A stretch of 64,000 nucleotides of DNA, from assembly GCF_001194135.2 (NCBI RefSeq), contig NC_068992.1, forward strand, positions 63,711,456-63,775,455, written 5' to 3'. The notes under the pieces are model-generated. The model did no database searches. It was not told where the DNA came from and was given only the letters and a program-made list of their open reading frames with translations. This DNA comes from Octopus bimaculoides. Lineage: Eukaryota. Position 1 is the stretch's first letter, and each line of letters begins with the position of its first letter. The position numbers and the translations under genes are program-made. Positions 1 through 64,000 of the stretch are shown piece after piece.

Positions 1-219
1 GTGTGCGTGTGTATTTGTGTGCGTGTGTGTTTGTGTGTGTGTATTTGTCTCCCCACCATCGCTTGACAACCGATGTTCGGGTGTTTATGTCCCCATAACA
101 TAACGGTTCGGCAAAAGACATCGATAGAATAAGTACTAGGCTTACAAAGAATAAGTCCTAGCTGCAGTCAAAAGACTGAAGCAAATAAAAGAATGTGTGT
201 GTGTGTGTGTGTGTGTGTG

Positions 220-425
220 ATAAATCTCTGAGCGAGGTATAAACAGTAGCCGCACGACATTGTGAAGTATATTTACCACCTAAATGTGGCTAACCCTTAA
301 GGGTCAATGCTACTGTAGCTTGTAGCCCCAGGAAGACATCTCCTCCAGCTGGCTATTGACACACTTTCTGTGCCCTCTCAGTATTTGCAAAGGGAAGTCA
401 TCGTTCCCATCTCAAACCTGATGTG

Positions 426-430
<5 letters not shown>
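220..430. repeat. Dispersed repeat shared with 12677-13119
   Basis: aaatctctga.cgaggtataaaca...gtatttgcaaagggaagtca occurs at 220-410 and 12683-12870. Confidence 0.8.
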
Positions 431-501
<71 letters not shown>

Positions 502-1295
502 ATGCCAGTTGCTCCTTCCTTCTTATCAGAAGAGTACCATACCTTTACTGAACTGTGCACGACCATGTGCACATTGTTGGATCTTTAGTCCAGCTTCCGT
601 TCTGCATGTATGATCACAAATGTAACACTTGAACTGTCTGTCTTGCGGCATCACCGACTCAGTTATAACCTGACGTCACGTATTATACGTACAATGCCAA
701 GTCAGGCCATCAACTGACTTACAAATTGGATCACACTCATTAAAAATGTACCACGGGGCACGGGGCCACAGAACCATTTTACAAACTGCTTCGGTCCTCT
801 CTGTTCCATGTGAGCTTTGGTCGCTGATTAATTCAGCTCTTGAAAGAAGAAATTGTCCAAACGCATTGCACTTCGTTCCAAATAGATTTCTGCAGGCATT
901 GCTCCTGAGTCATGATTACGGAATGAGCAAGACATACATATAAGCATGCATACATACATACATACATACATACATGCATGCATGCATACATACATACATA
1001 CATACATACATACATACATACATACATACATGAATAGATACATAAACATGCACATGTATATCATTCCTTCCTCTGGTTTATAAAAGGACTTTTTTTAATA
1101 TTTTATTAAAATTCATTTCATTAATTTTATTTTAAAATAATATTTTTATAAAATTATCCTTTCATTAGTTTTCCATATAACACAGATGTGCATACACACA
1201 CGCACGCACACACACACACTCACACAAACACTTACACATACATATAGATATGTATGTATATGTATATATATATTTATACATATATACATATATAC

Positions 1296-1376
<81 letters not shown>

Positions 1377-1582
1377 GAGAGAGAGAGAGAGACACACACA
1401 CACACACATGTACATACATTCCCACACACAATGAGCCATACACGTATAATCGCACACAGACATTCACGTTTTCACATGTTCACAACTTCAAAACCATACG
1501 CAAATATGTGTCGGGGTGGGGGATGTGTGAATGTATCCGTGAACATAGAATAATATATTTACAAATGCGTGCGCACACTTAC

Positions 1583-1615
<33 letters not shown>

Positions 1616-1823
1616 CACTCATATATACTCAAGCACAGATACACACATATATATGTACATATGTGTGTATATGTACACGTTTATGTGCATATACTTGCAA
1701 ATATACGTATGCGTGAACATATATGTAGATAGATATAAATATGCATTCATATATATATTCATGCATACGGGAACATAAATACACACATACACACACACAT
1801 ATACAAATATGTATGTATATATA

Positions 1824-1941
<118 letters not shown>

Positions 1942-2475
1942 ATATATGCAGTTATATGCATTTATATGCATATGTGTGTGTATGTGTATTTATGTATGTA
2001 TGTATGTATGTATGTCTATGTATGAAGGCGCATATTGAGATGGAAAGAACCTCCACAGTGAAAACCACACACAAAGCATATTAAAAATGAAGGAAGTTGT
2101 CGGGTTTAACATGTAAAGTAATAAATATTCTTTAGTGTCCATGGATAGCTTTAAAGATTAGAAGCAATGTGAAGTGTGCGCGCGTGTGTGTGTGAAAGAG
2201 ACAGAGAGAGAGAAAAACAGACAGACAGACAGGCAGAGAGAGCAGTGTGTGTGTGTAAAATATGCGTAGAAGTTTACTTGTATACTCATAAATAAGCACA
2301 CACACATATACATGCACACATATGTATATATATATTTATATATACAGGTGTGTGTGTGTGTGTGTTTGTGAAATTAAACATAATGCTAATTAAATACGAT
2401 ACTAACAGAGAGGTTTTATATATTTCAGGAATTTAATTCTATGATTATATCACTCCTGTACAAACATAACACACA

Positions 2476-2521
<46 letters not shown>

Positions 2522-3090
2522 TGTATATATATATACGTATACATATATCCATTAATGCACATATAATATATAATTTATATGTGTGAATGCGTGTGAGTGT
2601 GTGTATGTATCTACTTGTATATATATGTATTTGTGTACGTACGCATATATACATATATACACGCATACACATTTATATTCATAATTTGTGTATATATATA
2701 TGTATATATATATATACAGATATATAAAATATAATACATATATATTTAGGTGTATATATATATATATATATGTATATTATTTAATAAATTTGTCTAATCT
2801 TATTTGACAAGAAATAGCTATCTATTAAAAATTAATTAGACTAATGAATTTTTCTCATTCACTTGGAAATTGAAAAACTGTTTCTGTTCTTGTTTTCTTT
2901 GTTCTTCTTGCTCTTACAGCTGTGTTTTGGGGTTTTTTATTTATTTTTTTTTTTTGCTTTCCTTTTTTATTTCTTTATTTCTTTTGTTGGTTTTTCTGGT
3001 TGTTGCATTTGCTGATAGTGCTGCTGCTGTTAATGTCATTCGTGCTCTGCTGCTGCTGCTGATGTTGTTGTTGTTGTTTTTGTTGTTGTT

Positions 3091-3357
3091 AGAGCTGGGA
3101 GAAACGTTAGCATGTTGGACGAAATGCTTCGCGGTATTTCGCACGTCGCTACGTTCTGAGTTCAAATTCCGCCGAGGTCGATTTTGCCCTTCATCCTTTC
3201 GGGGTCGATACATTAAGTACCAGTTACGCACTGGGGTCGATATAATCGATTTACCCCTCCCTCAAATTCCAGGCCTTGTGCCTATAGTAGAAAGTAGTAG
3301 TAGTAGTAGTAGTAACAGCAGCAACAGCAGCACCGGTAGTAGTAGTAGTAGTAGTAA

Positions 3358-3392
<35 letters not shown>

Positions 3393-4125
3393 TGGGCGAC
3401 GAGTTGGCAGAAACGTTAGCACGCCGGGCGAAATGCTTAGCGGTGTTTTCGTCTGCCGTTACGTTCTGAGTTCAAATTCCGCCGAAGTTGACTTTGCCTT
3501 TCAACCTCTCGGGGTTGATAAATTAAATACCAGTTACACACTGGGGTCAATATAATCGACTTGATCCGTTTGTCTGGCCTTGTTTGTCCCCTCTGTGTGT
3601 AGCCCCTTGTGGGCAGTAAAGAAATAAGAAACGTTACCGCGCCGGACAAAACACTCAGCTGTATTCCCGCTGTACGTTCTGAGTTCAAATGCCACCGGGG
3701 TCGACTTTGCCTTTCGTCCTTTCGAGATCGATAAAATTCTTGCGTAATTCTTGTTCCCTTGTCCATTTATCTAATTTTCGTATCACACTGTACTTGCCTA
3801 ACACTTAATCTTGAAGCCTACGGACATTGAGGTCGAAGAGCAGGTTATTACTATTCTTTTCTGTTCTAGGCACAAGGCCCGAAATGTTTTTGTGGGGAGA
3901 GGTTAATCAATTAGATCGACCCCAGTACGCAACTGGTACTTAATTTATCAATACCGAATGGATGAAAGGCAAAGTCGACCTCGGCGGAATTTGAACTCAG
4001 AACGTAAAGAGAGACGAAATACTGCTTAGCATTTCGCCCCGCGTGCTAACGTTTCTTATTTCTTTATTGCCTACAAGGGGCTAAACAGAGGGGACAAACA
4101 AGGACAGACAAAGGGAATAAGCCAA
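3091..4125. mobile_element. Cluster of tRNA-headed SINEs (family with ...gagttcaaattccgccgaggtcgactttgcctttcatcctttcggggtcgataaattaagtacc..., possibly Meta-domain)
   Basis: Copies at 3091-3294 (+), 3392-3740 (+, dimer) and 3860-4125 (-). More copies near 5930-6100, 6240-6470, 18230-18640 (-), 19480-19645 (-), 21683-21900, 37110-37500 (-), 38090-38270, 40360-40530, 56670-56830 and 58960-59140. A-box (tggcagaa) and B-box (gagttcaaattcc) are visible. Confidence 0.85.
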
Positions 4126-5446
4126 ATGGGTATGTCGCCACATATGAAATTCAACGAGACGTAATAGACACCTGAATCTTCAGTTAATTACTTTGATTCG
4201 AGGCATGCAGCAAAATGTATGGTGAGCAGAATATAATCTGATTGACCAACGCAATATTTTTCGCCACTTGTTAACATTATTATGCTGACTATCTGTCCGC
4301 AATGTTGCTATTTTATCTACGCTTGAGTTGTCTATGGCAAAATTGAGCCAAAACACCGGTGTCCAGTAGTCTGTTAACGTCCTTTGGAGTTTGTATTTTT
4401 TCATGTAAGATCTCTAAAGAAAGGTTGCTCTTTGAGACTGAATCTCGAAGCGAAAGTAGATCACTTTCGAGTGTACCGGAACGTTTTCTAAACAGATATA
4501 GATGCCATTATTTTATTCCTCCCTTCTCTTTACGTACTTACACTGAACTTGAACCAGCTTGACAAGCCTTAGCATACATCAACAAAATTTAGTTTGCTGA
4601 TTACTGTGCAGTGATAGAGGTTTCTATTTAGCTCAAAGGACTGTGTCAGTGTTTATCACTGACAAAGAGAAATTAAACCGAAATACCGGTGCATACTAGT
4701 CCGCTGACATCATTTGCTGCGTTTTGTGTATCTACATAGAAATTCTTTGGGGAGAATTTGTCCTGCAAGACGGATATTCACTATTATGGTACACCCCACT
4801 GTGTATACTCACCGTCGCGACTCATTATTTTCATATCGTTACTTACTAAACGTTAAACAAAGTTTTCAAGCGCAAGCGTGGCTGCGTGGTTGAGAAGCTT
4901 ACTTCCCAATCATGTGGTCTTAGGTTCAGTCCCACTGTACGTCATCTTGGGTAAGTGTCATCTATTATAGCCCTGGGCCGACCAAAGTTTTGTGAGTGAA
5001 ATTGTTACGCGGAAATTGAAAAAAACGTCATATATAAATAGGTATGTGTGTGAGAGTGTTGTTATCTGTGTGTATCTTTGTGTTTGTGTTCAATTTATCC
5101 TACCGCCACCATTCAACAACTGGTATTGGTAAACTAGCAGTTCGCCAAAAACTGCAAGATGAAATAAATACTAGGCATGGTTGCAGTGAAGTAAAAGATA
5201 AGATTTTTTTTCCTTCGTATTTAATTGTAAAATAAAATGAAATTTCAGCGATTTTTTATTCTTAATGATGTACTCTTTAACTTGCCCGATTTGTTATATC
5301 ATTTAATACATATTTCGTGTCAAACGTACACAGAAAAATGTACAGTGATTGTAGAACAAGTATATTATATTATGTGACTATATGTTGTGTGGTATTTGCA
5401 TTGACTCTAATAAATAGCGTCATTTTCTGCCAAATGTTTTTTTCAG

Positions 5447-5740
5447 CTTGAAGGAGCCTTAGTTCTTCAGTTGACCGAAAATGCCGTCATAAGTTTCGAC
5501 GATTACATGGATCAAAAGAAACCGAATAAAAATAAAAGGAATCCGTGGTTCCAAAGGTTCTGGCAAGAGGTCTTTAAATGTAAGCTGCCATCAGAAAAAT
5601 ACAACAGATCTCACCACTATAACTTCGGGAAAGTACGACTTTGTACCGGCAAAGAAGACGTCGCTAAATATGTCAATTCAGTGAAAACAGACGCTGAACA
5701 TCTTAGCAACGCCATCATGGCTTTCGCACAGACATTACAT
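5447..5740 (+). CDS. Class C GPCR (mGluR-like) internal exon, Venus-flytrap domain
   Basis: Acceptor tttttcag|5447, donor 5740|gtaagt, phase 0-0. Translation LEGALVLQLTENAVISFDDYMDQKKPNKNKRNPWFQRFWQEVFKCKL...CTGKED...AIMAFAQTLH carries the mGluR/CaSR-family RNPWFxxFW..F.C motif. Confidence 0.92.
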
Positions 5741-6151
5741 GTAAGTAGTAACATGACTTTTCGCATTTTTTTAATCAAGTTTAGCGGAATCGTTGGAGCA
5801 TTGGGAAAAATGTCTTGCCGTATTTGTTCCGGCCCTTTTTATTCTGTGTCCAAATCCTACCGAAATCAACATTCCTTCTCATCCTTTTGGAATGGTACAA
5901 GTCTAAGTAGCAGAGGCGATAGTATCATTTAACCCTACGCCCCAGAAATTTCAGGCCTTGTGCCTTTATATGAAGGAATTATTTCAAATGCTGTCGAGGT
6001 CTACTTCACCTTCCATCTTTTCGGGGTCGAGAAAATAAGTTCCAGTTGATCACTAGGGTCGATGTCATCGACAAGTGCCCTGTCCCCAAATTTGCATGCC
6101 TTGTACCTATATTATTATCATTATTATTATCGTTATCATCATCATATTATT

Positions 6152-6243
<92 letters not shown>

Positions 6244-8109
6244 GGCAGCGATCTTGTAGAATTGTTAGAAGGTCGGAAAGAATACTATGCAGTATGATTT
6301 CTGATTTTACATTGTGTTTAAATTCCACTCGTCGAGACGTTCTCTTTACCTTTCATCTCCTCAGGATCGATAAGACAAGTACCAGTTGATTGCTGTGGTT
6401 GAAACAATCCACTCATCCCCGCCCCTCACCGTCAAAATTGCTGGCCTTGTGCCAAAATTTGACAGCACCATTATTAAGGCAGCGAACAATCAGAATCGTT
6501 AGCTTGCTGGACAAAATACTTAGCGGTATTTATGTACCGGTTAATGTAACCGACCAACTCCAACCTCCCAAAACTGTTATCGTTGCACCAAAATGTATAA
6601 CCATCATTGTTTGTTCCTTCTCGAGCCTGGTTCATAAGGGCCGGTTTCCCGGTTTCGTTGGCGCATAGGTTCCCCACCTGGACGGGACGCCGGTCCGTCC
6701 CAGGTGAGCTGCTAGATGCAAGTGGAAAGAGTGAGAGAAAGTTGTGGCAAAAGAGTCAGTAGAATTTCGCCATTATCTTCTGCCGGAGCCGCATTGAGAT
6801 TACGTGTTTCGCTCATAAACACACACATCTCCCTGTCTGAGATTCGAACCTGCGATCTTTCGACTGCGAGGCCGCTGCGTTAATCACCAGGCCATGTGCC
6901 TCCACGTAACCATCATTACTACTTATTTATTTTTATATCGACAGTTTTTCATTTTCGTATCCCTCGCAGCTTCGATTAGTTAAATTCTTTTGTCTTATTA
7001 CTTTTTAAATATTTTTCCTTTATTTTCTATTGTCAGATAATTCAATAATCCTTTAGAAATTTATCATATTTTTTAATACTATAGACAATTAAATACTCTC
7101 TCTTCTCCAACTCCTCTCATCTCTCCTTTTTTCCCCCTTTATCTTTCTCCTTCTTTTCTTTTCTTTTTCTATTCTTTTTCTCTCTATTCTATTTTGGAAA
7201 ACAAAAGACTTGTTTCACGTCCTCTCCATTGCCGATAACAAAAAACTTTCAAGCAATTTTCACTAGTTTATTAAACTTTATCTACTTTATCCGTTTCTTT
7301 TACGATATAAAGAATAGTTTTCTCAGTACTTTGTTGTTTTGTACAGCTGCTGGGAGGACTTTCTAATAAATACGAGAGATAGATATTTCTTTGTCCTACA
7401 TTTCCAAATTAATACAATCTTTTATTGAAGTTACAGGTTTTGTTTTAGGGAAAATTCTAGTTATATTGTTTGCAGCATTGTTTCTTTATATCTGAAATTT
7501 TTGGGTGGGAGGTGAAGATATGTTGTGAGTTTAGGCTGTAAAGCTGAACATTACAGTAGAGAAGCGTGTGTGTTAACGAGAGAACATTTCTAATCCAGTT
7601 GGTTGTCAACCAAGCTGTGCATAGCTCTTATTATAAGTGACAGGTGGAGCCTCTATATCCTCACTTGCCCTGCAAGAAAAAGCAGTTAAATCGCTTGAAA
7701 ATCATATCTTACTGTATTGAAAAAAGAGAGAAAAAAAGACATGTATATCCAAGCTTCATGGGTTTTTGTTCTTTTTTTTAACCCGTGAGTTCATTGAAGT
7801 TTCATAAACAGTATTACACACACACACACTCACACACAAACGCACACATATACACACAAATACACGCACACAAATATACATATTTAAGACAGGCTCTGCA
7901 AGATTCAGAGGTCTTTCCCGTGTAGATCAAGGTTACTGAATTCTTCAAATAACATGTCGAAGGGCTTTGCATAATCTATGAAATCTATGAAGAGTCATTT
8001 TGCATCTCGACCGCCCGTTCCGTTATCGTTCTCAATGCAAAAATAGTATTCCTAGTACCAGCACTCTTTACAAAGCCCAAGGAAGCCTCTGTGTCCAATT
8101 GTTGTTGTT

Positions 8110-8495
8110 GTTGTTGGCACTCCGTCGCTTACGACGTCGAGGGTTCCAGTTGATCCGATCAACGGAACAGCCTGCTCGTGAAATTAACGTGCAAGTGGCT
8201 GAGCACTCCACAGACACGTTTACCCTTAACGTAGTTCTCGGGGATATTCAGCGTGACACAGTGTGACAAGGCTGACCCTTTGAATTACAGGCACAACAGA
8301 AACAGGAAGAAAGAGTGAGAGAAAGTTGTGGTGAAAGAGTACAGCAGGGTTCGCCACCATCCCCTGCCGGGGCCTCGTGGAGCTTTTAGGTGTTTTCGCT
8401 CAATAGACACTCACAACGCCCAGTCTGAGAATCGAAACCGCGATCCTACGACCGCGAGTCCGCTACCCTAACCACTGGGCCATTGCGCCTCCTGT
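8110..8495 (-). mobile_element. tRNA-headed SINE, third family
   Basis: - strand head ggaggcgcaatggcccagtggttagggtagcggactcgcggtcgtaggatcgcggtttcgattctc. Related copies at 6630-6910 (-), 54115-54440 (+), 53790-53940 (-) and 51190-51350. Confidence 0.8.
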
Positions 8496-8618
8496 GTCCA
8501 ATTAAGAGGACAATAACTGTCATCAAATTTTATTTCAAATACTTTTTTAATGTTTGTGAACAATAAATTTTGCTTTGTTTTTTCATTCTTAAATCTTATT
8601 CTGTCCCCTTTGATGCAG

Positions 8619-8724
8619 AACATTCATTGGGACTATTGTAAAGGAGTTCCGGGAATATGTGATGCAATGAAACCATTATCTGGAGAAGTCTTGAGCAAAT
8701 ACCTGGAGAGTGTTCGGTTTAAAA
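8619..8724 (+). CDS. Class C GPCR (mGluR-like) internal exon, Venus-flytrap domain
   Basis: tgcag|8619, 8724|gtaagt, phase 0-1. NIHWDYCKGVPGICDAMKPLSGEVLSKYLESVRFK continues the previous exon as in mGluR ALHNMH..LC.G..GLCDAMKPIDG..LL.YL..V.F. Confidence 0.92.
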
Positions 8725-9295
8725 GTAAGTACGATCGTAATCGAAGTAGTAATACCATTAAGAGTTAAACTTTTGTGCTAAATTTTCCAGAGAAAATTCT
8801 TAGATTATGAAAGAATTTTAAGAGTATAATGATGATAGTCAGCTTTGATAAAATTAGCATTTATTAGTCTAAATGTAAGACTAGGTATCTCCATCTCTAG
8901 AGGATATGTCATAATCACCAAATGGCAATTAAGACCGGGTCCGTATGAGAAAGGAAGATACTATCAAGAATCAAGAATTCTCCAAAATTCACGTGTTTCT
9001 TCCTCAATAGACCTCATCAACACGGCAGTTATCCAACCTTATCTCCCGTAGTCAAAGGACTTATATATATACAAAAAGAGTAGAATATATTTATGGTCTA
9101 TATAATTTGCCTAATTTAAACAACTCCCGGAAACAACTCAGAGTGGTTGGTGCCATATATTTGAAGAACATAGATAAATACAGGTATACCAAATAGCATA
9201 CAACATAAATTCTTGATTTATTAAAATCATCACCACCCTTAGATGATGTGTCGTGTTAAAGAAAATACTTGTACTTTCTTATATTTTATTTTCAG

Positions 9296-9432
9296 GTATG
9301 AGCGGGCAAGTGTTTGAATTTCATGCTGAGAGGGAACCAAAAGCGGAATATCGTTTAATGAACTTCCAAAAAATATCGCAAGGACAATACAAATGGATCA
9401 ATCTGGGAAAATCAAGAACGAAATTTTCAAAT
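9296..9432 (+). CDS. Class C GPCR (mGluR-like) internal exon, end of Venus-flytrap domain
   Basis: ttttcag|9296, 9432|gtaagt, phase 1-0. SMSGQVFEFHAEREPKAEYRLMNFQKISQGQYKWINLGK matches mGluR G.SG..V.FD.NGD...RYDIMNFQ....Y....VG. Confidence 0.9.
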
Positions 9433-11708
9433 GTAAGTAGAGTATACTTTTTTTGCTTAAGTCTTATTTATCACAGATTTAGTTTTGAATTTATTCTCCC
9501 CTTATGATAAATTTAAAAGATAAAGACCCTTCCCGGGTCATATAGACCGATAAGTGCCGGTTTCCTGGTTTCTGAGCTGTATATATTACACACCTGGACG
9601 GGGCGCCAGTCCGTCGCAAGATTACTCATTTTCGCAACGTTTTGCTGAACAACACAACGCGTCACTCGGTCCACGTCACATCTTAGAGATTTTACAATGT
9701 AAACAGAGCATTGAGCAGTAGACGTGGTGTCTCATTTTGATACTTGGCGCGAATCATCATGATGCAGCTAACTATTTTCGAATATTCAGTTAGCTTCCAT
9801 CCTCCGTGTCAGTTATCTTTTTTGTTCAGCCACAACTTCAATCTTTATGCTCTCCAACGCTGTTGATTTGTTCACCAATACTTCAGCTGGTGCTGAAAAG
9901 GAAGAAGACAAGGAATTTGTCCACCTCTAACCCGAACACTCAGTACATATGTTATATAATTTGACATTCATATGTATTTATAATATATGTTTCTTCACAT
10001 GTGTGTATAGGAGCAGGTGTGGCTGTGGGGTAAGAAGTTTGCTTCCCAACCACACGGTTCCGGGTTCAGTCTGGCAACTTGAGCTAGTGTCTTCGGGGCC
10101 CGTCCAACGCCATGTGAGTGTATTTGGTAGACAGAAGCTGAAAGAAGCCCGCCGTATATGTGTGTGTGTGTGTGTGTGTGTCTTTGTGTGTCTCTTTGTG
10201 GATGTGTTTTTCCCCAGTATCGCTTGACAACCGGTGCTGGTGTGTTTACGTTCCTGTAAATTAGAGGTTCGCCAAAGACACCAATAGAACAAGTACCACG
10301 TTTAAAGAAATAAATAAGTACTGGCATCGATTTGGCCGATTTAAAATTCAAAGTGGTGCTCCAGCATGGCCGCAGTCTAACGAGTAAAAGACATAAANNN
10401 NNNNNNNNNNNNNNNNNNNNNNNNNNNNNNNNNNNNNNNNNNNNNNNNNNNNNNNNNNNNNNNNNNNNNNNNNNNNNNNNNNNNNNNNNNNNNNNNNNNN
10501 NNNNNNNNNNNNNNNNNNNNNNNNNNNNNNNNNNNNNNNNNNNNNNNNNNNNNNNNNNNNNNNNNNNNNNNNNNNNNNNNNNNNNNNNNNNNNNNNNNNN
10601 NNNNNNNNNNNNNNNNNNNNNNNNNNNNNNNNNNNNNNNNNNNNNNNNNNNNNNNNNNNNNNNNNNNNNNNNNNNNNNNNNNNNNNNNNNNNNNNNNNNN
10701 NNNNNNNNNNNNNNNNNNNNNNNNNNNNNNNNNNNNNNNNNNNNNNNNNNNNNNNNNNNNNNNNNNNNNNNNNNNNNNNNNNNNNNNNNNNNNNNNNNNN
10801 NNNNNNNNNNNNNNNNNNNNNNNNNNNNNNNNNNNNNNNNNNNNNNNNNNNNNTCTTTGGAAAGTCGAGCAGTGTTTTTAGTTGAAAAGCTGAGATTGAA
10901 ATTACTAAGAGACCTGTATATTCAATAACTAATGTATATATATATTCACTTTTACTGTCTGATTATTTCTATAGACACGTGTGTAAATATTCTGATATGT
11001 GTGGGGGGATGGGGTGTTTTCATATAGACAAACATAGGTATATATATTTTTATGCATATACATATACATATGTTTATATCGTTATACGTGTTTATACACA
11101 CACACACACATACATACATACATACATACATACATACATACATACATACATACATACAAACATACATACATACATACATACATACAAACATATAGACATC
11201 TAAGAAAAGTCACAAAAAATAGGCACTGATATATTTTCTAACTCGAGGGGGTAAATGAATAAAAGTAGACAGAATTATAGAACCATTGCAGCTGATCTTG
11301 CTAATTGGGCCTTAAATAATATTAGATGACAGCACGTTTAAGTAATACCACGTTCTCTTCAGGGATACCTGCCATCTCTCAAATGCTGCTATCTAATATC
11401 TGGCTACCAACAGCCAATGCAAAAGCTATTGTTAAGATCAGCAGAAAGGGATGGATCTATAATACTGTATACTTTAATGGTTTATATATGTATGTATATA
11501 TGGATGGATGGATGGATGTTTGTATGGATGGATGTATGTATGGCAGTCACCGTATTCCATTTCATATCGGCTACCTCTGATGAGTGTAAGGTTATATAAT
11601 CGGATTGTTACTTAACACCCTTTTGTACCCTTAGCGTGAAACCGATTGGTAAGATCGGTCGTGATGGATATATCATACTGTACCCTTCGGATAATATATA
11701 TAAATTAG

Positions 11709-11948
11709 TGTCAACGGTGGTTCCAGAAATTCCGAGTCGGAAACTACAGTCTAGAAGACAAGCTTCATTCTGGAGGATCTGTAGAGCTCGACGAGGATGT
11801 CCTGCGAACCCTGATGGAACAAAATCCCATTGTAACTGTTGAGAAACTAGCAGAGAAGCTTGGACTTGATATCTCAACCATTCATCAACACCTGCATGCT
11901 ATCGGAAAGGTCAACAAATTGTATCAATGGGTTCCTCACATACTTTCC
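11709..11948 (+). mobile_element. Mariner transposase fragment
   Basis: CQRWFQKFRVGNYSLEDKLHSGGSVELDEDVLRTLMEQNPIVTVEKLAEKLG...IHQHLHAIGKVNKLYQWVPHILS: RWF..F...D..RSG HTH region and WVPH(E/I)L motif; truncated by (ta)n. Confidence 0.9.
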
Positions 11949-13574
11949 ATATATATATATATATATATATACATATATATACACATGAAGAATAATAATA
12001 AATGGAGCAAAACGCATATAAACAATAAGTTCCTTTAATTCCTACATATGTTTCAAAATATATGTGCACTCTANNNNNNNNNNNNNNNNNNNNNNNNNNN
12101 NNNNNNNNNNNNNNNNNNNNNNNNNNNNNNNNNNNNNNNNNNNNNNNNNNNNNNNNNNNNNNNNNNNNNNNNNNNNNNNNNNNNNNNNNNNNNNNNNNNN
12201 NNNNNNNNNNNNNNNNNNNNNNNNNNNNNNNNNNNNNNNNNNNNNNNNNNNNNNNNNNNNNNNNNNNNNNNNNNNNNNNNNNNNNNNNNNNNNNNNNNNN
12301 NNNNNNNNNNNNNNNNNNNNNNNNNNNNNNNNNNNNNNNNNNNNNNNNNNNNNNNNNNNNNNNNNNNNNNNNNNNNNNNNNNNNNNNNNNNNNNNNNNNN
12401 NNNNNNNNNNNNNNNNNNNNNNNNNNNNNNNNNNNNNNNNNNNNNNNNNNNNNNNNNNNNNNNNNNNNNNNNNNNNNNNNNNNNNNNNNNNNNNNNNNNN
12501 NNNNNNNNNNNNNNNNNNNNNNNNNNNNNNNNNNNNNNNNNNNNNNNNNNNNNNNNNNNNNNNNNNNNNNNNNNNNNNNNNNNNNNNNNNNNNNNNNNNN
12601 NNNNNNNNNNNNNNNNNNNNNNNNNNNNNNNNNNNNNNNNNNNNNNNNNNATATATATATATATATATATATACATAATGTTAAATCTCTGAACGAGGTA
12701 TAAACATAACTGCACGACAACGTGAAGTATATTTGCCACTTAAATGCGGCTAACCCCTAAGGGTGAATGCTACTGTAGCTTTTAGCCCCAAGAGAACATC
12801 TCCTCCAGCTGCCTATTGACACACTTTCTGTGCCCTGTCGGTATTTGCAAAGGGAAGTCACCCTTCCCATCGTCGATCTGACGTGATACGCACGGACTCG
12901 AGTTTCTGGGTATTTACCCTTCATCAGCGTACGACAATCACCGATCTTCGATGCGAAGGGGTCCCAATGCAAATACATATATACTTTTGCCAGTGACGAA
13001 AGTTCTCTGATCTCGAAAAAGTGTAAACAATCAATGTTAAATCTCTGAAAGAGGTATAAACAGTAACTGCACGACAACGTGAAGTATATTTGCCACTTAA
13101 ATGCGGCTAAACCCTAAGGAACCTAGATAGATAGATAGGTATGTATGTATGTATGTATGTATGTATGTATGTATGTATGTATGGATGGATGGATGGGTGG
13201 ATGGATGGATGGATGGATGGATGGATGTACGTATGTATGTATATCCGATGGGCTTCCGCTCACTTTTCGTGTACCAAATTCACTTACAAGGCATTATTAG
13301 GTCCTCGTCTATAGTAGAAGACATTTTCCAAGGGATCGTCCAGCGGAGCTGCACCCAACATCATTCTTAACTTCAGCGTCATGCTTGCGCCTATTTGAAA
13401 TGAAACAAAAAAAAAAAAAAGTTTCAGTACGTGACAGTGAACATGATGGTCACGGTTGGAATATATTATTTGACGTAGGTCAGTTCGATCAGAGTTGACG
13501 TAAGGATAAACAGCAAAAATGACAATAACGAAATCAATAAATCTATAAAAAGAAACGAAACAACAATTTTAGCT

Positions 13575-13642
<68 letters not shown>

Positions 13643-14471
13643 AAGAAGAAGAAGAAGAAGAAGAAGAAGAAGAAGAAGAAGAAGAATGATGATGATGATG
13701 ATGATGATTATGGTCACAACAACAAGAACAATAATAATAACAATTATAAATACCATTATTTTTTTCTTCAAATTTCAAGATTTCAAATTAATGACTTCAT
13801 TTGGAAGATTTTATTATATTCACGTTATTTATGAAGTACATTCTTGTTTTACACATACAACACACCCATACAACCATATATGAATATGCCCACGTATGTG
13901 TATATATGTATATAAATATTTATATATTTGTATATCTATCTATATATATATATTGATCTATGTGTGTGTGTGTGTGTGCCTGTATATGTGTGTGTATGTA
14001 TATGTATGCATATATGTATGTATTCATCTAATGTTTATTTAGGCTATAAGTGTGTAGATGAATGTCTATATATGTGAATTTATGTATACGTAACTATATT
14101 TTGATAGATAGATAGATAGACAGATAGACAGACAGACAGACGGACGGACGGACGGACAGACGGACGGACGGACTGTCTGACAGGCAGGCAGGCATATAGA
14201 TAGATAGATAGATATGTAGACATATATACATTTATATATATATATATGGATGAATATATATATATATATATATGTACATATGCATAAATATATATACATA
14301 CATTTATATATGTATATATAAACATATATATATATATATATGTATGCATACATATGCATATATGTATAAATATACATATATGTACTCATATATATGTCCA
14401 TATAAATGCATAAGTATATATACACATATATATATATGTGTGTGTATACATATATGTACACATGTATATAG

Positions 14472-14530
<59 letters not shown>

Positions 14531-16344
14531 NNNNNNNNNNNNNNNNNNNNNNNNNNNNNNNNNNNNNNNNNNNNNNNNNNNNNNNNNNNNNNNNNNNNNN
14601 NNNNNNNNNNNNNNNNNNNNNNNNNNNNNNNNNNNNNNNNNNNNNNNNNNNNNNNNNNNNNNNNNNNNNNNNNNNNNNNNNNNNNNNNNNNNNNNNNNNN
14701 NNNNNNNNNNNNNNNNNNNNNNNNNNNNNNNNNNNNNNNNNNNNNNNNNNNNNNNNNNNNNNNNNNNNNNNNNNNNNNNNNNNNNNNNNNNNNNNNNNNN
14801 NNNNNNNNNNNNNNNNNNNNNNNNNNNNNNNNNNNNNNNNNNNNNNNNNNNNNNNNNNNNNNNNNNNNNNNNNNNNNNNNNNNNNNNNNNNNNNNNNNNN
14901 NNNNNNNNNNNNNNNNNNNNNNNNNNNNNNNNNNNNNNNNNNNNNNNNNNNNNNNNNNNNNNNNNNNNNNNNNNNNNNNNNNNNNNNNNNNNNNNNNNNN
15001 NNNNNNNNNNNNNNNNNNNNNNNNNNNNNNNNNNNNNNNNNNNNNNNNNNNNNNNNNNNNNNNNNNNNNNNNNNNNNNNNNNNNNNTATATATATGTATA
15101 TATATATATATATGCATATATATGTATATATATATGTGTATATATATATATATATATACACACATACATACATACACACATTATATATATATACACACAT
15201 TATATATATACATACACACACATACACACATTATACACACACACACACATACACACATTATACACACACACACACACACACACACATACAAACAGAAGAA
15301 AGTGACAACGTAAAGCGTAAAAATAAGAAGAAAAAAAATTCTTTTTCCTATCTGCCACTCTTAATATTACTAAGATCTGGTTTAATATTATATTTAATCT
15401 TTTGCAAGTTGACATTTTATTTTATCACTTAACTGAAGACATGAGATATCTAGAGTTATCTGATGGGAATTCAGCATAATCTAATTTATATATCATCTCA
15501 ATCACTCACAGCCTCTTGTCCATTTGCACAATATCACTCAGACACTAGAAGAGAACTGTTCAATATTCTAACTTGACTGTTGCAGTCGGACTTCGTTTTA
15601 CAGTCGGACGCAAAATTAAGCTGCGGTTAGTGGTAATAAATAAGTATATCATATTACAAGTAACTCTGTTGTTATAGCGTGTGTGTGTGTGTGTGTGTGT
15701 GTGNNNNNNNNNNNNNNNNNNNNNNNNNNNNNNNNNNNNNNNNNNNNNNNNNNNNNNNNNNNNNNNNNNNNNNNNNNNNNNNNNNNNNNNNNNNNNNNNN
15801 NNNNNNNNNNNNNNNNNNNNNNNNNNNNNNNNNNNNNNNNNNNNNNNNNNNNNNNNNNNNNNNNNNNNNNNNNNNNNNNNNNNNNNNNNNNNNNNNNNNN
15901 NNNNNNNNNNNNNNNNNNNNNNNNNNNNNNNNNNNNNNNNNNNNNNNNNNNNNNNNNNNNNNNNNNNNNNNNNNNNNNNNNNNNNNNNNNNNNNNNNNNN
16001 NNNNNNNNNNNNNNNNNNNNNNNNNNNNNNNNNNNNNNNNNNNNNNNNNNNNNNNNNNNNNNNNNNNNNNNNNNNNNNNNNNNNNNNNNNNNNNNNNNNN
16101 NNNNNNNNNNNNNNNNNNNNNNNNNNNNNNNNNNNNNNNNNNNNNNNNNNNNNNNNNNNNNNNNNNNNNNNNNNNNNNNNNNNNNNNNNNNNNNNNNNNN
16201 NNNNNNNNNNNNNNNNNNNNNNNNNNNNNNNNNNNNNNNNNNNNNNNNNNNNNNNNNNNNNNNNNNNNNNNNNNNNNNNNNNNNNNNNNNNNNNNNNNNN
16301 NNNNNNNNNNNNNNNNNNNNNNNNNNNNNNNNNNNNNNNNNNNN

Positions 16345-16375
<31 letters not shown>

Positions 16376-16765
16376 TTGCTATTATGCAAAATGTCGTAAG
16401 TCCAAAACGTTGCTTTTTCAGAAAACGAAAAAATAGTTTCCTCATTCCATAGCAATACCATTGTACTACAATTTGACAATTTTTTATATCCTGGCATCTA
16501 AAACAGTTGGAGATACGATTGTTCAGCCAAAAGAACCGGCTATTGCAAGCAAAAATAAATATTGGAAAAATCGCATTTGTCCAAATTTGGACATACGACA
16601 GTTTAACATAATAGCAACGATATATATATGGACTAAAACACGTCAAGGCGGTGCCCTAGCATGGCCACTCTTAAATGACTTAAACAAGTGAAAGATAAAA
16701 TATAAAAGGTGGAGCGGACAACAAACAAGGTGTATTAGTTTGACGCTCAAGAAAAATGGAAGAGT

Positions 16766-16801
16766 CTTTGATGTTTCGATCCTACGCCCGTCTACAGAAA
16801 G
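16766..16801 (-). ncRNA. Minimal hammerhead-like motif (U6 variant), degenerate third copy
   Basis: CUUU-CUGUAGA-C-GGGC(GUAG)GAUC-GAAA-CA-UC-AAAG, located downstream of the PLE GIY-YIG remnant. Confidence 0.5.
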
Positions 16802-17095
16802 GAATGAGGAGAGAAAACGAACGGAGAGAGAGGGAAAACGGAGAGAAAGAAAACGTGTATATTCTGTGTATGTATATGTATGTAAGTGCGCTATGTGTGT
16901 GAGGCTATCTGACATATGTGTATGTTGTGGGAGGATGTATGAGGGACGTGGAGTAGGGGTGAGCGAAGATAAGCGTTGGTAGATGTGGGTGCATGGCTAT
17001 ACACATGCGGCTATATGTGAGGGAAAAGGATTGAGGGTTTGGGTGCTGGTGTATGTGAAGTGGCTAAGATATGTGTGTGCAAGTGCGTCTTTGTA

Positions 17096-17136
<41 letters not shown>

Positions 17137-17477
17137 CGTGGGGGAATAATCGTGTGTGTGTGTGGTGTAGCTGCTGAGCATAACGCAGTAGAGGTGTATG
17201 GGGTAGAGGAGGAGAGTCATTGGAAGGTGGGAGATGTGTGGTGTATGTCATTGGAAGGTAGGAGAAATGGGTTTAGATGAAAAGAGGTGATGAATTGAAA
17301 CCAGAAGGTACTAAGAAATGAAGAGAGAAAATAAATTTCTGCTCTCGTCGGAGGCAGGAGTCTGGGTGGCTTCTGTGCAAGGACAGTCCGAACACAGGCA
17401 GATGTTGTAGTGAATGACCGGTCGAGCGAAAGAGGCGTGAGACCACAGTGCCATTGTTGAGTCTGATGTCCTGGAGA

Positions 17478-18038
17478 TGTTCAGTTGAATGCCAGCCAGT
17501 TTGACCAATGTACAGAGAACGGCAGAGAGAGAAGAGGATGCAGTAGATTACATTGCTGGAGATGCAAGTGAATGAATCTGTGATGTGGTAGAAGCAGTGA
17601 TGGGTGCTAGTGAGGATAGTAGTGTTCGAGTGGTAAGGAGAGGTGCAGCGGTGTGGGTGAGAGCAATGGAAGGAATCAGGTCGAGTGCCAGGAATGGAGA
17701 AGAAGCTATGGACCAGAATGTCAAGTAGGTTATGGACACGTTTGAAGGGTGGGAGGTGTTCAGTTGAATGCCAGCCAGTTTGACCAATGTACAGAGAACG
17801 GCAGAGAGAGAAGAGGATGCAGTAGATTACATTGCTGGAGATGCAAGTGAATGAATCTGTGATGTGGTAGAAGCAGTGATGGGTGCTAGTGAGGATAGTA
17901 GTGTTCGAGTGGTAAGGAGAGGTGCAGCGGTGTGGGTGAGAGCAATGGAAGGAATCAGGTCGAGTGCCAGGAATGGAGAAGAAGCTATGGACCAGAATGT
18001 CAAGTAGGTTATGGACACGTTTGAAGGGTGGGAGGTGT
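17478..18038. repeat. Perfect 279-bp tandem duplication
   Basis: 17478-17756 is identical to 17757-18035; tgt microhomology at the junction. Confidence 0.95.
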
Positions 18039-19190
18039 GGGTCGATGAAGATGTGGAAGGTGGAGGGCTCAGATTACAATCGGCGAAAAAACCTGAAGAA
18101 TGGTGCGTTGGAGGGGAAAGAGAGGCAGGTAAGGGTGGGGTAGATGCGGGCATATATATATATATATCGTATGCTCGATGGGGATTGACACGGTACTTAG
18201 CCCTAATCATAACATATTCTTTCTACGATAGATACAAGGCTTGAAATTTGGGTAAGTAATAGAAGATTAGTCGATTATATCGATCTTAGTACTTGGTTGT
18301 TTCTTACTGTGTCTACTCTCGAAAGGATGAAAAGCAAACTCGACCTCGACAAATTTCAAGTCGGAACATAAAGTAAGAAGAAATTTTATCCAGCGTGCTG
18401 ACGATCCTGCTAGTTCGCCCCCTCCGTTTATCATAATATTTTGGTCTCTAATGTTAACACAAGGCCAGAATTTTCAGGTGAGTGGGTTAGTCGATAATAT
18501 CGATCCCAGCGCCCAACTGGTACTTATTTTGTCGATCTCAAAAGGATGAAATGAAAAGTTGACCTCAGTAGAATTTGAACTCAGAACGAATGAAATGTCA
18601 AGAATTTTGCCCGGCGTGCTAAGCCAGCTCACCGCCTTCCTAGTAAACATAACATATTGAATGACATGCACGCAAAATGTCTTTGACATTCTTTGTGTTC
18701 TACGAGAACTGATGTCGCTATATACTCATTTAGCTTTTACAAACGAACTTCATATTCTGTCTGCGATATTTTGTGAAAAGTGTTATAACCAGAAAATTCT
18801 TATATTTCTCATATGATATTTCAGTTTTCTATTTGAAGCTTTGGAACTATGTATATAGACTGTTATCGTGCCATACCAAATTTCTGTTGGAGTTATACGA
18901 TATAGCAAGTGCTTGCATTTGCATCCTTGAAAAAGATTAGTGTTTAAAAGAATGGGAGAATGATATCTAGTTTTTGAAACATATCTTTTTATAATATATC
19001 GTTTAAAAGAAAGGCAATCTGTACATCTTTCTTAAAGTGGATATACTGTGCAAAGCCACAAAACTGAGGTATTTGTGTCGGGAAAGCATCTGTTATAGAT
19101 GTATAGATCTAATAAGTACAGAAAGATATCAGTAGCAGATGCAAAATGCTGGACACTTTGTCTACTACGCATATAGATATATACAAGAAT

Positions 19191-19273
<83 letters not shown>

Positions 19274-19852
19274 CAAAAGCTAAATATATTCAGCGTCTCA
19301 TTTGAGCAATAAGATCATTTGTCTTCTGTAGTAACAGCCCTATGTAGAGATCGCTGGGTGGAATTGTATGTATGTATGTATGTATTTGCGCAAATTTGTA
19401 TGTTTTCTATTATGTATGTCTTTTCATGTATATAGCTGATGTCTAGACGTGTTCATATAATCCTTTCTACTATAGCTATAAGGCCTGAAATTTGGGGGAG
19501 GGGAATAGTCGATTACATCAACCCCAGTGTTCAACTGGTACTTAATTTATCGACCCCGAATGGATGAAAAGCAAAGTCGACCTCAGCGGAATTTGAACTC
19601 AGAACGTAGCGGCTGACGAAATACCGCTTAGCATTTTACCCGACGTGCACCCTATTCTGTATTATATTCTGGGTACGTGTAATGTCCTTATGTCTGTGTG
19701 TTGAGGGAGTTCATCAAGGGACCATGAATCTTCTATGTGTGGAATTTGTGTTTTATATATTCAATGTTCACCTTCAGGGAAAAAAATTACCCTGGTGGGA
19801 TCGGCGGAGTGGATGCTGGTTCCTCTTTGAAATATTGGGGTGTAACATATTG

Positions 19853-20080
19853 CTTGTGCATGCAGGGAGAGAAGGTTTTATCCCTAATGTTTAAGATGTT
19901 ATCTTTTGACCGAATGATGTTTAGCTTCTCAGTAATACAAAGCTCACATTTGGTACCCCGTCACCTGTATTTTCTGCTTTTAGCAATAATGCTCCATGTT
20001 ATTTGTGGGTCTCTTCTTTCAATGTCCATATCATATTGGATAAGGACGTCGCATGCCTTTTATTTTTGTCTCTGAATGAC
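19853..20080 (-). mobile_element. Penelope-like GIY-YIG C-terminal remnant (second lineage)
   Basis: SFRDKNKRHATSLSNMIWTLKE / PQITWSIIAKSRKY*RGTKCELCITEKLNII....ILNIRDKTFSPCMHK, with stop and frameshift. Matches the PLE T.LS.YIW.LK...I.WSI...C.LC..EK...LN.R.E..S.C.H.K pattern. Confidence 0.7.
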
Positions 20081-20329
20081 ACCAGATGCTGAGTGTATCT
20101 TTCTTAGAACGGGTTGCTCGTTGTTCCGATGTATGTCATACAGTTGCATGACATTTGCCCAACGTACTAGTGAGATTGAACCTGAAACTATGTGGTAAAA
20201 AAGAAAACGAACTTCTTAACCACGCAGCCATATATTTTCATTCTCCATTTCTTTTTCGGTTTTTTTTTTCTTCTTTTTTTACTTTTTTCTGTTTTTGAAT
20301 AATTGTTTTATTTTTTGTATTTTTTGCAG

Positions 20330-21586
20330 GAAACACTCAGAGGAATAAAATTTCGTAATATCGAACCTGTTTTTCCAGCTTCGTTTTGTAGTTTACCTTG
20401 CGAACCTGGTCACATACAGATCTCACACAGTGAAGAAGACTGTTGTTTTGTTTGCGTGCCCTGTCCTCCAGATCATTACATGCCCAGTGAAAGAGAGTGC
20501 ATACCTTGTCGCAATGGAACTACACCAACTCTGGACCACCGAGGTTGTGTACCAAGTCTCTCTGGGAACAGAAAGTCAACTTCTGCCGCCGAACGACGCG
20601 AACCAACCAATTCTACGGCAGAAAAAGTAAAGCAAACGACAAGGAGGAAGAAAATACCATCAGTGACGAAAAAAGCCGAAAGTGAACGAGGGCGAAACGA
20701 GTCCGCAACAAATAAGCTGCAATATGTGTCGAACGAAACGCACTTAAACTATACCTTGACGAATTCTTCAGCAGAAAACATTGAAACGAAGAATCAAACA
20801 TTAGATTTAGAGATGGATGAACTAGCAGGGGTAAATGAAACGAAAGAAGAGACAGAATCTTTCCCGGGGAAGAAACAGAATGAAGTCAGAAATAAAACAA
20901 AAATATTGAAACCGAATAAAAATGTGAAGCAAAAGGAGGGGAAGAATATTACGATGGTTTCGAATTCCACGTCGCAAAACTTGACTGAAGAAACAAAGAG
21001 CTTACCAGATGAAAACCTTCAAAACAATGGTACAAAGGCAAGAAAGAATCAGAACAGATCCATCGATGATATTAATAAGAACGCTTCTAAAAGTGCTGAG
21101 AATAGCGAGAAGAGTGAGGTGCTCCAGACTGTGGTAACAACTACCGTGTTCTTGGATGTTTCTAGCAAGAAGAAAAGCACCAGAAATAGCACCGAGACAA
21201 TTACCAAAAGTAATTCCTCCAATACTACTGGTAATGCTACCACTATTGACACGACTAGAAACAAAACTGCTACTGCAACTAATACTACTATTACTACTAC
21301 TGCCAATACTACAAGCTCAACAACAACAACAACAACAACAACAACTGCTAGCGCTGCATCAACTACGGCTACTGCAGCCAAAACCATTCTTGCTGATACC
21401 GGTGATACTAACAGTACTGTAACAACTACAGCGTCTGATATTGTGAGTACAAATACAGCAAGTCCAACTACAACCACGACAACGACTGCCACCGACGCTG
21501 CTTCTGCTACCACTACCCCTCCCACGACTAGTAACAGTACGAAAAATTCTAAAGACTTACAGTTATCATTTGAGAAAGTTTTTTGA
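20330..21586 (+). CDS. Class C GPCR-like terminal exon: nine-cysteine domain (NCD3G) followed by Asn/Thr/Ser/Lys-rich mucin-like tail, no 7TM
   Basis: tttttgcag|20330, phase 0 matching the 9432 donor. FCSLPC...DCCFVCVPC...ECIPC...RGC has all nine cysteines. The frame stays open to TGA at 21584-21586 and no hydrophobic helix follows. Confidence 0.85.
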   Translation, partial: ETLRGIKFRNIEPVFPASFCSLPCEPGHIQISHSEEDCCFVCVPCPPDHYMPSERECIPCRNGTTPTLDHRGCVPSLSGNRKSTSAAERREPTNSTAEKVKQTTRRKKIPSVTKKAESERGRNESATNKLQYVSNETHLNYTLTNSSAENIETKNQTLDLEMDELAGVNETKEETESFPGKKQNEVRNKTKILKPNKNVKQKEGKNITMVSNSTSQNLTEETKSLPDENLQNNGTKARKNQNRSIDDINKNASKSAENSEKSEVLQTVVTTTVFLDVSSKKKSTRNSTETITKSNSSNTTGNATTIDTTRNKTATATNTTITTTANTTSSTTTTTTTTTASAASTTATAAKTILADTGDTNSTVTTTASDIVSTNTASPTTTTTTTATDAASATTTPPTTSNSTKNSKDLQLSFEKVF

Positions 21587-22662
21587 GAAGCATTTACAAA
21601 GTTGCGGTTTTGGTTTCAATCTCTACCCAATCTTTATTTTATTTTTTGATATTATTTTTTATTTTTATTTTTATTATACTTTGAGGCGGCGAGCTGGCAG
21701 AATCGTTAGCACGTCGGAAACAAACAAAAATTGCTTACCAGCATTTCTCCCGGCTTTTTACGGTTTGAGTTCAAATCCTGCCGAGGTCAACTTTGCCTTT
21801 CATCCTTTCGGAGTTGATAAAATAAAGTACCAGTCAAGTACTGGGGTCGATATATTTGATTAACCCCTGCTCCTAAAGAAAACTGCTGGCTTTGTACCAA
21901 ATTTTAAAACAATTATTTTTTTTTTTTTTCGATACTATTTTTTATATATTTTTTTTATTTTTACTTTTGGTTCAACATCTCTAGCTGACCAACTCAGTCA
22001 TGTTTATAATGAACAAAACCAGGAGTACACTAGATGAACACAAAAGGAGTAACAACAACAAGGTAGTAACTCGAGGCAAGCAGCAGAGTATCTTGAGACA
22101 AACTGCTGGTGAGTTTGTTCGCAACTCAGCTTCCATTCTCCGTCGTTACTGATTTACTTCATTAAAACAAACAGCTAATATTTTTTGAAGAGGCATGAAT
22201 GACTCCACTTCTCACACACCCCTGTCCTATTGCAAATCTAACAAAGCCAGTTTTGTAGTATAAGGATTGTGGAACTTGTGTACATTTGGACCAGACTTGT
22301 TTTTTATACCTGCACAAAAGGGACCACATGTACCATGAGTCATTATGTGTAACCAACTGTGTGTGTCCATGTTCTTGTATATAGCTATATATGTACGTAA
22401 TAAATTATGACTATGTGTAGTAATATATGTGTGGCCATAAATATGAGTAGCAATGTGTAAGTGTGGGTGAAAACGAATAAAGGGAGTTGTGTGGTTGCGT
22501 ATAGCCACATGAGTATATTTATCCTTGAGTTCATTTGTATATGTGTTCTCGTCTGTGCGTGTGTGCGTGTGTGTGTGTGTACGTGTGTGTGTATCCCACT
22601 AACAACATGCTTGTATATGTTTCTGCATAAGATTACATAAAATTCTGCATATGTAACTGTGA

Positions 22663-22698
<36 letters not shown>

Positions 22699-24893
22699 NN
22701 NNNNNNNNNNNNNNNNNNNNNNNNNNNNNNNNNNNNNNNNNNNNNNNNNNNNNNNNNNNNNNNNNNNNNNNNNNNNNNNNNNNNNNNNNNNNNNNNNNNN
22801 NNNNNNNNNNNNNNNNNNNNNNNNNNNNNNNNNNNNNNNNNNNNNNNNNNNNNNNNNNNNNNNNNNNNNNNNNNNNNNNNNNNNNNNNNNNNNNNNNNNN
22901 NNNNNNNNNNNNNNNNNNNNNNNNNNNNNNNNNNNNNNNNNNNNNNNNNNNNNNNNNNNNNNNNNNNNNNNNNNNNNNNNNNNNNNNNNNNNNNNNNNNN
23001 NNNNNNNNNNNNNNNNNNNNNNNNNNNNNNNNNNNNNNNNNNNNNNNNNNNNNNNNNNNNNNNNNNNNNNNNNNNNNNNNNNNNNNNNNNNNNNNNNNNN
23101 NNNNNNNNNNNNNNNNNNNNNNNNNNNNNNNNNNNNNNNNNNNNNNNNNNNNNNNNNNNNNNNNNNNNNNNNNNNNNNNNNNNNNNNNNNNNNNNNNNNN
23201 NNNNNNNNNNNNNNNNNNNNNNNNNNNNNNNNNNNNNNNNNNNNNNNNNNNNNNNNNNNNNNNNNNNNNNNNNNNNNNNNNNNNNNNNNNNNNNNNNNNN
23301 NNNNNNNNNNNNNNNNNNNNNGTGTGTGTGTGTTTGTGTCCATACATATACACACGCGTGCGCGTGCGCTGTGTATGTTTATATATATTTACATATAACG
23401 ATTATTTCCCAAATAAACTCCCATCGTAATTTTTGCAAAACCAGCTAAGCTGCATTATAAATGGTAAGCAAAGTAGCTTCAACACTGGTTTGTCTCCCTG
23501 ATTATTTAGGAGAAAATCGTGCGTTGATAAAAAACAGAAATAAAGACGGTCTACCGACCATCTAGTGTTATTTTTAAAAGCATTTTGCCATGCACTATAT
23601 GTATGTATATATATATGAATATATGTATGTTTGTATATATATATAGATATATAAACATGGTTTCCTTCAACGGAATGACTTTCTCACCTGACGATCGCAA
23701 CGGCGTGAAATTCAGTTTTAGTAAATCATATGAACTATACTGTATATTAAGTTCTCTTTCCCCCATTTATATATACGTAGGAGTGCTGACATGTACCTGG
23801 CCTGAGGTAAAAGAAAATACAGGAGGATCAGTTAATTATGATTTTGTCCAACATATTCCCCTCTCAGATTCACACACTTATTGCAGCAGTACTTCAGTTT
23901 CTAAGCCCTGTAAAAGAACTTGGATGGTTAAGTCTCCATCCAGGCCTTTTCCGACACCCTTAAAGCCAGGAACTTTCTAGCNNNNNNNNNNNNNNNNNNN
24001 NNNNNNNNNNNNNNNNNNNNNNNNNNNNNNNNNNNNNNNNNNNNNNNNNNNNNNNNNNNNNNNNNNNNNNNNNNNNNNNNNNNNNNNNNNNNNNNNNNNN
24101 NNNNNNNNNNNNNNNNNNNNNNNNNNNNNNNNNNNNNNNNNNNNNNNNNNNNNNNNNNNNNNNNNNNNNNNNNNNNNNNNNNNNNNNNNNNNNNNNNNNN
24201 NNNNNNNNNNNNNTATATATATAATTATATGTATTTCTTCTATCTTAATGAATAATAATTCTTCGGATAGAATAAATGGGTTAATAGAAACCAATGTAGC
24301 AAAGAACACAAAATAACTTTGGTGTTGTTCCTGTTTTTAAGGCAGGAACTCCTTGAAATTTTGGGTATTTGAGTATATTTAAAAATTTAAGGAATGGAGA
24401 AAACGCATGTTATAATTGCATACTTTATTCCTACATATGTTTCAAAGGATTACAACCTATGTGATCCATAGGGATCTGTGATATTAAAATTGTAACATAT
24501 ATAGGTGCTTCAGTACTCTCAGGCACGATTGGTGACGATAACATTTTTCCTCTGTGATATTATATTGCGCCAAGCTGTTTATATATGCATTAACATTTCG
24601 CTAAATCAACCATAAATTTTTATGGCAAAAATATATATACCGGCAGCCGGATTTAGCCAGACCGTCGAGCGTTTGAGTAGTCACTATTGACGAGCTTACG
24701 ACTGATAGGTGAAACAAGTCTAGTCCAGCGATCCTAGAAACGCTCATGGGGTGGTTATCTCCTCTGTCAGTGTATATATATATTGCACGTTCCTTGCAAC
24801 ATTAAGAGTTTTAACTCTTATTTCTTACAATATAGGTGTTTCGGTACCCTCAGTCACAGTTAGTGACGATAAAACTTTTCCTTTATAGGAAAA

Positions 24894-24952
<59 letters not shown>

Positions 24953-25899
24953 TGTATGTATACTTGCATGTATACATACATATATATNNNNNNNNNNNNN
25001 NNNNNNNNNNNNNNNNNNNNNNNNNNNNNNNNNNNNNNNNNNNNNNNNNNNNNNNNNNNNNNNNNNNNNNNNNNNNNNNNNNNNNNNNNNNNNNNNNNNN
25101 NNNNNNNNNNNNNNNNNNNNNNNNNNNNNNNNNNNNNNNNNNNNNNNNNNNNNNNNNNNNNNNNNNNNNNNNNNNNNNNNNNNNNNNNNNNNNNNNNNNN
25201 NNNNNNNNNNNNNNNNNNNNNNNNNNNNNNNNNNNNNNNNNNNNNNNNNNNNNNNNNNNNNNNNNNNNNNNNNNNNNNNNNNNNNNNNNNNNNNNNNNNN
25301 NNNNNNNNNNNNNNNNNNNNNNNNNNNNNNNNNNNNNNNNNNNNNNNNNNNNNNNNNNNNNNNNNNNNNNNNNNNNNNNNNNNNNNNNNNNNNNNNNNNN
25401 NNNNNNNNNNNNNNNNNNNNNNNNNNNNNNNNNNNNNNNNNNNNNNNNNNNNNNNNNNNNNNNNNNNNNNNNNNNNNNNNNNNNNNNNNNNNNNNNNNNN
25501 NNNNNNNNNNNNNNNNNNNNNNNNNNNNNNNNNNNNNNNNNNNNNNNNNNNNNNNNNNNNNNNNNNNNNNNNNNNNNNNNNNNNNNNNNNNNNNNNNNNN
25601 NNNNNNNNNNNNNNNNNNNNNNNNNNNNNNNNNNNNNNNNNNNNNNNNNNNNNNNNNNNNNNNNNNNNNNNNNNNNNNNNNNNNNNNNNNNNNNNNNNNN
25701 NNNNNNNNNNNNNNNNNNNNNNNNNNNNNNNNNNNNNNNNNNNNNNNNNNNNNNNNNNNNNNNNNNNNNNNNNNNNNNNNNNNNNNNNNNNNNNNNNNNN
25801 NNNNNNNNNNNNNNNNNNNNNNNNNNNNNNNNNNNNNNNNNNNNNNNNNNNNNNNNNNNNNNNNNNNNNNNNNNNNNNNNNNNNNNNNNNNNNNNNNNN

Positions 25900-26245
25900 G
25901 GGACACATCCAGGTAGTTGACGACCGTCAGGTTGGTATCTGTAGTTATGCTAAGACCGAAGGTTTTCATCAAATGGATAATATCCTTCCTGAACCGATCC
26001 TGTGCTGGTCCATTGGTATTAGCGGTTAAAGCTAGGGCATCATCTTTGTAAATTGCGAAGTGTACGTCAGGAGAAGTTTTGCCCAACGTATCTAGTAGGA
26101 ATAGTCCAATAAGATCGCATATGCCTGCTCCATCATATGACCTCATGCTCACATCGAAAGCACCCTCTGTATCGGTAGTCTTGACCCACTCTGCGTTTTC
26201 AATGGCCGGATAACTGAAGAGATGTTGGCGTGGGTTCCCACCCCG
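25900..26245 (-). mobile_element. Penelope-like reverse transcriptase remnant
   Basis: EWVKTTDTEGAFDVSMRSYDGAGICDLIGLFLLD...IYKDDALAL...GLSITTDTNLTVVNYLDVS resembles PLE RT MGSYDGAEICELVGL...YRDDGL...NFLDV; runs into an N gap. Confidence 0.82.
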
Positions 26246-27863
26246 GCATCCGAAACTCAGAGTTTTATCATGGCTACCGAATAAGTGTCACATATTTTTA
26301 CAGATAAATTCCTCTATTTACATAATATCGAGGTCTCTTTCTTTCTTTTGTTGTCCTTTCTATCAATATATATATATTTACACGTTATTACTGTAGCTCT
26401 ATCTACTTCGAGGTTCACTGTTCCCAATATGAATTGTTTCACCCTCTCGAAGTTTCTAAGAACTCGTGATGCCAGCAATATATAAATGTGTGTGTGTGTG
26501 TGTGTTTGAGTTGTATGTGTCTGGTTTTTTGTTCATTCTTTTTATTTTATTATTTGTTGTAGTTGTTGATGTTTTTGTTTAACCCCCGGTGCCAACCCTG
26601 ATCCAGCAAACCTATGATCAGAGGGCATTTTCAGCCATGACCATCCCATCTTTTTTTCACCCTTAGTGTATTCATAATTACATTTACTACTGTGTCCTTC
26701 ATTTTTAAAACAATAGGGCGTGAAATGGAGCTGATTTGACCGCTATTTCTAGCTGGTCGAATATCCACATAGAGGGACACGGGCACACATGCACACATAC
26801 ACACACACTGTGATTTATATGAATATATATATGTGCATATCTATTTTGTGTGTGTTGTAGTTGTTTTTTATTGTTGCTGTTGTTTAAGCCCCTGGTCTAT
26901 TTTTCATACATATTTTTTTTATCTAGAAACTATATTATCCATACTATTCTCTTTTCTTTTCTTTGTTTTTCCTTTTTTTTTTTTTTTTAGTAATGGTAAA
27001 GTATAATTTGTTGGTGATTTGACTTCTATCCTTTTTAGGTGATCGTTTGACATCGCTCCTCAGAACAGATTAAATCTCCCTCAAATGACACCCTACCGTC
27101 TTTTCAATGAGGGAAGAACGCATTAGATTGTGTCACCCTAGATATCCACAAAAAATGACGGGATGGTTACATTTGGAATGCCGTTGATATGTATCCTGAC
27201 TTGTGATCAAAAACTGACCGGTGGCTAAACAATGTTCCAACAGATCTGATGTCGCTACAATTACTTTAGAGACAAAATCATTAGTTAATATCATTTCGCA
27301 GTGGTCTTTATTATTGATATTATTGTATTTCTATAGTTGTTTTGTTTTTTGTTTTTCTTGTTTAGCCCTGGGTCAACCATGTTTGAGTAAATTTATGATT
27401 AAAGCCAATCCAACTGTTACCATCGCCCCATCTTTTTTCTAAGACATTGTTTTCTTCCTTACTTAAGACAGTGTGGTGTGTGATTTGAGGGCGGTTTGAC
27501 TATTGTTTCAAGCAGGTACACACACACGCACTCTCTTTCTCTCTTTCTCCCCCCCCCCCTCTCTCTCTCTGGCTTGATTTCCGTGGACATTTATGTCAAT
27601 AAACGTGGAATCAATACATGTCATTTTATGTAAATAAACGTGGAATCAATACGTCATTTTATGTAAATAACTATGGAATCATGGGATACGTGTTTGTTAA
27701 CATCGTCATTCTATCTGCGCAACAATAAATAATAAATATTGTTTCTTTAATTTTCCACCAGGCCCCAGTCGCACACGCGCACTCAAACACACACGCGCGC
27801 ACATGTATGTATGTATGTATGTATGTATGTATGTATGTATGTATGTATATATGTATGTATGTG

Positions 27864-27921
<58 letters not shown>

Positions 27922-28357
27922 TATAGATAGATAGATAGATAGATAGATGGATGGATGGATGGATGGATGAATATCTATATATGCCTGTATATAAAGATAT
28001 ATATGAAGAGATAAAAAAATTATAATACAAGATGGAATGAACAAGCTTTAATCAAAACACTACAATTGTTTCTATGCGTTAGTACAAGCTGAGTAATAAC
28101 ACTATGGGAGTATTACCCAGGTTACATATATGTAAACATACATACATACATACATACATACAAACATACATACATACATACAAAAATACCTGTTGTTGAT
28201 GTTGAAATTCCAGTGAAAGAACCTTGGATCTAGGTTAGAAACCGGCTCTTTCTCCATTCGCAAGAAACCTTGAAATAAACTGAATAATGACATACATATG
28301 TATATTTATGCATGCATGTATGTATGTATGTATATAATACATGCATATGCGAGTATT

Positions 28358-28436
<79 letters not shown>

Positions 28437-28529
28437 TTAAGGGGAAATTCACAAAAAAACAAGAGACGAAGACATGTGGTGTAGACAACTAACTGATGTA
28501 TTAGTATAACGCTCGGGAAGTGAAAAAGT

Positions 28530-28565
28530 CTTTGACGTTTCGAGCCTACGCTCTTCCACAGAAAG
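28530..28565 (-). ncRNA. Minimal type I hammerhead-ribozyme-like motif (U6 core variant) of a PLE pseudo-LTR
   Basis: - strand: CUUU-CUGUGGA-A-GAGC(GUAG)GCUC-GAAA-CG-UC-AAAG; stem I and stem II pair perfectly and stem III is the loopless palindrome ACGU. Confidence 0.65.
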
Positions 28566-30449
28566 GGACACAGAAAGAAACAAGGAGAGAAAATAAAGAA
28601 TGTGTAGTGGCTAGCGATCTATCCATGTGTGTGTGTACGTCTGTAGGTGCATGAGTATGTGTTTAAGTGCATACGTATAAAACAATGAAGGCAACACCAT
28701 CTACGTGAGTAATAAGTTGCCGCCCCTATCTGATCAGGGCACCCCACGATCCAGACCTTCCACATCCACGTACGACGTATGCAACTATTGAAAATGGTTG
28801 GTTTCGAAAGCTCCAATGAGCTAACCAACTGAAATGTCAAAGTAAGCAGGAAGAAGAGGTTCCTGTCTTGATACAGAATTTCACTACCATGTAAAGTGGT
28901 TTTTCACCAGCATTCTATATTTTGTAAAGTCCTCTATAATCAGGCCCCATCTCCTAGAAAATCTGAATTCGACATTTTCCCAGATCTTATTGAAGGTCAT
29001 TTTAATTGACCATCATTTAGTCATTTGCTATTTGGATCAATAGGAATTCAGGCATACCCAAGAAGAGATGAGCTTCACGCACATTTTATTGACCTTCCCT
29101 TCAGATATACTTTTCCATTTTCTTTTTGTTCCTTTCTCTGCCTTTGTCGCTCTGATACTCCTTAACTAATCCATTTCCTTCTCGTTGTCTCAAGACGATG
29201 AAGCTGTGATGTTTCCACTTTTTATGGTCAGAACAGGGGTTCCTAATCGTCTGAGGGCAAGGCAATCTCTTAGGCTGTTTCCGGAGCCCATTTCTATAGC
29301 CCGCTGTCATTGTTGTGGACTCTACTGCTTTGTTCTAAGTTCCTCCGAGCAAAACCTCTCTAACCTCACTGTGCCCGTCTGCGTAACAGATGCTTTCTAC
29401 TCCACATCAACAAATTCATTGCTTTTCTTTTTGCGCCCACGATGGGGCACAACTCCATGCAGATCCTCCCGACCATCTGTCGCACTAGTCAACTCGGTGC
29501 TCACTACTGCTCGTATTGTGCCACAAAGGTAACAACGAGCCAAAGTTCAGCATTTCACGATCTTCGGACTGATTCATCTCATATATTGCAGCATTAGCAC
29601 GACATATGATTTAACAGTGCGCACTACTTTTTCACCCACTATGCAATTCTGAAGTCCCGGCATTCTGTTCCCTGATTCTTACCCATGTCGACGGGGAGTT
29701 GTTGCTCCACACATCAGCCAAGATTACTTTTATTTGTTGCTTTGAGGATATAAGAGAAGCTCCTGTGCTTTCAGAAATGCAGGGATATATGAGACCTTCT
29801 GCCTTGCTCGCTCTTGGATAAAGACTTCGGGTAGGGAGTCATTTTGGTGGTGAACATGTCTTTTTTCTATTAGATCACACATTTCCAATTCTTCTCTTTG
29901 ACTAGCAACACTGACGAAAGAATTGATGAAGTACTGTATGTATTGCTCAAAACCACACATTCACTTTTCATTAAATGGGCTTGATTTCACCACTTGGCAA
30001 AATGCATTGTTTTTGATTTTTTTGTTGTTGTTAACAGTATCATTCAAATTGTTCCAAATATTGTATTTAAATGTTGATATATTAATTTTTCGTGTACAAA
30101 TCGTGGGTTTTATTGTGAAATTAAATTTGTTCTCAGTCATTTTTGTCTGTTTGTTTTGTAGTATTTTTTTTTTTGTAAGTATTCACGTTTACTTTTTTTT
30201 AACGGATGCGTTTCTGTACCAACAAATGATCTTGATATGTAAGTGGAAATTGAAAAATAGAATTATGTCCAGTAATAACAGATCTTATGTCTCCCCCGTG
30301 GCATGGGCTAGACATGCAACGCGTCCCAAGTGGTTTCCTGTCGAAAATTATACAAAGAGAACTATATTCTAACTTCACTTTCCGCATGATAAAAATCATA
30401 GATTCTTCACAGAGAGATAGCTACACGCACATCATTCAATAACAACAAC

Positions 30450-30720
30450 AGGAGCCTAAAAACAGAAACAATCCCTATAATAATAGGTGTATGATGCATG
30501 ATTATAAAACATTCAGACAAATACATAACCAAAACACCAGGGCTTACGAATGTACATAACATACAGAAAATAGCACTTCTAGGCACCGCGTACATCCCAC
30601 GTAAAGCACTTTCAATACAGAGAAAACGGCACCAAAACAAACTACAGTGCATACCCAAGGTACACAGGAGCTGCACTCGGTAGTGCAGTGAAAGCACGTG
30701 ATAAAAATAAGATTACTGAA
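30450..30720 (+). mobile_element. R4/Dong-type RLE non-LTR retrotransposon 3' end (fragment a)
   Basis: SLKTETIPIIIGV*CMIIKHSDKYITKTPGLTNVHNIQKIALLGTAYIPRKAL; begins after an (aac)n stub. Confidence 0.75.
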
Positions 30721-30721
30721 T

Positions 30722-31335
30722 TACAAAAGGAGACACGACAATGTGGCCAAATATGTCCACTGACTGTTGTGCGGTAAAGCAAACCTCGAGAGAGTCGAAC
30801 AATGGTATGAACATAAGCCAGAGAGAATAATGGAAAACAAACATTACAAAATACTCTGGGAGTTTAACATACAATGCGACCAAGTCATAAAGGCGAGACG
30901 GCCAGATATCGTGATCGTCCATAAAGATGAAAAAGAAGCAAAGATAATAGATGTTGCAATACCAGGCGATTCGAGGGTGAAATGTAAGGAAACAGAAAAG
31001 AGTGAGAGATACTAGCCACTGCGGGATGAGATAGGAAAGTCATGGGGCATGAGGAAAGTTATGGGGCATGAGGAAAGTTATGGTGATACCAGTAGTAATT
31101 GGAGCATTAGGAGCAGTTTCCAAGAGGTTTGAAAAACATATTAAGAATATTGGAGCTGCTGTCAGGCTCAAGGTGATCCAGAAGACAGCATTGTTGGGTA
31201 TAGCTCGCTTTCTAAGGAGAGTACTGTCTCTTTGAGTCAGAGGAGAAGAAGGCACTACTTGAAACCTTTGGTGATTTGTTATTGTCTGCTTTCAAGTAAA
31301 GAATAACCGGTAATTAAGAACTATCCGAGAGTCTC
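30722..31335 (+). mobile_element. R4/Dong-type RLE LINE 3' end (fragment b)
   Basis: KRRHDNVAKYVH*LLC...WYEHKP...KILWEFNIQCD...RRPDIVIV...IIDVAIPGD...KE.EK..RY...VIPVVIGALGAVS...QKTALLG; RHD and PD..D..K RLE motifs; followed by (aat)n. Confidence 0.9.
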
Positions 31336-31337
31336 TC

Positions 31338-31384
<47 letters not shown>

Positions 31385-31386
<2 letters not shown>

Positions 31387-31745
31387 ATCGTCATCAAATA
31401 TCTAAAACAAAAAACATGCCTGTTAATTGATATGACAGTACCTACTGATAGAAACATCTCAGCAAAAGAATTTGAAAAACTGTCGAAATATAAGGACCTT
31501 GAGTTTGAGATGTCTAGGACGTAGCAATTAAAAACCAAAACTATCCCTGTTGTTATAGGTAGCCTGGAAATAGTCAAGAAAGGTACTAACAAATTTTTTG
31601 ACCAGATCCCAGGGAAATCTGTGAAACTCAAAAAATTGTGTTGACATCAACTGCCCACATTCTTAGGAAGTGTCTCTCCGTCTAATATGTATATACCTTA
31701 GGTCTCTGGTTGAGACCCGTTCAGATGAAATAAAATGCAATTCAA
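31385..31745 (+). mobile_element. R4/Dong-type RLE LINE 3' end (fragment c)
   Basis: IVIKYLKQKTCLLIDMTVPTDRNISAKEFEKLSKYKDL...IPVVIGSL...TAHILRK; flanked on both sides by (aat)n. Confidence 0.85.
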
Positions 31746-31789
31746 TCGGAAAATAATAATTAAAATAATAATAATAATAATAATAATAA

Positions 31790-32190
31790 GTTTTACTCAC
31801 TGTTCCCAGGGCCCCGACAATTATTGGTACTACTACCACCTTTTTCAGCGACCACAACTGCTTAACATTCCAAGTTAACCTGTCATATCTATCGACTTTT
31901 CTTTCTTCCTTATCGCATACCTTGTTGTCAGCTGGGCATGCTATATCTATGATCCAGCATCGTTTGCTTTCTTTTTCAATTAATACTATATCTGTAAACA
32001 ATTTTGAGAAGTACATGGATCAAATAGGGGCTGCAATAAGGGTGGAGCACTTACAGAAAACAGCACTGCTTGGAACCGCTCGAATACTTCGGATGGTGCT
32101 CGAAACATAAGGGGTGTTACCTTAGTTCACTGGTAGTGAATAACTAGCATCGTAGTACATCTCCAGCGTTAGAAACTGTGCAAATACAAT
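31790..32190. mobile_element. R4/Dong-type RLE LINE 3' end with inverted 5' segment (fragment d)
   Basis: 31790-31993 is antisense (DIVLIEK...IIDIACPAD...GALGTVSK); 31994-32110 is sense (NFEKYMDQIG...QKTALLGTARILRMVLET*); flanked by (aat)n and (aac)n(aat)n. Confidence 0.85.
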
Positions 32191-32194
32191 AAAT

Positions 32195-32297
<103 letters not shown>

Positions 32298-33270
32298 TTA
32301 ATAATAATAAGTGTTATCATGTACATTGTTTTGTCTCGGTATAAAAGATGGGCTACANNNNNNNNNNNNNNNNNNNNNNNNNNNNNNNNNNNNNNNNNNN
32401 NNNNNNNNNNNNNNNNNNNNNNNNNNNNNNNNNNNNNNNNNNNNNNNNNNNNNNNNNNNNNNNNNNNNNNNNNNNNNNNNNNNNNNNNNNNNNNNNNNNN
32501 NNNNNNNNNNNNNNNNNNNNNNNNNNNNNNNNNNNNNNNNNNNNNNNNNNNNNNNNNNNNNNNNNNNNNNNNNNNNNNNNNNNNNNNNNNNNNNNNNNNN
32601 NNNNNNNNNNNNNNNNNNNNNNNNNNNNNNNNNNNNNNNNNNNNNNNNNNNNNNNNNNNNNNNNNNNNNNNNNNNNNNNNNNNNNNNNNNNNNNNNNNNN
32701 NNNNNNNNNNNNNNNNNNNNNNNNNNNNNNNNNNNNNNNNNNNNNNNNNNNNNNNNNNNNNNNNNNNNNNNNNNNNNNNNNNNNNNNNNNNNNNNNNNNN
32801 NNNNNNNNNNNNNNNNNNNNNNNNNNNNNNNNNNNNNNNNNNNNNNNNNNNNNNNNNNNNNNNNNNNNNNNNNNNNNNNNNNNNNNNNNNNNNNNNNNNN
32901 NNNNNNNNNNNNNNNNNNNNNNNNNNNNNNNNNNNNNNNNNNNNNNNNNNNNNNNNNNNNNNNNNNNNNNNNNNNNNNNNNNNNNNNNNNNNNNNNNNNN
33001 NNNNNNNNNNNNNNNNNNNNNNNNNNNNNNNNNNNNNNNNNNNNNNNNNNNNNNNNNNNNNNNNNNNNNNNNNNNNNNNNNNNNNNNNNNNNNNNNNNNN
33101 NNNNNNNNNNNNNNNNNNNNNNNNNNNNNNNNNNNNNNNNNNNNNNNNNNNNNNNNNNNNNNNNNNNNNNNNNNNNNNNNNNNNNNNNNNNNNNNNNNNN
33201 NNNNNNNNNNNNNNNNNNNNNNNNNNNNNNNNNNNNNNNNNNNNNNNNNNNNNNNNNNNNNNNNNNNNNN

Positions 33271-34340
33271 TTTCTGAAAGAGAGCAAAAAATTCGCTACT
33301 GATCTCTTAGATACCTACCAGATTGATCAGGTTGAAAGAAATTCGCCAACTGCTGCTGCAAAAGAAAATAAAATTAATTGCAAAGACAAAAGCACATGAA
33401 AAATTAGCTAGCAGATGGAAACAGAAACCTCTGCATGGCAAGTATGTGGCTCGTAGCAAACAAGCTGATGTCGACCAGAAACGCACGCATCAGTGGTTAC
33501 GAAGTTCAGGGCTAAAAGCAGAGAGCGAAGGTTTCATATTGGCTGCTCAAGACCAAAGCTTATTAACCCGGAATTACCAATGTGATAAAAAATGGAACTG
33601 ACCCAAAATGCCGATTCTGTAACGATGAGATTGAAACTATAGACCACATAATCTCAGGGTGTAGAGTCTTAGCACCTGTAGAATATAAAGCAAGACATGA
33701 CAAAGTCGGCCAGTATTAACAATGGACAATATGTCGGCATTATAAAATCAAAACCGCTGACAAATGGTATAAACACCATCCTGAAGCTGAGAAAATATGT
33801 CGATTCTCTGGAACTTCCCCGTACATCCCTACAAAACTATAAAAGCTAATAAACCGGATATTATTATAAAAGATCAGACAAAAAAGATGTGTTTATTAAT
33901 TGACATGAGTATTCTTTGCGATCACAATATAGCGGAGGAAGAATTTGACAAGATCAGTAAATATAAAGACTTGCTAATAGAAATTGAAAAAATGTGGCAT
34001 CTCAAGGAGACTACCGTACCAGTGATTGTATGATCTCTAGGAATGATAAAAAGAAGGTACTGAAACCTATTTGAAAATGATACCAGGCTTACCATCCCCA
34101 CAGGAAGTGCAAAAAATCGTCTTGACTGTAACGACTCGTGTCCTGAGAAGAGCATTATCGCTGTGAAAACAACATCCATTCATGAATTTATTTATTTATT
34201 TTAAATACATATTTTACCTGTGAATTTGCGTGTGTAAACTGGGAATGCATACAATGAGTTTCTCTGCCCTAGGTGTACGGAAAACACACGGCGAGAAACG
34301 GAAGTTAATTTGAACAAAGAAGAAAAAAATCAACATAATG
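33271..34340 (+). mobile_element. R4/Dong-type RLE LINE 3' portion (fragment e)
   Basis: WKQKPLHGKY...WLRSSGLKAESEGFILAAQDQSL..CRFCNDEIETIDHIISGC..EYKARHDKV...NKPDIII...LIDMS; CCHC knuckle plus RLE; followed by (aat)n. Confidence 0.92.
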
Positions 34341-34399
<59 letters not shown>

Positions 34400-34400
<1 letters not shown>

Positions 34401-35165
34401 GGACGTTAAAGATAATACAGCATTGTGGTCATGGCTTGAGCGAGGTTATTTGAGGCGTACCACCGAAAGTCTGATCATTGCTGCACAAGATCAGGCTCTG
34501 GCTACCAATTCAGTGAAGTATAACAGCTATAAAACTTCTGACACCCAGAAATGCAGACTCTTTGGAAAGAGTGTGGAAAATGTGACCCACTTGGTAAGTG
34601 GATGTGAGCTCCTTGCACAAAAAGAATACAAGCACCGCCACCATAAAGTGTGTGTGCATCTTCATTGGCTCTTATGCCGTAAATACCAATATGAAGTAAC
34701 AGAGAATTGGTATGAGCATGTACCAAGTAAAGTTATGCAGGAAAATGGAAAAGTAATGATACTCTGGGACTATGATTTTCAGACGGATCGTGTAATCGAA
34801 CACCGTCGGCCGGATATTGTCATATTGAATAAGAGAGAGAAATACTGTCAGATCATTGATGTAGCCATACCAAATGACATGAATGTCGTGAATCACCAAG
34901 TACTCCGAACTGAAAGTGGAAATAGCAAGACTGTATGGAATGCGAGAGGGTAATATAAAAGTGATACCAGTGGTAATAGGAGCGTTTGGCTCAGTCACAT
35001 TGAAACTTCAAGACTTCTTAAAGACAACTGGAAACCCGATGCAAGATTGATGTCTCGTAAAAAGCAGTCTTATTGGGCACAGCGCACATCTGTCTGAGAT
35101 CCTTGTTGTGACTTGACAGATGACTAAAGACTCCGGTGCATCTTTACCTACACAATGTTATGAAG
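34400..35165 (+). mobile_element. R4/Dong-type RLE LINE 3' portion (fragment f)
   Basis: WSWLERGYLRRTTESLIIAAQDQAL..CRLF..VENVTHLVSGC..EYKHRHHKV..LHWLLC..RRPDIVI..IIDVAIPND; starts after (aat)n. Confidence 0.92.
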
Positions 35166-35179
35166 GAATAATAATAATA

Positions 35180-35650
35180 CGGAGATTAGCAAAATCCTCT
35201 GGGATTTCCCAATCGAAACAGATCAGGTGCGAGAGCGTAACAGACCGGACCTAGAGGTGGCGGACAAGGTGCACCACATATGCTATGTAGCTGATGTTGA
35301 ATGTCCCTTTGACTCACAAATAGAAAAGAAGGAAGACGAAAAGATAGATACAACCCTCTTTAGTACGAAATAGCCCGCCTATGGAAAATGAAGAAGATGG
35401 AGATAGTGCCAATTATTGTTGGGTCTTTGGGGACAGTATCAGAAGGCATCAAGAGGAATAGAATGAAAATTGGAATAGAGTGCCCAGTAGAACTGTTATA
35501 AAAGGTTTGCCTCCTTGGCACGACTATAATAATCAGAAAAGTATTAGATAGCTGAAAAGAACGAATAGCATGGTTCCGTAAGCTGCAGGTAGCAAGACAT
35601 CTACACATGCAAGACTCCAGGAATTTCAACAAAAGCTGTGATAAAGAGAT
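35180..35650 (+). mobile_element. R4/Dong-type RLE LINE 3' end (fragment g)
   Basis: KILWDFPIETDQVRERNRPDLEVADK..CYVADVECPFD..KEDEKID../YEIARLWKMKKMEIVPIIVGSLGTVS..LLGTT.IIRKVLDS*; followed by (aac)n(aat)n. Confidence 0.88.
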
Positions 35651-35661
35651 AATAACAACAA

Positions 35662-35750
<89 letters not shown>

Positions 35751-36466
35751 TAGAAACGCTGAAATCCTTTTATTTATGTATTTACTTGTAAAATAAACTC
35801 GGATTATTATAGGTTATGTAATAGAGGCAGAGAAACTCTAGTATCGATGCCATCGATACTGGGACATCTCTGTGTCATTGGTTAATACGGCCGCGTTAGT
35901 CAATAGCAACAATGTGGGACAGAAAAAATTCAAGATTCTGACTCTTTCCGGTCACATCTGAAGCACGAGAAAAGAGTGCTTCTCTGTCGAGCTTCCATGT
36001 AGAGAAATACAAACTTAAAACATTTAAACATACTTCTGTAACAGTAAATTTTGTACAGTAAATTAGCTGAATCTACAGCCGATACGAGAAATTCGATACA
36101 TCAAACAAAGCTGAAATTTAAGTTAAATGTTGATTTCTTCTCATAAATTATCCACCCACTTAAAAAGTCAAGTTCTTATGTGTGTTATATGACACTGAGG
36201 GTATCATGAAAACATACACGTAAAAAATGAGTTAAAATTTCTGCTAAACATCGCTTTTGTTTTAATTTTTTTTCTTTTTTGTTTAGTCAATTACAGACGC
36301 AGACGTGACTGTGTGGGTAAGAAATTTGCTTTGAACCATATGGTTTTGAGTTCAATGCGGCACCTTAGGAAACTGTTCTTTTTTTTATAGTCTCGGGTCG
36401 ACCAAAGCCTTGTGAATAGATTTGATAGACGGACACTGAAAGAAGCCCGTCGTATTTAAATAAATG

Positions 36467-36514
<48 letters not shown>

Positions 36515-36626
36515 NNNNNNNNNNNNNNNNNNNNNNNNNNNNNNNNNNNNNNNNNNNNNNNNNNNNNNNNNNNNNNNNNNNNNNNNNNNNNNNNNNNNNN
36601 NNNNNNNNNNNNNNNNNNNNNNNNNN

Positions 36627-36675
<49 letters not shown>

Positions 36676-37937
36676 TGTGTGTGTGTGTCTTTGTGTTTTT
36701 ATTGTGTCTGTCCCCTACCACCGCTCGGAAACCAGTATTGGTTTGTTTACGCCCTCGTAAGATAGCGGCTCGGCAAAAAAGAACCTATAGAATAACTACC
36801 AGATTAAAAAATAAGTCCTGGAATCAATTGGTTCGACTAAATACTTTAAGGCCTTACAAGTCGGCATATCCGTCATATAGATCGGGCAACCATGAAACTT
36901 AAAGTAACGCCAGATGTTGTCGACTAAATACATGGAAGCGTGTGTTTTAATGTGACAAGATTTACTGGAACTCAACAAAGCACATGTATAATTAGAGAAT
37001 AAAATCATTAAAGTTAATGAATTTTATCAGTGGCCAGCATATAAAAACCTTTTAGGTAAAAATACACTTATAGAGATATATAATTGTGTAGGGTACAATT
37101 ATACTTAAGGGGGAAAGTTGATTAGATCGACACCAGTACGCAACTGGTACTTAATTTATCGACTCCGAAAGGATGAAAGGCAAAGTCGACCGCGGGGGAA
37201 TTTGAAATCAGAACGTGAAGACAGACGAAATACCGCTAAGACTTTCGCCCAGCGTGCTAACGTCTCTTATTTCTTTACTGCCCACAAGAGGCTACACACA
37301 GAGGGGACAAACAAGGACAGACAAACGGATTAAGTCGATTATATCGACCCCAGTGCGTAACTGGTACTTATTTAATTGACCCCGAAAGGATGAAAGGCAA
37401 AGTCGACCTCGGCGAAATTTGAACTCAGAACGTTACAGCAAACGAAATACCGCTAAACATTTCGCCCGGAGTGCTAACGTTTCTGCCAGCTCGCCGCCTT
37501 TTAGAGTGTATATGCCATATTTCGGGGGTTGTTTCCCCTTCTTCAGCACTCATCTAACCCAAATTTACAGTAATATCAGCACCAAGCAGTATTTGGTCAT
37601 AAGCAAACTTTAGGTTAGTTAAAATATATACGAGGGACTTCCACAGAGTTTCTGTTTACCAAATTTCACTCACAAGGCAGGCACTGGTTGGCACAGGGTT
37701 ATAGCAGAAGACACTTGCTGAAGGAGCCGTACGGGGCGGGGGATGAACCCACAACCAAGTGATTGCAAAACGAACTTCTTAACCATACAACCATGCCTGC
37801 AACAATACTAAATATGAAATTATTATTTTTTTTTTTATATCAAAACTGGAATCGAAATCAAAACTGAATTAAACTACAAACTGAAAATTTGAAAATAAAT
37901 TCTTATAAAAAATGAAAAAGAATATAGAAATTCAAAG

Positions 37938-38042
<105 letters not shown>

Positions 38043-38400
38043 TGAAACCAAAACAACGGAAATTATTTAATTTAGGGATAACTTCTGTAAGGTGGCGATC
38101 TGGCAGAGTCGTTAGCACGCCGAACAAAATACTTCGGAATATTTCTTCCAGTTTAACGTTTTGAGTTCAAATTCCGTCGAGGTCAATTTTATTTTTTATC
38201 CTTTCAGTACAAATAAAAGAAATACCAGCATAGCACTTCCCCAAGATTCCAGGTCCCTGTAGTAGAAATGAATTTCTAGATTTTCAAATTTCAAACTTAA
38301 ATTGGAAAGGGGAGCATCTTTGAGTTGTTGGGGTTTTTGGTTTTGTGGGGGAGATGTTTTTTTAGTTGAGGGGTGGGGTTAGAATTCTTTGATCTTGGTT

Positions 38401-38611
38401 TTAAATTCTCTCTTTTTTAAATTCTTTCTTTTGATTCGATTTTAAGCCTTTTTCTCGATTCACCATCATTTCAAATTTCTGGTCTTCGCTCTGGTTGCTT
38501 TCTTCTCGTCGTTTCACTGATTTCAGGACCTGGAGTTCTAAATCGCTTCGTGTCAGAGGTCTCAACTCATCTTCTCCGTCGTTGTTTTCATCAACGCCTA
38601 GGTGTTCCTCT
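38401..38611 (-). CDS. ODAD1: ODAD1-family last coding exon
   Basis: ttttatcccag|38611; (G)EEHLGVDENNDGEDELRPLTRSDLELQVLKSVKRRE...ERI* (family RPLT..EL...I.K.V..RE); TAA at 38403-38401. Confidence 0.8.
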
Positions 38612-41300
38612 CTGGGATAAAACAGAAAAACGACACAATATAGAGGAGAAAGAAAGATAGAAAGAAAGGAAGATAGAAAGGAGGAGGAGGAATAACAAGA
38701 ATTAACTTTTTTTACAACCAAAACCAATCAAAATAAACAGACAGAACGAATAAACAAAGAATTGAGTCTTAGAAACGACTGCATTGTTATAAGTCAAATT
38801 AAGAAATACAAATATTATTTCTATGAAATATTTAACTATACAAATCCACCATAATATATTTCAATTAGAGCTGAGGTTTATTTTGTTTTGTTTTATATTT
38901 TTTTTACTTGGATTTATTATTGCTATAATCGTCGTCGCCATCGTTGTTGTTGTTGTTGTTGTTTTTACTGCTGCAATTGCTGCCGGTGTTATCAAAATAC
39001 CATAATTATAACATTTGGCACATAATGGTACAATATTATTCCATCCGAGTTTCCCAACAATAAAGCCATCTTGAATCAGTTATTTCTGATATGTTTATTT
39101 CAAATACTGTTCCTTTACGACTTTGCTATTGTATATAATGTTGTTTTTTTTCTCTTGTACAAATATTTATACACTCCCAGCTAAACATAATCTTTAACTT
39201 GTTAACTACACGCATTATTATTGTAGTTGTCGTTGTTGTTGTTATTGTTGTTGTCGTTGTTGCATTGGCAAGATACCCCTTAACATCGCCCATAAGTTTT
39301 CTTAACTGTGTTTTAAAACAAAAGTTATATTGTAAAATGTGTTTGTATTGGTTTGTTGCTAAACTGATGAGGATCCTGGAGAACCGGTCAGTTTTCGGTT
39401 TTGTAGTGTTGTCTTTTGTTTTGTTTTCTCCCCACCACCACCATTCGAGGCGGAATTTGTTCATTTTCTTTTTGAACTTAACAATTCTTCAAAAGAAACA
39501 TGGGGTCACAAATGGTGGTTTCGAATGTCCGTCGGATCAACGCCTACAAAAGTATTTCTCACAGCTGCCTCTCTTTGCCCTTATTGTGGCGCAGGTATGT
39601 CTATGTGGTAAGAAGTTTGCTTCCCGATCACATGGTTTGGGGTTCAATCCTACTGTGTTGCACCTTGTGCAAGTGTTTTCTACGAAAGCCTCAGGCCGAC
39701 CAATGCCTTGCGAGTGAATTTGGTAGATGGAAACTGAAAAAGCCTGTCGTATGGTATGTGTGTGTGTGTGTGTGTGTGTGTGTNNNNNNNNNNNNNNNNN
39801 NNNNNNNNNNNNNNNNNNNNNNNNNNNNNNNNNNNNNNNNNNNNNNNNNNNNNNNNNNNNNNNNNNNNNNNNNNNNNNNNNNNNNNNNNNNNNNNNNNNN
39901 NNNNNNNNNNNNNNNNNNNNNNNNNNNNNNNNNNNNNNNNNNNNNNNNNNNNNNNNNNNNNNNNNNNNNNNNNNNNNNNNNNNNNNNNNNNNNNNNNNNN
40001 NNNNNNNNNNNNNNNNNNNNNNNNNNNNNNNNNNNNNNNNNNNNNNNNNNNNNNNNNNNNNNNNNNNNNNNNNNNNNNNNNNNNNNNNNNNNNNNNNNNN
40101 NNNNNNNNNNNNNNNNNNNNNNNNNNNNNNNNNNNNNNNATAAAAGATGTTACAGTAACGGCAGCAACAACAACAACAACAATGTTACATAAAGAAAACA
40201 ACAGCAGCCTGGCGAACTCCACCGCTGCCACCGACCGCAACATGTAGCAGTAACGACAACAAACCACTAGAAACAGCAACAATAACAAAGGCAACAAAAA
40301 GGAAATTATGGATAATAACCATCACCAGCAGCAGCATCACCACCACCGCTGCAGTAAATGGCGGCGAGGTGGCAGAGTCGTTAGCACGCCTTTACGTTCT
40401 GAGTTCAAATTCCGCCGAGGACGACTTCGCCTTTTATTCTTTAGGGGTCGATAAAAAAAAGTACCAGTTGAACGCTGAAGTCGATGTAATCGACTTAAGC
40501 GAAATTGCTGGTCTTGTGCCAAATTTTGAAATCAATAAATAGCAGCGATGTTAAAGACATCTCTAATGACATCTCCAGCGATTCCTTAACGGTGGTTTAG
40601 TTTGGTCACCATTTGTCACTCTCGTTCTCTCACTGCTCGTCTCTTTCATAAGGATGCAGTAATGGGTCAAGCAAGGACCGAAGCAAAGCGCTTGGTTTCT
40701 GAAATATCAAACGCTCACAGTCCTCTATCAATCAAGCAATGCGTTTGCTGAAAGGTCCCTGATTGCATTCTATAGACGATTAGTGGCGAATTAAAGCGAC
40801 GATGCTCTCGGGAAAATTCTAGGCGTCGATGAAAACCAGCTGGTTGGTCTATTCGGAAGGACTATCACGCCGGGGCCCATGAAAAATTTCCAGAAATCCC
40901 TAATCTGGCATCATGCGCTTTCTACTCCCGGTGTAAAACAGTCCTGAAGCAGATCTAATGTGGGGAGGGTGTATCATTGGTGAGGTCGCGAATGGCAACG
41001 AAAAGACTTTGACTAGCCTAGTTGATTAATTGATTGATCGAAGTATTAATTAAACACTTGGTAAGTTAATTAAATAAATGGTTAAGCAATTCACTAATAA
41101 TAATAAAAGATGTGAAATAGAACCAATGCGTGTGTTTATTTTTGGCCTAATGAACCTCCCGAGATACAACAAAATATGTTTCAACACCCGAGTTCACATC
41201 AAGAATCTTGCAAACCAAATACAAAAGCTAAATTAATAGAGAGAGAGGGGTTGAGTTTCCGTTTTTTTTTTATTAAAATTAAAAAGTGTTTGCTACTTGC

Positions 41301-41395
41301 CCGATTGAAGGAGGAAGGAATGAAATACTGCCTAAAGCATTTCTTGGATCTGATTCTTCGCTTTCTTTAAATTTAGGGTCATGGGTTGTCTGATT
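41301..41395 (-). CDS. ODAD1: ODAD1-family penultimate exon with GC donor
   Basis: ttgcag|41395, phase 0; NQTTHDPKFKESEESDPRNALGSISFLPPSI, ending gg|GCAAGT in phase 2, which matches the phase-2 acceptor at 38611. Confidence 0.7.
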
Positions 41396-41453
41396 CTGCA
41401 ATTAATAATAATAATGATAATGATTATGATGATGATGATGATGATGATGATGT

Positions 41454-41490
<37 letters not shown>

Positions 41491-41491
41491 A

Positions 41492-41538
<47 letters not shown>

Positions 41539-41850
41539 CTCGAGCCACTTCTAATTTATATTTGAACACTGTGAAGTGGTTGGAGGGGTTCTGAAGAGCA
41601 ACTACGCTCATTGGAGCTTTCTCGCTCATCAGTTCATGTCAAACTGTTCAACCCCTGACAGCATAAAAAGAAACATTAAATGATGATGTATGACGGTGAT
41701 GATTTTGTGTGTGCGTACGCGCGCGCCCGCACGTGTGCGCCTCTGTCACGTGAGAAACGAAATCACGAATTTAAACGACCACCAACTGAAAGCTGATACG
41801 AACTTTACTTCTTAACCAATGTGATGTGTATGGCGTTGTACTACACATAC

Positions 41851-42014
41851 CTTACTAGAGAGATACATTTGAATAATCAACAGTTCGTTAACTCGCTGTT
41901 CTATTACTCCCAAGTACTGGATCATATTTGTTTGAGTAATGCCGGCTGACAGGCCCAGAAGATCGTCAATAGGAGCCGGGTCACACTGGGTAACCGTGAA
42001 GACGGATTTGATGG
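41851..42014 (-). CDS. ODAD1: ODAD1-family exon
   Basis: ctgtttcag|42014, 41851|gtatgt, phase 1-0; IKSVFTVTQCDPAPIDDLLGLSAGITQTNMIQYLGVIEQRVNELL (family CD...I..MLG...G....NM..YLG.IEQ..NELL). Not in the supplied ORF track. Confidence 0.9.
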
Positions 42015-42253
42015 CTGAAACAGAGAGACAGGATGAGAGTATAAGAGAGAGGATGTAGCTAGAGAAACTGTGTGAGGGGGAAGAGAAAGAGAGGGAGAGA
42101 GAAATTTAGGATTTGAGTGTTAAAGAATTATCCTATATAAATATATTTCCCCTTCTTCCTAGCTCTCCTGTGTGACCTCTCCAGCATTCGCCATGATAGA
42201 TCGCTAGCCACTATACTTTTTTCTATTTTCTCTCCCTGTTTATTTCTGCGTTC

Positions 42254-42289
42254 CTTTCTGTCGAAGAGCGTAGGCTCGAAACGTAAATG
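42254..42289 (+). ncRNA. Minimal hammerhead-like motif (U6 variant), second copy
   Basis: CUUU-CUGUCGA-A-GAGC(GUAG)GCUC-GAAA-CG-UA-AAUG; flanks (42190-42360) are homologous to 28460-28620. Confidence 0.6.
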
Positions 42290-43216
42290 ATTTTCTCATT
42301 TCCCGAGCGTTAAACTAATACATCTGCTTGTTATTTACACACCCGTCTTCGTCTTTTGTTGTTTTGTTTTTTTGTAAATTCTCACTATATATATATATAT
42401 ATATATATNNNNNNNNNNNNNNNNNNNNNNNNNNNNNNNNNNNNNNNNNNNNNNNNNNNNNNNNNNNNNNNNNNNNNNNNNNNNNNNNNNNNNNNNNNNN
42501 NNNNNNNNNNNNNNNNNNNNNNNNNNNNNNNNNNNNNNNNNNNNNNNNNNNNNNNNNNNNNNNNNNNNNNNNNNNNNNNNNNNNNNNNNNNNNNNNNNNN
42601 NNNNNNNNNNNNNNNNNNNNNNNNNNNNNNNNNNNNNNNNNNNNNNNNNNNNNNNNNNNNNNNNNNNNNNNNNNNNNNNNNNNNNNNNNNNNNNNNNNNN
42701 NNNNNNCACACACACACGCACACACACACACACACATACATACATGCATGGTGGTTGCAACTTGATTTCGAGCAATGCCATTCCTTAATTGTTCTCTGAA
42801 ATATTTGCAGCACAAATATAGCTTTCCAGTCCAAGTTTGAAATCTCCGCTCTTTTGCACAGATGTGGAAACGATGGATGCCATACCCGCCTCCCCCCCTC
42901 ATCCTCACCACCACCACCACTCCACAGGAGCTCAGAGAACTTAACACCTACACCGACACATGCCTTCATTTTATCCTGGAATTTTACTTTTTTTTAGCGC
43001 GTTTGTATTTTCTGGTCAACCATGGTATGCTTCGCATATAACATCTGCAACTTCGGTTGTATCCAATGATGTAGATTAGTTTTTCCTTATGGGCAAATGC
43101 ATCTACAAATACATACATACCATACATGCTATATACATACATACGTACTTAAGTATATACATAGTATAGCATAACGTAACATAACAACATAGACCAGATT
43201 TCAAAGAAAATCTTAC

Positions 43217-43385
43217 CAGTTTTAATTTGATCAAATATCTTTGAAATTTCTTTGACCGATTCTTCTTTGATTGATATATCTTTGGACACTTCCACCCTCA
43301 GTGATTCCAGTTCATTTAAAATCTTCTTCCTCTCGAAGTCAAGCTGGGCACCTTCATTCTGGAAATTCTCAATATCTTTTTGGAT
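43217..43385 (-). CDS. ODAD1: ODAD1-family exon
   Basis: ttaatag|43385, 43217|gtaag, phase 0-1; IQKDIENFQNEGAQLDFERKKILNELE...KIFDQIKT. Confidence 0.88.
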
Positions 43386-43556
43386 CTATTAAAACAAGGT
43401 TGATCATAATTTTCAAACGAAATTTTTAATATTCAATGATTTTTGTTTTATTCAAATTGTGATTAATGCAGAAATAAATGTCTTGATTCAGTAGTTAACT
43501 ACTTTGGATGGATGGATGGATGGATGGATGGACATTTAACAAACATGCGTACAAAC

Positions 43557-43771
43557 CTCTTTCGTCTGGTCATTTAGCAGCTCAATTTCACTGTTCATCT
43601 CATTAACATAATTGAAGAGGGCGAAGTTTTTATCTTCCACTTCAATGAACTTTGGTACGTCCAGATCCAAATTGTCTTCACCGGTCATCGCTTTGATTCT
43701 TGCTACAGCGGCTTCGTATCTCTCCACAGAGTCTTCTTGGCTCTCCTTTTTCCTTTCAGCTTCCAAAACCT
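43557..43771 (-). CDS. ODAD1: ODAD1-family exon
   Basis: tattatag|43771, 43557|gtttgt, phase 1-0; contains the family hallmark FIEVEDKNFALFNYVNEMNSEIE. Confidence 0.92.
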
Positions 43772-43884
43772 CTATAATACAAACATGGCGACAAAATGTA
43801 GAAAGACTGAAAGAGGCAAGCACTAAGAGATTAATTTGAAGAACAGAAAGACTTACATTGATCAATGCTCGCTCTCACTCTCCT

Positions 43885-43943
<59 letters not shown>

Positions 43944-44399
43944 NNNNNNNNNNNNNNNNNNNNNNNNNNNNNNNNNNNNNNNNNNNNNNNNNNNNNNNNN
44001 NNNNNNNNNNNNNNNNNNNNNNNNNNNNNNNNNNNNNNNNNNNNNNNNNNNNNNNNNNNNNNNNNNNNNNNNNNNNNNNNNNNNNNNNNNNNNNNNNNNN
44101 NNNNNNNNNNNNNNNNNNNNNNNNNNNNNNNNNNNNNNNNNNNNNNNNNNNNNNNNNNNNNNNNNNNNNNNNNNNNNNNNNNNNNNNNNNNNNNNNNNNN
44201 NNNNNNNNNNNNNNNNNNNNNNNNNNNNNNNNNNNNNNNNNNNNNNNNNNNNNNNNNNNNNNNNNNNNNNNNNNNNNNNNNNNNNNNNNNNNNNNNNNNN
44301 NNNNNNNNNNNNNNNNNNNNNNNNNNNNNNNNNNNNNNNNNNNNNNNNNNNNNNNNNNNNNNNNNNNNNNNNNNNNNNNNNNNNNNNNNNNNNNNNNNN

Positions 44400-44446
<47 letters not shown>

Positions 44447-44903
44447 CCTCTCTTTCTCTCTCTCAACGTAAAACATCGGTGCCGTGTGGTTAACAAATTT
44501 GAATTTACTTCTCAACCTCTCACTTTTGGGTTCAGCAACGCTTTGTGAGGGAAATTTAGTAAATGGAAACTGTACAGAAGCCTGTCGTATCAGTTGTATA
44601 TAGATAGACAGCCATATAGCTATTTTATATATGAGTACGTGTGTGTGTATAAATATATTACGTTATATATATATATGTGTGTGTGTACGTATATGTATAT
44701 GTATGTATGTGCGTGTGTATGTATATATGTGTGTGTATGGATGGATGGATGGATGGATGGATGGATGGATGGATGGATACACTCTTTTAGCATTGAAAAC
44801 TTTTTAAGCCTTTTTGTTTTGTTTTCTGGAACTGAAGTAATCGATTAAACCCATTTTAACCCATTTCTCAAAAAGGTCGCTGGTTTTGTGCCTAAATTAG
44901 AAA

Positions 44904-44949
<46 letters not shown>

Positions 44950-45614
44950 TTGTTTTCAAGCAAAGTAATATTTCCCCATGACCGGACATGTTTTCACGGA
45001 AGATTGGAAACAAAGGCCTCTGCTTGTATGATGGTGACATTCATTTACTACTGTTACGCGATGACATGGTAGGGAGACAGTAACACACACACACATACAC
45101 ACACACACACATACACACACACAATTATTTTTCTTGTTGTTGCTACTATTATTGTTATCAACGTTGTTGTTGTTGTTGTTGCTGCTGCTTCTGCTGTTGT
45201 TGTTATTGTTGTTGTTGTTACATATTTGTACTTTGGTGAAAAACGAACTTCTTTTTCGTCCACTCTCTCCACATCGTTAAATATCACCACGCTTTTCAGA
45301 AAATGAATTAATCATTCTATTTTTTTACATGTTTGTCTAGCATAAACCTATTCTGCAAGACAAATTAATTTCATTTAATTAATTTTACGATAAAACAGAA
45401 TTTAATCTAACTCTCAGAACACTGTTTTGGTTCACTTTCACTTGCAATCATACGATGCCAACCAAATAATGCTCATCAAAAGCAAAAGAACACAAACATT
45501 TCTGCAAACCGTGGAGCAGAAATATTCAAACAAGTCAGCTTTGTAGTGAAACATACAAGATTTTTTCAAAAGAAATTCTTTGTTCTCTGAAAAGCATGAT
45601 AGCTTATTGGATCA

Positions 45615-46018
45615 TACTCTTTACTCTTTTACTTGTTTCAGTCATTTGACTGCGGCCATGCTGGAGCACCGCCTTTAGTCGAGCAAATCGACCCCAGGAC
45701 TTATTCTTTGGAAGCCTAGTACTTATTCTATCGATCTCTTTTGCCGAACCGCTAAGTTACGGGGACGTAAACACACCACCATCGGTTGTCAAGCGATGGT
45801 GGGGGAACAAACACAGACACACAAACACACACACACATATATATATACATATATACGACGGGCTTCTTTCAGTTTCCGTCTACCAAATCCACTCACAAGG
45901 CTTTGGTCGGCCCGAGGCTATAGTTGAAGACACTTGCCCAAGGTGACACGCAGTGGGACTGAAACCGGAACCATGTGGTTGGTAAGCAAGCTACTTACCA
46001 CACAGCCACTCCTGCGCC
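45615..46018 (-). mobile_element. Full-length tRNA-headed SINE (family with ccttgggcaagtg core and internal (CA)/(TA) microsatellite)
   Basis: Head ggcgcaggagtggctgtgtggtaag...ggtttcagtccc and tail (agtaaa)n. Homologous copies at 1-200, 4870-5205, 10010-10397, 13220-13360 (-), 36295-36900, 37625-37800 (-), 39588-39783 and ~59800-59900. Confidence 0.88.
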
Positions 46019-46854
46019 TATGTTTAAGATTTGTTCATCATCAACAACAAGAACAACAATACCAATAACATTGGTACGATCACAGAGACAGGAATGCTAC
46101 CAAGCGAGAAATGCATGCTCAAAGATAGTTTTGCCCAATTTGCTTTCAGTATCAAATTTTAGATATGGACGTAGCACAATCCCAATCAGAGCTGTTGAAA
46201 AGCTATATTTAAAAGGGTTCAAATTCTTTGTCCAAATAATTCGGAAGAAGGTAATGAGAAGATTTAATTATCTGCGTTTACTAAGAGAAGAGCAGAAGTT
46301 TTCCTGTAGCTTCAAAAGCAAGTTAAAGGAGACTTTGGTAGATGTGGGGACTAGCATGTTTTACATTAAAAAAGGGTAAAGCCTACGTTACCATCTACCT
46401 GGCCTACAAAATCGAGGACGAGGTGTGGCACCAGGCAGATTTTACACTCGCGATTTTACGCTCATAATCTTGTGCCCTAGTATGTGAGGCGCACAAGAGT
46501 GACAATCAGGTATACGGAAAAGGATATTGACCGCATCACCTCGACGCCTTTGAGGTACAATATCGTAGGGTGTTAAGTAGATGAATAATGAAGAACGATG
46601 TAAGATCAGTAGGGGGTCAACATAGACTTATGGCTGCTCTTGATCCTTCAAGACTTCAGACCAATACTGGAGCTATGTTCAGTTGGGGTATGAGACTGAT
46701 GGTGCAGAGCAAAATGTCCAGTTTCACAGTTGTGGTTGTAAGTACCAGCTTCCAACCCCTTTACCATTCCTCAGTCTTCAACCACTACCCTGATGGGTGC
46801 CATACAGTTATTTTTGTCTAATTTTGTTGTGTTTTGCATAACATTGTGTGCATG

Positions 46855-46970
46855 TATGTCATTATTCAGTTTATTTCAAGAATTCTTGCCAATAGAGAAA
46901 GAGCCGGTTTCTAACCTAGATCCAAGGCTCCTTCATTGCAATTTCAACATCAACAACAGGGTATTTTTGT
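46855..46970 (-). repeat. Short dispersed repeat (ttgttgatgttgaaattccaatgaaggagccttggatctaggttagaaaccgg...)
   Basis: Three copies: 28190-28295 (+), 46855-46970 (-) and 53992-54092 (+), each attached to (tacatac)n. Confidence 0.75.
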
Positions 46971-47259
46971 TTTGTATGTATGTGTGTGTATGTATGTATG
47001 TATGTATGTGTGTATGTATGTATGTATGTATGTATGTATGTATGTATGTGTGTGTGTATGTATGTATGTATGTATGTATGTATGTATGTATGCGTGTGTA
47101 TGTATGTATGTATGTATGTATTTTGTCACTTAGGGACAGCAAAGATTATCAGGAAGATTTTAAACACTTGAAAGACATCTGAAAACTTGTGGATACCTAA
47201 GGTTACTCGCTACCCACATAAATCCTATCAGGAATAAGACCGAACCTGAGCCAAACCAA

Positions 47260-47318
<59 letters not shown>

Positions 47319-47752
47319 CGACGACGACAACAACAACAACAACAACAACAACAATAATAATNNNNNNNNNNNNNNNNNNNNNNNNNNNNNNNNNNNNNNN
47401 NNNNNNNNNNNNNNNNNNNNNNNNNNNNNNNNNNNNNNNNNNNNNNNNNNNNNNNNNNNNNNNNNNNNNNNNNNNNNNNNNNNNNNNNNNNNNNNNNNNN
47501 NNNNNNNNNNNNNNNNNNNNNNNNNNNNNNNNNNNNNNNNNNNNNNTAAGTTCAAAAAAAGGAAAAAGACAAAAAACAAAAACAAAAAACAACAACTTGA
47601 GGACGTGATACGGATTGTGTTACTAGACGCTCGGGAAAGGAAAGAGATTATGTCTACTAAACCCTTCAAGGTAGTGTGCCCTAGCATGGCTGCAATCCAA
47701 TGATTAAAAAAAGTAAAAGATAAAAATCATCTACCCAATAGAATCACTTTAC

Positions 47753-47934
47753 CTGTAACTGTAGGCTTGTGTTGATTTCTCTACAAGATGAATAATATTC
47801 TGACGAATATGGTGGTACTCTTTCTCAAGTTTTTGATGGATCACATCAAATTTCTCCTTTTCGGCTTTCAAAGAATCGATTTTTTGGCGCAGGTGGCGGT
47901 TTTCAGTCAAATAATGATTGAATTTTTTACACGT
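47753..47934 (-). CDS. ODAD1: ODAD1-family exon 4
   Basis: ttacag|47934, 47753|gtaaag, phase 0-2; TCKKFNHYLTENRHLRQKIDSLKAEKEKFD...STQAYSY (family FN..L..N..LR..ID.LR.E...STQAY). Confidence 0.88.
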
Positions 47935-48158
47935 CTGTAATACAAAAAATTATTCAATGTCAATAATTAGGGAGTCGTTTACATCTGGGGTCCACAACTA
48001 CCGAGCTGTAAACCAGTGTCAAACCGCAGAGAAAGAATACATTCTAAAATTTTATATTTATTTTACTGACTAACGCAGACTGCAGGGTGCTTTTGTATTG
48101 TATATCTATTATATATGATCGCCATAAGTTTTAAGCTTAAATAAAAATACCATTATTA

Positions 48159-48194
<36 letters not shown>

Positions 48195-48411
48195 TTGCCT
48201 TTAACAATAAATAATGTGCCAACTGCTAATGTCATTAAATGTGGCATGTTTTGTTTTTGGGTAAAAACCTCTGCGTACAGTCAAATTTACTCTGGAACGA
48301 TAAAATGTATACCAGTGATATAATGTGTCTTTTCGAATAGAGTACAACTCTGTCTTTCCTGGTATTCAGTTAAAAAACAATATTACTAGTAAATTAACTG
48401 CATTCACTTAC

Positions 48412-48593
48412 ATGATCCAGACGATTCTCCATTACTCTGATGGTTTTCTCCACGGCAATGCTATATTTTAAGTTCTTACCAAAGCTACCATAAATCTGAT
48501 TCCATTCCTTTTGCTTCCTCATCCAGTCTGTTAACTGCTGATCCAAGTGGTTGATTATCTCCCTATCTTTCTGGATATCTACATCGATATTAT
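48412..48593 (-). CDS. ODAD1: ODAD1-family exon 3
   Basis: ttacag|48593, 48412|gtaagt, phase 1-0; ends KTIRVMENRLDH (family motif IRVLENRLD). Confidence 0.88.
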
Positions 48594-48761
48594 CTGTAAC
48601 AGAAAAACACACAAAAGTATAGCTTCTGAATTAATCTATCAGAGAAAATACACATTGATATATTCATAGATGTTATTTATAAGTAGTCCATGATAATATA
48701 TCTAAAAATTTCGTTTTAGGATTTGGTTTGCAAAATTTTTTGTGATTTCGTGTGTTGAAGC

Positions 48762-48929
48762 ATATTCTGTTGTGTCTGGGGAGAGTCATTTTCTTATTGT
48801 GCCTTAAAATTTAACACACTCACCGGTTTAGGAAAATAAAAATAAGAAATAAGTTGAAATTTTACCGGTGAGTTTGTTAAATTTTAAGGCACAATAAGAA
48901 AATGATTCTCCCCAGACACAACAGAATAT
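48762..48929. mobile_element. MITE-like foldback element
   Basis: ~66-bp terminal inverted repeats (atattctgttgtgtctggggaga...ctcaccggt), 2 mismatches, ~36-bp spacer, TA dinucleotide near each end. Confidence 0.75.
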
Positions 48930-48949
48930 CTAAAAATATTATCGGAAAG

Positions 48950-49910
48950 AGATAATCCATGATAATATAGCCATAGAAGAAATGGGATAGCGTGGAAGAC
49001 ATAGACCAAGGAAGGAGATATGAGAAAGTGATTTAGGAAGGCAGACGTGGGGCAGATAGACAGACTGAAGGAAATAGCCAAAAGAAAGATAGAACAAAGT
49101 AAGTATTCAAAGAAGAGAGAGACAGAGACAGAAAGAGAGACAGAGACAGAGAGAGACAGAGAGATAGGGATACAGAGAGAGACAGAGACAGAGGCAGACA
49201 GGCAGACAGGAAGACAGGAAGACAGGAAGACAGGAAGACAGGAAGACAGGCAGACAGGCAGAGACCAAGAAAGATATTCGTGAAAGATATCCTAAGGAAG
49301 GGACCATAAGGAAAGTTAAACGCTTGAAGATACCATTAAAGAGCTAAGCCTAGAAAGGAATCTATAGGAAAACTAGACGAATGAGTTACTCATTGGAGAC
49401 AGACGAAGAAAATAACAGATAGGGAGGCAGACACGGGAAGTTAGTATGAGAGAGATAGACTAAAGAAGGCAAGCATGGGAGAGATAGACCGCGGAAGCTA
49501 CTCATAGTAACGGTAACCCAAGGAATGAACCATGGGAAAGATCGACACTGGAAGATGCTGTGGGAGAAATAAACTAAAGAGAGCAACCATGATAGAAAAA
49601 AAGACCAAAGAAGGTACTTACAGGAAAGACAACCCGAGGAAGGAAGCACGAGAAAACACCATGGAAGAGAAAGATCCAATAAGAAGGTAGTCATGTGAAC
49701 GACAGAGCAATTAGGGTGTTCGGGAGAAAGACAAAGACAGGAAATGAACATAGGAGAGACAGACTAATGAAGGCAACTATAGAAGAGATGGTTCAAGGGA
49801 AAGATAAACCAAGAGTGAACCTTATGGGAGATATCAATAAAGGAAGGATTCGTAAACAGTATCTATAGGAGAGATGAACCACAAAAAAGGTACATTAGGA
49901 GAGTATTTGT
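48950..49910. repeat. Purine-rich degenerate tandem repeat region
   Basis: Recurring c(c/t)at(a/g)ggagagatagac-like units plus (gacaggaa)n and (gagaca)n. Confidence 0.55.
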
Positions 49911-50034
49911 GGCAAATTAAGATAATCTGTCTTTTCTAACATGTTCAACGATTACATAGAGACTCTATCTATCTATCTAATCTATCTATCTATCTATCTA
50001 TCTTCTCTCTCTCCTCTCTCTATCTCTCTCTCTC

Positions 50035-50074
<40 letters not shown>

Positions 50075-50179
50075 AAATCTGTGGTTTTAGTACGTTGGTG
50101 AGTGAGTGAATGAGTGGGCGGAAGAGGATGGAAAAGAAGAGGAGAGTGAAAATGTGAGAGGGGAGAAGAAGTAAGCGAA

Positions 50180-50258
<79 letters not shown>

Positions 50259-50857
50259 CTGCGCATGTGATCGAGTGAACGGGCGGGTGCGTGTGTATGT
50301 AAATGATTGAGTGAATGAGTAAGTGAAAATGTATGTGAATGGGTGTCCAAGATTGCGTATATAAATGAGTGTGTGAGGAAGAGGAGGAATAAGTGAACGA
50401 GTGCGAAAGCGAGTGAAGAAAGGAGAGAACGAGTGGGTGAGTGAGTAGGTGAGTGAGTGGGTGAGTGAGTGAGTGAGTGAGTGAGTGAGTGAGTGAGTGA
50501 GCGAGTGAGTGTGTGGGTGAGTGGGTGAGTGACATTGCCAATCGGTTCAATAACCTCCTTTCTTTATTTTATTTTCGAGGCCAGTACGGAACTGTAGCCA
50601 TAGCACTGTTTGACACAAATATAAACAGTGCCATCTTAAAGACCGGTTGCATACAGCACTTACCCAGAAATCGTTCGGATCCCGGGGGCCTGACGGTAAC
50701 CCACCAATGAAGTGGTATTTAGGAGGCCCAATATATTGCTTCTCCCAGTGAAGACAATAAATTACTAAAACAGCCCTGCAAATGAACAGTACTTTATCAT
50801 ATTCTATTGCGCTCTGTTACCGACCAAACTAAGATTATTTAAATAACTACTCTTTAC

Positions 50858-50988
50858 CTTTTGTTTTAGATAAATTCTTCAATATCGCAGCATTCTTCGA
50901 GTCCATTCGTTGGTTTCTTTCACATTCAGCAAGAGATAGTTCTTTGTTTAGTTCATTCCTCTCCGTTTCCAATATAGAAATTTCATAT
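50858..50988 (-). CDS. ODAD1: ODAD1-family exon 2 (coiled coil)
   Basis: catcaag|50988, 50858|gtaaag, phase 2-1; YEISILETERNELNKELSLAECERNQRMDSKN. Confidence 0.8.
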
Positions 50989-51885
50989 CTTGATGGGAAA
51001 TATATTGAGATTTTTACATTTAAATCTTGAAACAGTCAATGAAACTCGTAAACTCTTAAATTCTCTTTTCTTGTTTCTTAATAATCACGAAATATCAAAA
51101 ACAATTTTGGCCAATCATTGCAGCTTGCTCAGTGACAAAATTCCACTCCATCTGTTGGGAATCAGTTACAGGCGAAGTTTTGTAAGCGCCTGTGCCTAAC
51201 CGTGTGGCATAGTGATTGCACTCACAATCATAAGATTGTGATTTCAATTCCTGGGCAGGGCAGTGTGTCACGGTTTTTTTTTTTTTTTCTGAGCAAAATA
51301 TTTACTTCCCTTCATGTTGCTCCGTCCAATCAGCTGTAAATGAGTTGCAGTAATAGCTACGCCTGCGCCACATATATAAATATACATATCGGTTTGGTGA
51401 TGCAAACAGGAAAAGTAAAACTCAAAATATGAATATATGGAGTACTGATTATCTTCATTTTAACGTGTGTGTTCTCTTACAACCCACGATACTGCTATTT
51501 TAACCCGAGGAAGATATCTCCTCTACCTGGTTATTCAGTGCGCTTTCGCACTCGATGTTCATTGCAAGGGGGAAAGAACTCCTGCGACCACCAGATCACG
51601 TGATTTCGATCTTATTGGATCACTTCAGCGGTGGACACTCGTTTGCCAGTCATGGCGTTAGTCTGATCTCGCTTGCAATATATAGAAAATATAGTGCCAT
51701 ACAATCACAGGTCTTGTAACCAGAAGCAACAGAAGTAACCAGGAGCAACAAGTCTGATAAGTGCTAACGCACGAAACTATAGGCCTTTGACTCACTCCGT
51801 TGCTTCTGCTAAATATCAGTAAATATACATATATATTTTTAATACATTGTGATTATAAGGGGAAGGTATAGAGAGATTTTCTTAC

Positions 51886-52043
51886 CTGTACTTTCGAAGA
51901 ATTTTCTGAGTTTTCTCAGTAGAGTCATTTCGATCATTTTCCATTAAATAATATTGTTCTTTGAGTTCTTTGAATTCTCTTAGAGTTTCTTTCTCCATTT
52001 CTGAATCTGTGACGTCAGACCGAGCTGATATTAGGCGTGGCAT
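51886..52043 (-). CDS. ODAD1: ODAD1/CCDC114/CCDC63-family outer dynein arm docking protein, first coding exon
   Basis: ATG at 52043: MPRLISARSDVTDSEMEKETLREFKELKEQYYLMENDRNDSTEKTQKILRKY; donor ag|gtaag, phase 2. Resembles the family N-terminus (MPR..SARSD...EL.KLQ.QY..ME.DR). Confidence 0.8.
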
Positions 52044-52418
52044 TGTTAGTCCGGCAGTCTGGCAGTTTAGTAATGTGGTTGTCTGATAATCTTATAATAT
52101 CTAAATCTGGTAATCTAGCAATCTAGCAATTTGGTAATCTTGCAATATCGTAATCCTGTTTATGAGACAATTTTCAAAAAAGAACGTCCAAACAAAAGCA
52201 ATGTGGAATGAGAGGATTCACAAACAGTATAAATACATATTGAAACAATCTGCAAACGATTTCGATACATATTAGATAGTGCCCAAACAATAAAATAAAT
52301 GAAATATTGTCTATATGTGTGTGTATGTTTGTGTGTGTGTGTGTGAAAGGATTAGCTGTCGGAGTCCCGTACGTTGAAACCGACGGGAGAGTCCATCATA
52401 TATATATATATATATATA

Positions 52419-52595
52419 TACGGGACTCCGACAGCTAATCCTTTCTCTGCCGGTCAAAATACTTATGTCGAATGTGACATTTAAGTCCCGCCAACGATTT
52501 GCAAAGAAGGCCACAGAGGTTGCAAGTATGACGATTACAGGTCAGTGCTTGTGGTATATTTGCAGCCGCTTTTCTCCTCTGCTTTGCACTCCGAA
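52419..52595 (-). mobile_element. RTE-clade LINE extreme 3' end
   Basis: AKQRRKAA...HTCNLCGLLCKSLAGLKCHIRHK..* followed by a short 3' UTR into (ta)n. Confidence 0.65.
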
Positions 52596-52740
52596 TATAT
52601 ACACAAACACATATACATACATACACACACACAATATATACATATAAATAGATAAGTATATATATATATATATGTACATATATATAGATATGTACGTATG
52701 TAAGAAAGTATGTGTGTATATATATATACATACACATATA

Positions 52741-52790
<50 letters not shown>

Positions 52791-52862
52791 TATACATACA
52801 TATATATATGTATATACATACGTATATATATACATATATATATATATTATATATATATATGA

Positions 52863-52896
<34 letters not shown>

Positions 52897-53752
52897 ATAT
52901 ATATATATACACATATATGTATACATATATATACATACACATATATATATATGTATATATTCCGCTTTTATTATTGTTTCTTTCTGTTTTTCTCCCCCTC
53001 CCCCTTCACCGTTCTCTTTCTCTCCCTCACTCTTTCTCTTTGACTCTCTCCTTGCTCACACATGACCAGCGGCTATCGTTCTTTCTTCTTCTTGCTTTAC
53101 AAGAGATAAGACCTACTTATGCCTGTCTCCCGTCATAGCTCCTTTCTCCAGCGATCCCCACCATCTTGCCTCGTCATGACTCAACAGCCCTCACCGTTTG
53201 TTTTTACTGTCTTCTTCTCACTGTCCTGTTCTTGTTAACACTTTCATCCTCCGCAAAAATCCCAAATTGTATTCAATTTGATTTGCGGGAAAGACTGTTT
53301 CAACGAAGTCGCGTATTGTCTCAACCTTCGAAACGCGGAGTAGATAAAACAGGGACAACTGATGAAGGGATTATTCTTTATGTTGCCTGACTCGTTTCTC
53401 TATTTGTTTCTTTCGTTGTTCGTAAAAAAGTTCCTTTTATGTTCTCGTTCTTTTTTTCTTCACGTTTTTTTGACGTCCTGTACCCATATATGCATGTATA
53501 TATACATACATATGTAGATATGTACATATATGTATGTATATATGCATGTATATATATATTATTATATTATTACATATATATATATANNNNNNNNNNNNNN
53601 NNNNNNNNNNNNNNNNNNNNNNNNNNNNNNNNNNNNNNNNNNNNNNNNNNNNNNNNNNNNNNNNNNNNNNNNNNNNNNNNNNNNNNNNNNNNNNNNNNNN
53701 NNNNNNNNNNNNNNNNNNNGTTTATATATATGTTTATATATACACATATATT

Positions 53753-53789
<37 letters not shown>

Positions 53790-55795
53790 GTCGTGAGGTC
53801 ACCCTTTGGCAGCTGAACTGGGGCGACGCGAAACAAAGCGTTATCCTTAAGAACGCAACATATCACCGGTCTGGGAATCGAAACCACGATTGCAGGATCG
53901 TGAGCGTAACACCCTAACCAAACATACGCGCGCACGCGCGCACACATACATACATACATACATACATACATACTTACTTACATACATACTTTGTTGTTGA
54001 TGTTGAAATTCCAATGAATGAGCCTTGAATCTATGTTAGAAACCGGTCCTTTCTCTATTGGCGAGATATCTTGAAATAAAACTGAACAATGACACACACA
54101 CACACATATGTATGAAAGTGTGTGGCTTACTGATGAGGATATTTGACTCACGATCTTAACACCGTGAGTTCGATACTCGCCAGAGCGTTATGTCTTGAGC
54201 AAGGCACTTCATTTCACATTATTACAGTTCGCTCAGCTCGAAAAAATGAGTAGCACCTATATTTCAAAGGATCAGCCTTGTTACATTCCGTGTCATACTG
54301 AATCTCCCTGAGAAATACATTAAAGGTACTCGCATCTGTGGAGGACTCAGCCACCTGCACATTAATTTCACGAGCAGGCTGCTCTATGGATCGGATCAAC
54401 ATGCACATTCGTTATCACAACCGACGGAGTACCAACCAACTGCATACATGTATGTATGCATGTATGTATGCATGCATGCTTGTCTCTTTGTGAGGGAGAG
54501 ACAGAGAGAAAATGAAGGAGGAATCTTGAGTACTGAGAAGCCATTATTATTAACCATAATTAAATAATGTACTATATCTGACAATCAATTTAGCTCCCCA
54601 GCGAATTGAATCTGTATAAAAGCATATCTAAATCGTATCTTTTATTTCTCGTATCGAAAATAAAAGATCAATACATGCTTCTATAGATCGATATTACACC
54701 TGTAACAACCTGAATGACCTTAACAACAATAACTACAGCAATTAACCAGTTTAACGCTGATTGCAACAATTATATAATAAGAGATGCCATGGGAATTATT
54801 AAAAGAGGTTTGCACGTAGACAAAAGTGAAATCCCGAGAGTTTTACGGAAACAATACAATATCTATACCTATATATATGGCTGCATACATATATACATAC
54901 ATATATATATATATATGTATATATACAAGCATATATATACACACACACACACATATATATATATATATGTGCATATATAATGAATAGTAAATAATATATA
55001 TATATATACATGCATATATGGGAACAGGACGTCACCAACGGTTCAAACAACATGGAATAAATAAACAAACGATTTAAATACCTAAACAAAGAGAAAAATG
55101 GAGTACAGGACAAGTAAACACAGAGAAAGGACCCTTCATCACTTGTCGGCTGTCTGTCTACTCCTCATTTTGAGCATTCATCGACAATATAAGTCTTCAA
55201 AGACAGTTACAAATATATATATATATATATACTATTTTTTTCTTTCTCTACCACTCTTCACATGTGTCCGGCTACTGCCTTCTTTCTTATCTTCGCCACT
55301 GCCAACCCAGCACGAACTTCTCTCTCCCTTCTAGTTCGTCTCATCACAGCGTTCAGTATACATATACATTTTTCTCACGTCTGGCCCTACTAGCCCTTCT
55401 TGTTTATTTTCGCTGTTTCGTTTTCCGTTCGCCACGATATTCCTCCGCATTACAAATTTAATTTGTTTCCGCGGGAAGAGCCATTCTAACAATGCGTCCT
55501 GCGCTAACTCTTCGAAACGCTTAGTTTTAGAATGGTGGCAGTTGATGAACGAAATGTTCTCTATGTGGCCTGTGTGTTTTCTGTACTCTGATTATGTTCT
55601 GTTTTTCATTTTGTCCACGTTTTTTTGTGACGTCCTGTACCCAGACAAGCATTTATATATACATGTAGATGTATGTATGTACATACCTGTACGTATATAT
55701 GCATATACTCACATATTATTTGTATTACATATATATATATATACACGTAATTTCTTACATACATAATGGAAGTCTGTCCTGGTTCGACAATGACG

Positions 55796-56053
55796 TCAGT
55801 GACGCCGGAGGTGGGAGCGGAGCCCGAAAGCGGATGCGCAGACGCTGCCACATGTTGGGCACGTGATAGCAGAAGTAGGGTTGGGGATCCTCTCTTTTCG
55901 GGCTTGTTGCTTCTGGTTCATGTTCTTGAGGCGCTTTTCTTCGAACAGCCTAACACCCTTTTGGACAGCTGGATGCCAGGCGCCGCCGTCAGAGGCAATC
56001 GATTCCCAGTCACGGGCTGAAATGCCGCAGGCCTCGAGGGAAGTTTTCAGAAA
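55796..56053 (-). mobile_element. RTE-clade LINE 3' end (ORF C-terminus with zinc-finger-like motif)
   Basis: LKTSLEACGISARDWESIASDGGAWHPAVQKGVRLFEEKR...CPTCGSVCASAFGLRSHLRRH*, typical of RTE/BovB C-termini. Confidence 0.85.
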
Positions 56054-56193
56054 GAAAACGGTGAAGGACGGAGGGGGAGTAAAAGGGAATTAGAGAAGGA
56101 TAGAGGAAAAAACAGAAGAGAGTAGAGAGTCGCATCAAGAGGGTAAAGATAAACTTACTAGGAAATAGATGCGTGGCATTCAATTAAATAGTA

Positions 56194-56238
<45 letters not shown>

Positions 56239-56256
56239 TGCATNNNNNNNNNNATA

Positions 56257-56297
<41 letters not shown>

Positions 56298-56501
56298 TGC
56301 ATATATGGGTACAGGACGTCACCGATGGTTCAAAGAACATGAAATACGTAAAAACAGAGACAAAAATGGAGAACAGGACAAGTAAACAGAGAAAGGATCC
56401 TTTCATCAGTTATCAGCTGTCTATCTACTCCTCATTTCGATCAATATATGCAGATATATATATCTGTATATATATATATGCATATAATACATACACATAT
56501 A

Positions 56502-56549
<48 letters not shown>

Positions 56550-58106
56550 TATAATACATACACATATATGCATATATATATATACATATATATGCATATA
56601 TATACATACACATATATGCATATATATATATACATATATATGCATATATATACATATATATATACATATAAGGCGAGCTGACAGCCGTTATGTCCTGAGT
56701 TCAAATTCCACCGAGGTCGTCTTTGCCTTTTATCCTTCGTGGTCGATAAATTAAGTACCAGTTACGCAGTTGCGCTGATGTAATCGATTCATCCCCATCC
56801 CAAAAATTTCATACCTTGTACCTATAGTAGCAAGGATATACATACATACATACATACATATCAGAAGTATTCCTGTCGTGACCACCCTAAGCTTTTTGTG
56901 TTTTTATTTTTCAGAAATTAATGTAATAGAAGTATTTAGAAGTAGATTTATTGTGTTCTTCCCTTTTTTTTAAGACTGCAAGGAAAGATTTACAATAGAT
57001 TTGGCTGCTGTTTCTAACTGGGAGGCTGACCATGTAGACGTTTTTCTACTTGTTGACGCTGTCGATAGTTAGAAGGGAGAAATGAAAGAAAAGAAGTGCT
57101 TGGGAGTGAATAGAGCAGCCTTAGTTGAGCTGCCAACTGATCAAAGACGTTCCAACTGTGACCGTCCTGTCATTCGTTTGCTTTGTGTTTCGTTTCCTTG
57201 TTTGTTTTTGCTTTTTTGGACAAAAGAAGGAAGAGAGTATCTAAGACACAGGCACCCTTTCTGCTGTAAGTATTTGTGTTTTGGAACTCTAATGCCGTGA
57301 TAATCTGGTTATACAACAACAAAAATAATGATTTCTTTTATTGGCCACAAGGGCCGAAATAATATAATGATAATAATAATAACAATAATAATAAAAGAGT
57401 AATTACTCTAATAACTCTTTAACATCTACTTACCTTCAATTACTTCCGAAAATAGTCGAGTCGGTTGGTAGTTGCTGACTTAACAGAATTGTGTAAACAA
57501 CACCTTGTCTCTTCACAGTTGCTAACAGCAACAGGTACTATTCGTTAATTAAACGTAGGGGAAACAACTAGATCTTTAGAGTTACGTCCCTTAAAAGAAG
57601 AAGCAATTAAAAAATAGTTTTGCGTGAAAGGCAACTACACGATTTCATGTTCGATATCATTGTAGTGCTCTTTTACCAAATTGTCTTTTATGGTACCATA
57701 AAAATTTACCAATGCTTTGTAGAATTTGTGAGGTTGAGGCAGTAGGAGCTCCTGAAAATATTTACCGTATTTTCCGACACCAAGTCAACGTAGTATATCG
57801 TATAAACTTTCAAACACCGCCACTATCTTTCCAAATGCCATTGCATTTCACTAGGAATTTTTGATCCTCCAAACCTGTCTTGGTGCCTAATCCCATCTGC
57901 CTTTTTTTTAGCCGTAAATTTTGGTCAAAAAAGTTAGACTTATTTCTAACTGGGAGGTTGGGATCAAATCCAGGTGAAATTGACTGGACCAGTTCAGCTT
58001 CCAGGGTTTATCACCGGAATCCCGTTCAACACTGTACCTTGAGGAGCCATGCTTCCCGGACGCAACATGGGGCGCGAGGGTGGACCCGCGCCCCACCTCC
58101 TCAACT

Positions 58107-58215
58107 CCCTAGGCCATGGGTGGGGAACCTTTTCGTTCATGAAGGCTACCTTACGATTCATCGCCCCTCATAGAGACCGCATTGAACAAATATTTTTGTC
58201 ATTTTATCCCTAGGC
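58107..58215 (+). mobile_element. hAT (Charlie-like) left end flanked by an 8-bp direct repeat
   Basis: ccctaggc (58107-58114) | catgggtggggaaccttt... | ccctaggc (58208-58215). The TIR-like start and NNCTAGNN target are typical of Charlie-type hATs; no right TIR is seen. Confidence 0.5.
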
Positions 58216-59343
58216 TTAGGCCACTTAGTAATTTAGTAGTAAAGTCATAAAAAAAAGAGACAGGTGAATAAAAATTGGAAATATGACATTTTCAAATATT
58301 TTACTGAAGTAGGAACTTTTTTTTAATAAGTAAATGAAAAATAATCTTTTAAAAAAAGTCAAGCTTATAAAGACCGAGAAAATGAAATTTTGAAATATTT
58401 CCTTTAGGCATGTATTTACTCTTTATTCAAATTAATGACTTCTTTGAGTTTGCTTTCTTTGAGAAAGCATTTTGATATCCGGTTCCAACAGAGTGGTTCT
58501 TAGTATCAATTGGTCCTCTAAATGCTCATCTGTCAACTGTGTTCTCAGTGAATTATTGATTTGCGTCAAGCACGAGAATGTGGATTTGCAACAGTATATT
58601 GCAGAAAAGTAGGAAATCAGTCGGAGTGCATGTTCACGAAGACGTGGATATTCTATTGCCTTTGAACTCTACATATTCATATCCAGTGTTGGTTTATTTA
58701 TGTCTCTGTACCTTAACAATTTACAAGAAAAAAAATTGTTGAGAGAATTAGTGCCTGACTTTAAACAAGTATTATAGGCAATCTAGTTGACTGAAACAAA
58801 TTATATAAACATACAACATAAATTCAACCCTTTTCATACCAAACTGCCTCACTCCACCCTTGGTTCTGTAATACAAACTTCTTGTTTTAAAGCGATCTAA
58901 ATTAAAACATTCCATCAAAATTTCATGTCAATTCCTGTTCCAAACAGAGGTGGGTTAACTGACAGAATTGTTACCCCATCAGACGAAATGCTAAACAACA
59001 TTTCTTCCAGCTCTTTAGGTTTTTAGTTCAATCCCTGCCAAGCAAAACTTTACCTTTTGTCCTTTCAGGCCTGACAACATAATGTACCAAATTATAAGGG
59101 TAATCCTCACACTCAGAATTCTTGGCCTTGTGCCAAAATTAGAAAATTTATGTTCCATAATGACTCGAATATTTTACTTAATTCCATTAATTTACAAATT
59201 TATTGAAACAAAGGCAGTGTATTTCATAAGGGTTAATGAGTTAGACATTCAATAAATCAAACAACTGAAGACGTATCACTGAACAAATGGCAGATCCATC
59301 AATGAGTCCCAAGATGTGGGCCACGATTTTGTAGCGAGGTGCT

Positions 59344-59762
59344 ACATTTGACGGATATTTGTCCTCATCTTGTTTGTTGTTAACACAATGTTTTGGCTGA
59401 TATACCCTCCTGCCTTCTTCAGGTGTCTTAGGGAAATTTCGAACCTGGGTTCTCATTCCTAAAATATTTTTTGATGTTGTTATTATTATAATTTTTATTA
59501 TTATTATTATTCAGGTCACTGCATGGAATCGAACTTGGAATCTTGGGGTTAGTAGCCTGTGCTCTTAACCACTAACCCCAAGATTCCAAGTTCAATTCCA
59601 GGCAGTGACCTGAATAATAATAATAATAATAACGAAAAATACCCTAGGAATGAGAGCCCAAGTTCGAAATTTCCCCAAGACACCTGAAGAAGACTGGAGG
59701 GTATATCAGACAAAACATTGTGTTAACAACAAACAAAATGAGAACAAATATCCGTCAAACGT
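59344..59762. mobile_element. Head-to-head inverted pair of tRNA-headed SINE-like elements with decayed hammerhead tails
   Basis: Arms ~59344-59553 and 59571-59762 are reverse complements. Head agtggttaagagcacaggctactaacccc...gttcgattcc (A/B-box-like). Tail GACAC-CUGAAGA-A-stem-(G>A)AAA-CA-UU-GUGUU at 59382-59427 (-) and 59679-59724 (+). Confidence 0.75.
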
Positions 59763-60061
59763 AAATAATTCCTCATCTCTTAAATATAAAACGGTGCAGG
59801 TGTTGTCAAGAAGCAGCACCTTGAGCAAGTTTTTTCTACTATTGACCAATGCTTTGTGAGTGGATTTGGTGAACAGAAACCGAAATAAGCTGCCAGTACA
59901 CTCTATAAGGTGGTTGGCATTTGGAAGGGCATCCAGCTGTAGAAACCATACCAAAGTAGAGACTGAAGCTTGGCACTGTCCTCTTGTTCATTGGTTCCTG
60001 TCAAACCATTCCACCCATGCCAGTATGGAAGACAGAAATTAAATAAAAATGACATTGATAT

Positions 60062-60095
<34 letters not shown>

Positions 60096-60254
60096 AAGCA
60101 TGTATACACCATATGAATCAGAAAAGAAAACAAAGCATGTAAAGGGAGGAAGCAGAGGAGGAGGTGGAGGAGGAGGAAGAAGAAAGTTGACAAAGTGCAA
60201 GGGTGAGGTGAGAAATAAAACTGTACAACTACTTGCATGGTTGAGGTTTGAAAA

Positions 60255-60274
60255 TTTATTACAAGTCATTTATT
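60255..60274 (-). terminator. Candidate polyadenylation signals for UBE4B (two AATAAA)
   Basis: tttatt on + at 60255-60260 and 60269-60274, ~870 nt past the stop, with a U-rich stretch downstream on the - strand. AATAAA is common in AT-rich DNA. Confidence 0.3.
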
Positions 60275-61144
60275 AATAAGTATCCAATAACTGGAATAAT
60301 TTAAAACATTCTGTTTTCATTTCATTTCATTTTGTTGGTTGGTTGGTTGGTTGGTTGGTTGGTTGGTTGGTTTGCTGGTTGGTTGGTTGGTTTGCTGGGT
60401 TTTTTGTTTGTTTGGTTTGTCTGTTTTGTTTTTTGTTTCTTAAATTCATCTCAGCTATATTATAGGCTTTTATTATTATTATCACGTGAATGAACGAAGA
60501 CAAACACCCCAGGAAAGACTGCAGTTGAGTCCTGTTAGCAGTGACCGTGGCATGTGACTCTTGCAGATATCACAGTATGTGAGGCGAAGTCTTAGTGGAA
60601 GAGAAAGAGAAGGCAGAAGAAGAGGAGGAGGAGGAGGAAAAGAGGAAGAAAACTGAGGAATTTGTAGTGGTACACCTCTCGACATAAGTGCAACATTGCA
60701 ATTACATTATGAGGTAGGTGTTGTGGGTAGAGAGCAAGAGAGAGAGAGAGAGAAAGAAGAGAGGAGAGAGAGAGAAAGAAGAGAGGAGAGAGAGAGAAAG
60801 AAGAGAGGAGAGAGAGAGAAAGAAGAGAGGAGAGAGAAATATTTGGTAGTTGGACACGTGTGTATGGAGTTGAGTGCACACGCATACACACACGCACATG
60901 CAGGCATGCATACTTCTATGCATTAAAAAAAAAAGGTGAAATTCCCTTACATACACAATGCATATAGACTCCAGTTTTGTAAACTGTGCGCGCGCACACA
61001 CACATCCGCACACACAAGCACACACACAAATCCATGGCAACACAAGTCACTGATAGTGAGAAACAAGAAAACACAATAGATGAGGCCACTGCAACAGATG
61101 TAATTTTCCAGAAAAAAAGACCCAAAACATCAATATAAAACAAG

Positions 61145-61215
61145 TCAGGGGTCACTCTTCTTGCTGTTCAGCTTGTGTGCCATCCAAGTCTGTATTTTTT
61201 CTTTCAGATGTGTAG
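61145..61215 (-). CDS. UBE4B: UBE4B last coding exon
   Basis: ttgcgtag|61215, phase 1; (A)THLKEKIQTWMAHKLNSKKSDP* (cf. PELKEQIQAWM). Not in the ORF track. Confidence 0.85.
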
Positions 61216-61274
61216 CTACGCAAGTATAAAAAAGAAAGAAAGAAAAAAAAAAAACAGTTAACAAAACTGACATA

Positions 61275-61570
61275 AATACATCACAGCTAAGTACTGCAAT
61301 GGATGATGGCATCTGTAATAACATATCATAGCTGACAAATGTAATAAACGATGAGAACTAATTACTGTGATATATGACGTCACAAGTCACAGTTAAATGC
61401 TTCTATATAAGACATGCCACAGCTAGATACTGTTATATAAGACATCACACATTGCAGCTAACTACTGTTAGATATGACATGTCACAGCTGACCACTGCTA
61501 TATAAGACGTCACAGCTAACTGCTGTTCTATAAGACGTCACAGCTAATTACTGTTATTTGAGATCTCACA
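61275..61570. repeat. Degenerate ~28-30-bp minisatellite in the last UBE4B intron
   Basis: Repeating cacagctaactactgttatataagac(g/a)t units. Confidence 0.7.
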
Positions 61571-61762
61571 AATGACTTCTGGAGATCTTAAGAAATTTGG
61601 TGAGTTCAAATTTTGGCATGACCGATTCAACTTTCCAACGAGGAATAAAATGTGATGCAACAATGTTAAAATAATTGAATCCTAACTGGTAATCATCTTC
61701 CAGCTGTAATATATCGTAAGTTTATTCAAACAACCTAACTAAACAAACCAAAATCCATTTAC

Positions 61763-61909
61763 CTGGAACAAGTTGCTCTTCAGTTAATACCTGTCTGTTA
61801 AATGGGTCTGTCTGGGAATTTAACAAGTGTCTGAGAATAATTGGTCGATCCATAATGGTTCCACTTGGTAGAAGCACTGGATCGTTCATTAATGTATCCA
61901 TCAATGGAT
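61763..61909 (-). CDS. UBE4B: UBE4B U-box exon
   Basis: cttgtag|61909, 61763|gtaaat, phase 1-1; [49 protein letters not shown] is a canonical UBE4B U-box. Confidence 0.95.
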
Positions 61910-62024
61910 CTACAAGAGAACAACACAAGAACATAAATCAAAATCCATAAAATATAAAGCAATGATTGCCAGAGTAATAAAAAAGGGAGAGTTGTAAATA
62001 GTGTAGGGGGGGGGGATAGACAGA

Positions 62025-62200
62025 CAGACTGAGAGAGAGAGAGACAGACTGAGAGAGAGAGAGACAGACTGAGAGAGAGAGAGACAGACTGAGAGAGAGA
62101 GAGACAGACTGAGAGAGAGAGAGACAGACTGAGAGAGAGAGAGACAGACTGAGAGAGAGAGAGACAGACTGAGAGAGAGAGAGACAGACTGAGAGAGAGA
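62025..62200. repeat. 20-bp tandem repeat (gagacagactgagagagaga)n
   Basis: About 8 near-identical units; a similar 20-mer array (gagagaaagaagagaggaga)n is at ~60745-60838. Confidence 0.9.
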
Positions 62201-62278
62201 GAGAGAAAAAAAGAGAGAGAGAAAAACAGAGAGAAAAACAGAGAGAGACAGAGAGAGAGAAGATCAAGGAAGTGTCAC

Positions 62279-62453
62279 CTTTAAATTCATCTGGGATTTC
62301 TCCAAAATCAATTTCTGCTCGTTGCTTCTGCACAACAATTGCTTCGACTTTTTCTTGTAGTTTGCGAAATTGTTCAATATCTCGGTCAGTTTTGATACGA
62401 GCTCTCTGTATTCTAGATATGGCATCATCGAACAATATTTTACGATAGGAACG
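62279..62453 (-). CDS. UBE4B: Ubiquitin conjugation factor E4B (Ufd2) exon
   Basis: ctcttccag|62453, 62279|gtgaca, phase 0-1; RSYRKILFDDAISRIQRARIKT..IEQFRKLQEKVEAIVVQKQRAEIDFGEIPDEFK resembles UBE4B RSYSKELFEEVI...AEIDYSDAPDEFR. Confidence 0.92.
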
Positions 62454-63901
62454 CTGGAAGAGAAACACTTTCAATTAAAGATAAATACCACACATATACA
62501 CACACAGAACATAGCACACAAATCTCCCTCAAATTACACCCTTTTGTCTTAAAGCAAGAAGGACACACTCGAATGTGGGTACGAGATATACTGGACATTG
62601 CTGTCTTGAGTCCCTAGACTCACAAGACAGGTTATCTGATCTCCACAGCATATAAGAGACCAAGATCACAACATTCCTCTTGAAGAGGCTGCCAGTTCAT
62701 TGTAGAGTTATTCATTTATAATAGAATGGACTAAAGCAATATGAATGAAGTGTTTTGCACAATATATATATATATATATATGAAACGCCTGTGTTAGAAT
62801 GGTGGCAGCTGATGAAGGAAAATGTTCTCTATGTGGCCTGTGTGTTCTGTACTCTCGTTATTATTACTTTTTTGTCTACGTTTTGTTTGCAACGTCCTGT
62901 ACCCAGATATGCACCTATATATACAGGTAGATGTAGGTATGCATATACTCATTTATTATTTGTTTTATATATATATACACTGCCCAGGCAGGAATAGAAA
63001 CCATAATCTTGTAATCACAAGTCCAACACCCTATCCAGAAGGCCACATACCTTCCACACTAGATATACTGTGTCTGAATAAAAGCACACAGGATGGTCAT
63101 GTCCAGGATGTCTTAATCATAAGCCAGCTAGATCAAACCCGAGCCCAAAAGAACAACACGTTCCCCCATGATGCAGTTGACATTTTCTAAAGAAATTGAC
63201 TAAAATCAGGAAAATTTCCAAACTTTCTCTCAGGATTGAAATCCTGACCACATGGTCTCTAGTTTAAACTTTCAAATCCTTTCATGAAGGTTACATAACC
63301 CTGCTAGCTCTAGTTTACATTGTATTGAGTATCTTAGTGGTATAAGTAGGGAACATTAAGTCACAGAAACAATTACTTCAAGTAATCTAACCATACCATG
63401 CAAGCTACTAGTAAGGGGAGATAATTACAATGGAATTATTTGTACACCGTAAGACTTGTTAAAGTTATCTCTCCAGATATTTTATAGAAATTATAGCCAG
63501 CACTGACTTTTGTTATGATGTTTCAGATCCAAGATGTCAGATGTAAACAAAAAATGGGATTGAAGATGAAAAATGGCAATGGGCGTATATGTCACATTTT
63601 GGGAGTTTTTGCTCCCTCATCAACACCTAATAAACACATTCCTTTATTATCCATGAACAGGTTACTTAAATAGCCACTAAATACAGCAGTGTAACATTAT
63701 TAAATATGCCAATTTCACATAATAAACACACTCCTGGAAAGTGGTTCGTAATATATAACATAATATCAATAATGTAAAGAGACTTGTTATGATAGTCAGG
63801 ATGGAGGGTCAGAATGGTTTGCACTGTAGGACTGCTGCTCAAAAGGGATGTAACAGCAACAACAATAACAAGTGTTCTATGCCACTAGCCATCCATAAAA
63901 C

Positions 63902-63960
63902 CTCTACATCAGTGGTTCTCAGCCATTCTTTTACCTTTAGCCTACTTTGGTTATTATTTT
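63902..63960 (+). mobile_element. hAT (Charlie/MER5-like) terminal sequence
   Basis: cagtggttctcagcc at 63910, preceded by ctctacat (NTCTA-AN-like target). Confidence 0.4.
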
Positions 63961-64000
63961 ATTTTGGTGGAACGCCAGGAAACTAGTCTTATAAATGCTA

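Follow-up and report, generated by a model that had tools for sequence, protein, structure and literature searches.

An mGluR-type receptor ectodomain gene of octopods and cuttlefish in which a tail takes the place of the 7TM domain

Portions of class C receptor ectodomains without a 7TM domain are produced from GRM3 (delta-exon-4) and GABA-B1 (the e and j forms), in each case as a minor splice variant from a gene whose products include the full receptor. The cephalopod gene described here differs from these vertebrate truncated isoforms in that no part of it codes for a 7TM domain, and every species examined shows the 7TM-less architecture alone.

The closest solved structures are the ectodomains of mGlu3, mGlu4, mGlu7 and mGlu5. 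As in mGluRs, the protein has a full Venus flytrap (VFT) domain followed by a nine-cysteine domain (CRD), with a phmmer match to mGluR3 of E = 2.7e-76 over residues 45-591, and its AF2 model matches the mGlu5, mGlu2 and mGlu3 ectodomains in Foldseek (E ~1e-42, TM-score up to 0.87). The lobe-1 interprotomer cysteine, the VFT-CRD cysteine and the nine CRD cysteines are common to both. Unlike mGluRs, it lacks 7tm_3: the alignment ends at the last CRD cysteine and gives way to a disordered basic tail of 240-390 residues.

Outside the family, similarity is highest (32-33%, vs 25-27% for other groups) to the mangetout/DmXR-type (mGluR-B) receptors, such as Lottia LOTGIDRAFT_133010, with which all eight intron positions coincide and in which the terminal exon likewise begins just ahead of the CRD. 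However, DmXR-type receptors keep the 7TM domain and the residues that hold the amino-acid moiety, including Thr176 (PMC2695807). The best 120 matches to the Lottia protein include no cephalopod sequence, and on that ground the cephalopod gene may be a derived orthologue of the Lottia mGluR-B-type gene. In a neighbor-joining tree, placement of the cephalopod family has just 31% support, and no ODAD1 synteny was found in Lottia or Haliotis.

In databases, the protein goes by the names “mucin-5AC” and “mGluR-like”, and no paper describing the family was found in the literature. NCBI's “mucin-5AC” for the product of this locus reflects low-complexity similarity. The octopod tail does have Thr/Ser-rich runs typical of the O-glycosylated domains of gel-forming mucins, but a Pfam search finds no VWD, C8, TIL or cystine-knot domains in the cephalopod protein, and the Thr-rich part is missing from the cuttlefish orthologues.

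The gene in Octopus bimaculoides

The window, which is the whole 64,000-nucleotide stretch analyzed, holds the 3' half of a single gene. Four exons on the + strand join into one open reading frame of 597 codons that closes with a TGA at 21584-21586. The sequence-only reading had them splicing in phase at canonical sites, and the splice-site and frame check agrees: AG acceptors and GTAAGT donors throughout, with matching phases (0/0, 0/1, 1/0, 0). The features are as follows.

5447..5740, + strand: coding exon, VFT segment LEGALVLQL...AFAQTLH; phase 0/0, canonical AG and GTAAGT; equals exon 6 of 9 of the Argonauta gene
8619..8724, + strand: coding exon, VFT segment NIHWDYCKGVPGICDAMKPL...VRFK; phase-1 end; from splice sites and tblastn; intron position common to the Argonauta and Lottia genes
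9296..9432, + strand: coding exon, final VFT strands (S)MSGQVFEFH...KSRTKFSN; phase 1 to 0; from splice sites and tblastn; the ANF_receptor match stops here
9433..20329, + strand: intron of 10.9 kb with repeats and four N gaps; junction unbroken in proteins and transcript assemblies of orthologues
20330..21586, + strand: terminal coding exon with linker, CRD, conserved motif, tail and TGA; same layout as the last Argonauta exon
20375..20548, + strand: nine-cysteine domain (NCD3G, Pfam); final Cys at 20546-20548
20567..20635, + strand: conserved post-CRD motif NRKSTSAAERREPTNSTAEKVKQ, sitting where the CRD-TM1 linker would be
20636..21208, + strand: tail part 1, K/N/E/S-rich by composition and predicted disordered, numerous N-x-S/T sequons; identity to O. 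vulgaris 82.7%
21209..21583, + strand: tail part 2, Thr-rich, mucin-like, octopod-specific; a (CAA)9 tract is an in-frame Thr run
30038..30102, + strand: possible alternative 3' coding mini-exon ISFKLFQILYLNVDILIFRVQI; tblastn match, splice sites present

The exon at 5447-5740 is matched in tblastn by the O. vulgaris, Argonauta and Sepia orthologues and by mGluR-type receptors of Lottia and insects. An mGluR-like VFT and a complete nine-cysteine domain, as read from the letters, are both recognized by Pfam in the window protein: NCD3G scores 42.6-43.2 bits (cut-off 38.9) and contains nine of nine cysteines, the last within RGCVPS (20540-20557), and the C-terminal end of ANF_receptor scores 25.4 bits, equal to its cut-off. 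Yet the window covers just the final ~180 VFT residues. Four upstream exons lie 13-31 kb ahead of it, and one further exon is lost to an assembly gap, with the gene split over two NCBI models.

Assembly gaps number 15 in the window. The four within 5447-21586 (10398-10853, 12074-12650, 14531-15086 and 15704-16344) all fall inside the 10.9 kb intron at 9433-20329. Across this exon junction, KFSN/ETLR reads without a break in the proteins of O. vulgaris, Argonauta and Sepia, as it does in Sepia transcript assemblies, and the equivalent 9.3 kb intron of the gap-free Argonauta locus (32887-42216) contains no further match to the protein. No coding sequence therefore spans a gap, and these gaps hide no exon.

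The tail and the missing 7TM domain

The last CRD cysteine had been placed at ~20554, in RGCVP, with some 343 hydrophilic codons to the stop at 21586, and this description holds. The post-CRD motif of ~30 residues is identical at 30 of 30 positions between O. bimaculoides and O. vulgaris, and 17 residues are invariant across octopods and cuttlefish, with synonymous codon variation between species. Over the 343 codons of the tail, the two alternative frames contain 14 and 33 stops and the coding frame none before the TGA; the chance of this is ~5e-10 given the tail's own base composition. Across the family, the tails are 240-390 residues long with a pI of 9.3-10.5, sequon-rich and predicted to be disordered; in the AF2 model of the Argonauta protein, the tail has pLDDT <50 and no secondary structure, while block means in the VFT and CRD are mostly 70-93, with a few loops lower. 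There are 23 N-x-S/T sequons over the entire O. bimaculoides tail, and its C-terminus (...LQLSFEKVF) recurs in O. vulgaris CAI9731372.1. The label “mucin-like” suits the octopod tails, with 19-23% T, 11-13% S and Thr runs found only there, but not those of cuttlefish, which are K/S/E-rich with 6-8% T; the Thr-rich part 2 is not present in Sepia.

No 19-residue window of the tail exceeds a Kyte-Doolittle value of 0.62, so it has neither a TM helix nor a GPI-like C-terminus, in agreement with the sequence-only reading. The N-terminal signal peptide is the sole hydrophobic segment in the orthologues. A 7TM exon farther downstream had likewise been judged absent. In tblastn with three full-length mGluR-type receptors, no 7TM similarity was found in the whole window on either strand at E<=10. 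The gap-free Argonauta hians locus shows no 7TM similarity over 53.6 kb; it has nine coding exons, the last of which (42217-43626) encodes the CRD and tail, with ODAD1 1.8 kb downstream. Contiguous Sepia transcript assemblies run from upstream in-frame stops through signal peptide, VFT, CRD and tail to a stop codon and a 3'UTR of 213-370 nt. In Lottia, the 7TM-bearing relative shares the intron positions of the cephalopod gene, and its last exon (aa 483-857) encodes both CRD and 7TM, so a separate 7TM exon is not expected. The exon at 20330-21586 is the homologue of this exon. The tail lies inside it, and thus the 7TM domain was replaced in place, neither spliced away nor hidden in a gap.

An alternative 3' end exists in O. 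vulgaris, where model CAI9731371.1 joins the equivalent of the mini-exon at 30038-30102 to an internal donor at 21209/21210. Residues 792-832 of P0002 match 29980-30102 of the window in tblastn, and both alternative splice sites are present (donor A/GTAAT, acceptor AACAG/T). The encoded peptide has no Pfam match and a hydropathy maximum of 1.40; the mini-exon is not a 7TM exon. The annotated O. vulgaris isoform has this short, moderately hydrophobic peptide instead of the Thr-rich part, so that a minor isoform is possibly membrane-associated to some degree.

Distribution, expression and selection

The gene family is found in octopods and cuttlefish-type decapodiforms and is derived from an mGluR-type class C GPCR. 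Orthologues with ANF_receptor and NCD3G and without 7tm_3 occur in O. vulgaris (835 and 931 aa), Argonauta hians (990 aa), Sepia pharaonis (864 aa), S. esculenta (854 aa) and more decapodiform clusters. Conservation of the VFT-CRD-tail architecture, which the sequence-only reading had put forward as a check, thus extends to at least three genera (Octopus, Argonauta and Sepia) on both coleoid branches, and no member with a 7TM domain was found among the species examined. An exhaustive profile search over 1.84 billion representative sequences found matches to the tail in no cluster outside the three of this family; the next single-VFT matches scored 385 bits vs 1541, and all six scanned carry 7tm_3. 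The nine CRD cysteines are invariant over the family and outgroups.

Expression of the gene is documented by RNA-seq: run assemblies contain the protein in 92 blocks, and 24 of these blocks were read. These data are from whole-animal or larval RNA-seq, two runs being documented as S. esculenta larvae (species via PMC5541922, PMC10571815 and PMC10442824). Between S. pharaonis and S. esculenta, dN/dS is 0.059 for the VFT, 0 for the CRD, 0 for the motif and 0.54 for the tail; for a more distant decapodiform pair, the values are 0.10, 0.09, 0.09 and 0.37. Purifying selection acts strongly on the VFT, CRD and motif, while the tail evolves fast. Such weak constraint means that the tail may be little beyond a spacer.

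Binding site and possible function

That an ordinary class C GPCR has been misread, its 7TM exon being concealed by one of the N gaps (22699-23321, 24988-25899 or 32358-33270) or spliced to an internal donor, is scarcely credible. The many gaps, the split gene model with its lost exon and the donor at 21209/21210 would allow it, but the Argonauta locus has no 7TM in the 1.8 kb between tail stop and ODAD1, the Sepia transcripts finish with a stop and 3'UTR, the Lottia 7TM shares an exon with the CRD, and the O. vulgaris alternative exon is unlike a 7TM. The other candidate donor, near 20626, coincides with a Val codon of the motif; the Val is conserved, and where O. bimaculoides has GTA, other species have GTG, GTC or GTT. 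Nor is it at all probable that the gene is a decaying remnant, whether a unitary pseudogene or a non-functional truncated duplicate that has stayed open by chance. In favor of decay are the low complexity and fast evolution of the tail, the loss of the canonical ligand residues and the ANF_receptor score of the full-length protein, 147.6 bits vs 229-277 in true mGluRs. However, both species pairs give VFT and CRD dN/dS values far below 1, frame and architecture persist in octopods and cuttlefish, the motif survives synonymous codon turnover, a 343-codon tail would hardly stay open by chance, and the gene is transcribed.

What the protein binds is a different matter. The sequence-only reading proposed an amino-acid sensor or decoy, a soluble VFT dimer that would scavenge, buffer or present L-amino acids or glutamate in the manner of mGluR, CaSR and T1R. 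The intact VFT-CRD fold nearest to mGluR ectodomains, the strong constraint on the VFT and the retained equivalents of mGluR1 Ser165 and Tyr236 speak for this role, but the pocket makes it doubtful. Here, the family departs from mGluRs at both gamma-carboxylate contacts and at three of the five signature positions for an alpha-amino acid. Every member has R, Y and I/L (or a deletion) in place of mGluR1 T188, D208 and D318, and E and D, with reversed charge, in place of R78 and K409, while all 7TM-bearing relatives in the same alignment retain S-T, D and Y-G at these columns. The Thr is reported to be conserved in all mGluRs; T176A abolishes activation of DmXR, and mutating this Thr greatly reduces glutamate affinity in mGluRs (PMC2695807). 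These replacements make canonical amino-acid or glutamate binding unlikely. The remodeled pocket could equally be that of a ligand-free VFT held by internal R/K-E/D salt bridges, and the protein would then be a structural or adhesive glycoprotein of matrix or mucus, or a putative dominant-negative partner of full-length class C receptors through lobe-1 heterodimers. This is a possible but tentative alternative. The pocket has gained acidic and basic residues, the interprotomer cysteine is retained, the termini are basic and sequon-rich, and mGluR ectodomains are known to bind protein partners, ELFN among them (PMC13544217); however, constraint over the whole VFT fits ligand binding equally well.

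The reading preferred here, with a probability of about 0.6, is that of a coleoid-wide secreted ectodomain, probably a disulfide-linked dimer, with a remodeled pocket and polybasic, glycosylated termini. The predicted signal peptide would direct secretion, and a dimer is expected because the lobe-1 loop cysteine and the VFT-CRD cysteine are retained. The protein would not signal through G proteins and would no longer bind an alpha-amino acid canonically. The pocket is remodeled yet highly conserved, with Arg for the key Thr and Glu and Asp for the mGluR Arg and Lys, which suggests that some other ligand or a protein partner would be bound. A polybasic N-terminal stretch (RRRKNRNRKR), together with the basic and, in octopods, also mucin-like tail, probably anchors the protein on anionic matrix, mucus or cell surfaces, where it may serve as an extracellular binding, scaffolding or decoy protein.

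Having lost both the residues that hold the amino acid and the membrane-spanning half, the protein is probably a secreted binding protein, and it would be a class C equivalent of AChBP, the acetylcholine-binding protein of mollusks. The likeness is one of functional analogy only: AChBP has an unrelated fold (a Cys-loop pentamer), has no long disordered tail and kept the ligand-binding residues of its receptor, whereas the cephalopod protein changed such residues. Octopuses, argonauts and cuttlefish thus possess an mGluR-type ectodomain without its signaling half, as an expressed gene of its own.

The gene in the window and its divided annotation

The window is part of Octopus bimaculoides chromosome CM046612.1 (GCA_001194135.2) and begins right after a 1 kb assembly gap. 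It contains the 3′ portion of a gene that combines a Venus flytrap domain (VFT) and a nine-cysteine domain (CRD, NCD3G in Pfam) with a hydrophilic tail, and that belongs to a coleoid family without a seven-transmembrane (7TM) domain, known from Octopus, Argonauta and Sepia. Four coding exons are found on the forward strand:

Coding exons of the family gene in the window
5447-5740, +, coding exon 1: AG acceptor, GTAAGT donor, compatible phase
8619-8724, +, coding exon 2: AG acceptor, GTAAGT donor, compatible phase
9296-9432, +, coding exon 3: AG acceptor, GTAAGT donor, compatible phase
20330-21586, +, terminal coding exon: in frame, CRD and tail

When spliced, these exons form a single 597-codon ORF that ends in a TGA at 21584-21586. 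The ninth cysteine of the CRD lies in an RGC at 20540-20548 and is followed by an open frame of 343 codons, while the other two frames of the tail contain 14 and 33 stops; the likelihood of such openness arising by chance, given the tail’s own composition, is about 5e-10. The exons, phases, ORF, domains and open tail described in the sequence-only reading are thus confirmed as written, with the correction that the window holds only the last ~180 residues of the VFT.

The four N-terminal exons are located 13-31 kb upstream of the window (CM046612.1 63680713-63698561, or 10001-27849 of L016, a locus sequence reaching upstream of the window). In the annotation they form a gene of their own, XP_014786696.1 (“mGluR3”, 319 aa), which includes the O. 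bimaculoides N-terminus, and the window portion is annotated as XP_014786699.1 (“mucin-5AC”). One gene is consequently represented in the databases by two models with these two names, and its counterparts in O. vulgaris and Argonauta are called “mGluR6-like” and “mGluR3-like”. An assembly gap (L016 39716-40743) lies immediately ahead of the window. The readable O. bimaculoides sequence lacks the exon for residues ~293-339, which probably sits within one of the five gaps that separate the two annotated parts.

All four N gaps within the window portion of the gene sit in the intron of 10.9 kb that separates 9432 from 20330. Its flanking exons meet at KFSN/ETLR, a junction that is unbroken in Sepia transcript assemblies as well as in the proteins of O. 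vulgaris, Argonauta and Sepia, and a protein search of the equivalent intron in the gap-free Argonauta locus gave no additional match. The reading frame is therefore unaffected by the gaps. The same intron includes two open segments (17576-17725 and 17855-18004, +), 279 bp apart, with identical 50-residue translations (ICDVVEAVMGASEDSSVRVV...), which represent a tandem duplication or a repeated element.

Downstream of the family gene is the convergent gene ODAD1, and further along is a separate gene of the E3/E4 ubiquitin ligase type:

Neighbouring features in the window
38404-38727, -, probable ODAD1 exon: ORF without Pfam match
43152-43385, -, ODAD1 exon: ODAD1_CC 26.1 bits, just below the cut-off of 27
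43539-43874, -, ODAD1 exon: ODAD1_CC 92 bits, cut-off 27
48397-48630, -, probable ODAD1 exon: ORF without Pfam match
61725-61937, -, U-box exon: PF04564, 75.4 bits

ODAD1 has the same arrangement in Argonauta, on the opposite strand 1.8 kb downstream of the family gene, compared to ~17 kb from the stop codon in the window. Between 30.7 and 35.4 kb (+), open segments (e.g., 30764-31012, 33311-34030 and 34399-35047) form a cluster in which motifs recur (…ILWDF…QTD…RPDI…) and which is flanked by poly-N-encoding repeats. Three open segments from this cluster had no match in Pfam. The cluster looks like transposon remnants, which would explain why the intergenic space is larger than in Argonauta.

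Absence of a 7TM domain and the 3′ end of the gene

A receptor of this class would be expected to carry a 7tm_3 domain, and the sequence-only reading had seen no 7TM-like exon on the + strand in the ~17 kb before the convergent ODAD1 3′ end. Six lines of evidence agree that no 7TM exon is hidden at the locus. When three full-length mGluR-type receptors were compared with both strands of the window by tblastn (E<=10), the four exons matched and nothing 7TM-like was found. In Argonauta hians, the locus spans 53.6 kb without N and the gene has nine coding exons; its terminal one (42217-43626) encodes the CRD and the tail in one ORF, and there is no 7TM similarity anywhere in those 53.6 kb. For Sepia pharaonis, S. 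esculenta and a further decapodiform, RNA-seq assemblies are contiguous and intron-free, and run through signal peptide, VFT, CRD and tail to a stop codon followed by 213-370 nt of AT-rich 3′UTR. Of the run-assembly blocks, 92 matched the S. esculenta protein and 24 of these were read, and the species were assigned via papers citing three of the runs. The A-run that ends the S. pharaonis contig was considered as a poly(A) tail and rejected, as the longer S. esculenta 3′UTR shows it to be an internal A-rich stretch.

The exon structure of a 7TM-bearing relative points the same way. The Lottia gene LOTGIDRAFT_133010, a mangetout/DmXR-type receptor, also has nine coding exons, and its last exon encodes the CRD, the 7TM and the C-terminus (aa 483-857). 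All eight intron positions coincide between the Argonauta and Lottia genes, within HSP-edge accuracy. It follows that the ancestral 7TM resided in the CRD exon, in the place now taken by the cephalopod tail, so that no separate 7TM exon is to be expected.

A splice donor near 20626 (aaa/gtaaag) had been named as a possible exit to a 7tm_3 exon. The site turns out to be a Val-Lys codon pair within a ~30-residue conserved motif after the CRD, and reads GTG AAA, GTC GAG or GTT GAG in other species. At 90% identity, the family comprises five clusters from profile and word-index searches and a sixth (P0128) from an exhaustive search, and 7tm_3 is absent from these clusters. Outside the family, the best single-VFT matches score 385 bits versus 1541, and all six that were scanned carry 7tm_3. 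The same VFT-CRD-tail architecture without 7TM, as sought in other cephalopods, is present in both octopods and cuttlefish.

Among the further results of the exhaustive search are predicted proteins of great length (1,800-3,900 aa), in each of which 3-13 VFT matches stand in tandem (P0033-P0039, P0049, P0050 and others). They may result from the fusion of models for clustered class C receptors, or they may be genuine multi-VFT proteins.

There is an alternative 3′ end. The O. vulgaris model CAI9731371.1 exits the tail exon at an internal donor that corresponds to window 21209/21210 (A/GTAAT) and continues in a 65 nt exon, equivalent to window 30038-30102 (+), that encodes ISFKLFQILYLNVDILIFRVQI. 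This isoform lacks the Thr-rich tail and has a moderately hydrophobic peptide of 25 residues (ISFKLFQILYLNVDILIFRVQISRE) at its end. Both splice sites are present in the window. The second O. vulgaris model, CAI9731372.1 (931 aa), has an end, ...LQLSFEKVF, that is identical to that of the window. Left unspliced, the O. bimaculoides frame would continue into very hydrophobic sequence (…LFSVIFVCLFCSIFFFVSIHVYFFL…). The possibility that the hydrophobic ORF at 29902-30369 is a hidden TM exon was rejected: it has no Pfam match, the O. vulgaris model takes up just 65 nt and the species differ in sequence further downstream. The alternative exon at 30038-30102 is not a 7TM exon.

Protein anatomy, selection and the ligand pocket

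The domain order in the orthologues is signal peptide, polybasic stretch, VFT, CRD, motif and tail. On the window fragment, the Pfam profile ANF_receptor matches with only its last 79 positions and scores 25.4 bits, equal to the cut-off, and this is reached only by the spliced product, since the three short VFT exons gave no match singly. The full-length O. vulgaris orthologue matches positions 2-352 of 353 with 147.6 bits. NCD3G is complete in the window product (42.6-43.2 bits, cut-off 38.9), and its nine cysteines are all invariant. In the AF2 model of the Argonauta protein, the VFT and CRD (residues ~55-599) have block-mean pLDDT values mostly of 70-93, with a few lower loops, and residues ~600-983 have pLDDT <50 almost throughout and no secondary structure. 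Foldseek matches are the ectodomains of mGlu5, mGlu2 and mGlu3 (E ~1e-42, TM-score up to 0.87). The nearest solved structure by sequence is mGluR3 (E = 2.7e-76), with an alignment that ends at the last CRD cysteine. A lobe-1 loop cysteine in ...SYRC(R/P)(G/D)G... aligns with that in mGluR3 ...YMCPDG... and is conserved in all sequences; in mGluRs this residue makes the disulfide between protomers. The cysteine that ties the VFT to the CRD is also retained. VFT, NCD3G and the lobe-1 cysteine are thus shared with class C GPCRs of the mGluR family, whereas 7tm_3 is missing and the α-amino-acid signature is disrupted.

By hydropathy, the orthologues have a hydrophobic h-region (KD 1.84-2.34) after a short charged start, consistent with an N-terminal signal peptide. 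All other segments reach at most 1.6, there is no TM segment or GPI-type C-terminus and the C-termini are hydrophilic. The window tail never exceeds a Kyte-Doolittle value of 0.62 in any 19-residue stretch. Directly after the signal peptide, at residues ~26-36 of P0002 (the O. vulgaris orthologue), P0003, P0005 and P0022, is a polybasic stretch (GRRRKNRNRKRS) that reads GRRRKNRNRKR, or GRRKKSKNKRR in Sepia. The run is similar to heparin-binding clusters or furin-type R-X-K/R-R sites.

Orthologue tails are 240-390 residues long, with a pI of 9.3-10.5, 10-15% Lys and 11-23 N-x-S/T sequons. The description of the tail as “mucin-like” holds for octopods, which have Thr runs (19-23% T), but not for cuttlefish (6-8% T), whose tails share a conserved block of their own (...SVSERKKKSALEFHY...SPI(D/E)F...). 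The flanking VWD, C8, TIL and cystine-knot domains of gel-forming mucins of the MUC5AC type have no counterpart either, as Pfam returns only ANF_receptor and NCD3G.

Between Octopus and Argonauta, dS is saturated (1.5-2.4; undefined for the VFT) and the ratios are unreliable, so two decapodiform pairs were used instead:

dN/dS by region
S. pharaonis vs. S. esculenta (dS 0.08-0.20): VFT 0.059, CRD 0, motif 0, rest of tail 0.54
S. pharaonis vs. a more distant decapodiform (dS 0.9-1.2): VFT 0.10, CRD 0.09, motif 0.09, rest of tail 0.37

O. bimaculoides and O. vulgaris were compared by protein identity only, which is 93% for the VFT part, 91% for the CRD, 100% for the motif and 81-83% for the tail, with hardly any indels. 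The motif, [NS]RK[SA][TA]SAAERR[EA]PTNSTAE.V.Q, is preserved at the protein level, with variation at third codon positions. Together, the dN/dS ratios, identities and codon turnover show that the gene is functional. Most of the constraint is borne by the folded ectodomain and the short motif, and that on the tail is mainly on composition.

Pocket residues were read from a HMMER alignment to mGluR3 and a 15-sequence MAFFT alignment that included 7TM-bearing relatives. Residues S165, T188, D208, Y236 and D318 of mGluR1 make up the α-amino-acid binding signature; the numbering and residue roles are reportedly those of Kunishima et al. (2000).

Residues of every cephalopod member at the pocket positions (mGluR1 numbering)
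S165: S (kept)
Y236: Y (kept)
T188: R
D208: Y
D318: I/L or deleted
R78: E
K409: D

The signature replacements are seen in all five aligned family members, while 7TM-bearing relatives retain S-T, D, Y-G and D at these positions. The pocket Thr is conserved across all mGluRs, and mutating it strongly reduces glutamate affinity; in DmXR, T176A abolishes activation (PMC2695807). With T188, D208 and D318 replaced, and given the essential Thr in DmXR, canonical α-amino-acid binding by the family is unlikely, and the amino-acid ligand proposed from the sequence alone finds no support in a signature of which three of five residues have changed in every member. The replacement residues are invariant from octopus to cuttlefish; rather than being left to decay, the pocket has been re-specified or locked.

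Origin and significance

By similarity and profile scores, the most similar proteins outside the family are the protostome mangetout/DmXR (mGluR-B) receptors. These share the gene structure (8/8 introns in the comparison, which was made with the Lottia gene) but have Thr176 and a 7TM, where the family has Arg and no 7TM. The 120 best matches to the Lottia protein (P0006) include gastropods, bivalves, an annelid, a nemertean and many arthropods, and no cephalopods. Cephalopods may be without a canonical 7TM-bearing mangetout/DmXR orthologue, and this pattern of matches is compatible with the family gene being the derived orthologue. However, an NJ tree puts the cephalopod clade on a long branch with 31% bootstrap for its placement, and ODAD1 was not found within 10 kb of the mangetout-type gene in Lottia or Haliotis. 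A mangetout/DmXR origin is for these reasons kept as a lead only.

A conserved, expressed VFT-CRD gene without 7TM exists in both coleoid branches, as the architecture first proposed for the window is found in octopods and cuttlefish and expressed in Sepia, and the tail replaces the 7TM within an ancestral exon. From its signal peptide and the lack of a TM or GPI signal, the protein would be secreted; the conserved cysteines suggest a covalent dimer, which is probably heavily glycosylated and may be tethered to anionic matrix or mucus through its polybasic N-terminus and basic tail. It would bind either a protein partner or some ligand that is not an amino acid. The overall scenario, to which we give roughly one chance in three, is that an mGluR-type receptor, possibly the mangetout/DmXR orthologue, was turned in place in the coleoid ancestor into a dimeric, disulfide-linked binding protein that is secreted and tethered to the matrix, has a re-specified pocket, binds such a ligand or partner and modulates extracellular signalling in cephalopod tissues, as a class C equivalent of the molluscan acetylcholine-binding protein (AChBP).

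AChBP is a soluble homologue of a receptor ligand-binding domain (PMC3674282, PMC3423370). It is the closest functional analogy for the family protein, although its fold differs and it keeps the ligand-binding residues of its receptor.

Full-text searches found no literature description of the family. Gene models were already in the databases under misleading automatic names, which would distort receptor counts in cephalopod genome surveys and are corrected by this analysis; what appears to be new is that a class C GPCR ectodomain has become fixed as a separate, probably secreted protein in its own right. Work on such ectodomains usually relies on artificial soluble constructs or deals with rare splice by-products. 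In this case, a dedicated gene has retained the VFT and CRD alone since before the split between octopods and cuttlefish, which diverged ~270 million years ago, and the module can therefore hold a selected function without G-protein coupling. The family would offer a natural soluble VFT-CRD dimer for structural work and a case of receptor-to-secreted-protein conversion in which the ligand pocket was rebuilt, and its product is a candidate extracellular modulator in cephalopod tissues.
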